Below are positions 1-64,000 of a stretch of DNA of 64,000 bases, one piece after another (position 1 is the first letter of the stretch; each line of letters begins with the position of its first letter). This stretch comes from an uncultured Candidatus Saccharibacteria bacterium. Its GTDB lineage: Bacteria > Patescibacteriota > Minisyncoccia > Phycocordibacterales > DATDWN01. The stretch is taken from the NCBI GenBank assembly GCA_964426735.1, contig CAYRRP010000001.1, positions 157,226 to 221,225 on the forward strand. Direction: 5' to 3'. The notes below the pieces were generated by a model. It had not been told where the DNA came from and did not search any database. It saw only the letters and a program-made list of their open reading frames with translations. A program made the translations under genes and the position numbers.

Positions 1-1382
1 ACGAAGATGCACCAAAAGATACAGAGTCTGCAGAGATTTGGAAAAATATTTTTGATGCGGCTGGTGTGACCGGTGAGCGTATTTATTTTATGCCTGCAAA
101 AAACAATTGGTGGAGTGCAGGAGACAACGGGCCATGTGGACCAGATACTGAAATGTTCTACGACCTTACCGGTTCTCATACATCTGGAATGACAAAGGAA
201 GAATATCTTCTTGCTGATGATAAGCAAGAAGTGGTGGAAATCTGGAATGATGTGTTTATGGAGTACCTCAAAAAAGATGGAGTGGTGGTAGGGAAGCTCG
301 CTTCACAAAATGTAGATACTGGTTCTGGTTTTGAACGTGTGACAGCTGTACTTCAGGGAAAAAATAATATTTTTGATACGGATATTTTCGATGCTGTGAT
401 GAGTGAAGCAGGGAAAATCACAAACAATCTCAAATCTCAGCGTATTATCTCAGACCATATGCGTACAGCGGTCTTTATGATTGCAGATGGTGTGGTGCCG
501 TCTAATACCGATCAAGGATATATTCTCCGTCGACTCATTCGTCGAGCAGTGTTCAATACAACCACTCGAGCGCTTTCTCGTGGTTCAATCACTTCAATTG
601 TTGAAGCACTCCTCGAAACATACAGTTCAGTATATGAAAACCTCTCTCCACAAAAAACAAAAATTATTGATGAGATTGTAAAAGAATCAGAAAAATTTGC
701 GAAGACAATTGAACAAGGAACAAAAGAGTTTGAGAAAATGGCTTCATCAGGAACTATCGACGCGTTTGTGTTATTTTCAAGTTATGGTTTTCCAATTGAT
801 ATGACTATTGAACTTGGTAAACAAAAAGGTATTGTTGTAGATGAGCAACATTTCAAAGAAGAATTCAAAAAACATCAAGAACTTTCACGTGTCGGTGCAG
901 AACAAAAATTCAAAGGCGGACTTGCTGGTACAGGTGAGATGGAAGTGAAGTATCACACTGCAACCCATCTCCTTCATCAAGCACTTCGAGATGTTCTCGG
1001 GGATACTGTTCAGCAAAAAGGATCAAATATTACCGCAGAAAGACTCCGGTTTGATTTTACCCACCCACAAAAAATGACTGATGAGGAAAAGAAAAAAGTG
1101 GAAGATATTGTAAATGAGAAAATTCAAGCGAAACTTCCAATGCAAAAAGTAGTGATGAAAAAAGAGGATGCTGAAAAGACAGGTGCACTCCACTTTTTCG
1201 GAGATAAGTATGGGGATGAAGTTTCTGTCTACTTTATCGGGGACTCTATTGACTCTGCATATTCAAAAGAATTTTGTGGAGGACCACATGTGACTAATAT
1301 TGGAGAGCTTGGAACTTTCAAGATTGCAAAAGAGGAAGCGGTTTCCGCTGGTGTTCGTCGTATTAAGGCAGTGCTGACATAG
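1..1382 (+). CDS. alaS: alanine--tRNA ligase, C-terminal portion (5' end lies upstream of window; frame is open from nt 3)
   Basis: WWSAGDNGPCGPDTEMFYD core motif, HxxxH editing-domain motif (HTATHLLHQALRDVLG), C-terminal CGGPHV; reading frame continues without stop to window start. Confidence 0.9.
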   Translation, partial: EDAPKDTESAEIWKNIFDAAGVTGERIYFMPAKNNWWSAGDNGPCGPDTEMFYDLTGSHTSGMTKEEYLLADDKQEVVEIWNDVFMEYLKKDGVVVGKLASQNVDTGSGFERVTAVLQGKNNIFDTDIFDAVMSEAGKITNNLKSQRIISDHMRTAVFMIADGVVPSNTDQGYILRRLIRRAVFNTTTRALSRGSITSIVEALLETYSSVYENLSPQKTKIIDEIVKESEKFAKTIEQGTKEFEKMASSGTIDAFVLFSSYGFPIDMTIELGKQKGIVVDEQHFKEEFKKHQELSRVGAEQKFKGGLAGTGEMEVKYHTATHLLHQALRDVLGDTVQQKGSNITAERLRFDFTHPQKMTDEEKKKVEDIVNEKIQAKLPMQKVVMKKEDAEKTGALHFFGDKYGDEVSVYFIGDSIDSAYSKEFCGGPHVTNIGELGTFKIAKEEAVSAGVRRIKAVLT

Positions 1383-1446
1383 AACTTCCATATAATGCTT
1401 GTTTTTGTACAATAATATAAAAATAAAATTGTGTTATAATAAATAA

Positions 1447-2637
1447 ATGTTATTTCGCTCATCTCATACACAAGGGGATATTTGTCTCATTCTTGATCTT
1501 GGCAATGCATCACTTGCAGGGTCATTGGTTTCTTTGAATACAGGAGTGCCTCCTGAGGCGTTGGCGACAGTTCGTCTTCCGCTTCATATCAGTATGCATG
1601 CTCATCCTGAAAAGCTTCAAGCCACGCTACTTTCTCAACTTGAAGAGGTGCTCCGTATCCTCCATGAGACTCACGTATCTCGTGGAGGCGTACGTATTAC
1701 AAAAGTGCTTTGTGTATGTGCATCTCCGTGGTATGTATCACGTACCAAACATATCACTATCACCAACGAAAAACCATTTTTTATTACAAAAAAGTTTCTT
1801 GATGATGTACTTCAAAAAGAAGTGGATGTATTTAGTGAAGAGCTGTCTCGTGGAGAACACGGCGAAGAATTTACCGCTGGTGTGATTGTAATGGAAAAGA
1901 CAATCGCCGATGCAAGAATAAATGGATACACTATCGATAATCCAATAGGGCAAAAAACAAATTCATGCAATATGACACTGTATCTCGGTGTTGGCTCAAA
2001 AGAACTCACCGAGCGGATAACAAACCAGATCCATGCATGCTTTCATGTAGATAGTGCTGATATACTCTGGCATTCATTTCCGTTGGTGGCTCATACGACA
2101 CTGTACACACTCTATCCTCATGAAAAAGATTATGTGCTATGTGATATTACGGGAGAGGTGACTGATATTACATTAGTCCATGATGGTGTGATTGGAAACA
2201 CAGTATCATTTCCTTCAGGTAAATTTTTTCTGATTCGCAAAATCGCACGTGCAATGAATGTTCCTACTGAGGTTGCAGAATCATTCCTTCATATGTGGCA
2301 ATCAGGTGACGCTGATGCACAAAGTGCCCAATCTATAGAACAAAGCATCACTGACGCAGAAAAAGAATGGGCAATCTATCTTGAGGATGCACTTGCTTCA
2401 TATGGTGCTATTGGTACATTACCGTACAAAATATTTCTTACCGCAGACAATGATGTCGCACCTCTCTTTATTAATTTTTTAAAAACAGAAAAAACAGATA
2501 CAACTGCTGTGTGGAGAAAGAATCTATCCGTCGTGTATATCTCAAAAGACATACTGACACCGTTTTATACATCAGGATCAGCACTGACGTTTGATGATTG
2601 TATTGCAATTGATTCGATTTTCCTGTCACGGTTCTAA
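1447..2637 (+). CDS. actin-like (ASKHA superfamily) ATPase, FtsA/PilM/Ppx-like; exact family unresolved
   Basis: N-terminal ILDLGNASLAG phosphate-1 like motif and later LCDITGEVTDITLV resembling DIGGGTTD of FtsA/PilM. Confidence 0.4.
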   Translation: MLFRSSHTQGDICLILDLGNASLAGSLVSLNTGVPPEALATVRLPLHISMHAHPEKLQATLLSQLEEVLRILHETHVSRGGVRITKVLCVCASPWYVSRTKHITITNEKPFFITKKFLDDVLQKEVDVFSEELSRGEHGEEFTAGVIVMEKTIADARINGYTIDNPIGQKTNSCNMTLYLGVGSKELTERITNQIHACFHVDSADILWHSFPLVAHTTLYTLYPHEKDYVLCDITGEVTDITLVHDGVIGNTVSFPSGKFFLIRKIARAMNVPTEVAESFLHMWQSGDADAQSAQSIEQSITDAEKEWAIYLEDALASYGAIGTLPYKIFLTADNDVAPLFINFLKTEKTDTTAVWRKNLSVVYISKDILTPFYTSGSALTFDDCIAIDSIFLSRF

Positions 2638-2701
2638 GTTATCCATTGCATTATGCAATATGTTATTGGTATGATACATAGCAAGAATAAGTACAAAACC
2701 T

Positions 2702-4111
2702 ATGAAGAAAAATATCGTACAAGATGTTGTGTTTCCAAAACGTTCTATACGAGACGTTGCACTTCCTTCGCGTAGAAAAGAAGCGACCCCTGCCGCACGT
2801 CCACAACCAAAGATTGTTCGACAAGATGTCTCTCATCAAGAAGAACCAAAAGAGGTTGTGAATGATTATGCATCTGCACCAGGCGAAATGCGTACACCTC
2901 CACATACACCACGTGCATCATATGCATTTGATTACAACAACACTCCACTTCCACACAAAGAATCAAAAATAGGTCTCTGGGCTTCTCTCGCTCTATTTAT
3001 TATTGCGCTTGGATTTGGTGTCTCTGCTTTATTTGTATCAGCTGAGGTTACCGTAGTTTCAAAAACAAAAGTTGTTCCTGTAAATGCACCATTAAATGCT
3101 TCAAAGGATAGACCAAGTGGTGAGTTTGGATACCAAGTTGTTTCCGTATCATCGACAGTGACAAAAACTGTTCCAGCAGGTGCATCTGCAAAAGTCGATA
3201 AAAAAGCAACTGGTACGATTATTGTATATAACAATGCAAGTGATGAGCCTCAAAAATTGATTGCAAACACTCGTTTTGAAACAGCGGACGGCAAAGTATT
3301 TCGTATTGCAAACCCAATCTCTATTCCAGGAAGAAAAACAGAAAATGGCAAGAAAGTACCTGGAAGCGTTGAGGTACTCGTTACTGCTGACCAGGCAGGG
3401 GAAAGTTACAACATGGATGTAGTAGAGTTTACTGTACCAGGTTTAAAAGGAGACCCACGATTCACGACAATCTACGCTCGATCTAAAACACCAATGACCG
3501 GAGGATTTTCTGGTGAAATGAAAGTTGTTGACCCTGCATTAGAAAAGACTACTCGCACAGAGCTAGAAAACTCATTAAAAACAAAACTTAAAAGCGATAT
3601 ACTTTCTCAGATTCCTGTCAATTTCATCTTATTTGATGATGGTATTTCATATACTACAGATGCATTATCACAGAAAAATACCGACAAAGCAGATGAAGTG
3701 TCACTTGAGCTCAAAGGTTCTGCTCATGCAGTAATATTTGATAAGGCATTATTGTCTAAAGCTATTCTCGATATGTATGCTGATTCTATCGCAGCAGAAG
3801 GACAAACACTCTCTATTACAAATTTGCAAGATCTTTCTTTTGTTCTTACAGGAAACACAAAGATTAGCCAATCTCTTACCACACCGATTACATTTACTGT
3901 TACAGGAGATGCTCAAGTAGAGTGGTTATTTGACGAATCAATGCTTAAAAATGACTTGCTTGGTATAAAAAAGACTGATGTTTCAAGCCTTTTACAGGCA
4001 AAATACCCATCAATTGAAAGCGCTCGTGTAAAGATTAGACCTTTATGGAAACGCTCATTTCCTGTCGATGAAAGCGAGGTAACTATCATTAAACAACCCC
4101 TTAAAAACTAA
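2702..4111 (+). CDS. hypothetical bitopic membrane protein (about 90-aa cytoplasmic N-terminus, one TM, large extracytoplasmic domain)
   Basis: long ORF, hydrophobic segment IGLWASLALFIIALGFGVSALFVSA; follows the actin-like ATPase gene. Confidence 0.4.
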   Translation: MKKNIVQDVVFPKRSIRDVALPSRRKEATPAARPQPKIVRQDVSHQEEPKEVVNDYASAPGEMRTPPHTPRASYAFDYNNTPLPHKESKIGLWASLALFIIALGFGVSALFVSAEVTVVSKTKVVPVNAPLNASKDRPSGEFGYQVVSVSSTVTKTVPAGASAKVDKKATGTIIVYNNASDEPQKLIANTRFETADGKVFRIANPISIPGRKTENGKKVPGSVEVLVTADQAGESYNMDVVEFTVPGLKGDPRFTTIYARSKTPMTGGFSGEMKVVDPALEKTTRTELENSLKTKLKSDILSQIPVNFILFDDGISYTTDALSQKNTDKADEVSLELKGSAHAVIFDKALLSKAILDMYADSIAAEGQTLSITNLQDLSFVLTGNTKISQSLTTPITFTVTGDAQVEWLFDESMLKNDLLGIKKTDVSSLLQAKYPSIESARVKIRPLWKRSFPVDESEVTIIKQPLKN

Positions 4112-4178
4112 GGTGGATACCCCCTGTTGACTTAAGTGGCTATCTTCTGCTACAATACTACCCATTGATTGAAAAGTA

Positions 4179-4400
4179 ATGCACAACCAAGAAAAAAAGG
4201 ATCTTAGTGTTTCAGGTGTCGTTGTTGAGGCTCTGCCAAATACTTTTTTTAGAGTACGGAGAGATGATACCGGCGAAGAGATGCTCACATATCTATCGGG
4301 TAAGATGCGTCTGCATCGAATCCGAGTTTTGGTGGGTGATAAGGTGGTAGTTGAGCTTGAACCATATGGTGGTAAAGGCCGTATCACTAAGCGGACATAA
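4179..4400 (+). CDS. infA: translation initiation factor IF-1
   Basis: LPNTFFRV...[23 protein letters not shown] matches IF-1 S1-like fold consensus. Confidence 0.9.
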
Positions 4401-4418
4401 TTTTTAATAATATTTACC

Positions 4419-4535
4419 ATGAAAGTCAAAGCATCAGTAAAAAAGCGATGTGCTCACTGCCAAGTTGTCCGAAGAAAGGGCTATGTGTATGTGGTGTGCA
4501 AAGCAAATGCTCGACATAAACAACGACAAGGATAA
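4419..4535 (+). CDS. rpmJ: 50S ribosomal protein L36 (not in supplied ORF track)
   Basis: translates to [38 protein letters not shown], the canonical L36 Zn-ribbon sequence; sits between infA and rpsM as in the conserved cluster. Confidence 0.85.
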
Positions 4536-4540
4536 TTTTT

Positions 4541-4921
4541 ATGCGTATACTCGGTATTACAATTCCAGATGAAAAACGACTCGAAGTAGGACTTACGGTA
4601 CTTTATGGTATCGGACGACCTCTTGCAAAAACTATCCTTGCAAAAGCAAAGGTTGATTTTGGTACAAAAGCAAAAGATTTGACTGTTGAACAAGAAAACG
4701 CTATTCGAAAGGAAGTTGAAGCGAATAAAATCGAAGGAGATCTCAAACGAGAAGTTGCTTCAAATATCAAACGACTCAAGGATATCAAAGCATATCGAGG
4801 CTCACGACATCAACGAGGACTTCCATCACGTGGACAGAGAACAAAGACAAACTCTCGAACACGACGAGGAAACGTACGAAAGACTATGGGTACTGGACGC
4901 CGAGCAGCAGATAAGAAATAA
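4541..4921 (+). CDS. rpsM: 30S ribosomal protein S13
   Basis: [33 protein letters not shown]... strong S13 similarity. Confidence 0.95.
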
Positions 4922-4925
4922 AAAA

Positions 4926-5357
4926 ATGGGAAAGAAAAAAATCGCAACAGCAAAAGATAACGGAGGAGATGGAGCAAAAGCTTCGAATGTTCCTGCTGTA
5001 TCAAAAAAGAAAGTTGATGTTGGTCAGCTTCATGTACAGTCAACATACAACAACACAATTCTCGTGTTGAGTGATGCAAAAGGTAATGTTCTTGCACAAT
5101 CTTCATCAGGAGCACTTGGTTTCAAAGGTGCAAAAAAAGGAACTCCTTTTGCTGCAGCGAAAGTAGGTGAAATTCTAGGAGCTAAAGCTTCTGTTATGGG
5201 CATGAAAGAGGTTGCTGTGGTTGTAAAAGGTGTAGGATCTGGACGAGAATCAAGTATTCGAGGGTTTATTTCAAAAGGTATTACTATTACATCAATCAAA
5301 GATGTAACTCCAGTACCACACAATGGGCCAAAAGCTAAAAAGCCACGACGAGTGTAG
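4926..5357 (+). CDS. rpsK: 30S ribosomal protein S11 (start at ATG 4926, not the upstream in-frame 4686)
   Basis: QSTYNNTILVLSDAKGNVLAQSSSGALGFKGAKKGTPFAA matches S11; the upstream extension overlaps rpsM in another frame. Confidence 0.95.
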   Translation: MGKKKIATAKDNGGDGAKASNVPAVSKKKVDVGQLHVQSTYNNTILVLSDAKGNVLAQSSSGALGFKGAKKGTPFAAAKVGEILGAKASVMGMKEVAVVVKGVGSGRESSIRGFISKGITITSIKDVTPVPHNGPKAKKPRRV

Positions 5358-5435
5358 CGAGATGAAAGAAACAAGATTAAAGAATCAGAGAAATCTCATT
5401 CATTAATCTTCAATCATTAATCAAAAATCAAAAAT

Positions 5436-6047
5436 ATGATAACCGGACCAAAATACAAAATAGCACGAAAACTTGGAGCTCCAGTGTTTGAAAAAACACA
5501 GACTCAGAAATACGCTCAACACCTTGAGCGTAAATCTCGTGTTAAAAAGAGTTTTGCTAAACCAAAATCAGAATACGCTTTTCAGCATAATGAAAAACAA
5601 AAAGCTCGAATGGTATACGGTATTTCAGAAAAACAATTTGCTAACTACGTAAAGTCTGCAGTTGAGAAAAAAGCATCTCGTGCAGTAAGTGCTATTTACG
5701 AATCTCTTGAACTTCGACTTGATAATGCAGTTGCTCGACTCGGGTTTGCACCCACACGCTTGGCTGCACGACAGATGGTATCTCATGGACATATTACAGT
5801 AAATGGTACAAAAGTTACTATTCCTTCATACAAACTTTCTTTAGGGGATGTGATTGGTGTCCGAAAAGGTAGCCTTGAAAAACCTTTGTTTGCCACATTC
5901 GAAGAACGCTTCAAAACAATCACTGTACCAGCATGGCTTGGATTTGATTTTTCTACAAAAACCGCAACTGTTCAGGGTATGCCTAAAATGGAAGGAGGGA
6001 ATGCATTGTTTGATCTTGGTGCAGTAGTTGAGTTTTATAGTCGATAA
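5436..6047 (+). CDS. rpsD: 30S ribosomal protein S4
   Basis: RLDNAVARLGFAPTRLAARQMVSHGHITVNG S4 domain. Confidence 0.95.
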   Translation: MITGPKYKIARKLGAPVFEKTQTQKYAQHLERKSRVKKSFAKPKSEYAFQHNEKQKARMVYGISEKQFANYVKSAVEKKASRAVSAIYESLELRLDNAVARLGFAPTRLAARQMVSHGHITVNGTKVTIPSYKLSLGDVIGVRKGSLEKPLFATFEERFKTITVPAWLGFDFSTKTATVQGMPKMEGGNALFDLGAVVEFYSR

Positions 6048-6062
6048 TACGGAAATATACGG

Positions 6063-6090
6063 TTGAAAATTTATATAAATAATGTATAAT
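6063..6090 (+). promoter_or_regulatory. sigma70-like promoter TTGAAA-N16-TATAAT inside the r-protein cluster, upstream of rpoA
   Basis: hexamers read directly at 6063-6068 and 6085-6090. Confidence 0.4.
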
Positions 6091-6118
6091 TTATAAACCA
6101 ATTTTTTAATAAATCATT

Positions 6119-7084
6119 ATGTCTGATTACACAATAGTATTACCATCAAAACCACGAATCGTCTCAGAAGAGAAGTTTTCTGGTGTATATGAAATCGACG
6201 GTCTTTACCCAGGTTACGGACACACACTCGGTAACTCACTTCGACGTATTATCCTCTCATCACTACCTGGTGCAGCGATTACTTCTGTAAAAATTGCAGG
6301 CGCTCCACATGAATTTTCAGTACTCACTGGTGTAAAAGAGGATGTAATCACTATTCTTCTTAACCTCAAGCAGGTACGAATGGCTATTGCATCATCTGAA
6401 CCACAGGTAGTTACTCTCAAAGTAAAAGGTGTAAAAAATGTAACCGCAGCTGATATCAAAGTATCTGGCCAGGTAGAAATCCTTAACCCAGAACAACCAA
6501 TCGCTACACTTACTGACAAGAGTTCAGAGCTCGATATCGAAATTGTAGTTGAAAAAGGTCTCGGTTTCGTAACTAAAGATGTTCGAGAAAAGAATCGAGT
6601 TGATATCGGTTCAATAGCTCTTGATGCTATCTTTACACCGATTCGACGTGTAAGTTACGAAGTAGAAAACATGCGAGTAGGTGATCGAACAGACTTCAAC
6701 CGACTTCGAATTGCGATTTCAACAGACGGAACACTTTCTCCGAAAGAAGCGCTTGAGCGATCAATTGAAATCATGATTAACCAACTTAAAGCTATTGTTG
6801 GTTTCAAAGAAGAGGAAGAAATGCCTCTCTCTAAGAATGTTGCTCTTGATGAAACAACATCAGCATCATCAAAAGAAGAAGATGAAGATTTTCTAAAAAC
6901 AAGAATTGAAAATCTTGATCTCTCAGTGCGAACACTTAACGCACTTTCAAATGCAAATATTCGAACAGTAGGAGGTCTTGCTCGAAAGAAAGAGTCTGAT
7001 ATTCTCGATATTGAAGGTATGGGTGCAAAAGGAGTGTCAGAAATCAAAAAAGCACTTGCGGAGCATGGCATCACGCTTAAATAG
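6119..7084 (+). CDS. rpoA: DNA-directed RNA polymerase subunit alpha
   Basis: N-terminal LRRIILSSLPG alpha-NTD and C-terminal SVRTLNALSNANIRTVGGL alpha-CTD. Confidence 0.95.
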   Translation: MSDYTIVLPSKPRIVSEEKFSGVYEIDGLYPGYGHTLGNSLRRIILSSLPGAAITSVKIAGAPHEFSVLTGVKEDVITILLNLKQVRMAIASSEPQVVTLKVKGVKNVTAADIKVSGQVEILNPEQPIATLTDKSSELDIEIVVEKGLGFVTKDVREKNRVDIGSIALDAIFTPIRRVSYEVENMRVGDRTDFNRLRIAISTDGTLSPKEALERSIEIMINQLKAIVGFKEEEEMPLSKNVALDETTSASSKEEDEDFLKTRIENLDLSVRTLNALSNANIRTVGGLARKKESDILDIEGMGAKGVSEIKKALAEHGITLK

Positions 7085-7101
7085 TCACTAGAAATAATAC
7101 A

Positions 7102-7449
7102 ATGAACCACCACAAAGCAAACAGAAAATTCGGACGAGTTACAAAGGTACGAAACGCACTCATGAAGTCGCTCGCACGCTCTTTGGTGTTGGAAGGTAAA
7201 ATCAAGACTACTGATGCAAAAGCTCGAGAACTTCGACCGATGGCTGAAAAACTTATTACAACTGGAAAACTTGGAACACTTGCTTCACGCCGAACACTTG
7301 TATCTCGAGTAGGAGTTGATGCTGCAGAAAAATTGGTAAAAGAAGTGTCTCCTCGATACTCTTCTCGAGCAGGAGGATATACTCGTATTACAAAGTTGCC
7401 AAGACGCGCAGGTGATGGTAGTCTAATGGCGTATATCGAATTAGTATAA
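7102..7449 (+). CDS. rplQ: 50S ribosomal protein L17
   Basis: SRAGGYTRITKL...GDGSLMAYIELV matches L17 C-terminus. Confidence 0.95.
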   Translation: MNHHKANRKFGRVTKVRNALMKSLARSLVLEGKIKTTDAKARELRPMAEKLITTGKLGTLASRRTLVSRVGVDAAEKLVKEVSPRYSSRAGGYTRITKLPRRAGDGSLMAYIELV

Positions 7450-7453
7450 ACCT

Positions 7454-7798
7454 ATGAAATACACACTCGACGCAGAAAACAAAAAACTCGGACGAATTGC
7501 AACAGAAATTGCAGTGCTTTTGATGGGTAAAAACAAAATCGACTTCGCTCGAAATGATATGCCTGAAACACAGGTTGAAGTAAAAAACGCATCAAAACTT
7601 TCTATTACAGATAAAAAAGCAGAACAAACTGTATATAAAACTTATTCAGGATATCCAGGTGGTCTTACTGTTAAGCCTCTTTCAAAGATTGCAGAACAGC
7701 GGGGATATGCAGAAGCGCTTCGACGAACAGTTTCTGGAATGCTTCCAAAAAACAAACTTCGAGCACGAATGCTTAAGAACCTAACAATAACCGAATAG
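7454..7798 (+). CDS. rplM: 50S ribosomal protein L13
   Basis: KLGRIATEIAVLLMGK...YSGYPGGL...SGMLPKNKL matches L13. Confidence 0.9.
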   Translation: MKYTLDAENKKLGRIATEIAVLLMGKNKIDFARNDMPETQVEVKNASKLSITDKKAEQTVYKTYSGYPGGLTVKPLSKIAEQRGYAEALRRTVSGMLPKNKLRARMLKNLTITE

Positions 7799-7802
7799 AA
7801 TT

Positions 7803-8207
7803 ATGGAAGATACAAAATCAGCAAAATACGTAGAGGCAGTAGGACGACGCAAAACAGCAGTTGCGCGTGTTCGACTTACACCTGCATCTAAAAACTCATT
7901 CCAGATCAATGAAAAAGATCTTGAATCGTATTTTCCTACAGAAGAGATGCGACTTATTGTAACTTCTGCAGTAAAAGAAGCAAAAGCGGGAACATACAAA
8001 GTATCTGCAAAGCTTATCGGCGGAGGTATCCACGCTCAGTCAGAAGCGCTTCGACACGCCATCTCACGAGCTTTGGTAAAAGAAGATCCACATACTCGAA
8101 CAACTCTTAAAAAAGCAGGAATGCTCAAACGAGATCCACGAGCTAAAGAACGACGTAAATTCGGTCTCAAAAAAGCTCGAAAAGCTCCTCAGTGGAGTAA
8201 GCGATAA
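7803..8207 (+). CDS. rpsI: 30S ribosomal protein S9
   Basis: GRRKTAVARVRL...GGGIHAQSEALRHAISRAL...KAPQWSKR. Confidence 0.95.
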   Translation: MEDTKSAKYVEAVGRRKTAVARVRLTPASKNSFQINEKDLESYFPTEEMRLIVTSAVKEAKAGTYKVSAKLIGGGIHAQSEALRHAISRALVKEDPHTRTTLKKAGMLKRDPRAKERRKFGLKKARKAPQWSKR

Positions 8208-8213
8208 AACAAA

Positions 8214-8239
8214 GAACTCCCGAAAGGGAGTTTTTGTTT
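8214..8239 (+). terminator. rho-independent terminator after rpsI (ACTCCCgaaaGGGAGT plus T-run)
   Basis: hairpin plus TTTTTGTTT read in sequence; near-identical hairpin re-used at 22240. Confidence 0.6.
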
Positions 8240-8339
8240 ATGCAACCTTCTATAAAATAACTTGACAAGTATAATAATATAATGTACCATATATAAGAGT
8301 AAGGTTCTTTGAACCTACAACATAACGAAGGAGCTGTGT

Positions 8340-8615
8340 ATGCGATACGAACAGGTGTATGATAAAGCTTTTGTAAGTGAACAAATTAGCGAAAGTGTTG
8401 TAGTTACGAGAAGATCCCTTGTAGACGAGTTGATGGCTCAAATTTGGGGTAAGTGGGTCCCTGGTGCAAGCATTGAATTTGAGCACAACTTTATAAGCAC
8501 CTATGACTTTAGAGACTCGACAGTAGAGTCTGTGGTTGCTGAGTTTACTGAAAAAGGTTGGTCTATTTCAGTTGAACGACTTGGACGCAGTAATTTCAGG
8601 TTCCTTGTAGCGTAG
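8340..8615 (+). CDS. hypothetical protein (91 aa)
   Basis: ORF with AAGGAG SD 7 nt upstream of ATG; promoter-like TTGACA/TATAAT at about 8263-8285; terminator hairpin 8714-8740. Confidence 0.45.
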   Translation: MRYEQVYDKAFVSEQISESVVVTRRSLVDELMAQIWGKWVPGASIEFEHNFISTYDFRDSTVESVVAEFTEKGWSISVERLGRSNFRFLVA

Positions 8616-8713
8616 TTTGTTTTTGCTTTCTTAGCTAGAAAGCGTTGTACTGGTGTAGTAAATGTGTGCCTCTGTGATAACTCACAGAAAAAGGTTTTCG
8701 GACCAAAAAGCAG

Positions 8714-8740
8714 GTCGTCCAACGGACGACTTTTTCTTTT
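8714..8740 (+). terminator. rho-independent terminator (GTCGTCCaacGGACGAC plus T10)
   Basis: read in sequence. Confidence 0.55.
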
Positions 8741-8820
8741 GTCCAATAATTTCATAATTAATTTTGCCGGAGACAGCAGGGTCTTTGATTTTATAAAAAT
8801 TTCGAGTATAATCCACTCGT

Positions 8821-9459
8821 ATGAATGACGACCAACTAAAAAAAGATTTAGAAGAATCACTTGAGGGTGAAGAAAAAGTGTCAAGGACAGTCCTTGACAC
8901 TAATGAATCTACTGAAGAAGTGGATGATGTTGTGTTTGAAGATAACACCGAAGTGACCGGTGCTGATTTTAATAAAAAATATAATGCTCTGAAGGGAAAA
9001 GTAAAAGAGCTTGAAGCGAAAGCCACAGAATACCTCAATGGTTGGCAGCGAGATAAAGCGGATTTTCTTAACCTCAGAAAAAAAGACGAAGAAGCTAAAA
9101 AGCAGGTAGCTTCATTTGCTAAAGAAGATTTAATCAATGAACTCATCCCGGTACTCGACAGTTTTGAGTCTGCAATGAAAAATAAAGAAGTTTGGGCAAA
9201 AGTGGATTCAAACTGGAGGGTAGGGGTGGAGTATATCGCATCTCAGCTCAACCAAACCCTTGAAAACAACGGTCTGAAGAAGGTGTATCCTTTGGGACAA
9301 ACCTTTGATCATACTCGTGACGAGGCTATCGAAATGCTCCCTACAGAGGATGAGAGTAAGGATGGGGTAGTGTTGGAAGTGGTCCAAACTGGCTACATGT
9401 TTGGTGACCGCCTCGTGAGACCACCAAAGGTTCGTGTTGGAGAATACAAAAAGGATTAA
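8821..9459 (+). CDS. grpE: nucleotide exchange factor GrpE
   Basis: GWQRDKADFLNLRKK and downstream GrpE dimerisation/β-domain pattern. Confidence 0.9.
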   Translation: MNDDQLKKDLEESLEGEEKVSRTVLDTNESTEEVDDVVFEDNTEVTGADFNKKYNALKGKVKELEAKATEYLNGWQRDKADFLNLRKKDEEAKKQVASFAKEDLINELIPVLDSFESAMKNKEVWAKVDSNWRVGVEYIASQLNQTLENNGLKKVYPLGQTFDHTRDEAIEMLPTEDESKDGVVLEVVQTGYMFGDRLVRPPKVRVGEYKKD

Positions 9460-9491
9460 GGTAGTAGAATTAAGAATAATAGTAATTGGTG

Positions 9492-9561
9492 TTTACATAG
9501 GGTACCCCTATGTAAACAATGTTTGTATAAGAGATGGATACATAGGGGTACCCTATGTAAA
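9492..9561. repeat. inverted pair of a 21-bp REP-like palindrome (TACATAGGG-TACC-CCTATGTA at 9494-9514 and 9539-9559), 24-bp spacer
   Basis: read directly; each copy is a near-perfect palindrome with a GGG/GGGG asymmetry, the two copies are reverse complements of each other. Confidence 0.8.
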
Positions 9562-9573
9562 GAAAAGTTAAAG

Positions 9574-9597
9574 CCAGAGACCCTCGAAGGTCTCTGG
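9574..9597 (-). terminator. hairpin CCAGAGACCctcgaaGGTCTCTGG, followed by a T-rich tract on the minus strand
   Basis: read in sequence; lies just downstream (minus sense) of ORF 9611-9871. Confidence 0.4.
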
Positions 9598-9610
9598 CGG
9601 TGGAACTGTT

Positions 9611-9871
9611 TTAGTGGCAAGTGTTAGCCCAATTCGCTATAGAGCGAAGGGTTTTCTGGAATGTTAGACTTTGGTATGGAGTAGACATCTCGGGGTCAAA
9701 GAGCAAAAACAGCTCATTGATGTCTTGATTGAGTTCACTTACTTGATCACTGTCCATATGCGCATCTGCGTTGATTCTTCTTGCGAGGATCAATCGAACA
9801 GTCTTTTCATCAATGTTTACTTCTTTTGATGTATCCCTGAGGATATCACGAACATTGTATTTGATAATCAT
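9611..9871 (-). CDS. hypothetical small protein (86 aa), possible helix-turn-helix (SKEVNIDEKTVRLILARRI); divergent from dnaK
   Basis: ORF between grpE and dnaK on opposite strand, bracketed by palindromic repeats; own terminator. Confidence 0.35.
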   Translation of the reverse strand: MIIKYNVRDILRDTSKEVNIDEKTVRLILARRINADAHMDSDQVSELNQDINELFLLFDPEMSTPYQSLTFQKTLRSIANWANTCH

Positions 9872-9926
9872 TCTAACAGTGAAGTTACTCTATAAAAATA
9901 GATTTGTCAAAACAAATGGTTATATA

Positions 9927-9965
9927 ACAGATTTTACATAGGGGTACCCTATGTAAAATCTGTTA
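9927..9965. repeat. third copy of the 21-bp palindrome, here with extended arms (39-bp palindrome AACAGATTTTACATAGGGGTACCCTATGTAAAATCTGTT) abutting the dnaK -35
   Basis: read directly. Confidence 0.8.
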
Positions 9966-9968
9966 AAC

Positions 9969-9996
9969 TTGCATAAAAAACAAAAGATATTATAAT
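9969..9996 (+). promoter_or_regulatory. dnaK promoter TTGCAT-N16-TATAAT
   Basis: hexamers at 9969-9974 and 9991-9996, about 55 nt upstream of dnaK ATG. Confidence 0.45.
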
Positions 9997-10048
9997 AGTT
10001 AACACGTTAAGTATTAATATTTATTAATAAAAATAACCACAAAATCAT

Positions 10049-11956
10049 ATGAGTAAGATTATTGGTATCGATCTAGGAACAACAAACTCAGCCGTGGCAG
10101 TCATGGAGGTAGGTGCTCCAAAAATCCTCGAAAACACAGAAGGTGCACGTACTACTCCATCTATCGTCGCGGTATCTAAAACAGGTGAACGCCTTGTTGG
10201 TCTTTTGGCTAAACGACAGGCAGTAACAAACCCAAAGAACACCATCTTTGGTATCAAACGATTCATCGGTCATTCGTATGAAGATACTGCAGTGCAGAAA
10301 GATAAAGGAATCGTACCATATGAAATGTCAAAATCTCCGTCTGGAGGTGTGCTCGTAACACTCAATGGTAAACAATACTCACCAGAAGAGGTGTCAGCGA
10401 TGATTCTCTCTAAACTCAAAGCAGATGCTGAAGCAAAGCTTGGAGAAAAAGTGACTCAGGCTATCATCACTGTACCTGCGTATTTCAATGACACACAGCG
10501 AAAGGCAACAAAAGATGCAGGTGCTATTGCAGGTCTCGAAGTACTTCGAATCATCAATGAGCCGACCGCAGCAGCACTCGCATATGGTTTTGATAAAAAT
10601 CGAAAGGATGAAAAGATTGTAGTTTTCGACTTCGGAGGAGGTACTTTTGACGTATCAGTACTTGAAGTAGATGTGGACGAAGTGGGTGGAGATATCAAAG
10701 TAAAAGCAACAGACGGAGACTCACATCTCGGAGGAAAAGATATTGATCAGAAAATCATCAACTACCTTGCGGATGAATTCAAAAAAGAATCAGGTATCGA
10801 TGTGCGCAACGATGCACTCGCACTCCAGCGACTCGATGAGGCAGCCGAGAAAGCGAAGATTGAGCTTTCAACTGCACTTGAATCAGAAGTAAATATTCCA
10901 TTCATCACTTCAGATTCTTCTGGTCCACGACATCTTTTGGTAAAAATCACCCGAGCAAAACTCGAAGAGCTTGCTGATGAATTTATCGAACGAGCAATGC
11001 AAATCACCAAACGAGCTATGGAAGCTTCTGGTTTCGATAAGTCTGCAATCAACGAAGTAATCCTCGTAGGAGGTCAGACTCGTATGCCAAAAATGGCAGA
11101 AAAAGTAAAAGAATTTTTCGGAAAAGAACCAAACAAATCTATCAACCCAGATGAAGTGGTAGCACTCGGAGCTGCGATCCAAGGAGGTATTCTTTCTGGA
11201 GACGTAAAGGACGTGCTTCTTTTGGATGTGATTCCACTTTCACTTGGTATCGAAACAATGGGAAATGTCTCTACAAAACTTATTGAACGAAACACCACTA
11301 TTCCAGCTTCAAAGTCTCAGGTATTTTCTACTGCAGCAGACAACCAGACTTCTGTAGAGATTCATATCACTCAAGGTGAGCGAGCGATGGCAGCAGACAA
11401 CAAGTCTCTTGGTCGCTTTATCCTCGATGGTATTCCACCTGCTCCACGAGGTATGCCTCAAATCGAAGTAACTTTTGATGTGGATGCAAATGGTATTCTC
11501 TCAGTAAAAGCAAAAGATAAGGCAACAAATAAAGAACAATCTATCCGTATTGAAGCACGCTCAGGGCTTTCAAAAGAAGATATTGAGCGTATGCAGAAAG
11601 ACGCAGAAGCTCATGCAGCAGATGATCAGAAAAAACGAGATATTGCTGAGGCAAAAAATATTGCAGAACAGATGATCTACACTGCAGAGAAAGCATTGAA
11701 AGACAATGGAGATAAAGTAAATGCAGAAATTAAATCTGGAGTAGAAGCAAAAATTGCAGAACTTAAGACAGCAAAAGACGGAAGTGATATTGATGTAATG
11801 AAAAAAGCTACAGAAGCCCTTTCAACTGAAATGTCTAAAATTGGTGAAGCAATGAGTAAAGCACACCCGGAACAAGCCTCAGGTGATGCCCCAAAAACTG
11901 AAGGGGAAAATGTAAGGGATGCGGAATTTGAAGAAAAAAAAGAGGAAGGTAAGTAA
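10049..11956 (+). CDS. dnaK: molecular chaperone DnaK (Hsp70)
   Basis: [24 protein letters not shown] and other Hsp70 signatures, 635 aa. Confidence 0.97.
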
Positions 11957-11962
11957 GCAGAA

Positions 11963-11996
11963 AGACCGGGAGCACATGGCTCACCGGTCTTTGGTA
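11963..11996 (+). terminator. rho-independent terminator after dnaK
   Basis: AGACCGGGAGCacatgGCTCACCGGTCT plus TTTGGT. Confidence 0.55.
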
Positions 11997-12287
11997 TTAA
12001 TCCAGTTTACTGAGATCATCCATGAGATAAATGGAGGCAGTTTTAACACCATCACCACGAACCTCCTTCGAAAAAACATTGGCTCCAGTCACTTTAGTGT
12101 ATCCTTGCTTTAGGATAAAGCGCTCCACTTTATTTCGATTCATCCCTGTGCCTGCCCTGAAATACGAAACATGACCGTTGGGATGTTGTAGTTCGACCAT
12201 GTATGTACTATCTTTTGTTCGGCTCATTTTTTCCTCTAAAATAACCCTACTTGAATTTAATGTTCCGTCAAGTATACTATCAATCAT
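11997..12287 (-). CDS. questionable antisense ORF (96 aa) in the dnaK-dnaJ spacer; start codon overlaps dnaJ ATG
   Basis: ORF-track ORF; no recognisable family; upstream region lies inside dnaJ. Confidence 0.2.
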
Positions 12288-13371
12288 GGCAAATAAAGAC
12301 TATTATCAAATTCTTGGTGTATCAAAAAACGCTTCAAAAGACGAAATTAAAAAAGCGTTTCGTACACTTGCACACAAATACCATCCAGACAAAGGAGGTG
12401 ATGCAGAAAAGTTTAAGGAAATAAACGAAGCGTACGGAGTGCTTTCTGATGATAAAAAGAAAGCGACCTACGACCAGTACGGCTCAGCAGATGCGGGGGC
12501 AGGCTTTGGTGGAGGCAATCCTTTTGGGGGTGGAGGTTTTGGTGGTTTTGATTTTTCTGGTTTTCAACAAGGTGGACAAGGCGCCTCATTTGAATTTGAT
12601 ATGGGAGACCTTTTTGGTGACATGTTTGGAGGAGGAAGACAGTCTCGAACACCTCGGGGCGCTGATATTCAAGTAGATCTTGAGCTTTCGTTTGAAGATG
12701 CGGTATTTGGTACAGAACATACGTTTACACTCAACAAAACATCAACCTGTGATCATTGTAACGGTAGTGGTGCAGAAAAGGGAAGTGAACTTCTTAAATG
12801 TTCAACCTGTGACGGAAAAGGAAAAGTGAAAGAGATAAAAAGTACGATTTTTGGTCAGTTTGAATCAGCCTCACTATGTCACACATGTCACGGAAAAGGG
12901 AAAGTTCCTAAGGTGAAATGTTCAGTATGTAAAGGTCACGGAGTGTACCGCAAACCAACAGAAATAAAAGTAAAAATTCCTGCAGGAATAAACGCAGGTG
13001 AAATGGTGCGACTTTCTGGTGGTGGAGAAGCTGTCGAAGGTGGAACATCTGGAGATTTGTATATTCGTATGCATATCAAAAAGCATCCACATTTTACAAA
13101 AGTTGACCACAACTTGGTAATGGATAAAAAAATAAAACTTACCGATGCATTGTTGGGTGCTACGTATGAAATTAAAACACTCGACGGAGACATCTCACTG
13201 AAAGTTCCTGAAGGTATTCAGCATGGAGAAATTCTTAAAATAAAAGGAAAAGGTGTACCATACGATGGATCAAAACGAGGTGATATCTTGGTGCGAGTAC
13301 TTATCGATATTCCTAAACTCTCAAAAAATAGTCGAAAGATAGCTGAAGAACTAAAAAAAGAAGGGTTTTAG
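12286..13371 (+). CDS. dnaJ: molecular chaperone DnaJ (start at ATG 12286, [12 protein letters not shown])
   Basis: J-domain HPD motif (YHPDKGG), G/F-rich region, four CxxCxGxG zinc-finger repeats. Confidence 0.95.
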
Positions 13372-13624
13372 ATATAAAAAAAGAGGTGACTGTTCGCAGC
13401 AGTACAACCTCTCAAGGAAAGCGATGTTCGAAGCAACGCTTTCCAGTATTCGCAAGCACTACGGGTCTGTGTATCCTGCATAGAGCGGATACTCTTTAAT
13501 AATACTCATCAAAGTAAGCTAAGTCAAGTATGCGTTTTGTTTATGGTAACCACAGTACATTTCTAGTAGATGTTACCGTCCTATCCACAAGGGCAACAGA
13601 AAAATATTTGCTATACTTATCTAT

Positions 13625-14080
13625 ATGAATTTTCCTACAGATGTTCTTATAATCGTCGGTATATTTTTAGTCGGTACTCTATTTACTTTTTTCATGGGAA
13701 AAAGTCGCGGTGTCTCGATCATACTTGCTCTGTTTGGATCAATACCTCTTTTCCAATCGTTTCCTTTTACACAACAACTAACTGTAGCCACAGGTGATTT
13801 TGCTCGTTCTATAAATGTAATTGGAATCTTTCTTGTATTCACTATCGGCTTATACTTCTTACTCAATCGCTATGTAGTAGGGGATTTTATCGAAGGCAAC
13901 TTTTTCAAATCAGTGATCTTTGGTATTGCATTTACCGCCATTATTCTTGCATTAGTACACTTTATCCTTCCTTTTGATCCGATTTATGATTTCAAACAAA
14001 ACGTTGATCAGTGGTTCGGAGGAAACTTCGGTATGTTTTGGTGGATACTCGCACCGTTGATGATTTTGTTGTTTGTATAA
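13625..14080 (+). CDS. hypothetical integral membrane protein (4-5 TM helices)
   Basis: highly hydrophobic 151-aa ORF. Confidence 0.5.
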   Translation: MNFPTDVLIIVGIFLVGTLFTFFMGKSRGVSIILALFGSIPLFQSFPFTQQLTVATGDFARSINVIGIFLVFTIGLYFLLNRYVVGDFIEGNFFKSVIFGIAFTAIILALVHFILPFDPIYDFKQNVDQWFGGNFGMFWWILAPLMILLFV

Positions 14081-14182
14081 GGTACTTTTTTAAACTATTT
14101 TTTAGAGAGGGTTCGATAAATGGCTCAATAAAGCCATTTATTTTGATGTTTGTAAAGTCAATAGAAAAACTGTGGATAAGTG

Positions 14183-14210
14183 TTGACAATTTAAATAAAA
14201 GGGGTAGAGT
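14183..14210 (+). promoter_or_regulatory. promoter-like TTGACA-N16-TAGAGT upstream of GC-rich secreted-protein gene
   Basis: same TTGACA/TAGAGT hexamer pair recurs at 21624-21653. Confidence 0.3.
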
Positions 14211-14277
14211 TTATAGTGTAAAAGGGACAGTAAAAAAGATCCCTTAAGTTCATTACAAAGAAAAGGAGGTGGACGCA

Positions 14278-15102
14278 ATGCCCACCAAAAATTTTGCGAT
14301 CGTATTTTTTTTGCTGGTGCTTTTGTGCACCAGCACGTCCGCAACCGCCCAGTTTTTGCCTGGCAATGAACTAAAAAATGTGTTGGGACCCTACCAGAAC
14401 CCCGTTGCGGTGTCTCTGGTTGAAAATGGGGGCACGATTGCCCTCAAGGTTCAGCTCACCGGGCCACAATGCATCCCGAGAATGTCTGCGTTTGCGCAGC
14501 TCGAGCGTCTGATTTCGGGTGACTGGGTACCACAAGGTCCCCAATTACCGGTCCAACTTGGAAACTTCGGTCGAGGTCCACTCGACAAGACGCTCCGGAC
14601 CGCTGGAGTGTTCATGGGATCAAACAACGAAAGTTTCCCGGCGGGCGACTACCGACTAATCAGCTTTGTCTGGTCGATCGGTGACTCAGAAAACACGAAG
14701 TGTCCGGTCTCTCAGTACATCACGTACAAAGAGACTCCCCACCTGCATATTGGTGCCGGCTTCAACGGTAAACTGTCCAGTGTAGGAAAGGCCAGCATCC
14801 CGTCGCTCAACGACGGCAAGTTGGATTTCCAAGCGATTTTGGTAAGTCGTACACGACTAACCATTTTCCAGGAATTCGGTTCCGAAAAAGTCGTCGGGTT
14901 CTCCGAGGATTACCCCGCGGGTAACTCTACGATTCGGACGAATCTCCATCCGGAGTTTCGGCCTGGCCTCTCCATCAAGGTGCACATCCTCGATCTCGAG
15001 TCTGGCGACTCAACTGTCGCCACGCTCTTCGAGCCGACACCGAATGTTCGTTTCAATGCTTTGCCCCGGAATACCGGAGGAAGCCAACCGGAGTGGCAAT
15101 AA
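14278..15102 (+). CDS. secreted hypothetical protein with signal peptide; markedly GC-rich (about 55%), probable horizontal acquisition (start ATG 14278 with AGGAGG SD)
   Basis: composition contrast with flanks read by eye; N-terminal hydrophobic signal FAIVFFLLVLLCTSTSATAQ; own promoter and terminator. Confidence 0.6.
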   Translation: MPTKNFAIVFFLLVLLCTSTSATAQFLPGNELKNVLGPYQNPVAVSLVENGGTIALKVQLTGPQCIPRMSAFAQLERLISGDWVPQGPQLPVQLGNFGRGPLDKTLRTAGVFMGSNNESFPAGDYRLISFVWSIGDSENTKCPVSQYITYKETPHLHIGAGFNGKLSSVGKASIPSLNDGKLDFQAILVSRTRLTIFQEFGSEKVVGFSEDYPAGNSTIRTNLHPEFRPGLSIKVHILDLESGDSTVATLFEPTPNVRFNALPRNTGGSQPEWQ

Positions 15103-15120
15103 TCACTCCATAACAATACA

Positions 15121-15152
15121 GCCGCCACACCCTCCAGGGTCTGGCGGCTTTT
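15121..15152 (+). terminator. rho-independent terminator (GCCGCCAcaccctccagggtcTGGCGGC plus TTTT)
   Basis: read in sequence. Confidence 0.6.
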
Positions 15153-15228
15153 ACCATATTTTTAAATTGAGCCTTATCCACAACTTTAAATTTTAAACAG
15201 TAGTGATTGTCTGTGGTATAATTTACTA

Positions 15229-15729
15229 ATGGGAATAACCAAAAAGATACTACTTATTTTTATTGGATTAATTTTTGTCGTAGCAAGTGGATTTGGTGGT
15301 TTTTATGTAATACAAAAACTTTTTATTACAAAGGCAGACATATTAGATCAACCAAAAGTGAGTACGGTATCTACTATAGAAGTAGAACGTGATGTATATA
15401 ACAAAATTCCAAAAGATTTTCCTAAAAATCTCATTCCTGAAGATGATATAGTTTCAATTATCGAAAGTTTTACAGTATCGGATACCCCAGAAAGAAAGCA
15501 ATACACTGTACGTTATATTAGTAAAAAAAATATTGCTGAAAATCAAAAATATTTTGAAACGTATGTAGCAAAAACCCCTGGTTTTTCTCTGACAACAGAT
15601 TTTTTAACAAATTCAACAACATTCTTATCAATGGGCATACGTAACAAAAAAACAGAAATAAATATTACAGTTAATTTAAATCAACAGTACGGGTATATTG
15701 TTGATGTAACAATGTTGCAACAACTATGA
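15229..15729 (+). CDS. small membrane-anchored protein (N-terminal TM, about 130-aa extracytoplasmic domain); partner of downstream giant gene (TGA/ATG overlap)
   Basis: paralogous to 19371-19847 (shared VESF.V....QYT.RYI.K motif and architecture). Confidence 0.55.
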   Translation: MGITKKILLIFIGLIFVVASGFGGFYVIQKLFITKADILDQPKVSTVSTIEVERDVYNKIPKDFPKNLIPEDDIVSIIESFTVSDTPERKQYTVRYISKKNIAENQKYFETYVAKTPGFSLTTDFLTNSTTFLSMGIRNKKTEINITVNLNQQYGYIVDVTMLQQL

Positions 15730-18700
15730 AAAAAAACTTTTTTGCATTAATAGTTATTTTTTTTATTAGCTTTGGTTTTTTTGATTTACCTGTAGTAGAA
15801 GCTCAGAGTTGTTCAAATGTTGGTTATGATTCTTGTGGAAACTATACGTCTCGGTCTTGTAGTGGTGCTACAAGTTGTTCGGTTACAGATTTAGGAAATG
15901 GATCTTGTTACCAAACATGTACATGTCCAGTTTTAACCCTTCAAGGTTCTAGCTTCAGTGGATGGACATCAGGAACGTTTCAAAATGGACAACAGTTTTG
16001 TACAGCTATGTACGAGGGTCCTGCATGTCAGATAAGTGGTGGTAGTGGAGCATCTATATCTTTTCCTGCATACGCTTGTGGTACTGTAAACAACAATCCT
16101 TCATCAGTATGTAATAACAATGGAATTTGTGAATCTGGAGAAAACAGCACATATTGTCCTCTTGATGGTTGTCCTCCACCAACTTCATCTTTTTTTACAC
16201 TTTCTGTAAGTCCTGCAACAAGATCTGTTCTTAACGGAGAGCTTGCTAATTTCACTCTAACTATTACACCTTCAGTGTCTCCTACAACAGGACTTGGTGA
16301 TGTACGTGCTGTTGGTGCATACACATTACCTGTACCAATTCCTGGATGTCCAAGTGGAGCAACTTGTACATATCAAGGTGGTAGTAACACTATACAAGTT
16401 ACTGAAGATACAACTTCTGGAGGAGTAGATTTTGCTGTAGCAGCATCAAAAGGTGTCATTGTTGCACCTTCAACAGTAAGTCCAGCTACATATCAACTAA
16501 ATTTTTCAGCAGTAAATCCTTTTAACCAAACAAAAACCGCCACCGCCACCCTCATCGTAAGCTCAGGTATAAACGGAGCAACCTGTCTCTCTATCGACTC
16601 TCAAGTAGGAGGTGTATCAACATCATCATTCTCTCCAGGACAACAATTTACTCTTGTTGCACGTCTACGTAATACAGGTACTAAAATATGGGACAACGTA
16701 TATACCAGTGCATCAGATCAAGAACATTTCCTCGGAGCATGGAATCCTGGAGGTGATCCATGGGGTCCAGGTTCTGGCAGAACACGCCTCCCAAACGGTA
16801 CTGCTATACCACCCAATGGGGAAGTAACCTTTACACGTACACTAACTGCACCTTCTACACCAGGTACCTATGATTTTCAGTTTGCTATCGTTGAAGATGC
16901 TGTTCAATGGATCACTGCACCTGGTGCTGTGTGTGTGAAGTCGGGAGGGGTGACGGTGGTTGCTTCTATGCCAAACCTTACTGCAGGTACTGTCACACCA
17001 ACAAGCACAAGTATAAACACTGCAACAACCTTTTCATCCACTATTTCAAACTCAGGTTCAGGATCAACAGGAGCATCTTTCTCAAACTTCTTTCAAGTAG
17101 CAACAGCAGCAAATGGAGGAGGTACTGTAACAGACCTTAGTGCTACCACCATGTCTACTCTCGCATCTGGAGCGACCGGCACAGCCACATCTCCGTCATA
17201 TACCTTTACTACAGCCGGAACATATTCGGTTCGTGCATGTGCAGATAAGACAAATTCATCAAATACTGGTTCAATTAACGAAACTAATGAAAGTGACAAC
17301 TGTGGAAGTTGGACGACAGTCACCGTAGGTAATGGTACAAACAACGCTTCATGTACTGCTATCACACCTTCAAAAACAACCGTAACTCCTGGTGAAGTAT
17401 TTAGTGCGAGTGTGACCATGTACAACAACGGAACAAACACATGGTCTCCAAACGACATGCGTGCTGATGTGAGTGGAGTAAATAACTATCATATTACTGT
17501 ATCACCATGGGCTTCCACTTGGAATTGGGGAAGAGCAGCGGTCTCATCAAACATAAATCCAGGGTCATCAACCACATTTACCATACCGCTTACTGCGCCA
17601 AGCACTGCAGGAACATATAACCTATCAACGCAAATGCTTCAAGAAGGTGTTGAGTGGTTTGGTGCATTATGTAATGCAGGGACAATTACAGTAAGTAACC
17701 CAAATACATGCGATCCTTCTGCGGTAGGAACAAACCAAATGGTTGGATGTGTGTATACAGGAATGAACTTTAACTCACTTGCACCCATATCAGCGTTGAC
17801 AGCTCCAGCTCTCTCAAGTCCTGCTCCATCATCAGCATCACCGTTACCATGGACAAACTGGGGCGGAGGAGGTCCTGGATCACTTACGGATAACTATTCA
17901 GTTCGATGGAAAGGAAATTTTAACTTTTCAGCTGGCAATTATACCTTCAGTGTTGATTCTGATGATGGATCTCGAGCATATTTTGACGACAATGGCGATG
18001 GAAATCCTGATAGTGGATATCTAGTGAGTGCGTGGTATGACCGTGGAAGTGGAGTTGTTGTATCTGGAAGCCCTGTTGCGGTGACAGCTGGAGTACATCG
18101 TCTTGTGTATGAAATGTATGAAAATGGTGGCGGATCAGTGTATAACTTATCATGGACAAGTACCGCACCTTCTCCGATTACGGTAAGTATATCTCCATAC
18201 TATACATCGATCACAAACTATCCAACCATCAGTGACAACAGTATCTACTGGACAACCACTGGAAACCCAGACTCGTGTACCACTTCAGGATCGAGTCCAT
18301 GGAGTACGGCAATCATTGTTCCTATTGCAAGCGGAAATCAATATCAAGGAAACTATCCAGGTACAGGAACATATACATACAACATCACTTGTACAAAATC
18401 AGGTGTGTCAAATGCGACAGCATCAATCACCGTACCTGTATCAAGTACACCTCTTCCGAGTGGAACACTTACTCCAGCTTCTCCGAGCTGTACAATAGCT
18501 TCTGGTGCAAGCTCATGTACTGTAAATCTCTCATGGACAACCACAAACCCTATCGGCACATCAGTACTAACCAGTAATACTTCAAACACAGGAGCATCAG
18601 CACCAAATACAACAGTCTCATCAGGAAACTCTGGGACAAACGTAGCAGTAACGGTGCCATACAGTAGCCGAGTGTTTACCTTGTATAACAACTCGTCACT

Positions 18701-19331
18701 ACTTGCAACAAGTAACGCTTCTGCAAGTTGCGTGAGTGGTACCACATGGAACGGAAGTATCTGTGCACCAAATACACCAATAACCGTAAGTATATCTCCA
18801 TACTATACATCGATCACAAACTATCCAACCATCAGTGACAACAGTATCTACTGGACAACCACTGGAAACCCAGACTCGTGTACCACTTCAGGATCGAGTC
18901 CATGGAGTACGGCAGTGATCAGTCCGATCAGTGGTGGGATGCAGTATCAGGGAAGTTATCCTGGGGTTGGAACTTATACATACAATATTACGTGTATGAA
19001 GGCGGGTGTTTTGAACGCATCTGCTTCTGTAAGTGTGGCTGTCTCTACTGCACCTCCAACACAATATACGATTACTGTAACAAGACCTGTTGGTGGAACT
19101 GTTACCACTGTAGACACATTCATCTCTTGTGGAGCAACCTGTACTCGTCAATATACAGGAGGATCAACCGTTACACTTCAAGCAGTTCCGAGTACTTCAT
19201 ATTGGAAATTTGTAGGGTGGGGAGGAGCATGTAGTGGTCAGGGTGTAGGAAACTGTACGATTACGGTATCAGGAAACACTGCAGTCACTGCAACATTTAG
19301 ACCTAAAGCACTTCTGTATCAAGAGTTCTAA
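15726..19331 (+). CDS. giant secreted Cys-rich surface protein (1201 aa): signal peptide, Cys-rich head, two Ig-like β-sandwich modules, PA14 domain, duplicated ISPYYTSITNYPTISDNSIYWTTTGNPDSC module, C-terminal InlB-B-repeat-like domain
   Basis: PA14-like segment YSVRWKGNFNFSAGNYTFSVDSDDGSRAYFDDNG...; C-terminal CGATCTRQY...VGWGGACSGQGVGNCTITV motif typical of divergent InlB B-repeat domains; S/T-rich low-complexity linkers. Confidence 0.8.
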   Translation: MKKNFFALIVIFFISFGFFDLPVVEAQSCSNVGYDSCGNYTSRSCSGATSCSVTDLGNGSCYQTCTCPVLTLQGSSFSGWTSGTFQNGQQFCTAMYEGPACQISGGSGASISFPAYACGTVNNNPSSVCNNNGICESGENSTYCPLDGCPPPTSSFFTLSVSPATRSVLNGELANFTLTITPSVSPTTGLGDVRAVGAYTLPVPIPGCPSGATCTYQGGSNTIQVTEDTTSGGVDFAVAASKGVIVAPSTVSPATYQLNFSAVNPFNQTKTATATLIVSSGINGATCLSIDSQVGGVSTSSFSPGQQFTLVARLRNTGTKIWDNVYTSASDQEHFLGAWNPGGDPWGPGSGRTRLPNGTAIPPNGEVTFTRTLTAPSTPGTYDFQFAIVEDAVQWITAPGAVCVKSGGVTVVASMPNLTAGTVTPTSTSINTATTFSSTISNSGSGSTGASFSNFFQVATAANGGGTVTDLSATTMSTLASGATGTATSPSYTFTTAGTYSVRACADKTNSSNTGSINETNESDNCGSWTTVTVGNGTNNASCTAITPSKTTVTPGEVFSASVTMYNNGTNTWSPNDMRADVSGVNNYHITVSPWASTWNWGRAAVSSNINPGSSTTFTIPLTAPSTAGTYNLSTQMLQEGVEWFGALCNAGTITVSNPNTCDPSAVGTNQMVGCVYTGMNFNSLAPISALTAPALSSPAPSSASPLPWTNWGGGGPGSLTDNYSVRWKGNFNFSAGNYTFSVDSDDGSRAYFDDNGDGNPDSGYLVSAWYDRGSGVVVSGSPVAVTAGVHRLVYEMYENGGGSVYNLSWTSTAPSPITVSISPYYTSITNYPTISDNSIYWTTTGNPDSCTTSGSSPWSTAIIVPIASGNQYQGNYPGTGTYTYNITCTKSGVSNATASITVPVSSTPLPSGTLTPASPSCTIASGASSCTVNLSWTTTNPIGTSVLTSNTSNTGASAPNTTVSSGNSGTNVAVTVPYSSRVFTLYNNSSLLATSNASASCVSGTTWNGSICAPNTPITVSISPYYTSITNYPTISDNSIYWTTTGNPDSCTTSGSSPWSTAVISPISGGMQYQGSYPGVGTYTYNITCMKAGVLNASASVSVAVSTAPPTQYTITVTRPVGGTVTTVDTFISCGATCTRQYTGGSTVTLQAVPSTSYWKFVGWGGACSGQGVGNCTITVSGNTAVTATFRPKALLYQEF
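16536..16960 (+). repeat. 425-bp block apparently 100% identical to 20525-20949 in the paralogous gene (encodes an Ig-like module ATATLIVSSG...KSGGVTVV)
   Basis: boundaries read base-by-base; identical encoded peptide and identical nested ORFs 16612-16827 / 20601-20816 in the ORF track. Confidence 0.85.
18182..18914 (+). repeat. intragenic direct duplication: 129 bp identical at 18182-18310 and 18786-18914, followed by diverged continuation (module repeated twice in gene 1, once in gene 2)
   Basis: read in sequence. Confidence 0.8.
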
Positions 19332-19370
19332 ATATACACAGAAGACCTTCTGTCGTGATATACTTTTTCT

Positions 19371-19847
19371 ATGCATTACATACGTACATTTTTCATCTCG
19401 CTTTGTGTTGTACTCCTTGTTCTCGTCATTTTTTTGACTGGAGTACACCTCTTTTCTATGGAACAAGAAGACACAAGCACATTACCATCTACAACTGACA
19501 CGACTTCTACTCTCAAACGTGATGCATTGAATACATACCCGGATTCATTTCCTGCCAAACTCATTACTGAGAAAAATATCTCTGTTGTTGAGAGTTTTTC
19601 TGTAGATACAGAAAATCAGATTCAATACACCTACCGATATATCACTAAACTCTCTGCCGTAGAAAACTATACACACATCACTTCATTTATGAATACAGAA
19701 GGGTGGAAAAAAGGGACACCAGCTCAGTTTCCTTCGGGATGGAGTATCGATTTTTTCAAAGGGAACGACGTGTTATCAGCAACATATTCTGTAAATACCC
19801 AAACAAAGACCTCGGTTATCGATATAACACTTCTTAAGGATAAATAG
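19371..19847 (+). CDS. small membrane-anchored protein, paralogue of 15229-15729
   Basis: same architecture; precedes second giant gene by 5 nt. Confidence 0.55.
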   Translation: MHYIRTFFISLCVVLLVLVIFLTGVHLFSMEQEDTSTLPSTTDTTSTLKRDALNTYPDSFPAKLITEKNISVVESFSVDTENQIQYTYRYITKLSAVENYTHITSFMNTEGWKKGTPAQFPSGWSIDFFKGNDVLSATYSVNTQTKTSVIDITLLKDK

Positions 19848-19852
19848 CAGAT

Positions 19853-21508
19853 ATGAAAAAATACACACTTTTTATCATTAGTCTGGTTATAGCTTTCACC
19901 TTTTTCGGATTACCTAAAGCACTCAATGCACAGTCATGTAGTGATGAGTGTGCAATGTTTGGTACATGTAAAGCAAATTCGCGATCGTGTGGTGGTGAAC
20001 AGACATGTACTGTCAACAGTACCTATACAAATGCTGATGGAGAATCATGTACGGAGTACTCATGTAGTTGTGACAGTACAACCGTACAAGGTACATCATA
20101 CAGTGGATGTGTTGGTTCGTATCTACAAAGCAATCTCGAGTGTCAGTATTATGGCTCATTTTGTCAGTATACTGACCCTGTTCCATATGGATATATTCGT
20201 ACAGAATGTACTACATCAGGTAATGAAGAAACACAGACAGATTTTTCTATCACTCTATCGCCAAACACACGAAGTATTGTAAATGGAGAAACAACCGTAT
20301 TTTCAGTTACTATTGCGCCAATCAGTAATGTAGACGGTCGTACTCTTTCGATGTCAGTATCCGGATGTCCTACAGGAGCTACATGTACTCTCAGTGGTGG
20401 GAATACCGCAACATTTGCAAACCCTGCAGTAGCTCTTACAAAAACACTGACGATCACTTCTACATCTGCTCAACCACACACATACACAATCACTGTAAGT
20501 GCCACAACAAACAACGTGACCCGCACCGCCACCGCCACCCTCATCGTAAGCTCAGGTATAAACGGAGCAACCTGTCTCTCTATCGACTCTCAAGTAGGAG
20601 GTGTATCAACATCATCATTCTCTCCAGGACAACAATTTACTCTTGTTGCACGTCTACGTAATACAGGTACTAAAATATGGGACAACGTATATACCAGTGC
20701 ATCAGATCAAGAACATTTCCTCGGAGCATGGAATCCTGGAGGTGATCCATGGGGTCCAGGTTCTGGCAGAACACGCCTCCCAAACGGTACTGCTATACCA
20801 CCCAATGGGGAAGTAACCTTTACACGTACACTAACTGCACCTTCTACACCAGGTACCTATGATTTTCAGTTTGCTATCGTTGAAGATGCTGTTCAATGGA
20901 TCACTGCACCTGGTGCTGTGTGTGTGAAGTCGGGAGGGGTGACGGTGGTATCAGGAAGTCCAATTACAGTAAGTTTGGCAGCATACTATCCATCGATCAC
21001 AAACTATCCAACCATCAGTGACAACAGTATTTACTGGACAACCACCGGCAATCCAGACTCATGTACGCCATCAGGATCAGCTCCATGGAATACTGCAGTG
21101 ATTAGTCCAATCAGTAGTGGCAACCAATATCAAGGAAATTACCCAGATACAGGCACATATACATACAACATCACCTGTACAAAAGCAGGTGTACCAAACG
21201 CAACAGCATCTGTCACTGTACCAGTATCGCGCGTATCTCAGTATACCCTTACCGCAATCAAGCCTATTGGTGGAAGAATTGTTACAGCTGATGCACATAT
21301 TTCTTGTGGATTTACATGCAGTCACCAGTATGCCGAGGGTTCATCAGTTATACTTCAAGCTATTCCTGATACTACATACTGGAGATTTGTAGGGTGGGGA
21401 GGAGCATGTAGTGGTCAGGGAACAGGGAATTGTACGGTTACAATGAACGGAAATGTAACCGTAAGTGCTCAATTCAAGCCTCGATCTCTCTTTTATCAAG
21501 AATTCTAG
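19853..21508 (+). CDS. second secreted Cys-rich surface protein (551 aa): different Cys-rich head, shared identical Ig-like block, one ISPYY-type module, C-terminal InlB-B-repeat-like domain
   Basis: signal peptide MKKYTLFIISLVIAFTFFGLPKALNAQ; shares 425-bp identical block and C-terminal ...YQEF end with 15726-19331. Confidence 0.8.
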   Translation: MKKYTLFIISLVIAFTFFGLPKALNAQSCSDECAMFGTCKANSRSCGGEQTCTVNSTYTNADGESCTEYSCSCDSTTVQGTSYSGCVGSYLQSNLECQYYGSFCQYTDPVPYGYIRTECTTSGNEETQTDFSITLSPNTRSIVNGETTVFSVTIAPISNVDGRTLSMSVSGCPTGATCTLSGGNTATFANPAVALTKTLTITSTSAQPHTYTITVSATTNNVTRTATATLIVSSGINGATCLSIDSQVGGVSTSSFSPGQQFTLVARLRNTGTKIWDNVYTSASDQEHFLGAWNPGGDPWGPGSGRTRLPNGTAIPPNGEVTFTRTLTAPSTPGTYDFQFAIVEDAVQWITAPGAVCVKSGGVTVVSGSPITVSLAAYYPSITNYPTISDNSIYWTTTGNPDSCTPSGSAPWNTAVISPISSGNQYQGNYPDTGTYTYNITCTKAGVPNATASVTVPVSRVSQYTLTAIKPIGGRIVTADAHISCGFTCSHQYAEGSSVILQAIPDTTYWRFVGWGGACSGQGTGNCTVTMNGNVTVSAQFKPRSLFYQEF

Positions 21509-21538
21509 TACTGTAAGCAATTTCTTTCATAAGTGAGA

Positions 21539-21575
21539 TAAAACCCCGCTTTTATCGCTCAGCGGGATTTTATAT
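21539..21575 (+). terminator. rho-independent terminator after second surface-protein gene
   Basis: AAAACCCCGCttttatcgctcaGCGGGATTTT plus T-rich. Confidence 0.5.
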
Positions 21576-21623
21576 TACACGGCTCAATAAAGCCATATAA
21601 TATAAAAATTCTAAAAAAAGTCC

Positions 21624-21653
21624 TTGACAAAAAGGGTAGGGGTGTGCTAGAGT
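21624..21653 (+). promoter_or_regulatory. promoter-like TTGACA-N18-TAGAGT
   Basis: read in sequence; same hexamers as 14183-14210. Confidence 0.3.
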
Positions 21654-22222
21654 ATAAGGGACTCAAACATCGTATGTTGAGTCTTTTCATTAGGGTCAAA
21701 CCACCCTTCATTCCGGATACGTCAGAATTACTACTTAAAAAACGTCTTATTTTAAATTTTACCGCTATTAGTTTGTTTATGGTTTTCTCAACAGTTGCAG
21801 GTGTTCACACTCCAGTAACTATTACAGAAGCTCCTACAATGGAAGTCCAAGTAAAAAACCAAGCTCTTAGAAAAGAAAATATAGAAAAGAAGATGTCTAC
21901 AGAAGAGTACGTGCGAAATCATTTCGCCGATACTCCGATTCTTGCAGAGATTGCACGATGTGAATCTCAATTTCGTCAGTTCGATAAGAACGGTGAAGTA
22001 TTGCGAGGTGTAGTAAACGATCGTGACGTCGGAGTAATGCAGATTAACGAGTATTATCACTTGGAGACTGCTGAAAAGACAAATATCGACATCTATACCC
22101 TTGAAGGAAACCTTGAGTACGGACGAAAACTTTATGAAAAGTTCGGTACCGATCCATGGAATGCTTCTAAACCTTGTTGGGGTAAAAATCTTGAACAGCT
22201 TGCTGTTGAAGTAAAAGCCTAA
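21644..22222 (+). CDS. membrane-anchored lysozyme-like / lytic transglycosylase (SLT-like) domain protein; true start probably downstream of 21644
   Basis: ARCES...(about 22 aa)...GVMQIN pattern resembling SLT catalytic E-S ... GLMQ motif; N-terminal hydrophobic helix. Confidence 0.45.
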   Translation: MLEYKGLKHRMLSLFIRVKPPFIPDTSELLLKKRLILNFTAISLFMVFSTVAGVHTPVTITEAPTMEVQVKNQALRKENIEKKMSTEEYVRNHFADTPILAEIARCESQFRQFDKNGEVLRGVVNDRDVGVMQINEYYHLETAEKTNIDIYTLEGNLEYGRKLYEKFGTDPWNASKPCWGKNLEQLAVEVKA

Positions 22223-22239
22223 GCAAACTTAAAAACAAA

Positions 22240-22264
22240 AAACTCTCGAAAGGGAGTTTTTTGT
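22240..22264 (+). terminator. rho-independent terminator (AACTCTCgaaaGGGAGTT plus T6)
   Basis: near-copy of the rpsI terminator hairpin. Confidence 0.55.
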
Positions 22265-22272
22265 TGTATATA

Positions 22273-22306
22273 AAACCCCCGCCTTCGTTAACAAACGAAA
22301 GCGGGG
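22273..22306 (-). terminator. convergent minus-strand terminator for 22319-22804
   Basis: CCCCGCtttcgtttgttaacgaaGGCGGGGG followed by TTTT on minus strand. Confidence 0.5.
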
Positions 22307-22318
22307 AAATCCATCTAC

Positions 22319-22804
22319 CTACTGAACAGTTTTCATGAATCTGTTGATGCTCGCAATGAGCTGGTCCTCAGAATACGGTTTTCTCTCTATCACACAGATA
22401 GTTCGATCATGCGGGAAAAAACTGTGCACATCTTCTTGAGCAGACCGGACATTCTGCGTGTAGATAATAGTAGGTATATGGTAGTTATAACGACGCAAGT
22501 ACCATAACAGATGCATCGATGCTTCATCGTCATACAAAGGATCCTCATCATGAAGCGTTGGAATCTTTTGAACAAGCTCATTACGTAAACCATTACCACT
22601 GACCATCTCTTGTATAAAAAAGGAATGCTCCATCACTAGAATGTCTGGTGAAGAAATAGGGATGATATGGGCAACAGCTTCGTCTAAGCTGTTGAGTGGG
22701 ACAATTTCAGCACCAACAAAAGCTTCCTCAAGAACTTTCACAATCTGAGAGATTTCACCGGGGTTAAAAACCCCAACAACCATAATTTTTTTCTTTTTCG
22801 ACAT
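22319..22804 (-). CDS. hypothetical protein, possibly degenerate CheY-like receiver fold
   Basis: MVVGVF...α/β alternation pattern but no acidic pocket residues; weak. Confidence 0.35.
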   Translation of the reverse strand: MSKKKKIMVVGVFNPGEISQIVKVLEEAFVGAEIVPLNSLDEAVAHIIPISSPDILVMEHSFFIQEMVSGNGLRNELVQKIPTLHDEDPLYDDEASMHLLWYLRRYNYHIPTIIYTQNVRSAQEDVHSFFPHDRTICVIERKPYSEDQLIASINRFMKTVQ

Positions 22805-23176
22805 ACTTTGTGCTCCTCTGTTATTTATATCATGTCAGCTTATATACGCAACATACATAAAAAACAATTATCTAGCGTGCATTCCTATGCGGGGGACCTT
22901 AGTAGTACATGTCGCACAATATATCTTTTGTACATGCTACGCCTGAGTAAATACACTTTAATTTAAATCATTTTGGATTTTAAAATCTGGGATTAATATA
23001 TTTATATATAAAAATAATCCCACTCTCCCCTAAAGGTGGAACTCTTTTTTCTTCTCTTTTTATTTGTACCCTTTTATTAATATTTCCTATTTTTGCTTGC
23101 CTCAAAATTTCTGTTCCCGATAGGGAAGTCCCCTATTCTTTTTGACCAGATAGAGTACTTTAGTCCAAAAAAATTA

Positions 23177-24436
23177 CTACGCATTTTTTCCTGCCACATA
23201 TCCTGTAGTCCAACAAAGTTGCAATGAGAAGCCTCCGGATGGTCTATCTATATGGATCATATCTCCAGTAAGAAAAAGATTGTTGATGTTAGTAGATCGC
23301 ATAGTTTTGGTATCGATCTCTCGAATATCGACTCCACCATCGGCAACTACCGCTTTATCGAAACCAAGAAGCCCTGAAATTGACACCGGTAAGGCTTTGA
23401 GAAGTCGAACGATATCTTTACGCATCTCTTTGGTCACACTGTGTGTTTTTATTTCCGGATCTATATGTGGCAATAAGCCGAGAAGCACTCGTGATGTACC
23501 TTTTGGTGCAATCTCAGAAAACACATTTTTAAGTGCTTTGTTTTTATGTTCATCAAATATCTTAATAATATATTTTTCAAGTGTACCAAGATCTTTGTCA
23601 GGGTACGTATCTATACACAGCGTCACCAATCCTTTATGAAGCAAATCAGCTACTTCTTTTGCAGAGTTTAAGATAAGAGGGCCAGAGAGACCAAAATGAG
23701 TACACAATACTTTACCTTTTTTCGTACACGCTTTAACTCCATCAACAAAAAACGAAAGTTTCACTGGATGCTCGAGAGAACCAAGTGAAATACCGGCGAG
23801 TTCTTTGACCCAAGCATCTTCCACCGTGATTGGTACGATGGTTGGTGTCGGTTCGTGTATCGTATGTCCAAGCGAAGCGAGCCATCCAAACCCATCTCCA
23901 GTTGACCCAGTTTCAGGGTGGGAGAGTCCTCCTGTTGCGATCACCACAGACTCCCCTTCAAACACTCCATTTTTTGTAATTATTTTTGAAATATTTTTTT
24001 CTTTAATTTCAAGTGAATATACCGGATTATCTGTCACCACCTTCACGTTATTTTCTTTCAAGAAATTAATTAACGTATTACACACATCAAGTGCTTTTTC
24101 TGACTTTGGAAATGCTCTTTTTCGTGCTTCCACAAAAAGGGGAAGTCCCCTACCCTCAAAAAATTCAAATGTTTCTTTTACACCAAATATTGAAAAAGGA
24201 GAATACAAAAAATCTTTCGCTTCTTTATACTGTGAAAGAAGCGTATGAATATCTCGCTCATCGTTGGTGATATTACACCTTCCCCCTCCGGTGATTCGGA
24301 GTTTTTCTCCCAGGCGTTTATTTTTCTCGATCAAAAGCACACGTTTTCCACGTGACCCTGCTACACCTGCAGCCATCATACCTGACGCTCCTCCACCGAT
24401 AACCACCACATCAAATTTTTCTTGAATAGTACTCAT
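23177..24436 (-). CDS. HI0933/BaiN-family NAD(P)/FAD-dependent oxidoreductase (flavoprotein)
   Basis: FDVVVIGGGASGMMAA...RVLLIEKNKRLGEKLRITGGGRCNITN. Confidence 0.8.
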   Translation of the reverse strand: MSTIQEKFDVVVIGGGASGMMAAGVAGSRGKRVLLIEKNKRLGEKLRITGGGRCNITNDERDIHTLLSQYKEAKDFLYSPFSIFGVKETFEFFEGRGLPLFVEARKRAFPKSEKALDVCNTLINFLKENNVKVVTDNPVYSLEIKEKNISKIITKNGVFEGESVVIATGGLSHPETGSTGDGFGWLASLGHTIHEPTPTIVPITVEDAWVKELAGISLGSLEHPVKLSFFVDGVKACTKKGKVLCTHFGLSGPLILNSAKEVADLLHKGLVTLCIDTYPDKDLGTLEKYIIKIFDEHKNKALKNVFSEIAPKGTSRVLLGLLPHIDPEIKTHSVTKEMRKDIVRLLKALPVSISGLLGFDKAVVADGGVDIREIDTKTMRSTNINNLFLTGDMIHIDRPSGGFSLQLCWTTGYVAGKNA

Positions 24437-24444
24437 GCGACATG

Positions 24445-24849
24445 TTACCAATTAAGAACTGTAATCGTGAGCTGAAGTGCTGTTGCAAAACACACCCACA
24501 GAAGATACGGAATATTGATCCGTGCCACCCAAGGTATCCGACCCTGTGTGATACGTATCGCCCAAATCAAGGTTCCAAGGACGAGTAGAATATCAATCGA
24601 TGCAAACGGTAGGTTGTTGAGTCCAAACTGTATCGGTGTAAATGCGAGATTGAAAATAATATTGAGTGCAAAAGGGAGAGCTACTTTTCCCGGCAATCTT
24701 TTTTTGAAAAACTGTACAAACACATACCCAAAAGAAATCGCAATAAGGATATAAAGCACTGTCCACACAGGCCCAAAAATCCATGAAGGTGGCGCCCAGC
24801 TTGGCTGTATCCATTCCATATACTGAGTGTAGTTTTGCATAAAGTACAA
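24445..24849 (-). CDS. tspO: TspO/MBR family tryptophan-rich sensory protein
   Basis: W.PPSWIFGPVWTVLYILIAIS, five TM pattern, Trp-rich. Confidence 0.8.
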   Translation of the reverse strand: MYFMQNYTQYMEWIQPSWAPPSWIFGPVWTVLYILIAISFGYVFVQFFKKRLPGKVALPFALNIIFNLAFTPIQFGLNNLPFASIDILLVLGTLIWAIRITQGRIPWVARINIPYLLWVCFATALQLTITVLNW

Positions 24850-24884
24850 AAAACAGAGGATATCCTCTGTTACATTATGAATAA

Positions 24885-25286
24885 TTATTCTGTTGTCACA
24901 CCGTCAAAGTCCGCCTCATTTTCCATCGCTTCAGTTTTTGTTGCTCGAACAATACCATCTTTGTGATGAGAAGGAGCGTAGATTGTGTAAAATTTTAATG
25001 ATTCAGAGTCTGATGTATTGATAACATTGTGTTCTGTCCCTGCAGGTACTACGATCGCATCACCATCAGTTACTTCATACTCAGTCTCACCTACCACCAC
25101 TTTTCCTTTCCCAGCATCAAATCGGAAAAACTGATCATTCTCCTCGTGTACCTCTGAGCCGATATCCTCACCAGGGAGCAGTGACATAAGCACAAGCTGC
25201 ATATGCTTTCCGGTATACAAAACATGACGAAAGTCTGTATTATCTTTTGTTAAATCTTCAATATGCCCAAAGTATCCTTTTTTCAT
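24885..25286 (-). CDS. cupin-domain protein
   Basis: cupin motifs G(X)5HXH-like ...EVHEEND...PAGTEHNVIN. Confidence 0.55.
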   Translation of the reverse strand: MKKGYFGHIEDLTKDNTDFRHVLYTGKHMQLVLMSLLPGEDIGSEVHEENDQFFRFDAGKGKVVVGETEYEVTDGDAIVVPAGTEHNVINTSDSESLKFYTIYAPSHHKDGIVRATKTEAMENEADFDGVTTE

Positions 25287-25298
25287 AGATATATATAA

Positions 25299-25844
25299 TT
25301 AACTCTTAATTTCTGTAAACGTAACGTTTGTAGGGAGTACAAACTTTGATTCATCAACACTCCAATCTTGGCAGTCATAATCACCGATCTGTGATGCATT
25401 GAAACTGTATGTTCCTGAAGTACCTGTATCAACCACAGCATCTCCTCCCACTACTTCCACAACTTTTGCTTTAAAACCTTTACCTGCCATAAGAGAAGAC
25501 CATGTGTACGTAAAGTTATCACGTACAATCATCGATGTATCAACTTTCATACCTTGCACTGTTGTTGAGAATTCTCCACGAATTCGATCTTTATCGATAA
25601 ATACAGTACCCTTGCTTGTCATATCACCTACATACTGGTCGACTGTACACTGATACGAACCTCCTTGTTTTAGAAGTTCACTAAATGCCATTTTTTTACC
25701 TGCTGGCTGGGTTCCTCCCGCAAGACTACTTGCATCTTCTACTACAGGAGTAGCATCTTTTCCTGTATACATATACACACCACCTCCGATCACTACCAAC
25801 ACCGCGAGGATTATCCCCATTATTTTTGTATTCATCATATGCAT
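25299..25844 (-). CDS. hypothetical membrane-anchored protein
   Basis: N-terminal TM (IMGIILAVLVVIGGGVYMY); no family recognised. Confidence 0.4.
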   Translation of the reverse strand: MHMMNTKIMGIILAVLVVIGGGVYMYTGKDATPVVEDASSLAGGTQPAGKKMAFSELLKQGGSYQCTVDQYVGDMTSKGTVFIDKDRIRGEFSTTVQGMKVDTSMIVRDNFTYTWSSLMAGKGFKAKVVEVVGGDAVVDTGTSGTYSFNASQIGDYDCQDWSVDESKFVLPTNVTFTEIKS

Positions 25845-25860
25845 CTAGTATACCAAAAAA

Positions 25861-26565
25861 TTAGCTATTTAAGTAGTATTCAAGTGTATACATCCAATCA
25901 ACATCATCTTCTCCACTCTCACGTTTTTGTTTGAGAAGCCATTCGAGATATCCGCGATCGGTTTGCACCACCTCAGCAATCATCTTGTCTTTATATTTTC
26001 CAAAATTAAATTTTTTATAGAGCGACGGCACACTCGAAATCTCAATCATTTTTTGTATCGCAGAATCTTCGTCACCTGTTGTTTCTTGTATTTTTGAAAG
26101 GAGTCTTTGAAACACTGCATAGAGAACATGTACATCACCTTCTGCATCATGTGCATTTCCTGACACTTCGAGATCAAGATAATACCGAAGATACTGAAGA
26201 TTGTACTCTGGGATTATTCCCCCACTATCGAGATGTCGAGCCACTCGAAGCGTACAGATAAATTTCGGAATTTCCATACCTTCTCGCTTGAGCATTTCAA
26301 GATCAAACAAAGCGTTATGCGCTACCAGAACACCTGTTGAAAGAAGTGTTTGGAGTGTATAAGCAAACTCACTCCCAATAAAAGGCTGCTTGTCTGCAAG
26401 CATTTTGTTAGTGATATGTGTAATACTCATTGATTTGACCGACATCGGTAGAGGAGGTTTAAAATATCCAACCTTTACCTCATCACCGACTCGATAACAC
26501 ACCTGAGCGAGCCGATCAGTTTTTTCAATCCCTGTTGTTTCAGTATCAAGAAAAATAAGTTGCAT
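25861..26565 (-). CDS. DEDDh 3'-5' exonuclease (DnaQ/epsilon-like) with C-terminal KYKDK...GYLEWLL domain; start at MQLIFLDTETTG
   Basis: Exo I FLDTETTG, Exo III HNALFDLEML motifs. Confidence 0.75.
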   Translation of the reverse strand: MQLIFLDTETTGIEKTDRLAQVCYRVGDEVKVGYFKPPLPMSVKSMSITHITNKMLADKQPFIGSEFAYTLQTLLSTGVLVAHNALFDLEMLKREGMEIPKFICTLRVARHLDSGGIIPEYNLQYLRYYLDLEVSGNAHDAEGDVHVLYAVFQRLLSKIQETTGDEDSAIQKMIEISSVPSLYKKFNFGKYKDKMIAEVVQTDRGYLEWLLKQKRESGEDDVDWMYTLEYYLNS

Positions 26566-26589
26566 ATAGACAGTATACTTGCTTTTTGT

Positions 26590-26650
26590 ATTTAAAAAAA
26601 GAAAAACCACCACCCGCCGGTGGTCTTTCCGGTTGGTTGGTGGTGGTTTG
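26590..26650 (-). terminator. strong minus-strand rho-independent terminator (CCACCACC...GGTGGTGG hairpin plus T-run) after GC-rich mini-gene
   Basis: read in sequence. Confidence 0.5.
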
Positions 26651-26652
26651 GG

Positions 26653-26889
26653 TCACTTCGCCTTGGGAGGCGGTGTGACCGGTCGATATGTACACGGAGC
26701 AAGCACATCGTCTGGGTCGCAGTGCAACCCAAACCCCTGTAGCCGAGCTGGCTGCTCGACTTTTCTGACTGGAACTGGCGTCTTGCCGAATTGAGAAAAC
26801 TTCGGCTCACCAATCAAACACCAGAGAAACCCCGCGATTCCAAAAAACAGTATGACCCACGAAAGAGGATCTTTTACTTTTACTTTCAT
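26653..26889 (-). CDS. GC-rich small membrane protein (78 aa, MKVKVKDPLSWVILFFGIAGFLWCLIG...), AAAGGAGAG SD
   Basis: internal start with strong SD; local GC about 58%; ORF-track long form 26653-27126 probably over-extended. Confidence 0.4.
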   Translation of the reverse strand: MKVKVKDPLSWVILFFGIAGFLWCLIGEPKFSQFGKTPVPVRKVEQPARLQGFGLHCDPDDVLAPCTYRPVTPPPKAK

Positions 26890-27383
26890 TTTCTCTCCTT
26901 TTGTTACACTCAGAGACCTAAATACTTGGCCGTCGCCGAGGCGACGAACGCCAAAATCGGGTACGGACACAGGAAAAGGGGTATCAGGAGTGTACGCTCT
27001 GGCTCTTTCAGACGCGTATGAAAAGCGACAATTACTGTCGACAAAATCAAAATTGTTGTCAGGAAAGCTCCTATTACAAAAAAAACAGCTGAGATCATTT
27101 GATCCCTCCCATACATACAGTACCATACTTTATATATATGTCAAAACTCTTAAAACTTTTCTTTTTATAGCATATATGTTATCTTACATACTGCACATGC
27201 AGGACATGTGCTCGTGGGAAATTTCAACACTCCCGCGATAACCCGCAACGTGAGACCTCGAAGTTTGAGGTCTCACTCCACCACTACGCAACGCCTCAGG
27301 ATCCATCTTCCAATCACTGAGGCCTTGCTTGGTGGTTTTTTGTTTCAACTAACTTCGAATGCACTGAGGAAGTACTTTCTCAT

Positions 27384-28298
27384 TTACCGAAACACAGCTT
27401 TGCCACCATTTTTAAGTACAAATACAAGCTCTCCTTTAGAAGTAAACTCGAAACTCACTGCATTTTCAAAAATCTTCTGAAAGACACTTTCTTGAGAACC
27501 ATCGCAATACATGAGGGTTGAAATCATTTTACTAAACATAATTTTACTTCCTGTCACTGCATAGTTTCCACCAAGTCCATTACAATCAGTTGTTGCTCCA
27601 AACGTTCCATCTGCCTTAAACGTTACACTAAATACACCATCTTTTTTAGGAAATGTCTGACCATCCGCAGTCGTAAATACACTGACCCAATTCCACTTTT
27701 TCATATCCAGCTTCATCACTTTTGGATCCGCTTCACCTTCAAAATTTTGCACTACTTCGCCAAATTGCAATGTCGCAGGATCGAGTTTCAACCAAAGACT
27801 TTTCCCAAGAGATGGCCGTACAGAAAAATCTTCACCAGGCTTTCGTACTGCATAATTTACCACCACAATACTTCCCTCCCCTTTGTTGGTACTCTGTGGA
27901 GCGATGCGATCACCGATAAAAGTTGCTTGTGTACCGACATATCCATCAGGTGTATTAAGCGCACCTGCTCCATAGTAAAAAGTTCCACTTCCACCGGTCT
28001 CTTGTGTGAGAAGGGAAAAAATATCTTCTCGTCCATCACCATTTAAATCAGTGGTAAGTTCATTACCAAAATATCGAGTGACCACTTTTGCACTTGAGTT
28101 TGGTATCGCTACTTCGGACACTCCGTCTTTCAAGGTGACCATCTCACCATTTACTGAATATGTTGCATTCTTCGGATCAGTCACCACTTCTTTGATAGCA
28201 GGCTCACCCTGCTTTTCATTGTAAATGAATTTATTTAATGCAAAAAACCCACCGACCAAAACCGCGATTGCTATGAGTATGTAAATTATTGTTTTCAT
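27384..28298 (-). CDS. secreted/anchored protein with C-terminal META (HslJ-like, DUF306) domain
   Basis: TTDCNGLGGNYAVTGSKIMFSKMISTLMYC... META pattern; N-terminal TM/signal. Confidence 0.55.
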   Translation of the reverse strand: MKTIIYILIAIAVLVGGFFALNKFIYNEKQGEPAIKEVVTDPKNATYSVNGEMVTLKDGVSEVAIPNSSAKVVTRYFGNELTTDLNGDGREDIFSLLTQETGGSGTFYYGAGALNTPDGYVGTQATFIGDRIAPQSTNKGEGSIVVVNYAVRKPGEDFSVRPSLGKSLWLKLDPATLQFGEVVQNFEGEADPKVMKLDMKKWNWVSVFTTADGQTFPKKDGVFSVTFKADGTFGATTDCNGLGGNYAVTGSKIMFSKMISTLMYCDGSQESVFQKIFENAVSFEFTSKGELVFVLKNGGKAVFR

Positions 28299-28489
28299 AT
28301 GATTGTATGTACAGCCAACTGTCCAGACTTACCGGAAAGTTATTATATAAATATTAGACTACCTTTTCTAATTTCATATTGAATTATATCATAGTCAACT
28401 TATATTTTTTATCACACACGTTACTTGGAATAAATAAATATATGTTGTATAATATACCTTAGGTGTAAAATTTAGTTACGGAGGTCCTT

Positions 28490-29374
28490 ATGGACAAGAG
28501 TATATTGATCGTTGAAAAACCCACACTGACCGAAACCTCGGCAAATGAAGACATCTGGCTGAATCAGAGTAATTTGGAGTTGGCGACATATGCAGCTCAA
28601 TATCTGGGCTATACAAAGCTTTCGGATAGGGTTGCTGCACGTCAAACCGATTATCACAAAAAAGTCGAGGTTTTTAACCAGACGAATCGATTACCTAAAG
28701 CCTTGTTGGCTGCAGAAATCGATACTTTCTCATTGGACTCAGTGAGTAAATACCAAAATACAATGATCCGACAAGCTTGGATGAAGTTCATTCTTAATCC
28801 AGGAGAGTGCTATATGTGGGCCCATGTGTACTTCTTGACGCCAGTCATAGCAACCCTCATGTTTCTACTTGGCTGGCTCAATGAATGGCAGTCGGTTCTA
28901 CTGGCGACACTATTTCAGTTACCACTAGCACGTTCCATAACAAAAGAGTTGGCTTCATACTGGAAGGAAGATAAAGGGTTTCTACTATGGGCTTCCTGTC
29001 TTGCCCTGTCTCCAATTACGAGCCTGATCCTTGTAGTCCTAGGCTACGGAAAAGGCTGGTCTGCTGTTACTTTCATTGCCGCTCTTTTTTGTGTGTTTTG
29101 TTTCTACGGTGAAGCTATCAAGCAACTCAGAAACACTAAAATTCACTGGGTGCGAATTCCAGTCAAGTCATACAACGAAGAAATTCCTCTTTTCGTGATC
29201 AGCAAGATGAGGCAGATTCACGAACTGTGTCCGTCAGCGGAGTTTTTTGTTGAAAAACTAGAGGCAGATATTTATCTGCCCGACCCGTTCCTTGTTGTAA
29301 CAAACCCACCCGTAAGACAAGAATTCTACGTTGAGGTTTGGGATGAACCGAAGTTTGAAGCAAAACATACGTAG
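28490..29374 (+). CDS. hypothetical polytopic membrane protein (moderately GC-rich)
   Basis: ACGGAGG SD; several hydrophobic helices. Confidence 0.45.
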   Translation: MDKSILIVEKPTLTETSANEDIWLNQSNLELATYAAQYLGYTKLSDRVAARQTDYHKKVEVFNQTNRLPKALLAAEIDTFSLDSVSKYQNTMIRQAWMKFILNPGECYMWAHVYFLTPVIATLMFLLGWLNEWQSVLLATLFQLPLARSITKELASYWKEDKGFLLWASCLALSPITSLILVVLGYGKGWSAVTFIAALFCVFCFYGEAIKQLRNTKIHWVRIPVKSYNEEIPLFVISKMRQIHELCPSAEFFVEKLEADIYLPDPFLVVTNPPVRQEFYVEVWDEPKFEAKHT

Positions 29375-29436
29375 TTATCGAAGGTCTGAGTGGTGATAAC
29401 ACCACTCAGGCCTTTTACTTTACATAAAAAGTCTCT

Positions 29437-30048
29437 TTACTTGAGCTTGATGTGATTTTTCTTTAGTTCATGATGAACTTTTTGATAATCAGGAATCGTT
29501 TTTTCGACCAAAGCCCAAAACTTTTTTGAATGATTGAGTTGTCCGAGGTGGCAGAGCTCATGCACGATGATATAGTCCGCATGATGCGGTGGCAAAAGTG
29601 CGATTTTATAATTAAAATTCAAATTCCCTTTTCTCGAACAACTCCCCCATCGTGTCTTTGTGTTTTTGATACTGATCCGCCTAATCTTAAATGTATAAAA
29701 AGTATTGAAATACTTGAGACGCTCAGTCACCAAGACTCGTGCCTTTTCTTTGTATACGAGATACCGTTCCCTTTCTTGTTTTTTAGTGAGCTTTTGAGCC
29801 TGTATTCGCCCTTTTCCAAGCTTCTCCTCCAACGCCCTAAAATGCTTAATTTTTGCCAAAATCCACCCTGCCCGACTTTGTAGCATCTGCTCGACAAAAG
29901 CCTCACCCAAGCGCCCCCAGAGCCTCTCTGGCACGGTCAAAGAGACCTCCCCACCAATACTTACCGTCACCCGCACCGCCTTCGCCTGAGTGCTAATTTT
30001 AAGGGTATATGAGATTGTTTGAGATCCGAGGTGGATTTGCTTTTGCAC
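29437..30048 (-). CDS. DUF45/YgjP-like (COG1451, M48-related) zinc metallohydrolase
   Basis: WGSCS...DYIIVHELCHLGQLNHSKKFWALV (HExxH). Confidence 0.75.
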   Translation of the reverse strand: MQKQIHLGSQTISYTLKISTQAKAVRVTVSIGGEVSLTVPERLWGRLGEAFVEQMLQSRAGWILAKIKHFRALEEKLGKGRIQAQKLTKKQERERYLVYKEKARVLVTERLKYFNTFYTFKIRRISIKNTKTRWGSCSRKGNLNFNYKIALLPPHHADYIIVHELCHLGQLNHSKKFWALVEKTIPDYQKVHHELKKNHIKLK

Positions 30049-30050
30049 AA

Positions 30051-30821
30051 TTATTGTATTTCTAAAAATAATGGTAAGTGGTCTGAAACTATATCTGGTA
30101 AAACTTCAAAATTTTTTACTTCAATATCATTAGATGTCAAAATATAATCTGCAAATTTTTCTTCTTTTGGATAATGCTCACTTCGTGTAGAAGTGACTTT
30201 ATATTTCTTAACGAGGTTCACCATATCTTCCTCAAGCACAGCAATTGCATTACCATCATGTACAACATTAAAATCGCCACATAAAATATTTTTCTGTGCA
30301 CTACTTCCAAAAAATTCTTTAATCTTTTGAGACTGCTCCAGTCTTTCTGGCGTATCTTTTTTATGGGAGTTACGTTGCCATAGTCCGTGTAAATTTAAAA
30401 TAGTAAAAAATGAAGAGTCTGTATTTGCAATTTTTACCCACTGACACCGACCAGAAACAAGATCTCCACCTTTATGATACGGACTCTCCGGATGACTCCT
30501 GAAGCCACCATGATCAAGAACTTGATATTTTTTTCTTACAAAGATAACCTGCCCACAACCAACATCAGGTGACAACATCTCACCATGAAAATAGGATTCT
30601 TCTGGATCACGATATATGTAGGCATTAAAGTCACTCAAGATATTTTGTAGTTCAGAAAAAAGATTAAGCCTACCACCTTGAATGGGCGAAAATTCTGCAT
30701 CAGACCCAAACAAGCAATCTTGAAAACAAAACACATCAACATCATCTTTTTGTTTTGCGACAAATTGCATAAGAGGCTCAAACAACTTCCCTCCCCATAA
30801 GTTTAATGTGATGAGTTTCAT
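30051..30821 (-). CDS. endonuclease/exonuclease/phosphatase (EEP) family protein
   Basis: MKLITLNLWGG, LCGDFN, SDHLP motifs. Confidence 0.7.
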   Translation of the reverse strand: MKLITLNLWGGKLFEPLMQFVAKQKDDVDVFCFQDCLFGSDAEFSPIQGGRLNLFSELQNILSDFNAYIYRDPEESYFHGEMLSPDVGCGQVIFVRKKYQVLDHGGFRSHPESPYHKGGDLVSGRCQWVKIANTDSSFFTILNLHGLWQRNSHKKDTPERLEQSQKIKEFFGSSAQKNILCGDFNVVHDGNAIAVLEEDMVNLVKKYKVTSTRSEHYPKEEKFADYILTSNDIEVKNFEVLPDIVSDHLPLFLEIQ

Positions 30822-30861
30822 AATACTTATTTTCTTAAATTAATTTAAGAAAATTAATTTT

Positions 30862-32121
30862 TTATAAAAATTTTCTTAGAGATTTTCCTAATTTTTCAAT
30901 AACCCCCACAACAAGAGCATTGCCCATAATAAACGCTCTTTTTGTATCAGGAACTTTCTCACCATCAATCGTTAGTGCTGTATGGTTATCTGGAAACATA
31001 TTTAACCGCTCTAATTCTACAGGAGTAAGTCTACGTAATTTTCCGGACTTAGTTTTGATTACATGTTTAAAACGGGAAGGAGAACTTCCACCTTCACCGG
31101 TCACTATTGTTCTTGAAGGTTTATCTAATGAATCAGGAAAAATCATTGGCCCTTCAGCATAATGGTATTCAAAACCATCTTTTGATTTTCTTTCCTCTTT
31201 CTTACCTCCTTTTAGATACTCCCACTGTTTTTTATCTTTATCTTTTATGAAAAATTCTGGGGAAATTTTTGATTCATCATGAATAAGCACATCTTTGAGT
31301 AACATATGCTCACCCTCATAAACAGGTATTGTTTTTACAGTATGAACTTTTCCGTCAATCATAATACCTGTATTTTGAAAAGGACTAATTGTCGGTTTGT
31401 TGGAAGAAAAATTATCAGATATATCTTGCAAGTTTTCTCCTAGTTCAAAACTCTTTAATTCTACATCTCCTTCCTTTACTTTAAATGCGCTTGCAATGAC
31501 ACCAGTATTATAAATCCAATTACTTATATCTTTCTCTTTTTTAAGTAGATTAAAAACTTTACTACCTTTTTTATAACCTAAAATAAACACTCTTCTTCTT
31601 CTTTGAGGTAGCCCATAGTCTGCAGCATTAATTACTCGCCACTCAACAATATAACCTAACTCAGAAAGTGATGCCAACATCACGGCAAAATCTCGACCTC
31701 TTTGTTTTGCAGGTGACTTTAATAAACGATCAACGTTTTCTAGCATCAGGAAATCTGGTGCCTTTGTCTTTTTTTTCTTTAAAATATTATAAATTGACCA
31801 CCAGAGGACACCTTTTTTCCCATAAATACCTTCCGCTTGATTTAAAGTTCTTGCAACAGAATAATCTTGACAAGGAAATCCACCGACAAGCAAGTCGTGG
31901 TCTGGAATCTGTTGAAAATCTTTTTCGACGACTTCTTGAATATCTTCACAAGAGTGACCTTCCGAACCAAAGTTTCTTTTATATATTTGAGAAGCGTATT
32001 GTTTAGTGACTCCTGGCTCCCACTGACTACTCCATATAGTCTTAAATTCAGCAGTGGCTTCGAGCCCCAAACGAAAACCACCTACACCAGCAAATAACTC
32101 CACGACTCTTATTTTTTTCAT
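30862..32121 (-). CDS. DNA (cytosine-5)-methyltransferase (type II R-M, M subunit)
   Basis: motif I ELFAGVGGF, motif IV GGFPCQDYS, ENV, QRRRRVFILG. Confidence 0.9.
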   Translation of the reverse strand: MKKIRVVELFAGVGGFRLGLEATAEFKTIWSSQWEPGVTKQYASQIYKRNFGSEGHSCEDIQEVVEKDFQQIPDHDLLVGGFPCQDYSVARTLNQAEGIYGKKGVLWWSIYNILKKKKTKAPDFLMLENVDRLLKSPAKQRGRDFAVMLASLSELGYIVEWRVINAADYGLPQRRRRVFILGYKKGSKVFNLLKKEKDISNWIYNTGVIASAFKVKEGDVELKSFELGENLQDISDNFSSNKPTISPFQNTGIMIDGKVHTVKTIPVYEGEHMLLKDVLIHDESKISPEFFIKDKDKKQWEYLKGGKKEERKSKDGFEYHYAEGPMIFPDSLDKPSRTIVTGEGGSSPSRFKHVIKTKSGKLRRLTPVELERLNMFPDNHTALTIDGEKVPDTKRAFIMGNALVVGVIEKLGKSLRKFL

Positions 32122-32158
32122 ACCGCAATATTATCAGATAAATATAAGTTGATCAAGC

Positions 32159-33553
32159 TTAATCTTGTTTGTTTTCTATGGCTTGTTGAATATATTTCGC
32201 ATTAAGCCAAAAACACCGCTTCATTTCTTGAGTTTTTTGAGGTGTCTCAACTGTATCTTGTGCATTTTTACCATGCGGACGTACATGTGCAACACTACTA
32301 TCTTTAATTTTTGGTAGCTTTGTGTACTCACCATCACGTATACAGTCAATTGTTTTTTGCCATACACGTTCAGCCTCGGGAAGGTCTTTTGTTGGAAAAT
32401 TCCAAAATGTCACTTTTTTCAAAATAATATCATCGTTATTTTTTTGTTTTTGAAACACTACAAATAAAAACTTCTTTGTTTCCAATTGTAAATGAAAGTC
32501 TGACATCACTTCTTCCTCATCATCTTGCCATACTTGAGTAATTAAATCTTTGTAATCAAAGGCAGGAAACGAGATTGATTCTTTTAAAGTCCCTGTATGT
32601 TCTAAAGTAATTACTTTAAGAGTTATGTTTGCCTTATCAAACTCCTCAATTTTATCTGAATCTACATCAAGAATTCGGTTTACAATAAGTCTTTTATAGT
32701 TTTTTGCTATATTTGTAAGATTATCATCTAGATTAGAAAGTATCTCCTTATCTGTTTTGCCAATAAACCTAGAAAATCTTTCTTTAATAGTATCTTCTAT
32801 TGTTTCGATTCGTCTTTGTTTTTTAAAAATTGAATCAGTATTTGATTTATTTCCCAGTAGTTTCGTTTGAACAATATAGTTTATATATTGCTGTTTAAAA
32901 GAAAAAGCTCGTGGTTTTGCTGGTATACGTGCACCACCTGGTTGGTCTCTAACAGTACGACTATTTGCTGCTTTAGTACAAGCACCTAAATAATAAGTGT
33001 CTCCTTCTGATAACAAATGAGCTTCACCTCGTTTAATTTTAGCAACAATATACTCCCAATCTTTTTGAATTTGAAAAACGTCTTCGTTAGAAAGGTTTTC
33101 TATTAGATTAAGTAAGTGAACAAACTTAAATTTATAATCCAAAATACTTTGACTCTGCACCCACAAGTAAAACATAAGTAGCAAGGTTTTGTTTTTTTTC
33201 AAAAATGAACTACTTTCCCAAGTTTCTTTTACTATTTCATCATAGTTTATCATCGAAAACACAAGACGTTCCTTTGAAGAATACTGATTTTTAGTATGTT
33301 TTTTAAGAGGTGTAGTTTTTAACTCAACTCCAGCAATATTAAAATCTGGTTGATTTAGATTGTCATTTTTCTTACCAAAAATATAAAATTCAATTAATTG
33401 ACCAAGGAGACCTTTCTTTTTATCTTTATGTGTAAAGATTTCTTTCTCAATAGTCTCGATTTCTTCTTTGGATACAACCTCACGTAAAGATTTATTTAGT
33501 ATAATTTTCGCTTGTTCTAGAACTTGTTCTTTTGTTTGGTAATCTTTATTCAT
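32159..33553 (-). CDS. Sau3AI/MutH-family restriction endonuclease (type II R-M, R subunit; GATC-type by family)
   Basis: KGLLGQLIEFYIFG...QPDFNIAGVELKTTPLK matches MutH/Sau3AI catalytic D..E.K region; 464 aa similar to Sau3AI; adjacent C5-MTase. Confidence 0.7.
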   Translation of the reverse strand: MNKDYQTKEQVLEQAKIILNKSLREVVSKEEIETIEKEIFTHKDKKKGLLGQLIEFYIFGKKNDNLNQPDFNIAGVELKTTPLKKHTKNQYSSKERLVFSMINYDEIVKETWESSSFLKKNKTLLLMFYLWVQSQSILDYKFKFVHLLNLIENLSNEDVFQIQKDWEYIVAKIKRGEAHLLSEGDTYYLGACTKAANSRTVRDQPGGARIPAKPRAFSFKQQYINYIVQTKLLGNKSNTDSIFKKQRRIETIEDTIKERFSRFIGKTDKEILSNLDDNLTNIAKNYKRLIVNRILDVDSDKIEEFDKANITLKVITLEHTGTLKESISFPAFDYKDLITQVWQDDEEEVMSDFHLQLETKKFLFVVFQKQKNNDDIILKKVTFWNFPTKDLPEAERVWQKTIDCIRDGEYTKLPKIKDSSVAHVRPHGKNAQDTVETPQKTQEMKRCFWLNAKYIQQAIENKQD

Positions 33554-33563
33554 ACAACTTTTA

Positions 33564-34229
33564 TTATATATATGTTTTTATATCTCTAAAACCATTACTA
33601 TCTGCCGAAACAATAATATGACTAATAAGAGTAATGTCCAAAATTTTACTAGCGTATATTAATTTTTTCGTAATCTCAATATCATCATGAGATGGTTCTA
33701 AATCTCCAGAAGGGTGATTATGTGCAACGATGATTGAAGCAGCGTTGTTTTTAATAGCACCCTCAAATACTTCACGTGGATGAACCAGGCTTTCATTTAG
33801 AGTTCCAATTGAAATAATCTCTCTTTTTATTTCTTGATTTCTGCTATCTAAGTAAAAAACAACAAAATGTTCTTTCTTACTTCCTCTAATATCTTCCATC
33901 CGCTCCCAAACATCTTTTGGAGAAAGTAAGATAGAATTTTGCTTACCTTTTAGAATACGCTTTCCGAGTTCAAAACATGCCAGTATCTCACAAGCTTTAA
34001 CAACACCTAATCCATGAATCTTTTTTAACTCATCAATAGTAACATCTAAAATTCTTTCTCCTTCAAACTCTTTTAGAATTTTTTGAGATAGTTTTAAAAC
34101 ATTTAAATCTTTTGTGCCAGTACGAAGTAAGATTGCCAAGAGTTCTGAATCAGATAATTTCCCTGGACCATATTTTTCCAACTTTTCCCTTGGTCTATCT
34201 AATTTAGGAATGTCTTTGATTTTTAGCAT
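33564..34229 (-). CDS. radC: RadC-like JAB-domain protein
   Basis: HNHPSGDLEPSHDD JAMM motif, N-terminal HhH. Confidence 0.85.
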   Translation of the reverse strand: MLKIKDIPKLDRPREKLEKYGPGKLSDSELLAILLRTGTKDLNVLKLSQKILKEFEGERILDVTIDELKKIHGLGVVKACEILACFELGKRILKGKQNSILLSPKDVWERMEDIRGSKKEHFVVFYLDSRNQEIKREIISIGTLNESLVHPREVFEGAIKNNAASIIVAHNHPSGDLEPSHDDIEITKKLIYASKILDITLISHIIVSADSNGFRDIKTYI

Positions 34230-34252
34230 ATTTTAAATCCTATTTATAAGTA

Positions 34253-34747
34253 TTAAAATTTAGCAGAACTTCTTACTTTTGCTTCAAAAATTTTAACAAC
34301 TTTTTCTTTCGGACAAATTCTTATGTTATAAGGTATTTTGTACTTCTTACTACATGGGACGCAAATCCATTTATTAACTTCTTCATCTAAAACATAATCA
34401 CATTTTTGACAATAAGGACCTCCCACCCATATCTTTCTATCTTTAAAATTTTTATCAAAACCAAGAAATACATGCCAGTTAACTTTGTACAACTCTTTAA
34501 CACCATAATCATTTAAAATATTTTTTGGTTTTTTGTCGTTAAATAAGCGAGGTTTTAATTTAAATCGTTTATTTAAATTAAAAAAAATAATAACCAGTAC
34601 TGTTAGTAATAAAACTAACCATACAGGGACAGAATATTTAATCACCGTTCTAACACCATCCTTTAACCAGGATACTATTATTACACTAAAAACCCCAAAA
34701 ATAATTTTCCAATGATCATATACAATTGAAAAAAAATTTCTATCCAT
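34253..34747 (-). CDS. hypothetical membrane protein with C-terminal zinc-ribbon (CxxC...CxxC)
   Basis: two TM helices then CQKCDYV...CVPCSKK. Confidence 0.4.
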   Translation of the reverse strand: MDRNFFSIVYDHWKIIFGVFSVIIVSWLKDGVRTVIKYSVPVWLVLLLTVLVIIFFNLNKRFKLKPRLFNDKKPKNILNDYGVKELYKVNWHVFLGFDKNFKDRKIWVGGPYCQKCDYVLDEEVNKWICVPCSKKYKIPYNIRICPKEKVVKIFEAKVRSSAKF

Positions 34748-34754
34748 GGTTAGC

Positions 34755-34994
34755 TTATTTAATTCTCAAAAGAATTTGACGTAAGAAGGACTCTAAATTA
34801 TTAATTTTATTTTCTAAGTTTTCTATTTTTTTTTCAACTTTTCCAATCTGTGCACCTGAATTAAAGTACTCCAACACACCCACAGGGTTTTTACAAATTG
34901 AACATTGAACAAAAAATAGCTTATAATTTGAACCAATCGGCACCTGCTCTACTAATTCAAACGAAAAACTTTTACAGTGTGCACATTTTGACAT
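34755..34994 (-). CDS. small zinc-ribbon plus coiled-coil protein (79 aa)
   Basis: CAHCKS...CSICKN then heptad-like KKIENLENKINNLESFL. Confidence 0.4.
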   Translation of the reverse strand: MSKCAHCKSFSFELVEQVPIGSNYKLFFVQCSICKNPVGVLEYFNSGAQIGKVEKKIENLENKINNLESFLRQILLRIK

Positions 34995-35099
34995 GTTTTT
35001 ATAATTAGTATTTTATTAAATATATTCTATATATTAGCATTTAAACTATACCTGTTAGCACTTGCAATTTTTATAAAATATGGTATTAAGAGTTAAGAA

Positions 35100-35978
35100 A
35101 TGGAGAAAGTGATGGTCAGCAAAGATACTTACGGACTTGGTCCAGTCAATGGACATGCTGTGGGGCGAATTCTGAAGGAGGCTGTACGGAGAGCCACTGT
35201 GGCTATCCGCAATGAACGCCTCATGTTTGAGGCTCACACGAAGAAAAGTTACAGTGGCACCATGGATGATGTATTCACCAGTGCCGACACCAAGGCTCAA
35301 GAGATTTATCTCCGAACCTTTCGTGAATGCTTCCCTTTCTGTGGCGTGATTGGTGAGGAAAATTCACTCATCATCAAACCCAAGAAAGAGTGCTCGGTAT
35401 ACTTTACCGTCGACCCGCTCGATGGAACAAAAGCCTTCATCCGGCGTCAGTCCGATGGTGTGGGTACAATGGTGGCAATGGTGCACAAAGGGAAAGTCAT
35501 CTCTGCGTATGTCGGCGACATCAACACTGAAGAGGTCTACGGCTACCGCCCTGGATCTAACAAGGTACATCGGATTACCCGCCTCGACACCTTTGAAAAA
35601 CTGAGTGATACGGGTAAGGGTGACTTGAGCAAGACGTACGCCTTGCTCCGTGATCCGATCGATCAGTACTCATCCACCACCAGAAACACGCTCGGTCAGT
35701 TCAAGAATTACGAGGTGACAGGTTCGAGCATCGGCATCTGGATGGCAAAACTCTGGAAAGGAGAGGTCGGCGCTTTATTTCTGAAGCCTGGCTGGGAAAC
35801 GCCCTGGGATTCGACGCCGATTATCGGGATTTCTTTGAAGCTTGGATACGTGTTCCTTAGGCCGACAACAAAAGGCTCTTGGAAAAAGTACAACCCTGTC
35901 CTCCCGATGGAAAAATACCGTCGGGAACATGACACCATGGTCGTCCACAAACACGACTTGAAGTTCCTAGGTCTTTAA
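35100..35978 (+). CDS. inositol monophosphatase / CysQ-family phosphatase
   Basis: FTVDPLDGTKAFI and WDSTPIIGI motifs; GC about 50%. Confidence 0.7.
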   Translation: MEKVMVSKDTYGLGPVNGHAVGRILKEAVRRATVAIRNERLMFEAHTKKSYSGTMDDVFTSADTKAQEIYLRTFRECFPFCGVIGEENSLIIKPKKECSVYFTVDPLDGTKAFIRRQSDGVGTMVAMVHKGKVISAYVGDINTEEVYGYRPGSNKVHRITRLDTFEKLSDTGKGDLSKTYALLRDPIDQYSSTTRNTLGQFKNYEVTGSSIGIWMAKLWKGEVGALFLKPGWETPWDSTPIIGISLKLGYVFLRPTTKGSWKKYNPVLPMEKYRREHDTMVVHKHDLKFLGL

Positions 35979-35985
35979 TGTTCCG

Positions 35986-36017
35986 AAATGACCCGCACTT
36001 GTTGCGGGTCATTTTTA
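35986..36017 (+). terminator. rho-independent terminator after IMPase gene
   Basis: GACCCGCActtgtTGCGGGTC plus ATTTTTAT. Confidence 0.55.
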
Positions 36018-36020
36018 TCC

Positions 36021-36068
36021 TTTACACCCCCTTTTAAATATGATTAATTTATGAGGAGATTGTTCTTA
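36021..36068 (+). promoter_or_regulatory. promoter (TTTACA-N16-ATTAAT) plus 33-bp 5'-UTR segment AAATATGATTAATTTATGAGGAGATTGTTCTTA, exactly repeated at 37381-37413
   Basis: exact 33-bp repeat and same -35 geometry read in sequence. Confidence 0.5.
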
Positions 36069-36094
36069 AAATTCACAGCGAGAAAAAGGATGGC

Positions 36095-36646
36095 GTGACA
36101 ATGACATTCGATACTTACAAAACAGTTGTTCGAGAAAATTCTGGCTTTAGAGAAGTGGTGGAAGCGCTTGCAGGCCACTTTGCACTGGAGGTACCTGGAG
36201 GTTTTCCCACCCTTACGAATTGGTTTAGTCGCCACTATGTAGCATGGTCAACAACCTTCATTCACCAGAGTTACGATGATGTGCCCGCATCAGAAAACTG
36301 GACGGACTCACTATGTTTTCTTTCATTGATCGATCTAATGAAAAGCATAGGCACAGTGGCTCATCGTATAACTGAAGAGGAAAATGATCCCGTCTCATTA
36401 TTCAAGGGTGTCATCAGACGTTCCGAGAAGGGTTGTTTTCTTTACTTCCAGAACATTTTCACGGTGAAGCGCACCGAAACTAATAGTTACCATATAACCA
36501 TCCATAAGTACCCATCGGAGTTTTTTCACTTCATTGTTATGGATGATTCTGAGCTTCTCAGCTTCGTCGTCCGCAACCAGATAATGATTAATGGCGTCCA
36601 ACTGGAACTTCCGCCAGAAGCACACCTCAGTGACTTTACCGACTAA
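36095..36646 (+). CDS. hypothetical protein P1 (183 aa; GTG start), first of three tandem genes of similar size
   Basis: own promoter and palindromic terminator (36656-36693); shares NW(F/V)..R and C-terminal INGV.L motifs with neighbours. Confidence 0.5.
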   Translation: MTMTFDTYKTVVRENSGFREVVEALAGHFALEVPGGFPTLTNWFSRHYVAWSTTFIHQSYDDVPASENWTDSLCFLSLIDLMKSIGTVAHRITEEENDPVSLFKGVIRRSEKGCFLYFQNIFTVKRTETNSYHITIHKYPSEFFHFIVMDDSELLSFVVRNQIMINGVQLELPPEAHLSDFTD

Positions 36647-36655
36647 GATCCCCTA

Positions 36656-36693
36656 CCCCCGACCGATACATATCGGTCGGGGGTTGATTTTTT
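36656..36693 (+). terminator. terminator CCCCCGACCGATAcaTATCGGTCGGGGG plus T-run; diverged copy after P3
   Basis: read in sequence. Confidence 0.6.
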
Positions 36694-36750
36694 AATAAAG
36701 GAATGGTTTAGTGTATATCGAGAAGTTCATTTTTTGGAGGAATAAAACAA

Positions 36751-37317
36751 ATGGATGTGAGAGATTTTCGGGTCATGACTCAAAGACATGCCCCATGGTT
36801 GCTCAATTGGGTTGCATCTCGAACAGGTCAATTTAGACTGCGTACTGAAACAACCAAGTTTTTCGAAGCACTAATTGCGCCAAAAGTTAAAGCTATCATT
36901 GAAAAACCATGGCAGACTTTGGACATTAACGAAAATCCTTCCCCGCAAATCAAAGGTAGTTCATATGGAGACATCTTCATTCGACACTACTACACAGTAA
37001 TATGGAGAAAAAACGACGAGGACACAGTCCAGCATACCGGTGCAGTTGATCTTGCTGATCTTAATGTCGACAAACTTTTGATGCGTATGTTTGACGATTG
37101 CCAGCAAAATGACACTCTGTGGGTTATGGCGGTTGTGAAGACGGTTTATGAAATTAACAAAACCCGTCTTCTTGAACCGAAACACACATTTGTGATATAT
37201 CCTTGCGAAGAACGCAATTTCATGTCTTGGGTCGATCAACACAAGGAGTCGATCAATCAAACCCTCGCTCAACGACAACTCACGCTTTCGAGCTACAGTG
37301 TCGTGGCTCTCAGGTAG
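36751..37317 (+). CDS. hypothetical protein P2 (188 aa)
   Basis: GGAGG SD; terminator 37325-37362; weak shared motifs with P1/P3. Confidence 0.5.
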   Translation: MDVRDFRVMTQRHAPWLLNWVASRTGQFRLRTETTKFFEALIAPKVKAIIEKPWQTLDINENPSPQIKGSSYGDIFIRHYYTVIWRKNDEDTVQHTGAVDLADLNVDKLLMRMFDDCQQNDTLWVMAVVKTVYEINKTRLLEPKHTFVIYPCEERNFMSWVDQHKESINQTLAQRQLTLSSYSVVALR

Positions 37318-37324
37318 CAACAAA

Positions 37325-37362
37325 ACACCCCATCCGAGCTTCCGGATGGGGTGTAGTTTTTT
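37325..37362 (+). terminator. terminator ACACCCCATCCGagcttcCGGATGGGGTGT plus T6
   Basis: read in sequence. Confidence 0.6.
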
Positions 37363-37365
37363 ACC

Positions 37366-37413
37366 TTTACACTCAACACTAAATATGATTAATTTATGAG
37401 GAGATTGTTCTTA
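37366..37413 (+). promoter_or_regulatory. second copy of promoter/5'-UTR module (TTTACA-N16-ATTAAT plus identical 33 bp)
   Basis: read in sequence. Confidence 0.5.
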
Positions 37414-37426
37414 CGAAAGGTGTCTT

Positions 37427-37987
37427 GTGATAATAAATTTTTTTGAAGAATTTCCTGATGAGATCAAAGCATGGGTGAGGAGAGTTGTTTTGCAGATTGT
37501 GCGTTATTATAACAGCACACAACGACAATCAGAAGATACTCTGGACGTAGAAAAGTTTTTTAAACATTATCTGGAAACTTCCACATTTCAAAAAAGCTCC
37601 ACTTTCCCATCACCTATCAACGGAAGAAGAAATGCTTTTTTTCTTTTGTGGCAAGATGCTTCATGTAGTCATCCTACCCTTACACATAGCTTAATCCCTG
37701 GGACTACCTTATTTGCAGGAGATGAACCTCATAAGCTAGTACTGGATATCGCAGAGCACTGCTTGAGAGCCAACACTTCTGCTCACTTTATTGCGGTTAT
37801 ACATGTCGTATATCATCGCAACAGACAAAGCTACAACCATAACATCGATGTACATCTGCACACCGATGAGTATTATCACGAAGTACTCAGACACAACCCT
37901 GACCTGGCACGGAAACTCACAAATAGAGGCACACTCATCAATGGGGTACCCTTGAGGATTCCACAGAGACAAACTAACTCAATTTGA
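37427..37987 (+). CDS. hypothetical protein P3 (186 aa; GTG start)
   Basis: shares promoter module, terminator type and C-terminal LINGVPL motif with P1. Confidence 0.5.
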   Translation: MIINFFEEFPDEIKAWVRRVVLQIVRYYNSTQRQSEDTLDVEKFFKHYLETSTFQKSSTFPSPINGRRNAFFLLWQDASCSHPTLTHSLIPGTTLFAGDEPHKLVLDIAEHCLRANTSAHFIAVIHVVYHRNRQSYNHNIDVHLHTDEYYHEVLRHNPDLARKLTNRGTLINGVPLRIPQRQTNSI

Positions 37988-38029
37988 CCCCTTGGCCGAA
38001 TAATATCGGTCGGGGGTTGATTTTTTATC

Positions 38030-38578
38030 TCATTTCCCTTTCAATTTCTCCACCTCCTCTACCAGTTTTTTGAGTGTGTTTTGAATCATATCGAGATCAA
38101 TCTCTTTCTGCTTTTCTGCTTTCTGCTGCATAGTATCTGTGTCTTTTTCAATCTCATCGACATCAGTCTGGATTTCTTCGATATCTTCAGAAATTTCATC
38201 GACATCTTCCTGGATCACATCAATATCCTTTTCGATACCTTCAACATCTTCTTGGATTTCATCAACATTTTCCTGAATAACATCGATATCTTTTTCAATT
38301 CCCTCGACGTCTTCTTGGATTTCATCGACATCTTCTTTAATCTCTTCAATATCTTCCTCAACATCCTCCAAACTTTCTGTGTTTTGATTGACCGTCATCT
38401 GAATAAAAATAGCGAGATAGATCGCCTCAAGTGAGACAAGTGTCGTAAGGACAAGAAGTATCGTATCAAAAGCTACATCAAAGAAATACAATGAAAACAT
38501 TGCAATAAAAAAGACAGTATGAGCGACTACTGATGCTTTTGAGCCGACCCATTGTGTAAATTTTTTGTCCCAATTCAT
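38030..38578 (-). CDS. DUF1003-like membrane protein with C-terminal acidic coiled-coil tandem repeats
   Basis: N-terminal FD....LL.L..SL.A..LA..IQMT.NQ pattern like DUF1003; 22-aa repeats EDVEGIEKDIDVIQE(N/D)VDEI. Confidence 0.55.
   Translation of the reverse strand: MNWDKKFTQWVGSKASVVAHTVFFIAMFSLYFFDVAFDTILLVLTTLVSLEAIYLAIFIQMTVNQNTESLEDVEEDIEEIKEDVDEIQEDVEGIEKDIDVIQENVDEIQEDVEGIEKDIDVIQEDVDEISEDIEEIQTDVDEIEKDTDTMQQKAEKQKEIDLDMIQNTLKKLVEEVEKLKGK
38150..38346. repeat. 66-bp tandem repeats (about 3 units) inside DUF1003-like gene
   Basis: read in sequence. Confidence 0.7.
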
Positions 38579-38581
38579 AGA

Positions 38582-38794
38582 CTATGAAACGATAAGATTA
38601 TAGAGGTTTACAATTCCATCCCAGGCAATCAGTGTGTACGTAATAATAAAATGAGAGATAGTAAGCATCGGCGGAGACTGGAGGATTGCAAGCACATCGA
38701 CATGAAAAGCAAACTGAAGTGTCAGGAGTGCAACAATAACCAATACAAACGTGGAAATAAAACCTTTTTGTGATACGACTAGAGCCTCTTTCAT
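38582..38794 (-). CDS. possible small hydrophobic protein
   Basis: ORF only. Confidence 0.25.
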   Translation of the reverse strand: MKEALVVSQKGFISTFVLVIVALLTLQFAFHVDVLAILQSPPMLTISHFIITYTLIAWDGIVNLYNLIVS

Positions 38795-38881
38795 ACATAT
38801 ACTATACCACACTATATACATAATTAGAATCATTGACTAAAATAACTATTTATTATATTTTTTAAACAGGAGTACAGAATC

Positions 38882-39151
38882 ATGCTGTTAGGTGAGTGGG
38901 CAAAAAATTACATAGAAAATATTGTACGGGCGACACACCCGTACACACCTATTGATCCAGAAAAAATTCTCCAAGTTTTGGAGAGGATGAATTTCAACTA
39001 CGATTTTGGAGAACCTATCGACACTATCAACATTGACACTCTCAATGGTATAGGTCAAATGCTTCACACCATGACGGTTGGTGCACTACATTTATCACAC
39101 CATGAAAAGACGGGGTGTATGCACCCAGGGCTTAAACGCATAAACCTGTGA
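38882..39151 (+). CDS. hypothetical protein (89 aa)
   Basis: AGGAG SD; followed by hairpin/T-run 39165-39195. Confidence 0.4.
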   Translation: MLLGEWAKNYIENIVRATHPYTPIDPEKILQVLERMNFNYDFGEPIDTINIDTLNGIGQMLHTMTVGALHLSHHEKTGCMHPGLKRINL

Positions 39152-39244
39152 AGTATACCCTCCCAGAGGCGCCGGTATCCCCGGCGTCTTTTGTTGACAA
39201 AAAATTCAAAAAATGTTTTTTATAAGGAGGAGACAAAGAGAAAC

Positions 39245-39589
39245 ATGATAAAAGTTCGTACTTTTGAGAGAATTATTATTCTCGATATCTTAGGTTCAAC
39301 AACAGATGTTGAACTCACGAAAAAAGGCGACTTGAATGCATTACTTCGAGAAATTGATGAGTGTTACAAGCAAAACCATCGACAGATTGTTGTAAACCTT
39401 GAAGGAGTCTGCCACATCGATACTGATGCTGTCGCAACCCTTGTCACGAGACGAAGCTCACGAGAAAATCTGACTATACGCTTCTACAACATGCAACAAA
39501 AGGTGAGACATTCCCTGCGAAGTTCGGGATTTTTGACGGTCTTTCAGGTTTTCGAGTCACAGAGAGAAGCTGTACAAAGTTTCAACTAA
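39245..39589 (+). CDS. STAS-domain anti-sigma-factor antagonist (SpoIIAA-like); start ATG 39245 with AAGGAGGAG SD
   Basis: ...IVVNLEGVCHIDTDAVATLV...FYNMQQKVRHSLRSSGF pattern. Confidence 0.65.
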   Translation: MIKVRTFERIIILDILGSTTDVELTKKGDLNALLREIDECYKQNHRQIVVNLEGVCHIDTDAVATLVTRRSSRENLTIRFYNMQQKVRHSLRSSGFLTVFQVFESQREAVQSFN

Positions 39590-39622
39590 AAAGAGTGCCC
39601 TTACCGGGCGCTCTTTTCTTTT
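39590..39622. terminator. bidirectional terminator between STAS gene and M23 peptidase gene
   Basis: AAGAGTGCCCttaccGGGCGCTCTT plus TTCTTTT. Confidence 0.55.
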
Positions 39623-39628
39623 ACACAA

Positions 39629-40915
39629 TTACAACTCAGGGAGGTATTCCATTGGATCAAGATATGCTTTGATATCAGCAATCGGCATTTTTGCACTTTT
39701 ACATGCGCGACTATTTACATGATTTTCTACACGCACACCTTGAGATGCATATACTCCAAGGTGAAGATGTGGGCCTGTAGAGTATCCTGTATTCCCGCTA
39801 TACCCGATCACATCACCTGTTGCCACACTTTGACCCTCAACCGCTTTAATCACTGAAAGATGTCCGTACACAGATGAAAGTCCGTTGGGATGTTTGACCA
39901 TCACCCATTTTCCAAATGAATAACACCCTTTCACCAAATCAGTATTTCCTGTTCCTGCCACCACACCTTCAAGAACACTTTTTACTGGAGTACCTATTGA
40001 TGCTCCAAAATCAACTCCATTATGCGAACCAGATACATACAAACGCTTTGATGCAGAAGTCTTTCCGAAGCGTTGAGTGATAATCACCTTATCAAGTGGC
40101 CATGAGAGTACACCTGGACGAGAGCTTGGGAGACGTGTCGGATCAATCTCAAGTTGGAGTTGGGACTCATACGCAAACAATTCTTTTTCAAATGCAGCCT
40201 TTTGCTCTTCTTTTTGTTTGAGAAGTGTTTTATATGCAGCCTCAGTATTTTTTGTCTGAGCAAGTATTTTTGCTTTTTCTTGTTTATTATATTCAACTAT
40301 TTTTTTCTGATCCTCAAGGTTTTCTTGAAGCAACTTGAGTCGTTCTTTTTCTGCTTCTGTTTTTGTTTTTTTGTCAGCCAGGTTACCTTTAAGATCAACC
40401 AAATCTTCTGTTTTTATTTTGATTTGTTTTTGTACTTGCTTCACATTATCTATACCATTCCACATATCAGTAAATGTTTTGTATTGCAGGAAATTTTCTA
40501 TAGGTGTTTCTACTTCTGTTTGATACATTTGATTCATAAGCTCTTTGATCAGCTCTGTATTAAGCTCAATCTGCTGTGCAGTTGTCTTGATTGTACTTCC
40601 AAGTTCATCAATAGTAAGATTACTTTTACTTATTTTTCGTTCTGTAAGTGTTAAGTCGGTTGTTACTTTTTTTTGAGTCACATCGAGAGTCTTAATCGTA
40701 TTTTGGAGTGTTTTCGCCTCCTTTCCTACTCGCTCTACTTCTTTGTTGTAGAGATTTATCTCCGCTTCAAGAGCTTTAATCTGATTGTTTCGTTCCTCTA
40801 TTTTTGTTTGGAGTTCTTCAGCTTTGTTTTGTGCAAAAGTGATAGGTGTAAAAAAAAGCACACCAAGTAGACAAGCAAGAGCAATAAAAATGCTGTGAAG
40901 AGGATGTAAACGCAT
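39629..40915 (-). CDS. M23-family peptidase with long N-terminal coiled-coil (EnvC-like)
   Basis: HNGVDF and GNTGYSTGPHLHLGV M23 motifs; signal/TM then heptad-rich region. Confidence 0.8.
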   Translation of the reverse strand: MRLHPLHSIFIALACLLGVLFFTPITFAQNKAEELQTKIEERNNQIKALEAEINLYNKEVERVGKEAKTLQNTIKTLDVTQKKVTTDLTLTERKISKSNLTIDELGSTIKTTAQQIELNTELIKELMNQMYQTEVETPIENFLQYKTFTDMWNGIDNVKQVQKQIKIKTEDLVDLKGNLADKKTKTEAEKERLKLLQENLEDQKKIVEYNKQEKAKILAQTKNTEAAYKTLLKQKEEQKAAFEKELFAYESQLQLEIDPTRLPSSRPGVLSWPLDKVIITQRFGKTSASKRLYVSGSHNGVDFGASIGTPVKSVLEGVVAGTGNTDLVKGCYSFGKWVMVKHPNGLSSVYGHLSVIKAVEGQSVATGDVIGYSGNTGYSTGPHLHLGVYASQGVRVENHVNSRACKSAKMPIADIKAYLDPMEYLPEL

Positions 40916-41005
40916 AAACCTTAGTATATCAAAAAAGAAGCTTCGGTAAAAATACCTTTATAGCAAGCCATATTTTTGCACCTCATTTTATATAGATAAA
41001 AACAC

Positions 41006-41035
41006 TTGACAATACTAGTATTATCATGTTATTAT
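41006..41035 (+). promoter_or_regulatory. promoter TTGACA-N18-TATTAT driving the candidate ncRNA
   Basis: read in sequence. Confidence 0.4.
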
Positions 41036-41042
41036 ACTATGG

Positions 41043-41306
41043 TAGTAAAAGGTAGTACATAACAAGGCGAGGCTGCTTCGACAGTCCTTCCAGATTGGTT
41101 TACCTGTTGTAAACCTGAGGTCCAACCTCATTAAAAATGCAATTTGCCACCTCCAGCGGAGAGTGGCGCAGGAAGATAACCAAAGGACGAATAGTTTAGG
41201 GCACACATGTTTCAATTAAGTAAACATGGCGTTATTCCAAACTTACTAGACGGCGGACTTCACTGCAATTCAAGCCGAGACACTCACGTGTACTCGGCTT
41301 CTTTGA
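41043..41306 (+). ncRNA. candidate structured ncRNA (about 265 nt) of unknown class, bounded by promoter and intrinsic terminator
   Basis: no credible ORF; multiple local hairpins (GGUUUACcuguuGUAAACC, UGAGGuccaaCCUCA, nested GCCAC-CUCCagcGGAG-GUGGC); terminator AGCCGAGACACtcacGTGTACTCGGCT plus UCUUUG. Confidence 0.3.
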
Positions 41307-41341
41307 TTACAAAATCTTAATCGCTTTTTAATACGAATAAA

Positions 41342-41380
41342 GCCTCGAAACATTTTACTGTTCCGAGGCTTTGTTTATTT
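41342..41380. terminator. bidirectional hairpin terminator GCCTCGAAACAttttacTGTTCCGAGGC plus T-rich
   Basis: read in sequence. Confidence 0.45.
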
Positions 41381-41430
41381 GTACTAAATTGTCCTGCAAA
41401 CCAAGACAACTTTTAATTTTTGAGAGCAAG

Positions 41431-41756
41431 TTACTTGCCGTTTTTGCTATTGTCTCTGATGAGGTTGGCCATCAGGACATCGACGATCGATCCGCCATTA
41501 CCACCAGCAGTGCTGCCGTTGACGAGGACATCGGGGACAATTTTCATCCCCTTTTCCCCGGCCGTGGCCAAAGCTTGAGCGACCTGGACGATGGCGTAGT
41601 TGCCCGCATCCATGGACTCAATCTTCTGCTTGATCACCTTGGCTTCAGCTTCGCCGATCGCAAGGTCCACTTGTAGAGGGCCAGGAAGAGAACAGCAGCA
41701 ACTACTCCAAATAATGCCAAGGCATTATCTTGGAAAATATTTTCAATTCCGTTCAT
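41431..41756 (-). pseudogene. SPFH/band-7 (flotillin/HflC-like) gene remnant: N-terminal TM segment (41756-41634) fused by frameshift/internal deletion to the C-terminal tail (41670-41431)
   Basis: MNGIENIFQDNALALFGVVAAVLFLALY in one frame, ...AIGEAEAKVIKQKIESMDAGNYAIVQVAQAL... in another; the whole SPFH core is missing. Confidence 0.5.
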
Positions 41757-41908
41757 GGAACGTCCTTTTCTTTTATTTTACAACGAACAGCTGGAATTTA
41801 CATTACATAATATATATTATTTGTCAATATTGAATATATTACAATATATTGTATTTAAAATACTTGACTTATTACATATACGTCATATCATACAATTGAA
41901 AGGTAAAT

Positions 41909-42091
41909 ATGTCACAACTTCGAGAAATTGGTACTGTCCTCGTTCTTTCTGCTGGACTATTATGGTTAATCTCTTCGGTGCGGAATTCCTACGGCGATCA
42001 TAGACCGAATGAGACTGAACGGTTGCTGAAAACGCTCACAATGGCAGTTATCGGAATCGGTCTTCAAACCATCCCCCGATCAAGAGATTAA
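41909..42091 (+). CDS. possible small membrane protein (60 aa)
   Basis: TTGACT promoter-like and AAAGG SD; TM-like LVLSAGLLWLISS. Confidence 0.3.
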   Translation: MSQLREIGTVLVLSAGLLWLISSVRNSYGDHRPNETERLLKTLTMAVIGIGLQTIPRSRD

Positions 42092-42100
42092 ACTTCTCAA

Positions 42101-42130
42101 ATCGGCACCTCGCAGTGAGGTGCCGATTTT
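42101..42130. terminator. hairpin terminator ATCGGCACCTCgcagtGAGGTGCCGAT plus TTT
   Basis: read in sequence. Confidence 0.5.
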
Positions 42131-42136
42131 AACTTC

Positions 42137-43600
42137 CTATAAAACCTCAATCGCCTTTTGGATACGTGACATTGACTCTTCTTTCCCCAGAAGTGCGAGG
42201 AGTGTAAACGGATCCGGAGATTTTTCTCGCCCTGAAAGTGCAACACGTGTTGGCCAGAGTACTTGTCCCCTTCCTTCAGTGTTTGCATAATCCCAAATCA
42301 AGGCTTTTACAGCTTCTGCATCGGTAAAACTTTCATCACTGCCTGTTTTGATAAGTTCACGTACTTGAGAAAGTCTCTCTTTTGTTTTTTCTGCATCTTT
42401 TTCATCTTTCCAGAATAATATATCTTTTGAATATTCTGGGGCTTTGAAAAAATATATAAAATCTCCTTCAGCAAAAAAAGTTGCAACATCTGACCATTTT
42501 TCCAAACGTTCAATAATCAAACTCGAGACTCTCTTGAGCATATCTTCATTAAAACCTGGAAGAGCTTTAATTTCCTTTGGAATAAAGCCAAGGAGTGTGG
42601 CAAACTGCTCATCTACACTCAATTTCTTAATATGTTCACGGTTAATCCAGTTGAGTTTTTCTTCATTAAGTCCCGCGCCTGAGTGTTGAATTTTTGAAAT
42701 ATCAAAAGTATCTATTAATTCTTCGCGAGAAAATATCTCTTGGTCAGTACCTGGATTCCACCCAAGAAGTGCAAGGAAGTTTATAAACGCATCTGCGAGA
42801 TAACCTTCTTTTCTATATTCAAGCAAATCTTTTGCACCATCTCGCTTAGAAAGTTTCTTCTTTCCATCAGGAGCCATGATTGGCGGTAAGGTGGCAAAGA
42901 CTGGAGTATCCACACCAAGTGCCTCATACAGTGAGAGAAATTTTGGTGTTGAAGAAATAAATTCTTGCCCACGCATTACATGTGTCACATTCATTTCAAT
43001 ATCATCAACAATGTGTGCAAAGTTGTATGTTGGATATCCATCTGATTTGATCAAAATAAAATCATCAAGAGCTTCTTCTCCTGCAGAGAGATCTCCCCAT
43101 ACCGCATCGTTCCATTCATATCGTTTGAGTGTTGGTACTTTAAACCGAAGTGGTTTGGTACCATCCCATACTTCTGTAGTATCTTTTCGATGTTCACGAT
43201 ACAAAAAGGGACGCTTTTCTGCTTCCGCTTTTTGACGCAACACCTCAAGCTCCTCCTCAGTGTATGGATCTGCGTATGCGAAACCTTTATCAATCAAAAT
43301 TTGTGCATATTTTTTATACACATCAAGACGCTCTGATTGTATTGTAGATCCGAAAGGGTTTTCCATATCTGGGCCAAAATCCCAAGTGAGCCCAAGCCAT
43401 TTGAGTGATTCCTGAATATGAGAAATCGAACCTTCTACTTCTCGTTCTTTATCTGTATCTTCTATACGAAGAATAAATGTTCCATTGTTTTTTCGAGCCC
43501 AAAGCCAAGCGTACAATGCAGTACGAACACTACCGACATGCATAAAACCCGTCGGTGACGGTGCGAAGCGAGTGACAACATGGTTATCGTGATTTTTCAT
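42137..43600 (-). CDS. gltX: glutamate--tRNA ligase (start at MKNHDNHVVTRFAPSPTG, not the 43684 extension)
   Basis: RFAPSPTGFMHVGS (HIGH), KLSKRDG (KMSKS). Confidence 0.9.
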   Translation of the reverse strand: MKNHDNHVVTRFAPSPTGFMHVGSVRTALYAWLWARKNNGTFILRIEDTDKEREVEGSISHIQESLKWLGLTWDFGPDMENPFGSTIQSERLDVYKKYAQILIDKGFAYADPYTEEELEVLRQKAEAEKRPFLYREHRKDTTEVWDGTKPLRFKVPTLKRYEWNDAVWGDLSAGEEALDDFILIKSDGYPTYNFAHIVDDIEMNVTHVMRGQEFISSTPKFLSLYEALGVDTPVFATLPPIMAPDGKKKLSKRDGAKDLLEYRKEGYLADAFINFLALLGWNPGTDQEIFSREELIDTFDISKIQHSGAGLNEEKLNWINREHIKKLSVDEQFATLLGFIPKEIKALPGFNEDMLKRVSSLIIERLEKWSDVATFFAEGDFIYFFKAPEYSKDILFWKDEKDAEKTKERLSQVRELIKTGSDESFTDAEAVKALIWDYANTEGRGQVLWPTRVALSGREKSPDPFTLLALLGKEESMSRIQKAIEVL

Positions 43601-43651
43601 AAAAATAAAGTTTGAATTTTGATAAGTAAGCCGAGATTTGATTAATGATAT

Positions 43652-43712
43652 TAGATTAAGGATTAATGAATGGGATTTTCTCATATTCCTTAATCTTTAA
43701 TCCTTAATCTAG
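43652..43712. repeat. 15-bp perfect inverted repeat TAGATTAAGGATTAA ... TTAATCCTTAATCTA separated by 31 bp between murG and gltX
   Basis: read in sequence. Confidence 0.6.
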
Positions 43713-43721
43713 TTTCTCTTC

Positions 43722-44849
43722 CTACTTCTGGTGTTCAAGCGCAATATTAAGTATCTCAGTGGCTATTTTTCGAGCAGCATCTGGGTGTTGTGATATTTTT
43801 GTCGCTTCAGACATCTGTGCCAACACTGACGGATTATCAAGCAGCCGATCAACCTCTGCTGATAAGATATTACCAGAAAGATTGGCTTCTTCAAGGACGA
43901 TTGCCGCTCCTGTTCGTGCATATGCGTATGCATTCATTCTTTGGTGATTACCATTTGATTTGGTAATAGGGATAACAATAGCCGGTTTTTCCCATGAAGC
44001 GATTTCAAACAATGATGATCCGGCACGCGAAATCACGAGACTTGCCGCTCCAGCAGACATCCGTAATGCAAGATTGTTGAGGTAATCAAACGGTTGATAT
44101 CGTTTTTTAAACTCATTTGTCAACAACACTACATCTGCTGTGTTTTTAACCATCTGAAAATTATTTTTTCCTGTTTGATGAATGATTTGGTACTTTTGAA
44201 CAAGACGTGGAAGTGCATCAACAATCGTATCATTGATGAGTTGCGCTCCTTGAGAGCCTCCGATCACAAGAATCGTAGGAATATGTGGATCAAGTCCGAG
44301 ATACTCATGTGCACCAGAAGACAATGCATGACTAATATCTTTACGGATTGGATTTCCTGTATATGCGGTTTTGCCTTGAGGGAAATATTTTGCTGAATCT
44401 GGATATGAAATAGCGATACGTGTAGCAAACTTCCCTGCCCATGCATTTACTCTACCTGGAACACTATCTGATTCATGGATCACTACTGGAATCTTTAATA
44501 GCTTACCTGCAAGAAGCGCCGGAAAACTCGCGTACCCACCTTTACCAAAAATCACATCAGGATAGATCGTAAAGATCGTCCACAATGACACAACCACTCC
44601 CCATGCTGTCTTAAACATATCCACAATATTCATGAGTGAAAAATACACACGAAGTTTACCTGCTGTATTTTTCTTAAAGGTGACTCCGTGTTCGAACAAC
44701 AACCCTTCGTTGTACGGAGAGTTTGACATGTAAAAAAGTTCCAGACCAATAAGTTTATGTTCTTTTGCCAGCTGATTTATTTCTTCAACAATCGCAATGA
44801 TTGGATAAAAATGACCACCTGAACCTCCACCAGTAAATAAAATTTTCAT
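43722..44849 (-). CDS. murG: undecaprenyldiphospho-muramoylpentapeptide β-N-acetylglucosaminyltransferase
   Basis: ILFTGGGSGGHFYP and GT28 C-terminal pattern. Confidence 0.9.
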   Translation of the reverse strand: MKILFTGGGSGGHFYPIIAIVEEINQLAKEHKLIGLELFYMSNSPYNEGLLFEHGVTFKKNTAGKLRVYFSLMNIVDMFKTAWGVVVSLWTIFTIYPDVIFGKGGYASFPALLAGKLLKIPVVIHESDSVPGRVNAWAGKFATRIAISYPDSAKYFPQGKTAYTGNPIRKDISHALSSGAHEYLGLDPHIPTILVIGGSQGAQLINDTIVDALPRLVQKYQIIHQTGKNNFQMVKNTADVVLLTNEFKKRYQPFDYLNNLALRMSAGAASLVISRAGSSLFEIASWEKPAIVIPITKSNGNHQRMNAYAYARTGAAIVLEEANLSGNILSAEVDRLLDNPSVLAQMSEATKISQHPDAARKIATEILNIALEHQK

Positions 44850-44950
44850 TCTGTTAGAAATATGAAATCACAGATAACCTGCAACTCCTTTGTATATTAA
44901 TGTGTAATAATTCGACTTTCATACTCATTTGATTTCCGTTATTTCTAACG
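44850..44950. repeat. about 101-bp element with about 20-bp terminal inverted repeats (CGTTAGAAATAACGGAAATCA ... TGATTTCATATTTCTAACAG in gene sense) exactly filling the ftsW-stop / murG-start gap; second copy at 56016-56119
   Basis: both copies read base-by-base; shared internal blocks (GTCGAA.TATTACA, TTAATA, TATCTGTGAT). Confidence 0.75.
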
Positions 44951-44953
44951 CGA

Positions 44954-46087
44954 TTAGTGTTTTTTTCGTGCTGTTTTAGAAATATTTAAAATAATTCCCG
45001 CTTGAGCAAGTGTAATAAATAATGCAGTTCCTCCGTGACTGACAAACGGTAACGTAATACCCGAAAGTGGTAAAATTCCCACCATCGCTCCAATATTTAC
45101 AAACGCCTGCGATATGATGAGTATAACAATTCCCACAATCAAAAGTCTACCGAAGGGATCCGGAACAGACACAGCAATCTTGAGTCCACGTAATGCAAAA
45201 AATACAAATAAAAGCACCAATAACGTACTTCCAATGAAACCGAATTCTTCTGCAGAAACAGCAAAAATTGAATCCCCAATCGGTTCAGGCAAAAAATTAA
45301 ACTTCTGAATGCTTTGTCCAAAACCTCGACCATACAAACCTCCAGAACCGACTGCAATCAACGACTGCTGTATTTGATATCCACTTCCTTGTGCATTGTC
45401 TTGTGGACTCATAAATGTGGTGATACGTGCTTTGACGTACGGACGTGTATACGCCACAACCCCCAAACCAATAACACCAATTATTCCGAGCAGAAGTAGG
45501 TGTTTCCAGCGTCCACCTCCAGCGAGAAATACAGCAAACCCAGCTGATACCGCAACAATCAAGGTGTCTGTATCAGGTTGTGCAAGCAGTACTGCGCCGA
45601 CAATCCCTGTCACCACTACAAACGGCAAAAGTCCATGCGTAATTGTTTTTATATTTTCTTTTGCGCGTGCTACCCATGCAGCAAAATAAATCACATATGC
45701 GATTTTCAAAAATTCGGCAGGTTGAAATGAAATAACTTTAAATGTCACCCATCGTTTTGCACCTCCATGACTCAGACTGAGACCTGGTACAAATACGAGT
45801 AATGTGAGTACGACACCGATAATAAAGATGAAAAAAGCGTTTTTCTTGTAAAAATGAAAAGGGATTTTTGATGTCACTAGACATGCGAGAGATCCGAGAA
45901 ATAACCCGAAAAAAGTTTGGTTGAATGCGACGTTTGCATATTTAATGCTATTTTTTGAAAGCAATCCCAGTGACGCTGAGCTAAATATAAGAAAACCCGC
46001 CACCACAAGAATGATGAGTGAGATGAGAAAAGGGATGTCGACTTTGATGCCCGTCTTAAACATAAAAATATCAAAAAACTTAAGCAA
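44954..46087 (-). CDS. ftsW: SEDS-family peptidoglycan glycosyltransferase FtsW/RodA
   Basis: 10-TM SEDS pattern, ...PEPIGDSIFAV.AEEFGF... Confidence 0.85.
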   Translation of the reverse strand: MLKFFDIFMFKTGIKVDIPFLISLIILVVAGFLIFSSASLGLLSKNSIKYANVAFNQTFFGLFLGSLACLVTSKIPFHFYKKNAFFIFIIGVVLTLLVFVPGLSLSHGGAKRWVTFKVISFQPAEFLKIAYVIYFAAWVARAKENIKTITHGLLPFVVVTGIVGAVLLAQPDTDTLIVAVSAGFAVFLAGGGRWKHLLLLGIIGVIGLGVVAYTRPYVKARITTFMSPQDNAQGSGYQIQQSLIAVGSGGLYGRGFGQSIQKFNFLPEPIGDSIFAVSAEEFGFIGSTLLVLLFVFFALRGLKIAVSVPDPFGRLLIVGIVILIISQAFVNIGAMVGILPLSGITLPFVSHGGTALFITLAQAGIILNISKTARKKH

Positions 46088-47144
46088 TCATTGTTAATAT
46101 CGTTCCGAGTATTGCACACACAACCCCAATAATCCAATATCGCATAACGATTTTTTCACGTGACCAACCGAGTGCTTCGAAGTGGTGATGGAGTGGAGCG
46201 ACTCGAAACACTCGTTTTTTATTGAAATTTTTATACACAAAAATTTGAATAATTACGGAAAGCGTGGTGGCAACAAGCGGAACAGCGATAATAGGTAAAA
46301 ACAACACTGAATTTGTGAGAAATGCTACGACAGAGAGTGTGACGGTCAGACTCAAAATACCTGTTTCTCCCATATAAAATCGAGCGGGTGGGATGTTAAA
46401 CCATAAAAATGCAAGTGTCGCTCCCCCTACGACCGCACAGAATGCAGCAAGATCAATCTGGTTATTGAAATACGCAATCACACCATAGGCGGTAAAAATT
46501 GTCGCCATGATGCCTCCTGCGAGCCCATCCATACCATCGATTACACTCGTCGAAAATGTACCGAGCATAACTGCAATAAAAAAAGGTATAAAGAGTAATC
46601 CTAACTCAAGCTCACCTCCAAATGGTATGTGAATCGTTGTTGCTTCAAGTTTAATATAAAACCACAAACTAATAGCGAGTCCAATCAGTATAACCGAGAT
46701 AATTTTTATTTTTCTATACACAAGACCATCTTTTGCATATGATCCTTTGCCTGATATCTGGAGCATATCATCTACGAGTCCAATAAGTGCAGTTAGTACA
46801 AGTGTCGCAAGCGGTATCAGTGTTTGATTACGCGAAAGAAAGTTCAATTTTTCCGTGAGACTGTTGGGAAACAGTGCTGCCAACACAAACATAACTGCTA
46901 CAGTACATAACACAGAAAACCATATGATTACTCCACCGACTCGCGGAGTACTAATCTCTTTTGCTGTATTATGGATTCGATTAAATTCTTGTGATGTTGA
47001 TTCGGGATTATCGGATGCTGTTCGAGGATTTTTCTTCCACATCTTATACGCATAAAAATAATGCGTAAAAAACGGTGTTATCGTGATACCGATAATAAAA
47101 GAAAGAATGCTTGGAATGAGGACTTTGAGTACGTCGATGTTCAT
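46080..47144 (-). CDS. mraY: phospho-N-acetylmuramoyl-pentapeptide transferase
   Basis: VIDGMDGLAGG and PLHHHFEALGWSE motifs. Confidence 0.9.
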   Translation of the reverse strand: MNIDVLKVLIPSILSFIIGITITPFFTHYFYAYKMWKKNPRTASDNPESTSQEFNRIHNTAKEISTPRVGGVIIWFSVLCTVAVMFVLAALFPNSLTEKLNFLSRNQTLIPLATLVLTALIGLVDDMLQISGKGSYAKDGLVYRKIKIISVILIGLAISLWFYIKLEATTIHIPFGGELELGLLFIPFFIAVMLGTFSTSVIDGMDGLAGGIMATIFTAYGVIAYFNNQIDLAAFCAVVGGATLAFLWFNIPPARFYMGETGILSLTVTLSVVAFLTNSVLFLPIIAVPLVATTLSVIIQIFVYKNFNKKRVFRVAPLHHHFEALGWSREKIVMRYWIIGVVCAILGTILTMIA

Positions 47145-47224
47145 GAGATACAGTATAACAATATAGATACAATAAGTGAATGTATAAGAATTGAGTATGT
47201 CTGTATTGCAGGACGATGGAGGGT

Positions 47225-47761
47225 TTATTTCAGGATTTTAACTATTCCCATTAATGCCTCTGGCTTATTGTCTGGATTTTTAAATCTCCATAAATACTCC
47301 TCTAAGTGCGGTTCAGCACTTAATTTAGATTCATCGAGCTTTTGAGCTTTAATCATCTGATTTGGATCAAAAAAAACGAATAGATCAATCCTTAATCTAT
47401 ACCCCCTATCAAACAAAGTATTTTCATAAAAACGACGAATATCTTCTGAAAATGATTCTCCTATAATTACCCCATTTTCAATAATCACTTCTCCTGCTTG
47501 GATATCAGGTCTATACGGTTCAAATTCTTCATATGCAACACCTTTCCTATCTGGATCATATTTGTCAGTTCCCGTTTTCAAAATAATACCCACTAAATCA
47601 TCAAGGGTATACTGGGGATGATCTGCAATACTTAACGCTCGTACAAGAAATTTTCCTTCAAAATTTTCAGACACTACTTTATCTATTTTCTCTCCGATTG
47701 CTAAATAATCAGGTTGTGAATCTATAGAGTATTCAGGAATACTTACTTCAATTATTTTCAT
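47225..47761 (-). CDS. hypothetical protein (178 aa)
   Basis: ORF between asnB and mraY; no family recognised. Confidence 0.4.
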   Translation of the reverse strand: MKIIEVSIPEYSIDSQPDYLAIGEKIDKVVSENFEGKFLVRALSIADHPQYTLDDLVGIILKTGTDKYDPDRKGVAYEEFEPYRPDIQAGEVIIENGVIIGESFSEDIRRFYENTLFDRGYRLRIDLFVFFDPNQMIKAQKLDESKLSAEPHLEEYLWRFKNPDNKPEALMGIVKILK

Positions 47762-47770
47762 ATAATTTTA

Positions 47771-49636
47771 CTACACTATAAAAACCTTATACCAAAGAGC
47801 GAGCATATATAAAATGTAGATATGTCTCGCATTGTCTTTTTTGTTTTCAATATGATCTGAAATCAGGTTTTCGATAAAGAATGTATCGAGATGCTCCTTC
47901 ACGTACTCTGACTCCCGAATGGTTTTATACACGGGACACATCGGGTCACGAAGCCAAGTACGAATCGGTGTCGGGAAGCCGAGTTTTCGTCGATGACGAG
48001 TCTCTTCGGGAATAATTCCCGCAAATGCTTCTCTGAGTGCGTATTTTGTTACTCCTGCCTGCGCAGGTAGGCCCCCTTTCCATTTAAAAGAATCAGGGAG
48101 AGTGCGTGCAAGCTTCGCTACTTCAATATCAAGAAATGGCACACGAAGCTCGAGCGAGTTCGCCATAGTCATTTTGTCTGCTTTTGCCAAGATATCCCCT
48201 ACAAGCCACGTGTGGATGTCGATGTACTGCATTTTCTGCGAGTCACTCCCTGTTGCTTTTTTGTAGAGTCCATCGAGGGTGTGCTTTTTTGGTTGTACAC
48301 CTTTCCATAATCTATCTATTTGTGCACTCGTAAAGATAGATGCATTACCGATATACCAATCTTCGAGTTTTTGAAGCGCTCTCTTTGCGTGATTCTTACC
48401 CCAAAATTCAAACGGTACTTTTGTAAGCAGTGTGAGAAACCATGTGGGTACCCATGAAAGTTTTTTTTGATCGATAGGTTGAAGATAAATATTGTATCCA
48501 CCGAAAAGCTCGTCTGCTCCTTCTCCTGAAAGTACTACAGTTACTTTTTTTCGCGCTTCTTTTGCTACAAAATAGAGACCGATTGCTGAAGGGTCTGCCA
48601 CCGGTTCGTCAAAATGCCACACAAGCTTCGGTAACACATCAAAATAGGTTTTTGGATCAATGGTAATTTCCGTATGTTCGGTACCGAGAAAATCAGATGT
48701 GGTTGCTGCCTCTTTTCCTTCAGTAAGTACATCAAAGCCTACTGTAAATGTTTTGAGTACTCTTTTCTTTTCACTATTGACTGTCGACTCATGACTGATG
48801 ACTTCATTCATAAGCGAAGCTATTATGGATGAATCCACTCCCCCTGAGAGAAATGAACCGACCGGTACATCACTGATCATATGATGCGCCACAGAATCAC
48901 GAAGTGTATCTACAATCTCTTTTTTTGTTTCTTCAAAATTACGTGTAGTGTCAGGTGCAAAATCAAAATCCCAATAACGCTCGATTGTATGTGTACTTTT
49001 TTTTGTATCAATAGTAAGCGTGTGACCCGGTTTAAGTACAAAAATATCTTTAAAGAAGGTCTCTTCTATTGGGTTATACTGAAATCTCAAATAGTTAAAT
49101 ACCGCTTCATGGTTTACTTCTTTTTTATATTCTGGGTGTTCAAGAATACTTTTTATCTCTGATCCAAACGCCTTAATCTCAGTACCTACTCGCCAAAAAT
49201 ACAATGGTTTAATACCAAAAAAGTCTCGGGCAATAAATATTTTTCCTGTTTCTTTATTGTAGATAGCAAACGCAAACATACCTCGCAAACGAGAAACAGA
49301 CTTTGGGCCATGTGCTTCATACATTTGAAGGATCACTTCTGTATCAGAATGAGTCTTAAAGATTCTTCCTTCAGCCAAAAGTTCAGCTCGAAGTTCTTTG
49401 TAGTTATAGATTTCTCCATTGAAAAAGATAAGGAGACTTCCATCGACATTTTCGATAGGTTGCTTCCCTGCAGAGATATCAATAATGGAGAGACGACGCA
49501 TACCGAGCGCTACTCGATCATCAGAAAAAAAGCCGTCCTGATCTGGGCCACGATGATGAATCACCTCTGTCATTTTCTTAATCAGAGCTCGTTTTTCTGT
49601 TGTTTGTGCGCCTATAACGCCTGCGATTCCACACAT
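47771..49636 (-). CDS. asnB: asparagine synthase (glutamine-hydrolysing)
   Basis: MCGIAGV Ntn-amidotransferase start; SFLSGGVDSS PP-loop. Confidence 0.9.
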   Translation of the reverse strand: MCGIAGVIGAQTTEKRALIKKMTEVIHHRGPDQDGFFSDDRVALGMRRLSIIDISAGKQPIENVDGSLLIFFNGEIYNYKELRAELLAEGRIFKTHSDTEVILQMYEAHGPKSVSRLRGMFAFAIYNKETGKIFIARDFFGIKPLYFWRVGTEIKAFGSEIKSILEHPEYKKEVNHEAVFNYLRFQYNPIEETFFKDIFVLKPGHTLTIDTKKSTHTIERYWDFDFAPDTTRNFEETKKEIVDTLRDSVAHHMISDVPVGSFLSGGVDSSIIASLMNEVISHESTVNSEKKRVLKTFTVGFDVLTEGKEAATTSDFLGTEHTEITIDPKTYFDVLPKLVWHFDEPVADPSAIGLYFVAKEARKKVTVVLSGEGADELFGGYNIYLQPIDQKKLSWVPTWFLTLLTKVPFEFWGKNHAKRALQKLEDWYIGNASIFTSAQIDRLWKGVQPKKHTLDGLYKKATGSDSQKMQYIDIHTWLVGDILAKADKMTMANSLELRVPFLDIEVAKLARTLPDSFKWKGGLPAQAGVTKYALREAFAGIIPEETRHRRKLGFPTPIRTWLRDPMCPVYKTIRESEYVKEHLDTFFIENLISDHIENKKDNARHIYILYMLALWYKVFIV

Positions 49637-49745
49637 ATGTTAATACGTTATTACCTATGTTTTAAGTATAACGGAAAAGTTCTTTTTAACCAAAATAGTT
49701 GACAGAATTGCTAAATTTATATTAAATATGCAAGGAAGGAAAATT

Positions 49746-49952
49746 ATGAGACGCCGCTTCACAAAAACTGATGGAAGCCTTTGGTCACTAGATGAACGAA
49801 GTGCATTAACATTAGAATTACTCACAACAGTCACGACAGAGGATGGATCCAGAACCATCACGATTGAGAACGTAACAGATCAACAAGTACAAGAAGTACT
49901 TGAACACAACAATTTTACATCGGAAGAAGCTCCAATCAGACGCTACTACTAA
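49746..49952 (+). CDS. hypothetical small protein (68 aa)
   Basis: AAGGAAGGA SD; terminator hairpin 49974-49999. Confidence 0.35.
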   Translation: MRRRFTKTDGSLWSLDERSALTLELLTTVTTEDGSRTITIENVTDQQVQEVLEHNNFTSEEAPIRRYY

Positions 49953-50006
49953 CCAACATTGAAAACTACTGGGGTAGTAGTTTTCTTTTGCCAAATTGTA
50001 GAGTTT

Positions 50007-50951
50007 CTATTGTTTGATGTATTGAAGGGTAGAAGAAGCCAACGCTATCACATCAGAAAATCTTCCTTCAGTCGTCGAACCCAACACCACAATCGCAATC
50101 GGTCTTCCAAAACCCGCATCAAATACTACTGCAAGATTTCCACCTGCCAGATTTGTAAAACCAGTTTTTGATGCAATTACATTAGGAATATCACTCAACA
50201 TATTATTTGTATTTACTGCTTCATGTGAATACTGAGCTGAATATACTGTCTCCTTTGGAATCCGTGTTGCTTCGAGGAGTTCTGGATACTGCTCAAGAAT
50301 ATACCCAAACAAAAGTGCCACTTCTTCTGCAGACCCATACCCGCCAGCCAACGTATCACTCACATCAAGACCAGTTTCATTGGAAAAAGACATTGTTGAA
50401 AGTTGAAGGCGTTTTGCATACACATTCATTTCATCAATAAACTCTTTTCTTCCGAGTGTATAGTCTTTTGTGCCGAGTTTAAACGCACCTGCGACAGATG
50501 CGATTGAGCGCGCACCATCATTGGAAGAAACAATGAGTGAAAAATCAAGAAGGTCTGACAACGCAAACACTTCCCCATCTCGCAAACCTGTATCACCCTC
50601 TTCCACAAGAAATTCTTTTTTTACAGTGACCGTACTATATTGAGGAAGCAGTGTGCGCGCCACGAGTGCAGACATTACTTTAGTCAGTGATGCAAGAGGG
50701 CGTGAGACATTCGAATTTTTCTCTGAAATCACTTTTTGATCAACAATATCCCATACTATAAATGATTGTGCTTGAACTGCCGGAACCGAAAAAGAAACTT
50801 GGGTTGTAGATTTTTGATCTCCAGTGATCTGTTCCTTGCGTGCATCTACTTGGTATATCAAAAAACCGAGACCAACAATCAGTCCCACAAGAACAATATT
50901 AAAAGCAAATAACGGTATGCTTATATCGTTTTTTTCTGTCTGTTGTTCCAT
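50007..50951 (-). CDS. dacA: D-alanyl-D-alanine carboxypeptidase (S11 PBP5/6-like)
   Basis: SLTKVM (SxxK), SSND (SxN), KTG triad; N-terminal TM. Confidence 0.8.
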   Translation of the reverse strand: MEQQTEKNDISIPLFAFNIVLVGLIVGLGFLIYQVDARKEQITGDQKSTTQVSFSVPAVQAQSFIVWDIVDQKVISEKNSNVSRPLASLTKVMSALVARTLLPQYSTVTVKKEFLVEEGDTGLRDGEVFALSDLLDFSLIVSSNDGARSIASVAGAFKLGTKDYTLGRKEFIDEMNVYAKRLQLSTMSFSNETGLDVSDTLAGGYGSAEEVALLFGYILEQYPELLEATRIPKETVYSAQYSHEAVNTNNMLSDIPNVIASKTGFTNLAGGNLAVVFDAGFGRPIAIVVLGSTTEGRFSDVIALASSTLQYIKQ

Positions 50952-51487
50952 TATTCTTCAGTTTGTTGAAGTGCACTACTTCGATGATCAATTTCTTTCT
51001 TAACCGCTTCGTATTCAGGTAATTCCTGCACAGATGTAATACCTAAGTATTTTAACGCATCTGAGGTCGGTGTGTACAGGAATATCCTCTCATCGAGTTT
51101 ACTTGGTATTTTTTCAATTAATCCACGCAATAAAAGGTTTCGAATCGAAAATCCTGCGTTTACTCCTCGAATATATTCGATTTCTTTTCGAGTAACCGGA
51201 CTTTTATAAGCCACAATCGCCAATGTTTCGAGAGACGCTTGTGACAAATCTTTAGATAATTCATCTTTAACTATTTTTTCAATCAACGCTGAAGCATTCG
51301 GGTTTGTAACAAGTGAATACTCTCCTCTGTTTTCCAAAAGCGTAATTCCACGAGAACCAAGAGACTCTTTAAGTACACCGAGACCAGAAAGTACTTCTTC
51401 TTCAGAAACTTCAAGCCATGCCGAAAGATCCGCGAGTGACACCGGTTCATTTTTATAAAATAATATTGATTCTATGTTTTGTTGCAT
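50951..51487 (-). CDS. scpB: segregation and condensation protein B
   Basis: ETLAIVAYKSPVTRKEIEYIRGV winged-helix pattern. Confidence 0.85.
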   Translation of the reverse strand: MQQNIESILFYKNEPVSLADLSAWLEVSEEEVLSGLGVLKESLGSRGITLLENRGEYSLVTNPNASALIEKIVKDELSKDLSQASLETLAIVAYKSPVTRKEIEYIRGVNAGFSIRNLLLRGLIEKIPSKLDERIFLYTPTSDALKYLGITSVQELPEYEAVKKEIDHRSSALQQTEE

Positions 51488-51553
51488 TGTAAAGGTTGAG
51501 ATAAGAGTTGTGAGATCAGAGACATGAATTACTGTATAAGTATTTTCTCATAA

Positions 51554-51595
51554 CTCGTATCTCTTGTCTCGTATCTCTTGTTTTGTATCTCTGAC
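51554..51595. repeat. 14-bp tandem repeat CTCGTATCTCTTGT x2 plus degenerate third unit in scpA-scpB spacer
   Basis: read in sequence. Confidence 0.7.
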
Positions 51596-51597
51596 AA

Positions 51598-52386
51598 TTA
51601 ATATCGTGGCACTCCTACCATTGCAGTCTCCATTTCAATATCATGAAAAGGCCGATCTTGCTTTACCTGTATCACCCCTTGTTTCACCAGCTCGAGCATG
51701 GCAAGGAAATGCACCACCACTGCGACCTTTTCTTGCTTCCCGACACCAGCAAACTCCTTGAAATTAAGTTTGAGATGACGACCAATACGGTCTGTAAGGC
51801 TCACAATCGCCTCCTCAAGACTGATTACCTTGCGAACGGTCGTATGTGCCACCACTTTTGGTTTTGGCATGTTTTCCAGTACACGCATGATCGCTTCTTT
51901 GAGCGTAGTAAGATTTGTCCTTTTGTCAGGAGCAAATACTATAGTTGTTTGTTTTTTAGGTATTGATGAAAAAAGAATACGTTTTCCAAACAACTTTTTC
52001 AATTGCTCAGCTTTATGTTTATATTCTTGATGAAGTGTAAGTCGCACCTCCAAATCATCTATATTTCTTTCTTCTTCTTCAGACAAAGAAAGCGTAGGGA
52101 GCAATGATTTTGATTTTATGAGTACCAATGTAGACGCAATCAAAATAAATGACGCCGAATCAGAGAGTGGAAAATCCGTTTGACTTCGTACATACTCGAC
52201 ATAATCATCCGCAACTCGTGCAAGCGAAATATCACTAATCGAAAGCTTTCGTTTCTCAATCATAGTGAGAAGCACATCAAGTGGCCCCTCAAACACATCT
52301 GTTTTTACATTGTAGTCGATTGTATCCACCTTTGTATCATACCGTAAAATACCGAGACACTCTATAACCACTGTCCCCAGATACAT
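51598..52386 (-). CDS. scpA: segregation and condensation protein A
   Basis: FEGPLDVLLTMIEKRKLSISDISLARVADDYVEY. Confidence 0.85.
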   Translation of the reverse strand: MYLGTVVIECLGILRYDTKVDTIDYNVKTDVFEGPLDVLLTMIEKRKLSISDISLARVADDYVEYVRSQTDFPLSDSASFILIASTLVLIKSKSLLPTLSLSEEEERNIDDLEVRLTLHQEYKHKAEQLKKLFGKRILFSSIPKKQTTIVFAPDKRTNLTTLKEAIMRVLENMPKPKVVAHTTVRKVISLEEAIVSLTDRIGRHLKLNFKEFAGVGKQEKVAVVVHFLAMLELVKQGVIQVKQDRPFHDIEMETAMVGVPRY

Positions 52387-52431
52387 TTGAATACACCACC
52401 TCAGGTATTTTATACAAAAATACCCAGGGAA

Positions 52432-52491
52432 AATACATAGGGTACCCCTATGTATTAAATATGCTTGTTACATAGGGGTACCCTATGTAAT
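52432..52491. repeat. inverted pair of the same 21-bp REP-like palindrome (52434-52454, 52469-52489), 14-bp spacer, upstream of scpA
   Basis: read directly; sequences identical to the copies at 9494-9559. Confidence 0.8.
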
Positions 52492-52496
52492 AAAAA

Positions 52497-52524
52497 ATCG
52501 CCCAAGGAATAACCCTTGGGCGAT
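52497..52524 (-). terminator. minus-strand terminator ATCGCCCAAGGgttatTCCTTGGGCGAT plus T6 after GNAT gene
   Basis: read in sequence. Confidence 0.6.
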
Positions 52525-52527
52525 TGC

Positions 52528-53124
52528 TTACGCGAGATACTTTTCTTTGTACACTTTCCATAAAGGCAGAAAATCTTCTCGAAATACTGCAGTGAGCACC
52601 AAGTCTACAAGGTTGCCGTTTACAAACACATGCTTCTTCTGACGACCTTCTTCCTTGTACCCACACTTAGCATTAAAGCCTAGACTCAACTGATTGAATT
52701 CAAGTGCAGTCGAACAAATCTTTCGTAAGTTCAACTCATTGAATGCATGGTTGAGAAAAAGCATCTTTGCTTCAGTGCCATACCCTTTTCCTCGCCACTC
52801 TTCTTTACCGATAAGTGCACCGGTGGTAGCGGTACGATCTTTCCAGTTAATAGAGTGCAGACCCATAACACCGATCACCTGATCGGTATCCATGAGTACG
52901 ATGACGAGTACAACTTCTTTTGTACTATCTTTTGATATCTTTTTGATCCACTCTTCTTCAGAAATCAAGGAGTGTGGAAATTGATTGCTGATCATTCGTC
53001 GGACGTCAGGATCATTTGCATACCGTTGCAAAGTAGGTGCATCAGTGAGTTCAACAGGACGCATGTAGATGCGTTTACCTCTCAAAAACACGACGGGTTC
53101 TTTTTTCTCGACAGTTTCAGACAT
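52528..53124 (-). CDS. GNAT-family N-acetyltransferase
   Basis: ...VIGVMGLHSINWKDRTATTGALIGKEEWRGKGYGTEA acetyl-CoA binding pattern (Q/RxxGxG/A). Confidence 0.75.
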   Translation of the reverse strand: MSETVEKKEPVVFLRGKRIYMRPVELTDAPTLQRYANDPDVRRMISNQFPHSLISEEEWIKKISKDSTKEVVLVIVLMDTDQVIGVMGLHSINWKDRTATTGALIGKEEWRGKGYGTEAKMLFLNHAFNELNLRKICSTALEFNQLSLGFNAKCGYKEEGRQKKHVFVNGNLVDLVLTAVFREDFLPLWKVYKEKYLA

Positions 53125-53362
53125 ATTTTCTCCTTTGAAAGAACAATTCGCTTACAAAAAACCGTAGCTTCTGTAAAGCCACGGATTCTTTAGGAGAGTA
53201 AAGAGATTGTCGACTACAGGAGCCGTGGCAACACAGAAATATAGATAAAATACCCGAAGATTGAGGTACCTCGGTGGGTTTTTCGCATATTTGGCTGTGT
53301 TGCACATCTTTTCATTGCTTTTTTATAGTAAATAAAATGTAGATATTTGTCAATAAAATTAC

Positions 53363-53392
53363 TTGACAAATATATATTATATGGTATATAAG
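53363..53392 (+). promoter_or_regulatory. promoter TTGACA-N18-TATAAG
   Basis: read in sequence. Confidence 0.4.
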
Positions 53393-53399
53393 GGTAAAG

Positions 53400-53618
53400 T
53401 TCTTTGATATCCCCTTACGGAAGATGATATGTGCATATACCCGCTGTATATACATATCGTCTTCTGTAAGGTCAGAAACCTTCAGAGACGTTTTCCCCGA
53501 AGAGAAGGGGTCTTGGAAAAAAGAGGGTCGCAAGACCCTAGCAAGACTTGCACATACACCTGAACCACTCTGTGGCAGGCAAACGTATGTGTAAGTACAC
53601 ACCCTTAAGGAGGGAAAA
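53400..53618 (+). promoter_or_regulatory. about 219-nt highly structured 5' leader (candidate cis-regulatory RNA / riboswitch of unknown class)
   Basis: long imperfect hairpin 53411-53472, CCCCgaagagaaGGGG, GGGTCgcaaGACCC (GNRA loop), CACATAC...GTATGTG enclosing CCACtctGTGG; ends in strong SD TAAGGAGGG. Confidence 0.3.
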
Positions 53619-53849
53619 ATGTTTATTCTATTCCGCGATGGTGGGCGGGAAAGTATTGAATTTGCTGGGGTGTATAGCACCCTCAGCAACGCTATAGCCG
53701 CAGTACCTGCCAACATGGGGGACTGGATTATCGAGGTTGATGTCGACCCAAACCCGAGTCTGGAGTTTCGTTACAACAAACCTCCATCCACCCGGAGGTT
53801 TGAAATCATTTGTGGGAGGAAGGTTACCATTGATATTCTCACTCGGTAA
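53619..53849 (+). CDS. hypothetical small protein (76 aa)
   Basis: excellent SD; terminator 53856-53886 in + orientation; antisense ORFs lack these. Confidence 0.5.
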   Translation: MFILFRDGGRESIEFAGVYSTLSNAIAAVPANMGDWIIEVDVDPNPSLEFRYNKPPSTRRFEIICGRKVTIDILTR

Positions 53850-53855
53850 CCATGC

Positions 53856-53886
53856 GCCGGTGACCCTTTGGGTCACCGGCATTTTG
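53856..53886 (+). terminator. rho-independent terminator GCCGGTGACCCtttGGGTCACCGGC plus ATTTT
   Basis: read in sequence. Confidence 0.6.
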
Positions 53887-53964
53887 TATATATATTTTCC
53901 TTAGTACCCATTTTGGTGAAAATATTTCAAACCTCTTCCCTTCCTTATTTCATAATAAATTGTA

Positions 53965-54657
53965 TTACTCTTCTACTGCTTTCATCTCTTTTTTAAAGTC
54001 TAACATTAACTTAGCCAATTTAAACTTTATCCCTTTTGAATTGTTATACACCAACACCTTCTTTTGTAATTCAGAATTAAAGTATGCAAACAATGGAACA
54101 TTAAGCTTATTCCATCCTTTCATTTTTAATAACGTCTCCGCCAGATCATCAGTAACTGTTGTTGCAACCGCAACTTCACTATCATCTGCCATCTCCTTAA
54201 AAAGCTCATATCCTGTTCGTATTGATTTTGGAGCAAAATGAGTTGGTATGAATATATCAAACTTATAGTAGCCAAATATAAACCCTTTTTCCATATCGCC
54301 CTTAGCGTATGTCGACTCCCATGCACCTCCTTCAAAAAAGTGATGTATGAAAGATTCTTTACTTATTGGCTCTCTATCTCTTCTACTTATAGCATCAGCA
54401 TACCATTGATATATAGTTTCAAAATCTTCAGATTTAAGAGAATTTTTTAAGATTTCAGTTGAAAGTAACTGTTCTGGAACAACATCAACCGATTCAGTTT
54501 CCTCTGTTGTATATTCTTTTTTGTCAAAAGAATTTGATTGGTTACCAAAACTAGGATCTAAATACTCTAAAGCATCATCATTTAAAACATCTTCTCCATC
54601 TGTTTGTTCATGGGATACTGTACTTGCAGAGACACTATCACTGGATTCAAATTTCAT
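53965..54657 (-). CDS. hypothetical protein (230 aa), acidic N-terminus
   Basis: ORF only. Confidence 0.4.
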   Translation of the reverse strand: MKFESSDSVSASTVSHEQTDGEDVLNDDALEYLDPSFGNQSNSFDKKEYTTEETESVDVVPEQLLSTEILKNSLKSEDFETIYQWYADAISRRDREPISKESFIHHFFEGGAWESTYAKGDMEKGFIFGYYKFDIFIPTHFAPKSIRTGYELFKEMADDSEVAVATTVTDDLAETLLKMKGWNKLNVPLFAYFNSELQKKVLVYNNSKGIKFKLAKLMLDFKKEMKAVEE

Positions 54658-54668
54658 ATTTTTTTATA

Positions 54669-56015
54669 TTAAAACCCATCCGTGCTTAACTTTTCATCAA
54701 TTCGGTTCATGTCTCGAGGGAACATTGTTGCTTCTCGAATATTTTTTAGACCCAAGATTTGCATAGTGATACGTTCTGCTCCAAACGCAAATCCTCCTTC
54801 AGGTGGTACCCCATACTTGAATGCCTGGAGAAACATCTTTATTTTCTCTGGATCCATATTCCACAACTCAACATGCTTCATGAGTTGGTCGTAGTTATTT
54901 ATTCTTCGTCCACCAGAAAGCCACTCAACACCTCGACAGATCAAATCCATACCCTCATTACATTCAGGATTTTCAGGGTTTGGGTACACATAAAAAGGTT
55001 TCTTTCGAGTCGGATATCCGTAAATAAATACGAAGTCAGAACCAGTCTCTTCTTTGATAATCTCTGATATCTCTCGTTCATCCTGAGGGTTTGTGTCTTT
55101 CTCCCCTCGCACATCACGACCAGATTTCTGGAAGATTTTTTCCTGAACTTCAGCAAGAGAAAGCGTTGGTGTTTTTTCAATCATCACCGGAAGAGTTGCT
55201 CCAAGAGTTTTGATATGATCAGCATTTTTGAGTTCTATTTGTTTCAAAATAAATCGAACTGTCTCTTCAGCCATATCTCGCACATCTTTCCATGAATCAA
55301 TAAACGCCATTTCAGCATCGAGAGAAACAATTTCCGTGAGATGTCGTGTGGTTGAAGACGGTTCTGCACGAAACACTTTGTTTACAGAAAAACATCGCTC
55401 AAATGCCGACATCACAATCTGTTTATACAACTGTGGCGACTGAGACAAGTACGCTTTTTTATCAAAATAATCTACCTGAAATACCTCTGCCCCACCCTCT
55501 GCGGTAGCAGGAGTAATCGAAGGAGCCTGGAATTCAAAGAAATTATTTCGCTTCATAAACTCTCTAAAAGAATCAATGACAGTCTCTTGTACTTTGAAAA
55601 TTGCCTGCAATTTTGGCTGACGCAACACAAGCGCTCGGTTGTCGAGCTCTGTAGTCAAATCAACATTGTACCCGTCGATAGACATATCAAAAGGAAGCGG
55701 CGCAGCTTCTGCAAGCACTTCCAACCCTGTCACCTCCAATTCAACATCTCCATTTACTACCCCTGCTTTAATATTTTTCTCTGGTCTTTTATTTACAATA
55801 CCCTGAATACTGAGCACCCACTCAAGACGCACATCTTTTATTGCACTGATTGCCTCAATATGATTTGGTAATACAACACACTGAACCATTCCTGTCATAT
55901 CACGAAAATCAAGGAAAACCATTTTTCCTTGGTCTCGGCGGACTGCCACCCAGCCTTTCACAAGCACTGTTTCTCCAATATGAGTATTGAGATCTTTAAT
56001 ATATGTTCGATTCAT
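54669..56015 (-). CDS. class IIb aminoacyl-tRNA ligase, aspartate- or asparagine-specific (AspRS archaeal-type / AsnRS)
   Basis: N-terminal OB fold (VLVKGWVAVRRDQGKMVFLDFRD), motif 2 FRAEPSSTTRHLTE, motif 3 GGFAFGAERITMQILG. Confidence 0.85.
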   Translation of the reverse strand: MNRTYIKDLNTHIGETVLVKGWVAVRRDQGKMVFLDFRDMTGMVQCVVLPNHIEAISAIKDVRLEWVLSIQGIVNKRPEKNIKAGVVNGDVELEVTGLEVLAEAAPLPFDMSIDGYNVDLTTELDNRALVLRQPKLQAIFKVQETVIDSFREFMKRNNFFEFQAPSITPATAEGGAEVFQVDYFDKKAYLSQSPQLYKQIVMSAFERCFSVNKVFRAEPSSTTRHLTEIVSLDAEMAFIDSWKDVRDMAEETVRFILKQIELKNADHIKTLGATLPVMIEKTPTLSLAEVQEKIFQKSGRDVRGEKDTNPQDEREISEIIKEETGSDFVFIYGYPTRKKPFYVYPNPENPECNEGMDLICRGVEWLSGGRRINNYDQLMKHVELWNMDPEKIKMFLQAFKYGVPPEGGFAFGAERITMQILGLKNIREATMFPRDMNRIDEKLSTDGF

Positions 56016-56119
56016 CCTGTTAGAAATAGAACATCACAGATAGCTTTCTGTAATTCCTAAAAGTATTAACTTGTAATAGTTCGACGTAGTACGTAGTGAT
56101 TTCCGTTATTTCTAACGGG
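56016..56119. repeat. second copy of the TIR-bounded element, exactly filling the HAD-gene stop / tRNA-ligase start gap
   Basis: see 44850-44950. Confidence 0.75.
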
Positions 56120-56149
56120 ATCATACGAAAAATATACCACACCAACACT

Positions 56150-56899
56150 CTAAAGCCAAGATTGTATCAGTTTTTCTGTATGAGCTGGGTTTTGTACTTT
56201 TATACATTCTACTCCTGTAGAAATCGCTGGGTAATCATTACCCCCAGGAAACAAGGCATCTCCTACAAATATAATCTCCGCATCAGTAAGTTTCAAATAC
56301 TCTTGCAATCGGTCAATCGCTGTCGCTTTATTTGCACCTAATGCAGTAATATCGATAGTCGTCATACCTCCAATCTGGATATTAAACTCTGGAATTATTT
56401 TTTTGAGCTCTCGCACTATTTCTTCTCGTTTTTTATGATCCGAATCCCAAAGAGCTTTTACAGACACAGGTGCATTTTGTCCGAGGGCAGAAAAACTCAT
56501 TTGTGAACCTCGATCTTCAAGACGCTCTCCGTATATTTCCGCAGGAAAAACAATCGGAACATGATTGAGTACTGTAGAAAACGCATGTGTAATTTTTTGT
56601 TTTTCTTCGGGAGTAAGGTCTCTTGAAAATACACATGTCCACATATTATTTTCATAAACATACAGACGTGTACCTGATGTTGGCATCAAATACAGATTAT
56701 GAAAACAATCATGATGAGTAAATGGAGCAAGTACTTGCTTTTCAAATTGAGGAAAATTGCCTCCAGAAATAATTGCTACTTTTTTAATACTCAATAACCG
56801 CTCTACAAGCTCAACCATCGAGTGAGTGAGTGATGATTTACTCTCTGCAAGAGTCGAATCTAAGTCAAATATAATAAGTTTTGCTTCTGTAAAAGACAT
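56150..56899 (-). CDS. HAD-IIB hydrolase, eukaryotic-type phosphomannomutase-like
   Basis: IIFDLDSTL motif I, K..IISGG, GDALFPGGNDY motif IV region. Confidence 0.65.
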   Translation of the reverse strand: MSFTEAKLIIFDLDSTLAESKSSLTHSMVELVERLLSIKKVAIISGGNFPQFEKQVLAPFTHHDCFHNLYLMPTSGTRLYVYENNMWTCVFSRDLTPEEKQKITHAFSTVLNHVPIVFPAEIYGERLEDRGSQMSFSALGQNAPVSVKALWDSDHKKREEIVRELKKIIPEFNIQIGGMTTIDITALGANKATAIDRLQEYLKLTDAEIIFVGDALFPGGNDYPAISTGVECIKVQNPAHTEKLIQSWL

Positions 56900-56906
56900 A
56901 GATATA

Positions 56907-58805
56907 TTATACCGTAAGCATAGCTAATAGTTTATCTAGTGCAATAGTCGCGACTCCGACTTTGTCATCTGCTGCACCATAATATATATACATCTCACCG
57001 TTTCGTTCTATAATCCCACATGGAAACACTACATGTGACACAACACCTTTTTGCTCATATTCTTCAAGAGGTTCAAAGAATGGTATAGCTGTTCGAGCTC
57101 TCACAATAGTAGGATTTTCAAGATCAAGAAGTACACATCCTACTCGATATGTCGTACTCGATGAGACACCATGATACAACACAAGCCACCCTTCTTTTGT
57201 TTTGATTGCAGGTGTCGATATACCAACCTTTCCTCCATCCCACATCCCTTTTCGTGGAGAAATGATGTCGATACATTCTTTAAGTACGATTTCATCAAGA
57301 CGTAAACTTGGTACAAAATCTGCACACACATGATTGCCAATACGATGGATAATCATATACGCACCACCGATAGGTTCTGGAATAAAGATAGCGTCTTTAT
57401 CAACAATCCCTTCAGGACTAATCGCCCGAGGCATTTCCCATTTGTCCCATGCTTGTGCAAGAAAATCTTGTATTGAAATCGAGGTTACAGCGACTCGAGG
57501 AGTTACACCATTGTAGGCTGTGTACAACATATAGATTGTATCTTCCACTCGTATCAACCGGGGATCTTCACACCCATGAGCACCACCATTTGGATTGAGT
57601 TCAAATGGCGCACGAGGAACATAAATCGGTGCGTCATGTCGATAATCTATCGACAACCCGTCACGTGACGTAGCATACCCGATTGTTGATATATTCCCTT
57701 CTGCAACCGCTCGATACAAAATATGAACAGTACCGTCAATATCAATCGCACCAGGGTTCAGTGTCCCTCCTGCTTCAAATACCATCCCTGGACGCGGAAT
57801 AATAATCGGATTACCAGCATATCGCACAATCGAATCCATATGTGGATTACTGATACTCTTCAGTAAATTTTCCAACGGTATGGTCGCTTTACAACAATGA
57901 GTATCTGATGCTCCATAATAGATAACAAAATTATCTTTTTCTATTTCTGCACCAGTTGGAAATGTAATATGTGCCACTTGTCCGATTTTTTCATAATATG
58001 CTTCAGGTACCATACACGGACCCTTTGTTCTCCCGATCACTTTTCGTGGATTCTCAAGATCAAGTAATACAATTTCAACACCAAATACCGGATTTCCATT
58101 GGTATAATTTTGGACATGTGAATATGCAACAAGCCACCCTTCTTTTGTCTTGACGGGTGTCGAACCGAGTTCCAAATGATCATACTCACTACGCCTCAAA
58201 GAAAGCTTATGTGCATCAAGCGTCTGCACCCACGTGTTCCAATAGGCTTCATTCCAGATATCTTCAACAGTATCAAATTCTGCATAACAAATATCTGAAG
58301 GTGGGATGTCGGTATGATATGACAAGAGTACCGCCACTTTTCCATTTATTTTTTCGGGAAACATAACCATCGCTTTCGCATTAAATGGAGTAACCTTGTG
58401 ACGTTCATCTACAGTTTTTAAGTCTTTAGTGAGTGCAACAGCTACCTTGATGTTATCCGCACCAAACGGCACATCACTCAGCGCTGTATAAAATACATAA
58501 TACGTATCTCCGAGTTTAGTGACTCGAGGATCTTCACATCCATATCGGTCATACGGTTCTTGTGGTGCCACCAACACACTTCGATCTGTATACAACACAC
58601 CATCAGACGACGAAGCACTCCCGATAACCGATACGCTCATATGAGGCTCTCGTAATTCATCTGGTTCTGACATTGCCCGATATACCAAAAATTTCTTATC
58701 ACCATGCTGTACTGGAGACGGATTAAATGCTGCATATGCTTCCCATGGATGTTCTTTCTTCGGAGACAACAGTGGATTGTACTCAAACCGGTTCAATGTA
58801 AACAT
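56907..58805 (-). CDS. tandem double GH130-family glycoside phosphorylase (β-mannoside phosphorylase-like)
   Basis: two YGCEDPRV / HGCEDPRL motifs each within a roughly 300-aa module. Confidence 0.65.
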   Translation of the reverse strand: MFTLNRFEYNPLLSPKKEHPWEAYAAFNPSPVQHGDKKFLVYRAMSEPDELREPHMSVSVIGSASSSDGVLYTDRSVLVAPQEPYDRYGCEDPRVTKLGDTYYVFYTALSDVPFGADNIKVAVALTKDLKTVDERHKVTPFNAKAMVMFPEKINGKVAVLLSYHTDIPPSDICYAEFDTVEDIWNEAYWNTWVQTLDAHKLSLRRSEYDHLELGSTPVKTKEGWLVAYSHVQNYTNGNPVFGVEIVLLDLENPRKVIGRTKGPCMVPEAYYEKIGQVAHITFPTGAEIEKDNFVIYYGASDTHCCKATIPLENLLKSISNPHMDSIVRYAGNPIIIPRPGMVFEAGGTLNPGAIDIDGTVHILYRAVAEGNISTIGYATSRDGLSIDYRHDAPIYVPRAPFELNPNGGAHGCEDPRLIRVEDTIYMLYTAYNGVTPRVAVTSISIQDFLAQAWDKWEMPRAISPEGIVDKDAIFIPEPIGGAYMIIHRIGNHVCADFVPSLRLDEIVLKECIDIISPRKGMWDGGKVGISTPAIKTKEGWLVLYHGVSSSTTYRVGCVLLDLENPTIVRARTAIPFFEPLEEYEQKGVVSHVVFPCGIIERNGEMYIYYGAADDKVGVATIALDKLLAMLTV

Positions 58806-58823
58806 AAAGTAAATAATTAATGA

Positions 58824-59903
58824 TTAAGAACGAAGAGAAGTAAGTAATTCGGATAATGATGTTTGTGCCACGCAAATATGTTTATCTCCTCCACCATAGT
58901 AGACATGCAACACATCCCCTTTCACTACCGCACCGCATGCATACACCACACCTGGTTTCCAGTCATTTTCATACCATTCATCTGAGGTAAGTATTGGCTG
59001 AGCAGATCGTCCAATAATCCGAGTAGGATTATCTAGATCAAGAAGCATTGCTCCAAGCTTATACCGATGATCACCATGACTGCATGCATGGTAGAGCAAC
59101 AACCAACCTTCTTTAGTTTTAATTGGTGGTGGACCAGCTCCACGCATCTGATTATCCCAAAATTCTTCTCTCCCTGGCTGAGGTCCTGGTTTTCGTGGAC
59201 TACTGATTGGGGTCAGTCGTGCATCGAGAGAATCGACATACTCAATCATAACTTCAGGTACAATACTATGTATAATTGCAAATTTTCCATGTATTTTTTC
59301 AGGAAAAAGTACCCAATTTTTATGCACTGCTTTCTCTGGAGAAATGAGAACTGGTTCTGACCAATTCCAACGCTTATGCACAAGATCGTGTTTTAAAATA
59401 GAAATCACACCGATACGGATTGAACCCCAATTATCAAATGCACTAAAGGTTACGTAGATTCGTTCATCAATACAAACCATGCGAGGATCTTCACATCCAC
59501 CAAAACTTCCCCCTGAGGGATACAGGATAGGATCATAACGCTGTGGAGTTAGTGAATATTCCGGATACCCTATTGAAAATACAGGATAATTTTCATGATC
59601 ATCAAAATGTAAACCATCCTTACTTGATGCATATCCAAGACGAGACACTCCATCTCCTCCTACTGCTCGGTAGATAATATGCACTCTTCCATCATCATCA
59701 GTAAATGCGGTAGGGTTAAAGGTTTCTCCTGCTTGCCAATCCACATACGGTCGAGGAGAGAGTAGTGGATTTTTGGAATGTCGTTGTAAGTCAGTATGTT
59801 TTTTATTTTTCTTCTTTTGAAAAGACTCCGGCTTTGTGGTGATATAAAAAAATACAATGATTGTAAGAAAAAGTATGAGTCCGATTGTATAAAAGAAAAT
59901 CAT
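58824..59903 (-). CDS. membrane-anchored GH130-family glycoside phosphorylase
   Basis: GGCEDPRMV motif; N-terminal TM. Confidence 0.65.
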   Translation of the reverse strand: MIFFYTIGLILFLTIIVFFYITTKPESFQKKKNKKHTDLQRHSKNPLLSPRPYVDWQAGETFNPTAFTDDDGRVHIIYRAVGGDGVSRLGYASSKDGLHFDDHENYPVFSIGYPEYSLTPQRYDPILYPSGGSFGGCEDPRMVCIDERIYVTFSAFDNWGSIRIGVISILKHDLVHKRWNWSEPVLISPEKAVHKNWVLFPEKIHGKFAIIHSIVPEVMIEYVDSLDARLTPISSPRKPGPQPGREEFWDNQMRGAGPPPIKTKEGWLLLYHACSHGDHRYKLGAMLLDLDNPTRIIGRSAQPILTSDEWYENDWKPGVVYACGAVVKGDVLHVYYGGGDKHICVAQTSLSELLTSLRS

Positions 59904-59906
59904 ATA

Positions 59907-60263
59907 TTATGTTTGTACACGTCCATATTTATCATCAACTCGCACAATATCATCATCATCAAACTCACCTGTTGATATTTCGAGAAATACAAGTGGAGTA
60001 TGTCCCCCTTCTGCACGATGGTGTATCCCTGCATCGATAGTATACGTATCACCCTCATGAGCTTCAGTACGAACATCACCTACAGTCACAAAACCTGTCC
60101 CTTTTACTATGACCCAAAATTCACTTCGATGTTTATGATGCTGGAGACTGAGCGCTTCACCGGGATTGACTGTAATCATCTTTACAGTACATGAGGTGTT
60201 CCTCACAAACTCATCAAAAAATCCCCATGGTCGCTTATACTGTTGTGGAGAAAGTACGTTCAT
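59907..60263 (-). CDS. cupin-type mannose-6-phosphate isomerase (type II PMI C-terminal-domain-like)
   Basis: RPWGFFDEF...VKMITVNPGEALSLQHHKHRSEFWVIVKGTG. Confidence 0.6.
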   Translation of the reverse strand: MNVLSPQQYKRPWGFFDEFVRNTSCTVKMITVNPGEALSLQHHKHRSEFWVIVKGTGFVTVGDVRTEAHEGDTYTIDAGIHHRAEGGHTPLVFLEISTGEFDDDDIVRVDDKYGRVQT

Positions 60264-60344
60264 AGATGCCTATAGTATAGCTCCAAAAACACAGGTTTAA
60301 ATACTACACCTGTGTATAACTACATAATTCTTTTTTATACAACC

Positions 60345-61298
60345 TTAGTACAATTTTACTCCTATCACTTCCTTCACTTCTTCCATCTTCTTAATTGCTT
60401 TTTCTCGAGCACGTTGACCACCTTCTTTGAGCACATCAAGTACATAGTCCGTATCAGATGCGAGTTGAGCGCGTTTTTCACGCAGCGGTGTAATAAATGC
60501 TTTCAAGTCAACAATGAGAGCTTCTTTAAGAGCTTTATACTTTCCTTTGTTCTCTTCATACAAAGATGCTAATTCTGCCTCTGTTTTGAAAAGCTTATGT
60601 ATTGCGTATACGTTTTCAGGAACATCACCACCTGAATCAGTGACGATAGACATTACTGCTTTTTCTATCTCCGCGTCACTTGCGAAAAGTGGAATCGTGT
60701 TTCCATAACTTTTTGACATTTTTCGTCCATCAATACCCGGAACAACCGCAACTTCAGAAATAATTTTTGCTTCAGGAAGTTTCAAAACATCAGATGCAAA
60801 TACATGATTAAACTTAAGAGCAGTATCACGTGTATATTCAACGTGTTGTTTCTGGTCTTGTCCTACAGGTACTACATCAGTATCGTACAGTAAGATATCA
60901 GCAGCCATAAGCATAGGATAATTAAATGTCCCCACAGAAATCTCTTTATCTTTTGCCTCAGCATCTTTGTATGCATGAGCTCGCATCAAATACGGCATCG
61001 TAGTGATCGTATCAAAAATCCACGCAAGCTCAGTGTGTTCAGGAACATCAGATTGTTTAAAGATGAGTGATTTTTGTGGATCAAGTCCAAGCGCTAAATA
61101 GTCGAGGGCAAGATCAACAATCTGCTGTTTCATTTCTGTTTTATCTTGAGTCAAGTTGAGCGCATGATAATCAGCAATCATATACATTGCAGTATATTCA
61201 TCCTGCATATCTACAAACTGCTTCATTGCACCAAAATAATTACCAATATGTGGTCGTCCTGTTGGTTTTACTCCTGAAAGTAAGATTTTTTTGTTCAT
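60345..61298 (-). CDS. trpS: tryptophan--tRNA ligase
   Basis: KPTGRPHIGNYFGA (HIGH), KMSKS present. Confidence 0.9.
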   Translation of the reverse strand: MNKKILLSGVKPTGRPHIGNYFGAMKQFVDMQDEYTAMYMIADYHALNLTQDKTEMKQQIVDLALDYLALGLDPQKSLIFKQSDVPEHTELAWIFDTITTMPYLMRAHAYKDAEAKDKEISVGTFNYPMLMAADILLYDTDVVPVGQDQKQHVEYTRDTALKFNHVFASDVLKLPEAKIISEVAVVPGIDGRKMSKSYGNTIPLFASDAEIEKAVMSIVTDSGGDVPENVYAIHKLFKTEAELASLYEENKGKYKALKEALIVDLKAFITPLREKRAQLASDTDYVLDVLKEGGQRAREKAIKKMEEVKEVIGVKLY

Positions 61299-61375
61299 AG
61301 AAAAATCATATCATGAATCAATTAAAAATTCATATTGAGCAAGTCGTAAAGCAATAGTATACTAGGTACACTTAT

Positions 61376-63193
61376 ATGATAAAAAACGACTCAACAAAAG
61401 ACAATAATTCATTATCAAACTTTACAGATTTAATAAAAAATTCGTGGCGCATTGGAAAACTTGTATGGGAACAAACTCCTTGGATACTTTTTTTCATGCT
61501 CATATCTACACTCAGCATAGGTGTGTTACCAGTATTTGCATCCCAAGCATTGGGAACTTTAATTGATACGATTATTGAAGCTATTAAACTCAGTTCGATT
61601 GATACCGTATATCCCGCACTCTTTTGGTTTGCAGTATTTACCACACTCCCATCACTGATCCGAGTATTGTACCGTTTCCTTGATCGGCACTTATTTCTTC
61701 GCCTGCAGGATTTTCTGGACATACTCATGCTCAAAAAAAGAGGTTCGTTTGATATCTCTCAATATGAAGACACTACATTTCAAGACAGACTTCAACGTGC
61801 ATTCAATAATGGTAACTATCCTCTCATCGCTGTAGCTGATGGACAGCTTCGCAATCTAGAAATAATCGCGGGAATTATTGTAAGCTCTATAGCTACCATC
61901 GCAATTGATTGGAGAGTATTTCTGATAGTTCTCGTCACTTCAATACCTGAATTTTGGGTAGAAATCAAATACGGCAGCAAGCTCTGGTCAATCAATATGA
62001 AGAACAGTTACGAACAACGTCGCTATCAAGACTTACGACGCTTCTTTACTTCACGTACCTCTGTTATAGACGGTAAACTCAGTCAAGTCGGAGATAAGTT
62101 TTTGCAAGAAATAAAGAAAATTTTGACAGGATTCACTGACGAGCAACTTTCAAGTGAAAGCTGGAAAAGTTCAGCAAAACTTTTTACTAGTGCATTTAGC
62201 ATGATTGGTTTATTTATTGGGACCACCCTTATCGTCCAAGAATCTATAGCCGGAGCAGTGGCTATCGGTACTGTAGTGTTTATGTTTCAAACTTTAAGTC
62301 GTATCAACGGCTGGGCATCAAGTATGCTTTCAAACACTGCTCGTCTACTCGAACGCAACCTATATGTTACAGATATTTTTGGTGTATTAGATGAAAAACC
62401 GACAATGATGCAGCCAGAAAAACCTGTAGCATTTGAACTTTCAAATGCACCAACAATTGTATTTGAAAATGTTTCTTTTGCATACCCATCGGAACCAGGC
62501 AAAACAATTCTAAAAAATATAAATCTCACCATCAAACCTGGAGATAAACTTGGTCTTGTTGGAAACAATGGGTCAGGAAAATCAACAATTGTACGACTTC
62601 TTCTCCGTATCCACGACCCAATCTCTGGAAGAATTACTGTAAACGGAATTGACTTACGAGATATTAATACTGAAGACTGGTGGAAATATTTAGGTGTACT
62701 CTTGCAAGATTTCACTACATACAACTTTACCGTTAAAGAATCTATTGCCGTAAGTGAACAAGGAGAAATTAATCAAGAAAGAATCGAAAAAACTGCTCAA
62801 CAAAGTACAAGTATGAGTTTTATTCAAGATCTAAAAGATACCTATGACCATATGATTGGAGTGGAGTTTGGTGGCATAGAACCATCAAAAGGCCAGCGAC
62901 AAAAACTTGCAATCGCTCGTGCACTCTACAAAGGTACTCGACTACTTGTACTCGATGAACCTACCGCATCAATCGATGCAGAATCAACAAGTACAATCTT
63001 TAGAGAATTAGAAAATCTTGATAAAAATACTTCTGCAATACTTATCTCACACAACTTCGCAACCATAAAAAAAGCTGACATGATTGTGGTATTAAAAGAC
63101 GGAGAAATTATAGAACAAGGTACACACGAAGAACTTCTTAATCTCAAAGGAAACTACGCAGACGCATATCAAAAACAAAAGAGTGAGTTTTAA
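61376..63193 (+). CDS. ABC transporter permease/ATP-binding fusion (exporter type)
   Basis: 6-TM N-terminus, Walker A GNNGSGKST, signature PSKGQRQK (LSGGQ-like), Walker B LLVLDEPTAS. Confidence 0.85.
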   Translation: MIKNDSTKDNNSLSNFTDLIKNSWRIGKLVWEQTPWILFFMLISTLSIGVLPVFASQALGTLIDTIIEAIKLSSIDTVYPALFWFAVFTTLPSLIRVLYRFLDRHLFLRLQDFLDILMLKKRGSFDISQYEDTTFQDRLQRAFNNGNYPLIAVADGQLRNLEIIAGIIVSSIATIAIDWRVFLIVLVTSIPEFWVEIKYGSKLWSINMKNSYEQRRYQDLRRFFTSRTSVIDGKLSQVGDKFLQEIKKILTGFTDEQLSSESWKSSAKLFTSAFSMIGLFIGTTLIVQESIAGAVAIGTVVFMFQTLSRINGWASSMLSNTARLLERNLYVTDIFGVLDEKPTMMQPEKPVAFELSNAPTIVFENVSFAYPSEPGKTILKNINLTIKPGDKLGLVGNNGSGKSTIVRLLLRIHDPISGRITVNGIDLRDINTEDWWKYLGVLLQDFTTYNFTVKESIAVSEQGEINQERIEKTAQQSTSMSFIQDLKDTYDHMIGVEFGGIEPSKGQRQKLAIARALYKGTRLLVLDEPTASIDAESTSTIFRELENLDKNTSAILISHNFATIKKADMIVVLKDGEIIEQGTHEELLNLKGNYADAYQKQKSEF

Positions 63194-63237
63194 TATAAAA
63201 AAATCCGCCGTCATAAAGACGGCGGACAAGATATCGT

Positions 63238-64000
63238 TCACATGCACACATTACTACCATGTTGCATATATTCATTCCATTGTGCCCGAAATTCAGGCGA
63301 ACTGGCGAGTAACTCATTCAACTTACCTACACCCACAATCTTCCCTTTGTCGAACATGTAAATTCGATCAAAGAGAAAAAGAAGATGAAGCCGATGAATT
63401 GACGAGATAATAGTCTTCCCTTTAAAACCATTGAAGATATTCTGATACACTTGCATTTCTGTAGTGCTATCTAGACTACTTGTAGGTTCATCAAGAAGGA
63501 CAATATCCTTACCTTCACACGCAAGGAGCCCGCGAGCAAGTGCAAGACGCTGCTGCTGACCACCTGACAAGTTTACTCCTTTCTCGTTAATCAATGAATC
63601 AAGACCGTTCGGAAGACTTGAAATCACGTCAGTAAAACAAGCCATTTCCGTAAACCGATTGACGACCAACTGATCATAGTCTGCACCCAGTGTGATATTA
63701 CCGAGGATTGTAGTTGAAAATATATCTGGATTTTGCGGCACAAGTGCGATTGCTCGACTGATACCTTCAAAACCTTCTTCGATACGTACCCCATCGACAC
63801 TCAAGTCGAGAGTTTGCGGTGGACACAACCCCCTCATTGCTTTGAGGAAAGTTGTTTTACCACTTCCACTTCCACCCACGAAAGCAATCTTCGCTCCTCG
63901 AGCAATTGAAAGTGACACATCATCAAGATGCATGTCCCCTTCTTCGCCATGGTAAGAGAAGGATAGATTGTTGATGTCTAACTTCTGCCACCCTGCAGGC
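63238..64000 (-). CDS. ABC transporter ATP-binding domain (C-terminal part; gene continues beyond window end)
   Basis: Walker A GGSGSGKTT, LSGGQQQR, ILLDEPTSSLD; frame open to 64000. Confidence 0.8.
   Translation of the reverse strand, partial: PAGWQKLDINNLSFSYHGEEGDMHLDDVSLSIARGAKIAFVGGSGSGKTTFLKAMRGLCPPQTLDLSVDGVRIEEGFEGISRAIALVPQNPDIFSTTILGNITLGADYDQLVVNRFTEMACFTDVISSLPNGLDSLINEKGVNLSGGQQQRLALARGLLACEGKDIVLLDEPTSSLDSTTEMQVYQNIFNGFKGKTIISSIHRLHLLFLFDRIYMFDKGKIVGVGKLNELLASSPEFRAQWNEYMQHGSNVCM

Follow-up and report, generated by a model that had tools for sequence, protein, structure and literature searches.

Two copies of a repeat of about 105 nt lie in the window (the whole 64-kb stretch of DNA analysed here), each directly against the start codon of a gene, raising the question of what such a repeat is and how a gene can tolerate it in that place. 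A preliminary description of this DNA had placed both copies on the minus strand, and this holds: W1 (44850-44953, 104 nt), ahead of murG, and W2 (56016-56120, 105 nt, or 56016-56124 if the duplicated ATGA is counted), ahead of aspS (Asp-tRNA(Asn) ligase), are 83% identical over ~105 nt. They share a 19-mer, GATTTCCGTTATTTCTAAC, which occurs exactly twice in the window where 0.02 occurrences are expected by chance; neither 19-mer nor family searches find a third copy anywhere in the 64 kb. The sole ORFs inside the two elements span 24 and 34 codons, with no transposase gene. Their parts are laid out as follows.

44850..44953, minus strand: W1, whole element, flanked by the ftsW stop TAA (44956-44954) and the murG ATG (44849-44847)
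44930..44953, minus strand: W1 5' arm, T-CGC-GTTAGAAATA (44953-44940) and, as inner stem strand, ACGGAAATCA (44939-44930)
44854..44928, minus strand: W1 small ORF, 24 codons plus stop, translated as MSMKVELLHINIQRSCRLSVISYF; its stop TAA (44856-44854) lies within the 3' arm
44850..44870, minus strand: W1 3' arm, TGATTTCA (44870-44863), TATTTCTAAC (44862-44853) and AGA (44852-44850), followed by the murG ATG
56016..56120, minus strand: W2, whole element, T-CCC-GTTAGAAATA ... TATTTCTAAC-AGG, adjoining the aspS ATG (56015-56013)
56096..56120, minus strand: W2 5' arm, T-CCC-GTTAGAAATA (56120-56107) and, as inner stem strand, ACGGAAATCAC (56106-56096)
56121..56124, minus strand: W2 duplicated start ATGA ('ATG1'), repeating nucleotides 1-4 of aspS (56015-56012)
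56020..56124, minus strand: W2 small ORF, 34 codons plus stop from ATG1, translated as MIPLEITEITTYYVELLQVNTFRNYRKLSVMFYF and ending at a TAA (56022-56020) within the 3' arm
56016..56037, minus strand: W2 3' arm, GTGATGTTC, TATTTCTAAC (56028-56019) and AGG (56018-56016)
56131..56159, minus strand: aspS promoter from a promoter scan, -35 TTGGCT (56159-56154), 17-nt spacer, extended -10 TGgTATATT (56139-56131)

The borders of the two copies are less uniform than had been described. W1 does begin right after the upstream stop codon (TAA, T, element), but W2 does not: the stop of the HAD-hydrolase gene (56152-56150) lies 25-29 nt upstream of it, and the spacer holds the promoter and the duplicated ATGA. 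At the other end both copies abut the gene start, as was claimed, their CTAAC finishing 3 nt ahead of the start codon (...CTAAC-AG(A/G)-ATG); the small ORF stops 4 nt ahead of the ATG in W1 and W2 alike. The terminal inverted repeats are real, CGTTAGAAATAACGGAAATCA pairing with TGATTTC(A/C)TATTTCTAAC(A)G, and when both copies are folded as RNA the z-scores are -2.2 and -3.0. In W1 the outer CCC of the 5' arm has decayed to CGC. The internal blocks that the copies share are equally real and encode a homologous small ORF. The preliminary description had mentioned neither the small ORF nor the duplicated start codon, and neither the leaderless context of the promoter nor the link to a GIY-YIG nuclease gene.

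Copies, empty sites and target duplications

Further copies beyond the window, looked for in genome and metagenome scans, were found: at least 120 loci in the metagenome scan and 3 copies in Minisyncoccia and Paceibacterota MAGs in the genome scan. Locus L001 holds a copy identical to W1. Throughout the family the base of the hairpin is near-invariant, CCCGTTAGA(A/G)(A/G)(T/C)... on one side and ...TCTAACGGG on the other, with ~9 nt per arm invariant across phyla, and the interiors are very different, wholly so between subfamilies; the same arms also enclose short (20-45 nt) and long (180-275 nt) interiors. The position relative to the gene is fixed. A long ORF starts exactly 3 nt after CTAAC in 66 distinct copies, and the orientation is the same in 66/66 gene-adjacent copies and in all nhmmer matches. 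The genes that follow belong to 102 unrelated Pfam families, SecY, S5, L24 and L9 among them.

Viral contigs scanned with the arm pattern gave no match, and Rfam 15 returned nothing at gathering thresholds over the window, with only E-values of 2.5-4 around W1. Matches to the 19-mer in contigs of Pseudomonas, Flavobacterium, Clostridia and Bacteroidia were set aside as chance on their record titles. We found no description of the element in the literature on the motif, on Patescibacteria/MITE leaderless genes, on GIY-YIG with inverted repeats, MITE or CPR, or on UPF0213.

Relatives of the window genome lack the element at the corresponding places. The ftsW-murG site is empty in four loci, one of which (L159) has a MurG 95% identical to that of the window (the others are L131, L134 and L135), and L130 and L131 lack the element at the aspS site, which there reads TGTGGTACTAT-NTTTTT-ATGAATCGAAC. 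No copy occurs on the contigs of six relatives (L130-L135, ~110 kb), and the arm core is absent from contigs L159 and L160. Elsewhere we find insertions nested in one another (L112, L080) and clustered in tandem (L061).

Target-site duplication, proposed earlier as a check, is seen in W2 and in most of the family. In 47/66 copies (~70%) an ATG stands 6 nt ahead of the CCC, its fourth and fifth nucleotides matching those of the gene, so that the duplicated target is the gene's own ATGNR or TGNR (ATGNR logo A44 T45 G45 A35 R45 of 45). Comparison of W2 with its empty site demonstrates directly that ATGA was duplicated, the element having entered after nucleotide 4 of the aspS reading frame. The length of the duplication is uneven, from 2 to 6 nt: it is 5 in most copies, 4 in W2 and at most AT/AAT in W1 and in five other copies with the same border (TAA-T followed by CCCG). 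An upstream AUG is missing from 19/66 copies, W1 included.

By sequence comparison, both window copies inserted recently and represent a small mobile element with hairpin ends that is widespread in the ultra-small Patescibacteria. The MITE-like reading that had been offered as one of two options is well supported by the many metagenome copies, the empty orthologous sites, the target duplications, the nested and tandem insertions and, as set out below, armed relatives with a GIY-YIG gene.

Hairpin, small ORF and leaderless starts

How, then, does a gene continue to be expressed with a hairpin on its start codon? Across 80 pairs of ~20-nt arms, 92% of arm cells are paired, a figure to be read knowing that the arm alignment was selected for complementarity and that the lack of broken pairs follows in part from this choice. 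Three inner arm positions show compensatory changes (AU to GC 10 times and 2 times, UA to CG 5 times). The pairing reaches the gene itself: the position opposite the U of the gene's AUG forms A-U in 50 cases and G-U in 18, with pyrimidines almost never there, and in the fold of W2 the first two bases of the aspS AUG, A and U, extend the base of the stem. Within the window subfamily, a 5' segment, GGAAAUCA, and an internal one, AGGAAUCA, are each able to pair with the 3' segment UGAUUUCC. An intrinsic terminator was considered and rejected, the main hairpin having no U-tract behind it. A single 'terminator-like' match in W1 is an inner alternative hairpin.

Most copies also keep a reading frame open. 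In 52/66 of them the frame that ends at the TAA of the 3' arm runs for 20 codons or more with no stop, against 12 and 9 for the other sense frames and 13-23 for the antisense frames; counted by sequence cluster, the figures are 42/55 against 10 and 9. The open frame is missing in 14/66 copies. In W1 it is stop-free for 43 codons, compared with 13 and 3 in the other two frames, and the small ORF is homologous to those of L006 and L009. Between subfamilies the frame is kept open while the peptide sequences are not conserved.

The upstream ATG bears no constant relation to this frame. It lies in the small-ORF frame, open through to the arm TAA, in 15 copies including W2, and in two further copies its frame stops at a TGA overlapping the gene ATG; 28/47 upstream ATGs are out of frame and meet an early stop. 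A uniform uORF from the upstream ATG was rejected on these grounds, the frame not being conserved. An open in-frame fusion to the host protein is found in just 1/47 copies with an upstream ATG, and an in-frame insertion of the type known from Rickettsia palindromic elements (RPE) was rejected on these frame statistics. A two-step relay, in which an ORF from the upstream ATG stops on the small-ORF start, is clean in L009, L108, L120 and L080 and is not general. An internal leaderless promoter before the small ORF has ~10 good cases and no enrichment, with -10 boxes at 10/63 against 7/42 for other internal ATGs.

Leaderless genes predominate in this genome: in many window genes TGnTATAAT precedes the ATG by 6-8 nt, and Shine-Dalgarno sequences are absent from them. 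The upstream ATGs of the family fit this context, with TANNNT 5-8 nt before 20/47 of them (7.4% background) and its TG-extended form before 12/47 (0.8% background). At aspS the -10 box ends 6 nt ahead of ATG1, and the same promoter architecture is present at the empty aspS sites and at many window genes. Since W2 inserted after the first 4 nt of a leaderless aspS, the unchanged promoter would now start transcription at the duplicated ATG, and ATG1 (56124) is the predicted 5' end of the leaderless aspS transcript.

W1, for its part, went into the ftsW-murG junction inside an operon. These properties suggest a mechanism. A small ORF of 20-40 codons ends at the UAA of the 3' arm 4 nt before the gene AUG; ribosomes on it would melt the long hairpin, in which the first two bases of that AUG are otherwise paired, and, after the stop, could reinitiate on the gene by termination-reinitiation coupling. 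In our proposal, insertions at start codons last because the start is rebuilt by the element and ribosomes are relayed to it. The element is probably tolerated through translational coupling with its host gene.

Hairpin and small ORF might instead belong to a host-selected cis-regulatory leader RNA (an attenuator, a thermosensor or a protein-binding hairpin) that hides the AUG, the small ORF being its leader peptide. The pairing of the hairpin base with the AUG, tolerant of G-U and almost free of pyrimidines, lends itself to this interpretation, as do an ORF that ends, like that of a leader peptide, 4 nt short of the AUG and the ability of two segments to pair with one 3' strand in the window subfamily. 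We consider it unlikely nevertheless: the same junctions are empty in relatives with up to 95% MurG identity, the 102 unrelated Pfam families downstream form no functionally coherent set, copies are nested and in tandem, there is no Rfam match, and the peptides are not conserved between subfamilies. Invariant stems around unrelated interiors are, moreover, the reverse of riboswitch-type conservation. The conserved structured 5'-UTR module that had been the second option in the preliminary description is not supported as such, being missing at the relatives' junctions, lying before ~100 unrelated gene families and conserving its stems and not its loops. The idea of translational control is partly right in spirit, given a hairpin base that pairs the A and U of the AUG and a small ORF whose stop lies 4 nt ahead of it, though not as a conserved regulatory leader.

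Relatives with a GIY-YIG nuclease gene

Translational coupling of a mobile hairpin leaves the question of what moves it. Full-length relatives carry the same arms around a gene for an 86-aa GIY-YIG nuclease, and the 3' arm itself supplies the last codons of that gene, F-L-S-L-T-G. In four distinct loci, a gap of 4-9 nt separates the left arm from the ATG, the right arm forms the last codons and the ATG of the next gene follows 0-2 nt past the stop. Armed nuclease genes have as neighbours ORF6N and an unknown gene, YgjP-like and RadC, or BacA and FolD. One locus, L012, has an armed ORF of 93 aa, and in L012 and L144 a MITE and an armed nuclease gene share a contig. No DNA-binding domain accompanies the GIY-YIG catalytic domain (PF01541) of the protein, which also gives weak matches to TIGR01453 (group I intron endonuclease family). 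The nuclease family has more than 7000 members. Its best 120 are 75-100% identical and spread across phyla, and 110 of these 120 contain [FY]L[ST]LTG, in 79 cases as the exact C-terminal end. Finding the 3' arm within the conserved C-terminus of 110/120 members points to long co-evolution and not to chance capture. Horizontal transfer of GIY-YIG genes from Patescibacteria has been noted (PMC12455944).

The window itself has no GIY-YIG gene by tblastn. Small GIY-YIG ORFs in L025, L056 and L119 were assigned to a different subfamily because they lie beside tRNA genes and have no arms. The small ORF of the short elements was also considered as a remnant of the nuclease ORF and rejected, because its reading frame differs; there is no sequence similarity either. 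In the full-length elements the GIY-YIG ORF could itself play the relay part of the small ORF, because its stop lies 0-2 nt from the next gene's ATG. The GIY-YIG protein may also mobilise the arms, which makes it a candidate mobiliser of the short copies' termini.

A more conventional arrangement would be a REP/REPIN-type palindrome moved by a RAYT (IS200/IS605-like Y1) or another ordinary transposase, with the GIY-YIG gene as cargo or victim. Very short loops, tandem clusters and nested forms do resemble REP/BIME clusters, the arms enclose varied interiors, and the armed GIY-YIG loci inspected come to only four distinct ones. Yet between distant arm pairs we find ordinary genes and no transposase or RAYT ORF in ~1.1 Mb of fetched sequence, the arm core is CCCGTTAGA with no GTAG-type signature, and most copies have a target duplication, which IS200/IS605-type elements do not make. 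With the 3' arm embedded in the nuclease's conserved C-terminus as well, we regard such an arrangement as quite unlikely.

We think it likely that the window copies are non-autonomous, MITE-like members of a hairpin-armed, GIY-YIG-related element family of Patescibacteria/CPR (phylum Minisyncoccota) and other phyla, tolerated via translational coupling. More tentatively, and as something possible rather than probable, arms and 86-aa gene together could constitute an undescribed mobile-element superfamily in which a minimal nuclease, and not a DDE, HUH, serine or tyrosine enzyme, moves a start-codon-targeting hairpin cassette with a built-in ribosome-relay ORF, the start being rebuilt by the element's terminal base. 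If so, not even the operons for ribosomal proteins and the cell wall in leaderless, minimal genomes would be closed to the superfamily, which could also spread from phylum to phylum.

Two further readings deserve mention. Matched AUGNR sequences flank a stable hairpin, many upstream AUGs are leaderless starts, and the early stops in 28/47 upstream frames call for some other way to reach the gene AUG; a programmed translational bypass or shunt would have ribosomes begin at the leaderless 5' AUG and hop the hairpin to the identical AUG-NR landing site. This is highly improbable, given that copies with no upstream AUG are common (19/66, W1 included), that the open small frame is left unexplained, that target duplication explains the repeat more simply and that the gap of ~110 nt is twice that of the T4 gene 60 bypass. 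An invertible promoter (inverton) or an integron-attC-like site is barely credible: ~20-bp inverted repeats do flank an ~80-bp segment directly upstream of genes, and GTTAGAA/TTCTAAC as read from the sequence resembles the attC core GTTRRRY/RYYYAAC, but all 66 gene-adjacent copies and all nhmmer matches share one orientation, the order 5'-GTTAGAA ... TTCTAAC-3' on either strand is the reverse of 5'-RYYYAAC ... GTTRRRY-3', and the flanking genes are essential housekeeping genes and not cassettes.

Implications and comparison with known systems

If the preferred reading of a mobile, translationally coupled hairpin is true, a selfish element survives in genomes nearly free of intergenic sequence by landing on essential start codons and paying its way via a ribosome relay. 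In uncultivated Patescibacteria this would amount to a natural experiment on how leaderless translation and termination-reinitiation work. The orphan 86-aa proteins annotated across phyla as 'GIY-YIG nuclease family' would gain a testable role and a DNA partner in the arms. Annotation would be affected too, with gene callers misplacing starts or calling spurious ORFs at these sites and missing the duplicated ATG and the small ORFs. Hairpin and relay ORF together would make a portable part for translation coupling that needs no Shine-Dalgarno sequence.

Among known systems, MITEs (Correia/NEMIS of Neisseria, ERIC, RUP) share with our element a length of ~100 bp, a long hairpin formed by the terminal inverted repeats, dispersal in many copies that are polymorphic for presence or absence, target duplication in most copies, predicted co-transcription with neighbours and longer relatives with the same ends around a protein gene. 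Unlike them, it sits on the start codon at a fixed 3-nt distance and orientation and regenerates the start, has an open small ORF ending inside the 3' arm, has as candidate partner only an 86-aa GIY-YIG domain and no DDE/Y1 transposase, and combines interiors that differ wholly between subfamilies with ~9 nt per arm that are invariant across phyla. Rickettsia palindromic elements are likewise palindromic selfish repeats (100-150 bp) at or in the genes of a reduced genome, where expression survives; they are, however, translated in frame within the host protein, whereas our element stays outside the protein and its own frame ends 4 nt upstream.

Free-standing GIY-YIG homing endonuclease genes (T4 seg/mob, I-TevI relatives) resemble the full-length relatives, which hold a GIY-YIG domain and are wedged between co-directional genes with almost no spacer. 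In contrast to them, the window copies hold no nuclease ORF, the protein has 86 aa and no DNA-binding domain, inverted-repeat arms bound the gene with one arm coding, the sites are many and unrelated and not one homing site, and deletion derivatives that have lost the gene exist, the window copies included. With REP/BIME and REPIN-RAYT systems the family has in common hairpin units that occur singly, as doublets, clustered and nested, on a sequence-conserved stem; it differs in having no RAYT in the ~1.1 Mb searched, no GTAG motif, a target duplication and copies at gene starts and not behind genes. Finally, in translational coupling and leader ORFs (ATGA/TAATG junctions, ermC-type leaders, IS10/IS50 fold-back inhibition) an upstream ORF also stops a few nucleotides before the AUG, and a hairpin over the AUG can be opened by a translating ribosome. 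No ligand, stalling motif or conserved peptide of that kind is evident here, and the module differs from such systems in being portable, carried on a mobile element and serving leaderless genes.

Two copies and a family of hairpin-ended mobile elements

The window carries two minus-strand copies of an element of about 100 nt, here W1 and W2, ahead of genes whose identities were taken from NCBIfam:

44953-44850, minus strand: W1, between the ftsW stop TAA (44956-44954) and the murG ATG (44849-44847)
56120-56016, minus strand: W2, adjoining the ATG (56015-56013) of aspS, the Asp-tRNA(Asn) ligase gene

Identity between the copies is 83%, and a 19-mer common to both occurs twice in the window (0.02 occurrences expected by chance). 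As the preliminary description had it, both end in inverted repeats: the arms are about 20 nt in each copy and form one long stem (RNA fold z-scores -2.2 and -3.0). Only its placing of the start of W2 at the upstream stop codon needs correction, as that stop lies at 56152-56150 and a spacer of 25-29 nt intervenes.

Further copies were sought beyond the window and found. The shared 19-mer leads to three more, in MAGs of Minisyncoccia and Paceibacterota (Patescibacteria, CPR), each with the 3' junction ...TATTTCTAAC-GG(G/A)-ATG, and a pattern limited to the arm cores of 10-11 nt, CGTTAGAAATA and TATTTCTAAC, matches at least 120 metagenome loci, mostly from groundwater and sediment. The 66 distinct gene-adjacent copies form 55 sequence clusters, and between subfamilies the interiors (20-45 nt in short forms, 180-275 nt in long forms) are unrelated. 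The base of the arms, CCCGTTAGA/TCTAACGGG, is invariant across the family, and the next three positions vary solely in compensated form (GAAAT/ATTTC, GAGAT/ATCTC, GAAGT/ACTTC, GAGGC/GCCTC and GAAGC/GCTTC), the absence of broken pairs being partly by construction since the arm set was chosen for complementarity. Copies are nested at two metagenome loci (L112, L080); at a third (L061, 680-965), from an organism with Shine-Dalgarno usage, hairpin units cluster in tandem and nested within one intergenic region rather than on a start codon. The finding is genuine, and more interesting than initially described.

Other repeats in the window
16536-16835 and 20525-20824: one 300-nt segment, 100% identical, about 4 kb apart
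18174, 18777 and 20960: three 280-nt repeats, about 80% identical; these and the 300-nt copies all lie within or beside very large ORFs (15726-19331, 19853-21508)
36012-36694 and 37357-38027: duplicated upstream region and duplicated GC-rich terminator (CCCCCGACCGATACATATCGGTCGGGGG plus T-run), bracketing a pair of paralogous ORFs, each about 185 aa; a tandem gene duplication, regulatory signals included
38121-38358, in ORF 38030-38578 (minus strand): repeat of 21-nt period within the coding region, which predicts an acidic repeat of 7 residues in the product
53790-53940, minus strand: GC-rich hairpin GCCGGTGACCCAAAGGGTCACCGGC and 11-nt inverted repeat AGGTTTGAAAT/ATTTCAAACCT within about 250 nt that contain no gene; no match in Rfam; a possible small RNA or further palindromic element

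Insertion on start codons, with duplication

MurG orthologues of 95% to 75% identity were followed back to their contigs, and the empty junctions there mark the insertion as recent.

The ftsW-murG junction in relatives
L159, MurG 95% identical: TAA-TTTATCAT-ATG, no element
L131, MurG 86% identical: 17-nt spacer, no element
L134, MurG 77% identical: TAA-TAT-ATG, no element
L135, MurG 75% identical: ATGA overlap, no element

No family member occurs in the roughly 110 kb of the six relatives' contigs L130-L135, and the arm core, the one feature sought there, is absent from L159 and L160. The empty aspS site reads TGTGGTACTAT-NTTTTT-ATGAATCGAAC in L130 and L131, and that of the window TGGTATATT-TTTCGT-ATGA-T[element]-ATGAATCGAAC; by this comparison W2 is an insertion behind nucleotide 4 of the aspS ORF, with ATGA duplicated.

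As a site of hairpin insertion, the ftsW-murG junction is a hot spot: four relatives (L130 9848-10000, L132 8112-8263, L133 4209-4360 and L160 8859-9011) carry a different palindromic insert there, about 152 nt long (CGACTT.CAGAT.TGAGCAAAGTTC.CGAAGGAC ... GTCCGACAAAGAAATTT.CCA.AT.TG), and four others are empty.

Within the family, 66 distinct copies have a long ORF beginning exactly 3 nt past the CTAAC of the 3' arm, always with the same relative orientation of element and gene; readings as an inverton or attC site are less well supported. The downstream genes represent 102 Pfam families (SecY, S5, L24, L9, sugar epimerases and tRNA ligases among them) and so do not constitute a regulon, and the regulatory leader that the preliminary description had offered as its other reading is likewise less well supported than a mobile element. 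W2 has the duplication ATGA, and in 47 of the 66 copies an ATG lies 6 nt ahead of the 5' arm CCC. W1 has no repeat beyond AT; it is one of six copies reading TAA-T|CCCG, in which the upstream gene's stop abuts the arm, and duplication is not uniform across the family. The two bases after the upstream ATG match the gene's own (ATGCG/ATGCG, ATGGA/ATGGA, ATGAG/ATGAG), giving a reconstructed target of A-T-G-A(78%)-R(100%). In three copies (L010, L112, L121) the codons flanking the element are GTG or TTG at one end, ATG or GTG at the opposite end, and a short copy (L037, 2320-2377) reads ATGAA C…G TGAA; taken together, these cases suggest that the duplicated unit is TGNR and that the start codon is rebuilt by the element's terminal A or G. 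Occupancy of start codons would reflect a preference for ATGAR targets together with the loss of every disruptive insertion.

The stem itself extends past CCC/GGG to include A and U of the downstream start codon. Opposite that U, 49 of the 66 copies have A, 16 have G and one has neither, and because a G-U pair forms on the sense strand only, the pattern fits a structure at the RNA level (or on the sense strand); a target preference for purines would look the same. In the predicted fold of the W2 transcript, 5' AUGAUCCC pairs with GGAU of the aspS start.

Arms shared with a GIY-YIG nuclease gene family

At one locus (L012) the same arms, in the GAGAT variant, enclose a 93-aa GIY-YIG ORF. Its family numbers 7137 proteins at E ≤ 1e-10, of which the best 120 are 75-100% identical, mostly 86 aa long, with named members in WOR-3, Planctomycetes, Scalinduaceae and Moraniibacteria. 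The motif [FY]L[ST]LTG occurs in 110 of these 120 and is the exact C-terminal end in 79, and FLSLTG, written TTC CTA TCT CTA ACG GGG, is the 3' arm. The same layout recurs at four distinct loci (left arm, 4-9 nt, ATG and ORF, right arm as the last codons, stop), with the next gene's ATG 0-2 nt beyond the stop, and the armed genes are wedged between co-directional neighbours (ORF6N/unknown gene, YgjP-like/RadC, BacA/FolD). Two contigs (L012, L144) carry both small copies and armed nuclease genes. In the window's subfamily the right subterminal sequence is GATTTCCTATTTCTAAC, a match to GTTTCCTATCTCTAAC at the 3' end of the nuclease gene. The 64-kb window holds no nuclease gene of this family. 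The closest solved structure is UPF0213 protein BH0048, and NCBIfam gives only a weak match to group I intron endonucleases. The nuclease may mobilise the arms; a REP/RAYT-type element is less well supported.

Directly adjoining tRNA genes are other small GIY-YIG ORFs, armless and with about 40% identity to the armed family (L025 5607-5843, L056 449-691, L119 1714-1929); they look like a second mini family with a different placement in the same organisms.

Proposed transcription and translation through the element

Many window genes have an extended -10 (TGnTATAAT) 6-8 nt ahead of the ATG and no Shine-Dalgarno sequence (1447, 15229, 19371, 39629-40915, 46080-47144, 56150-56899 and 60345-61298, for example), so that leaderless mRNAs appear to be the main mode in the source organism. 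The empty aspS sites of L130 and L131 are arranged in the same way. A promoter scan places TTGGCT-17-TATATT with a TG extension at W2, ending 6 nt before the duplicated ATG, and TANNNT lies 5-8 nt before the upstream ATG in 20 of 47 copies (background 7.4%), with the TG extension in 12 (background 0.8%); internal -10 boxes show no specific enrichment. Transcription would now begin at the duplicated AUG and pass through the element into the gene.

Elsewhere in the window, a perfect 22-23-nt palindrome, TTACATAGGG(G)TACCCCTATGTAA, occurs in five copies (9483-9570, 9924-9960, 52423-52494), in pairs with a spacing of about 45 nt, shortly before promoter-like TATAAAAT boxes; the set looks like the operators of one regulator.

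The frame ending at the 3'-arm TAA (TAT TTC TAA), 4 nt short of the gene's ATG, is held open: 52 of 66 copies have 20 or more codons free of stops in it, against 12 and 9 for the other sense frames and 13-23 for antisense (by sequence cluster, 42 of 55 against 10 and 9). The peptides differ between subfamilies and share solely the arm-encoded ...(S)YF end, so that selection is for openness and not for sequence.

44928-44854, minus strand: small ORF of W1, peptide MSMKVELLHINIQRSCRLSVISYF
56124-56020, minus strand: small ORF of W2, 34 codons starting at the duplicated ATG
L009, a locus of the window's subfamily: small ORF, peptide MKVEILRYNLNRNHNEVCVISYF

Among the 47 copies with an upstream ATG, its frame is that of the small ORF, open to the arm's TAA, in 15; it ends at a TGA overlapping the gene's ATG in two, fuses in frame in one, passes the ATG out of frame in one and stops early in 28. 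A stop/start overlap that could relay ribosomes to the small ORF is found in a few copies. The small ORF (in full-length elements, the nuclease ORF) probably keeps the downstream gene translated by termination-reinitiation and melting of the hairpin, which would explain why leaderless genomes poor in Shine-Dalgarno sequences tolerate insertions even in essential operons. Such a ribosome-relay design is plausible, and translational bypassing is less well supported. With no match to the element in Rfam and no description found in the literature, the family appears to be undescribed; it is MITE-like, with an unusual targeting of start codons.

Follow-up and report, generated by a model that had tools for sequence, protein, structure and literature searches.

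Mannoside catabolism in Bacteroides and Ruminococcus uses PMMs of the α-D-phosphohexomutase superfamily and type-I PMIs, and the corresponding loci include transporters and secreted glycanases. These pathways begin with β-1,4-specific GH130_1/2 enzymes (Tyr/Arg pair). Their phosphorolysis of mannosides to Man-1-P, followed by conversion to Man-6-P and Fru-6-P, saves one ATP (PMC4264767). In Thermoanaerobacter sp., two GH130 paralogues (Teth514_1788/1789) that act sequentially on long and short β-1,2 chains are clustered with an ABC importer, a GH5, a Man-1-P guanylyltransferase and a GT4, but without PMI or PMM (PMC4264767). GH130 enzymes that lack the basic phosphate residues are hydrolases, as in the GH130_3 β-1,2-mannosidases BT3780 and BACOVA_03624 (PMC4599007). 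In Leishmania, the GT108 enzymes MTP1-7 comprise strict GDP-Man transferases as well as dual transferase/phosphorylases; members differ at the phosphate-pocket Arg, and synthesis and phosphorolysis of mannogen are split between them (PMC10913872, PMC12814180).

Gene layout and conservation

The window is the whole 64-kb stretch of DNA that was analysed. Positions 56150-60263 contain four genes on the − strand, separated by gaps of 3, 18, and 7 nt; an ORF check reproduced exactly the coordinates given in the initial annotation. The features, in transcriptional order, are:

60274-60301, − strand: weak promoter candidate (TTTAAA-16-TATACT), located within the 81 bp that separate trpS from the cupin gene
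59907-60263, − strand: gene for a 118-aa stand-alone cupin, type-II PMI C-terminal domain (PF01050, TIGR01479, homolog names, invariant residues)
58824-59903, − strand: gene for GH130-A (359 aa), module A (PF04041), which retains the catalytic Glu-Asp and the residues that bind sugar but lacks the canonical phosphate Arg
59835-59903, − strand: predicted N-terminal TM anchor of GH130-A (residues about 1-23), then KKKNKKH (hydropathy, K/R counts)
56907-58805, − strand: gene for a 632-aa double GH130 protein (modules B and C)
57840-58805, − strand: GH130 module B (residues 1-322), with catalytic Glu-Asp intact and carboxylates in the phosphate pocket
56907-57839, − strand: GH130 module C (residues 323-632), with a canonical β-1,2-mannoside phosphorylase signature
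56150-56899, − strand: gene for a 249-aa HAD-IIB (C2B cap) α-D-phosphohexomutase of the PMM/atypical α-PGM family (Pfam, TIGR01484, solved-structure matches)

The four-gene region has a GC content of 0.39-0.40, like the remaining window. Promoter-like sites in the region are not more numerous than the shuffled expectation, such that TTTAAA-16-TATACT is a candidate only, and no terminator-like sites were found between the four genes. The family assignments made previously (three GH130 modules, HAD, and cupin) all score above Pfam thresholds.

Relatives of the double GH130 protein are encoded by at least 141 Patescibacteria species, and loci from 80 of these species genomes were compared. Gene order and strand are the same in 59 of the 80 loci, each from a different species, and the flanks of the cassette vary between loci of related species. 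Because order and strand recur amid differing flanks, the arrangement is far beyond chance. Identity is 50-60% or more across orders, the complete Paceibacteria genome CP011209.1 is among those with the cassette, and the cassette is a core feature kept across the whole lineage (Paceibacteria, a class of ultra-small bacteria). The modules also occur as fusions: a single 971-aa polypeptide (P0370) contains A-like, B-like, and canonical modules in gene order; another protein (P0383) combines a TM segment with an A-like and a canonical module; and the pairing of a B-like with a canonical module is repeated among representatives at 39-50% identity.

Neither an importer nor a secreted glycanase was identified in the window or as a recurring gene in the 80 related loci, and no kinase or guanylyltransferase recurs near the cassette in these loci. 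The window lacks a Man-1-P guanylyltransferase, and about 1.1 Mb of related loci were negative for a nucleotidyltransferase motif in a regex-level test.

Residue patterns of the GH130 modules

All three modules keep the catalytic Glu-Asp, the −1 and +1 subsite residues, and the Glu/Lys pair that is a published marker of β-1,2 specificity (PMC7660257, Table 2). The alignment register was checked using Uhgb_MS, the chain numbering of which reproduces the residues E136, K184, R202, and R242 of PMC12814180. In this residue alignment, the phosphate-binding Arg/His pair, the defining feature of GH130 phosphorylases, is present in module C only. Across 121/121 orthologs, module C has the invariant residues R365, E413, D414, K470, H487, R488, K526, H545, and D613, which match the ‘GP beta-1,2’ pattern of PMC7660257 (Table 2), and the AF2 model of this module superimposes on Teth514_1788/1789 (TM 0.87-0.90, rmsd about 2 Å).

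Module A (PF04041 Glyco_hydro_130, 129.8 bits; cutoff 26) has a short L2 loop, and its best solved-structure match is Teth514_1788 (9FJ8; E 5.6e-46). All 113 orthologs share R79, E138, D139, K195, H212, R254, H272, and D340. At the equivalent of Uhgb_MS R202, these orthologs have Ser (89), Gly (11), Thr (10), Asn (2), or Ala (1), and never Arg or Lys. The invariant Arg254 lies one position past the R242 site, with Arg or Lys often present one position before it, and these residues together could rebuild an anion site. The membrane anchor ascribed to one of the GH130 proteins is real and conserved: 110 of the 113 orthologs contain a 19-residue segment whose hydropathy reaches at least 1.6. K/R residues number 0.05 ahead of the helix and 3.97 in the 15 residues that follow, which by the positive-inside rule indicates an N-out/C-in orientation and a predicted cytoplasmic location for the catalytic domain.

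Modules B and C score 309.4 bits against PF04041 over two stretches (cutoff 26). In module B, R43, E91, D92, K144, and D301 are invariant in 121/121 orthologs, but the phosphate pocket is remodelled: the R202 equivalent is Thr or Ser; the H261 equivalent is Ser, Ala, or Cys, followed by invariant H230 and Q232; and the R242 region reads D209-[H/Q]-x-E212-x-G214, in which D209, E212, and G214 are invariant. An insertion specific to module B (residues 180-199) is predicted to be helical. Module B matches phosphorylases (E 1e-19 to 1e-17) more strongly than GH130_3 hydrolases (E 2e-6 to 2e-3), and lies outside the known GH130_3 clade; in the comparison with D209/E212, BT3780 Glu227 and Glu268 could not be mapped onto module B.

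These patterns and their conservation are observed directly, and the catalytic activities assigned from them are predicted. The R202A substitution in Uhgb_MS lowers phosphorylase activity 16-fold (PMC12814180), and replacement of the equivalent Arg by His in GT108 abolishes it (PMC10913872). In GT108, phosphorylase activity takes more than the presence of the Arg (PMC10913872), and the residue logic is thus imperfect in both directions. Because modules A and B have lost the canonical phosphate site, efficient phosphorylase activity is not expected of either. The proposal that all three modules release Man-1-P is therefore supported for module C, which has the Arg/His pair, but not for modules A and B, which are without the full pair in every ortholog examined.

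The predicted mutase and isomerase

The HAD protein matches PF08282 (Hydrolase_3, 51.2 bits), PF03332 (PMM, 36.2 bits; cutoff 22.4), and TIGR01484 (HAD-IIB, 66.2 bits). All of its solved-structure matches are α-PGM or PMM, and thus phosphomutases rather than non-PMM phosphatases. It shares the HAD-IIB C2B fold family and the DxD nucleophile motif (D12-L-D14) with both the L. lactis atypical α-PGM (APGM/PgmH; 4BND) and the PF03332 PMMs. The former is the closest characterised relative (E 4.7e-37, 131 bits, 33.6% identity), whereas PMM structures match at E 1.4e-14 or weaker (≤57 bits; 25.9% identity to 6I5X). Conserved columns common to APGM only number 20, vs. 7 common to PMM only, and the cap residues K21, Q141, and K148 follow the APGM pattern, the same three positions being Arg in the aligned PMM. 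The description of this enzyme as ‘eukaryotic-type PMM-like’ is not borne out, given the nearer α-PGM match and the K/Q/K residues. Asp183 in the ‘TSIDIT’ motif, however, is PMM-like (‘ISFDVF’), unlike APGM (‘TTINGF’). The L. lactis APGM is reportedly specific for glucose phosphates, whereas the HAD protein occurs here in a mannose operon context. Among HAD-type PMMs, the use of mannose phosphates as well as glucose phosphates is common (PMC8808168, Table 1). We predict that the HAD protein interconverts Man-1-P and Man-6-P, although its sugar preference is unproven.

The cupin matches PF01050 (MannoseP_isomer) with 88.9 bits over residues 9-111 (cutoff 23.6) and aligns with the PMI end (positions 358-467) of the TIGR01479 GMP_PMI model; homologs are annotated as ‘phosphomannose isomerase type II C-terminal cupin domain.’ These matches support the earlier identification of a cupin PMI. 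The cupin thus resembles the C-terminal PMI portion of the AlgA/XanB-type bifunctional GMP/PMI enzymes, but without the guanylyltransferase domain. Its invariant residues (P12, W13, G14, S39, Q41, H43, R46, E48, W50, H82, and E95) include those of the motif S-x-Q-x-H-x-x-R-x-E-x-W. Top fold matches of the AF2 model (pLDDT 90.9) include the Thermococcus mini-cupin PMIs 7ZVM and 7ZVY, which are likewise stand-alone cupins of ~110 aa, but just 14-19% identical; most structural neighbours are generic small cupins (14-25% identity). The cupin is predicted to interconvert Man-6-P and Fru-6-P.

Possible roles and relation to known mannoside systems

We consider it probable that this Paceibacteria (Patescibacteria/CPR) operon links β-1,2-mannosides to Fru-6-P inside the cell by means of a cytoplasmic GH130 complex, a mutase, and an isomerase. 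Module C would be a genuine GH130 phosphorylase (β-1,2-mannoside + Pi ↔ α-Man-1-P + shortened acceptor), with the HAD-IIB mutase (Man-1-P ↔ Man-6-P) and the mini-cupin (Man-6-P ↔ Fru-6-P) acting on its product; this downstream sequence, already proposed in the initial annotation, is plausible from the family assignments, and the net direction of flux is a prediction. Modules A and B would be ancient paralogues that still carry what is needed for mannose binding and proton donation, along with the β-1,2 Glu/Lys pair. Module B, with invariant Asp/Glu in its pocket, is most likely water-using, as a hydrolase or trimming enzyme, and module A, at the cytoplasmic membrane face, is most likely transferase-leaning or auxiliary, with a membrane-proximal substrate. 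The three modules probably cooperate as a single, partly membrane-tethered complex, for which the fusion proteins speak. Given that only one of the three is still phosphorylase-like, the system appears to be more than simple sugar scavenging.

A cytoplasmic hydrolase would yield free mannose, and a kinase was not seen nearby, which counts against the preferred reading.

A possible alternative is an endogenous, mannogen-like cycle of β-1,2-mannan reserve and turnover, the substrate being made by the cell rather than imported. Fru-6-P → Man-6-P → Man-1-P (→ GDP-Man) would feed module A as a membrane-tethered β-1,2-mannosyltransferase, phosphorolysis by module C would return the sugar in the form of Man-1-P, and module B would trim or prime. 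According to a published decision tree for GH130 and GT108, an enzyme that combines a short L2 loop and only three phosphate contacts is a transferase whose phosphorylase activity is slight or absent, and one with four contacts is bifunctional, which predicts a transferase-leaning module A and a phosphorylase in module C (PMC12814180). All β-1,2 GH130 phosphorylases tested also take GDP-Man, although according to the authors this side-activity is possibly irrelevant in vivo (PMC12814180). Structure comparison also matches the Leishmania transferase MTP-2 (E 3e-9, TM 0.66), and the A-B-C fusions and the self-contained nature of the cassette are consistent with such a cycle. Furthermore, because the cassette is conserved as a lineage-wide core, endogenous metabolism fits at least as well as scavenging. 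Against this, neither the guanylyltransferase nor the nucleotidyltransferase search described above was positive, and a literature search found no β-1,2-mannan reported from these bacteria.

The model of the initial annotation, in which three phosphorylases serve a purely catabolic, ATP-saving scavenging of imported (possibly host) β-mannosides to Fru-6-P, is unlikely. GH130, PMM, and PMI logic is established in Bacteroides and Ruminococcus, Teth514_1788/1789 offer a precedent for sequential action, the subsite residues are kept in all three modules, and module A might still bind phosphate via His272 and Arg254. However, the phosphate Arg is missing from module A (113/113) and the Arg/His pair from module B (121/121), and in two related systems phosphorylase activity falls or disappears once this Arg is lost (PMC12814180, PMC10913872). 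In addition, the catalytic domains are predicted to be cytoplasmic, and an importer, sought near the cassette, was, like a secreted glycanase, absent from the window and not recurrent in the 80 loci, in contrast to the ABC importer and GH5 of Thermoanaerobacter.

A solely biosynthetic role, by which Fru-6-P → Man-6-P → Man-1-P supplies GH130s that build a β-mannosylated envelope glycoconjugate at the cytoplasmic membrane face for later export, seems quite unlikely. Module A is membrane-tethered, cell-wall genes are frequent neighbours (Peptidase_S11 near the cassette in 47/80 loci; the window has murG/ftsW/mraY at a distance of about 10 kb), and both the window and close relatives have exporter-type ABC genes adjoining the cassette. 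Yet a similar ABC gene occurs in only 7/80 loci, a flippase or polyprenyl-linked step is not evident, the phosphorolytic site of module C is fully conserved, and cellular Pi normally pushes toward phosphorolysis. Very unlikely is that adjacency does not reflect one pathway, the HAD protein being a housekeeping α-phosphoglucomutase (Glc-1-P ↔ Glc-6-P) and the cupin a general sugar-phosphate isomerase: the closeness of the HAD protein to α-PGM, its cap residues, and the generic small cupins among the structural neighbours would fit, but not the co-linearity of nearly contiguous genes in 59/80 loci across deep divergence, the PMI-specific PF01050 score, or the PMM-like Asp183.

As an intracellular route from β-1,2-mannosides to Fru-6-P, the cassette would follow the same logic as Bacteroides and Ruminococcus GH130 catabolism, but with a β-1,2 pair, a HAD-type mutase, a 118-aa cupin PMI, and no linked uptake genes. 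For each of the three modules, Teth514_1788/1789 come out on top in sequence as well as structure comparisons (E as low as 9e-54, TM 0.87-0.90), and they share the short L2 loop, the Glu/Lys pair, the absence of a signal peptide, and the side-by-side arrangement of paralogues, although identity is only 34-40%. Unlike the Thermoanaerobacter cluster, the cassette has PMI and mutase genes and lacks importer, GH5, guanylyltransferase, and GT4 genes; moreover, the phosphate site is gone from two of its three modules, one module has a membrane anchor, and two form a single fused protein. Module B, like the GH130_3 mannosidases, keeps the proton donor, adjoining Glu, and Lys and has carboxylates in place of basic phosphate-binding residues (PMC4599007), but it falls outside that clade, lacks a signal peptide, and shares a polypeptide with a phosphorylase. 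The Leishmania GT108 enzymes belong to another CAZy family with no sequence-level match found, the link being structural (MTP-2); they are soluble, and the strict transferases have His at the Arg position vs. Ser/Gly/Thr in module A. Nevertheless, both systems consist of paralogues with the same five-bladed propeller fold and mechanism, related to β-1,2-mannan and differing at the phosphate-pocket Arg (PMC10913872, PMC12814180).

Gene organization and distribution of the cassette

The four-gene feature at 56150-60263 (-), which the initial annotation had described as a phosphorolytic route for mannoside use, is real, and every family assignment within it lies above the curated threshold. The genes are:

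59907-60263 (-), cupin, 118 aa
58824-59903 (-), GH130 module A, 359 aa, with an N-terminal hydrophobic helix
56907-58805 (-), double GH130 protein, 632 aa (module B, residues 1-322; module C, residues 323-632)
56150-56899 (-), HAD protein, 249 aa

All four genes are co-directional, with intergenic gaps of 3, 18, and 7 nt, and are flanked by trpS (60345-61298) and an AspRS-type gene (54669-56015). The GC content of the cassette equals the local background, and a horizontal transfer island is ruled out on the same measure across the window. An Rfam scan of 55500-61800 (E ≤ 1) gave no match, and promoter and terminator scans of the cassette region gave site counts not above those of shuffles. Elsewhere the window encodes ribosomal proteins, aminoacyl-tRNA synthetases, dnaK/dnaJ/grpE, murG-ftsW-mraY, large surface proteins, and many orphan ORFs; neither glycolytic genes nor genes for sugar importers, sugar kinases, or nucleotidyltransferases are present in the 64 kb.

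The double GH130 protein has thousands of homologs, the best 120 of which are all full-length, 59-90% identical, and named as Zambryskibacteria, Taylorbacteria, Minisyncoccota, Paceibacterota, or Parcubacteria. Relatives occur in at least 141 genomes (scan with one genome per GTDB species), from which 80 loci were retained for neighborhood analysis; all 80 belong to Patescibacteria or to unnamed uncultured-bacterium MAGs, and complete chromosomes are among them. The order cupin-A-BC-HAD is intact on one strand in 59 of these loci, and most of the other 21 are contigs that end inside the cassette. The flanks vary between lineages, and the GH130 modules are 50-60% identical or more across orders. 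The cassette is a native, conserved operon of Paceibacteria-type lineages, and few other non-informational gene sets seen around this locus are as strongly conserved.

The only recurrent neighbors in the 80 loci are a Peptidase_S11 carboxypeptidase (D-Ala-D-Ala carboxypeptidase), pilin genes (N_methyl), and, on the other strand, T2SS E/F genes, found on its downstream side in 47, 43, and 18-19 loci, respectively (loci L005-L084). The S11 gene of the window (50007-50951, -) lies 5 kb from the cassette, beyond scpA/scpB, a GNAT gene, and the AspRS gene. No importer, kinase, or guanylyltransferase recurs near the cassette in the 80 loci. Searches with two regular expressions for nucleotidyltransferase motifs, G-x-G-[TS]-R-[LFMW]-x-x-[LIVA]-[TS] and GG-x-G-x-R-[LFM]-x-P, matched nothing in the six-frame translation of the window or in the 4124 ORFs of the 80 loci, a weak test confined to the cassette neighborhood.

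Other features of these loci may be recorded here. An exporter-type ABC pair (ABC_membrane and ABC_tran; 61376-63193, +, and 63238-63933, -) adjoins trpS upstream of the cassette and recurs in locus L085 (4888-8528); present only in close relatives (seven of the 80 loci), it is probably not part of the cassette system. One lineage (L001/L002, 7891-9465) has a 524-aa HisKA/HATPase_c sensor kinase between the double GH130 and HAD genes, which may be a cassette regulator. A 230-aa acidic protein lacking a Pfam match (53965-54657, -) is encoded between the AspRS-type gene and the GNAT acetyltransferase gene. A stretch of lower GC (30051-34229, -; 0.31-0.34, against ~0.39 elsewhere in the window) encodes an Exo_endo_phos nuclease, a C-5 cytosine DNA methylase, a MutH/Sau3AI-like endonuclease, and RadC, and is probably a restriction-modification island. 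Two large proteins with CARDB, PA14, Ig-like, and InlB B-repeat domains (15726-19331, +, 1201 aa; 19853-21508, +, 551 aa), flanked by ORFs lacking a family match, are likely surface or adhesion proteins. Loci L005, L008, and L009 and other matching MAGs are labeled 'uncultured Candidatus Saccharibacteria bacterium'; in their cassette proteins, however, they share 60-90% identity with Paceibacteria/Parcubacteria MAGs, and the label looks generic or wrong in that third-party (TPA) assembly series.

The GH130 modules

All three modules belong to CAZy family GH130, matching PF04041 across the five-bladed propeller with 129.8 bits (A) and 309.4 bits in two stretches (B and C) against a cutoff of 26. 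Their closest solved structures are the β-1,2-specific Teth514_1789 (7FIP), Teth514_1788 (9FJ8), Lin0857, and Uhgb_MS, and the AF2 model obtained for the 632-aa protein, at a pLDDT of 87.8, fits Teth514_1788/1789 with TM scores of 0.87-0.90. Scores fall below the cutoffs for NF052550 BManbPhaseBMBP (B and C, 373; A, 183; cutoff 450) and NF050092 BtaManbiosPhlase (305 and 148; cutoff 550), so that the proteins are relatives of these enzymes, not equivalogs. Because A, B, and C are only 32-39% identical to one another, as low as to the Thermoanaerobacter enzymes (34-40%), they are ancient paralogues, each under strong purifying selection of its own kind, rather than copies in decay.

For the active sites, reference GH130 sequences were rebuilt from HMMER alignments and aligned with the modules and their orthologs. 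Chain counting in Uhgb_MS, a characterized GH130 enzyme, gives E136-D137 (GIEDCR), K184, R202 (FHR), and R242 (CARVG), exactly as published (PMC12814180); equivalent residues in UhgbMP, another such enzyme, were assigned from shared motifs. The catalytic proton-donor Asp (UhgbMP D104, Uhgb_MS D137) is retained throughout as D139 in A (113/113), D92 in B (121/121), and D414 in C (121/121). Specificity for β-1,2 linkages is marked by a Glu beside the proton donor together with a Lys at the position of UhgbMP R150 (PMC7660257 Table 2; PMC4599007, Lys199), and this pair is invariant in every module (E138/K195 in A, E91/K144 in B, E413/K470 in C).

The modules part company at the phosphate site, where phosphorylases are recognized by an Arg/His pair (UhgbMP R168/H231; Uhgb_MS R202/H261) (PMC7660257). 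The initial annotation had all three modules releasing Man-1-P; the alignment fits this for C, the one predicted canonical phosphorylase, in which alone the pair is found (R488/H545, 121/121), but A lacks the Arg and B lacks both residues. The residues invariant in all 121 C modules (R365, E413, D414, K470, H487, R488, K526, H545, D613) reproduce the published 'GP, beta-1,2' pattern (PMC7660257 Table 2). In module A, R79, E138, D139, K195, H212, H272, and D340 are invariant (113/113), whereas the R202 equivalent is Ser in 89, Gly in 11, Thr in 10, Asn in two, and Ala in one, and basic in none of the 113; the R242 equivalent is hydrophobic, with an invariant Arg (Arg254) one position later that could rebuild an anion site. 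Module B, invariant at R43, E91, D92, K144, and D301 (121/121), has Thr or Ser at the phosphate Arg position and Ser, Ala, or Cys at the His position. Its R242 region reads D209-[H/Q]-x-E212-x-G214, with D209, E212, and G214 invariant, where phosphorylases have Arg or Lys and Gly at D209/E212, and is preceded by a helix-predicted insertion specific to B.

Published mutants and structures indicate what such changes may mean. R202A lowers the phosphorylase activity of Uhgb_MS 16-fold. In the decision tree of the same authors, an enzyme whose L2 loop is short and which makes only three phosphate contacts counts as a transferase of little or no phosphorylase activity; four contacts indicate a bifunctional enzyme, and a pocket that contains a carboxylate base indicates a hydrolase (PMC12814180). 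In GT108, the family of Leishmania mannogen enzymes, having the equivalent Arg does not by itself confer phosphorylase activity, but changing it to His abolishes that activity (PMC10913872); GH130 enzymes without the basic residues are β-1,2-mannosidases (PMC4599007). By these rules, C is predicted to be a phosphorylase; A, with its short L2 loop and no Arg, would be transferase-leaning or otherwise non-phosphorolytic; and B would be hydrolase-leaning. The GH130_3 β-1,2-mannosidases have one or more carboxylate bases in place of the basic residues and, in many members, a signal peptide. Module B is closer to phosphorylases (E about 1e-19) than to GH130_3 structures (E 2e-6 to 2e-3) and has no signal peptide; since it lies outside the known hydrolase clade, hydrolase activity in B would be an independent invention. 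That B is a dead pseudo-domain is ruled out by the invariance of all its sugar-binding and catalytic residues, and the contrast with truly degenerate GH130 modules in related double proteins, which have lost the Glu-Asp, argues for a still-working active site. A and B represent two strongly conserved natural rebuilds of the GH130 phosphate pocket with the sugar-binding site intact, and are test cases for the debate over phosphorylase, transferase, and hydrolase activities in GH130 and GT108 (PMC12814180; PMC10913872).

The transmembrane helix of A is conserved in 110 of 113 sequences, with essentially no Lys or Arg before it and about four in the 15 residues after it, a distribution by which the catalytic domain should face the cytoplasm and by which A as a secreted enzyme is ruled out. 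No signal sequence was found in the double GH130, HAD, or cupin proteins. An exhaustive search, in which the modules of GH130 representatives at 50% identity were typed by key residues, recovered many double-module proteins, with pairs of a B-like and a canonical module recurring at 39-50% identity. Some representatives join the types in one chain: P0370 (971 aa) carries A-like, B-like, and canonical modules in the order of the genes, P0383 (697 aa) a transmembrane helix with A-like and canonical modules, and P0377 (645 aa) canonical and B-like modules in reverse order. By Rosetta-stone reasoning, these natural fusions argue that the A, B, and C types act together as one assembly. In some lineages, A has an N-terminal domain of ~290 aa in place of the membrane anchor (P0154, P0165, P0166, P0177, and others of ~600 aa; L079 6021-7889, Wolfebacteria CP011209.1); this domain, which has no Pfam hit, is matched by hhalign (probability 98%, E 2.4e-13) as a degenerate GH130-like propeller in which the catalytic Glu-Asp is gone.

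The HAD and cupin proteins

The HAD protein belongs to the HAD-IIB (C2B cap) phosphomannomutase (PMM) family (PF08282, 51.2 bits, cutoff 20.9; PF03332, 36.2, cutoff 22.4; TIGR01484 HAD-IIB, 66.2, cutoff 41.8) and carries the DxD motif as D12-x-D14. It does not fall among phosphatases, and, like the GH130 assignments, passes its HMM thresholds; every solved-structure match is a phosphomutase of the same family. The best by far is the atypical α-phosphoglucomutase (APGM) of L. lactis (4BND, E 4.7e-37, 131 bits), against E 1.4e-14 or weaker for PMMs. Aligned together with 70 orthologs, the protein shows 33.6% identity to 4BND and 25.9% to PMM 6I5X; 20 conserved columns, K21/Q141/K148 among them, are shared only with APGM and seven only with PMM, the latter including Asp183 in 'TSIDIT'. 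The protein, which the initial annotation had called eukaryotic-type PMM-like, lacks the three Arg residues of eukaryotic-type PMMs proper (PMM1/PMM2/Sec53): where 6I5X has Arg, it has K21, Q141, and K148, as in L. lactis APGM. We take these positions to be R21, R134, and R141 of PMM2, which bind the substrate phosphate. The Lactococcus α-phosphoglucomutase is reportedly glucose-specific. HAD-type PMMs often act on mannose phosphates and glucose phosphates alike (PMC8808168 Table 1). From its sequence matches, the protein is identified as a phosphohexomutase of the right superfamily, and the PMM label is supported by operon context, not by sequence.

The cupin matches the type II phosphomannose isomerase (PMI) family PF01050 (88.9 bits, cutoff 23.6) and aligns to positions 358-467 of TIGR01479, where this model of bifunctional GMP/PMI enzymes covers the PMI part; homologs of the cupin carry the annotation of a type II PMI cupin domain. 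It carries RPWG and S-x-Q-x-H-x-x-R-x-E-x-W, both reported as type II PMI motifs, with P12, W13, G14, S39, Q41, H43, R46, E48, and W50 invariant in 50 homologs. Among the top fold matches of its AF2 model (pLDDT 90.9) are the Thermococcus mini-cupin PMIs 7ZVM and 7ZVY, at low identity and alongside generic cupins. PMI is the best-supported prediction for this protein. A second small cupin in the window (133 aa; 24885-25286, -), beside a TspO/MBR membrane protein and an HI0933-like flavoprotein, matches Cupin_2 only and has no PMI signature.

The proposed route and its relation to known systems

We consider it probable that module C would phosphorolyze β-1,2-mannosides, the HAD mutase and the cupin isomerase then leading to Fru-6-P, and that A, B, and C would together form a partly membrane-tethered cytoplasmic complex. 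The sequence from phosphorylase through mutase to isomerase proposed in the initial annotation is therefore plausible, with three amendments: the predicted linkage is β-1,2, only C would be a canonical phosphorylase, and the complex would be tethered. Its literal form, in which three GH130 phosphorylases scavenge mannosides, is improbable given the pockets of A and B. Paceibacteria are ultra-small bacteria with minimal metabolism, and incomplete upper glycolysis is reported for cassette-bearing organisms. If correct, the route through C would provide a kinase-independent point of entry or exit between a β-1,2-mannoside pool and Fru-6-P.

A tentative reading within or beside this route, possible though doubtful as it stands, is that Paceibacteria run an endogenous, mannogen-like β-1,2-mannan cycle, in which the Arg-less A would be a membrane-tethered synthase, B, with its carboxylate pocket, a hydrolase or trimmer, and C the phosphorylase of the same complex, joined to Fru-6-P by the HAD-type mutase and the mini-cupin isomerase. 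The three active-site types match the needs of a system for synthesis, trimming, and phosphorolysis, and a cassette that is self-contained, conserved across the lineage, and unlinked to uptake genes fits such a cycle at least as well as the scavenging of imported or host glycans, although the weak motif search found no Man-1-P guanylyltransferase nearby and those who discovered the transferase activity of GH130 doubt that it matters in vivo (PMC12814180). Such a cycle would be an unsuspected carbon reserve in ultra-small cells, the first in bacteria to parallel the carbohydrate reserve of Leishmania, and a natural case in which a single GH family provides the transferase, hydrolase, and phosphorylase for one polymer.

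Patescibacteria/CPR account for much of bacterial diversity, yet their carbohydrate physiology is, to our knowledge, almost wholly undescribed. On GH130 or mannoside phosphorylases in Patescibacteria, Parcubacteria, or CPR, the literature searched contained a single brief reference, to two intracellular GH130s of one Microgenomates genome, and on GDP-mannose in these groups no account was found. In outline, the cassette, with the phosphorolytic route preferred here, is an ordinary pathway; it is new in its architecture and distribution. Its GH130 modules do not belong to GT108, no chain of which is among their solved-structure sequence matches at E ≤ 1e-5, and their likeness to the GT108 enzyme MTP-2 is at the level of the fold only (E 3e-9, 14-16% identity).
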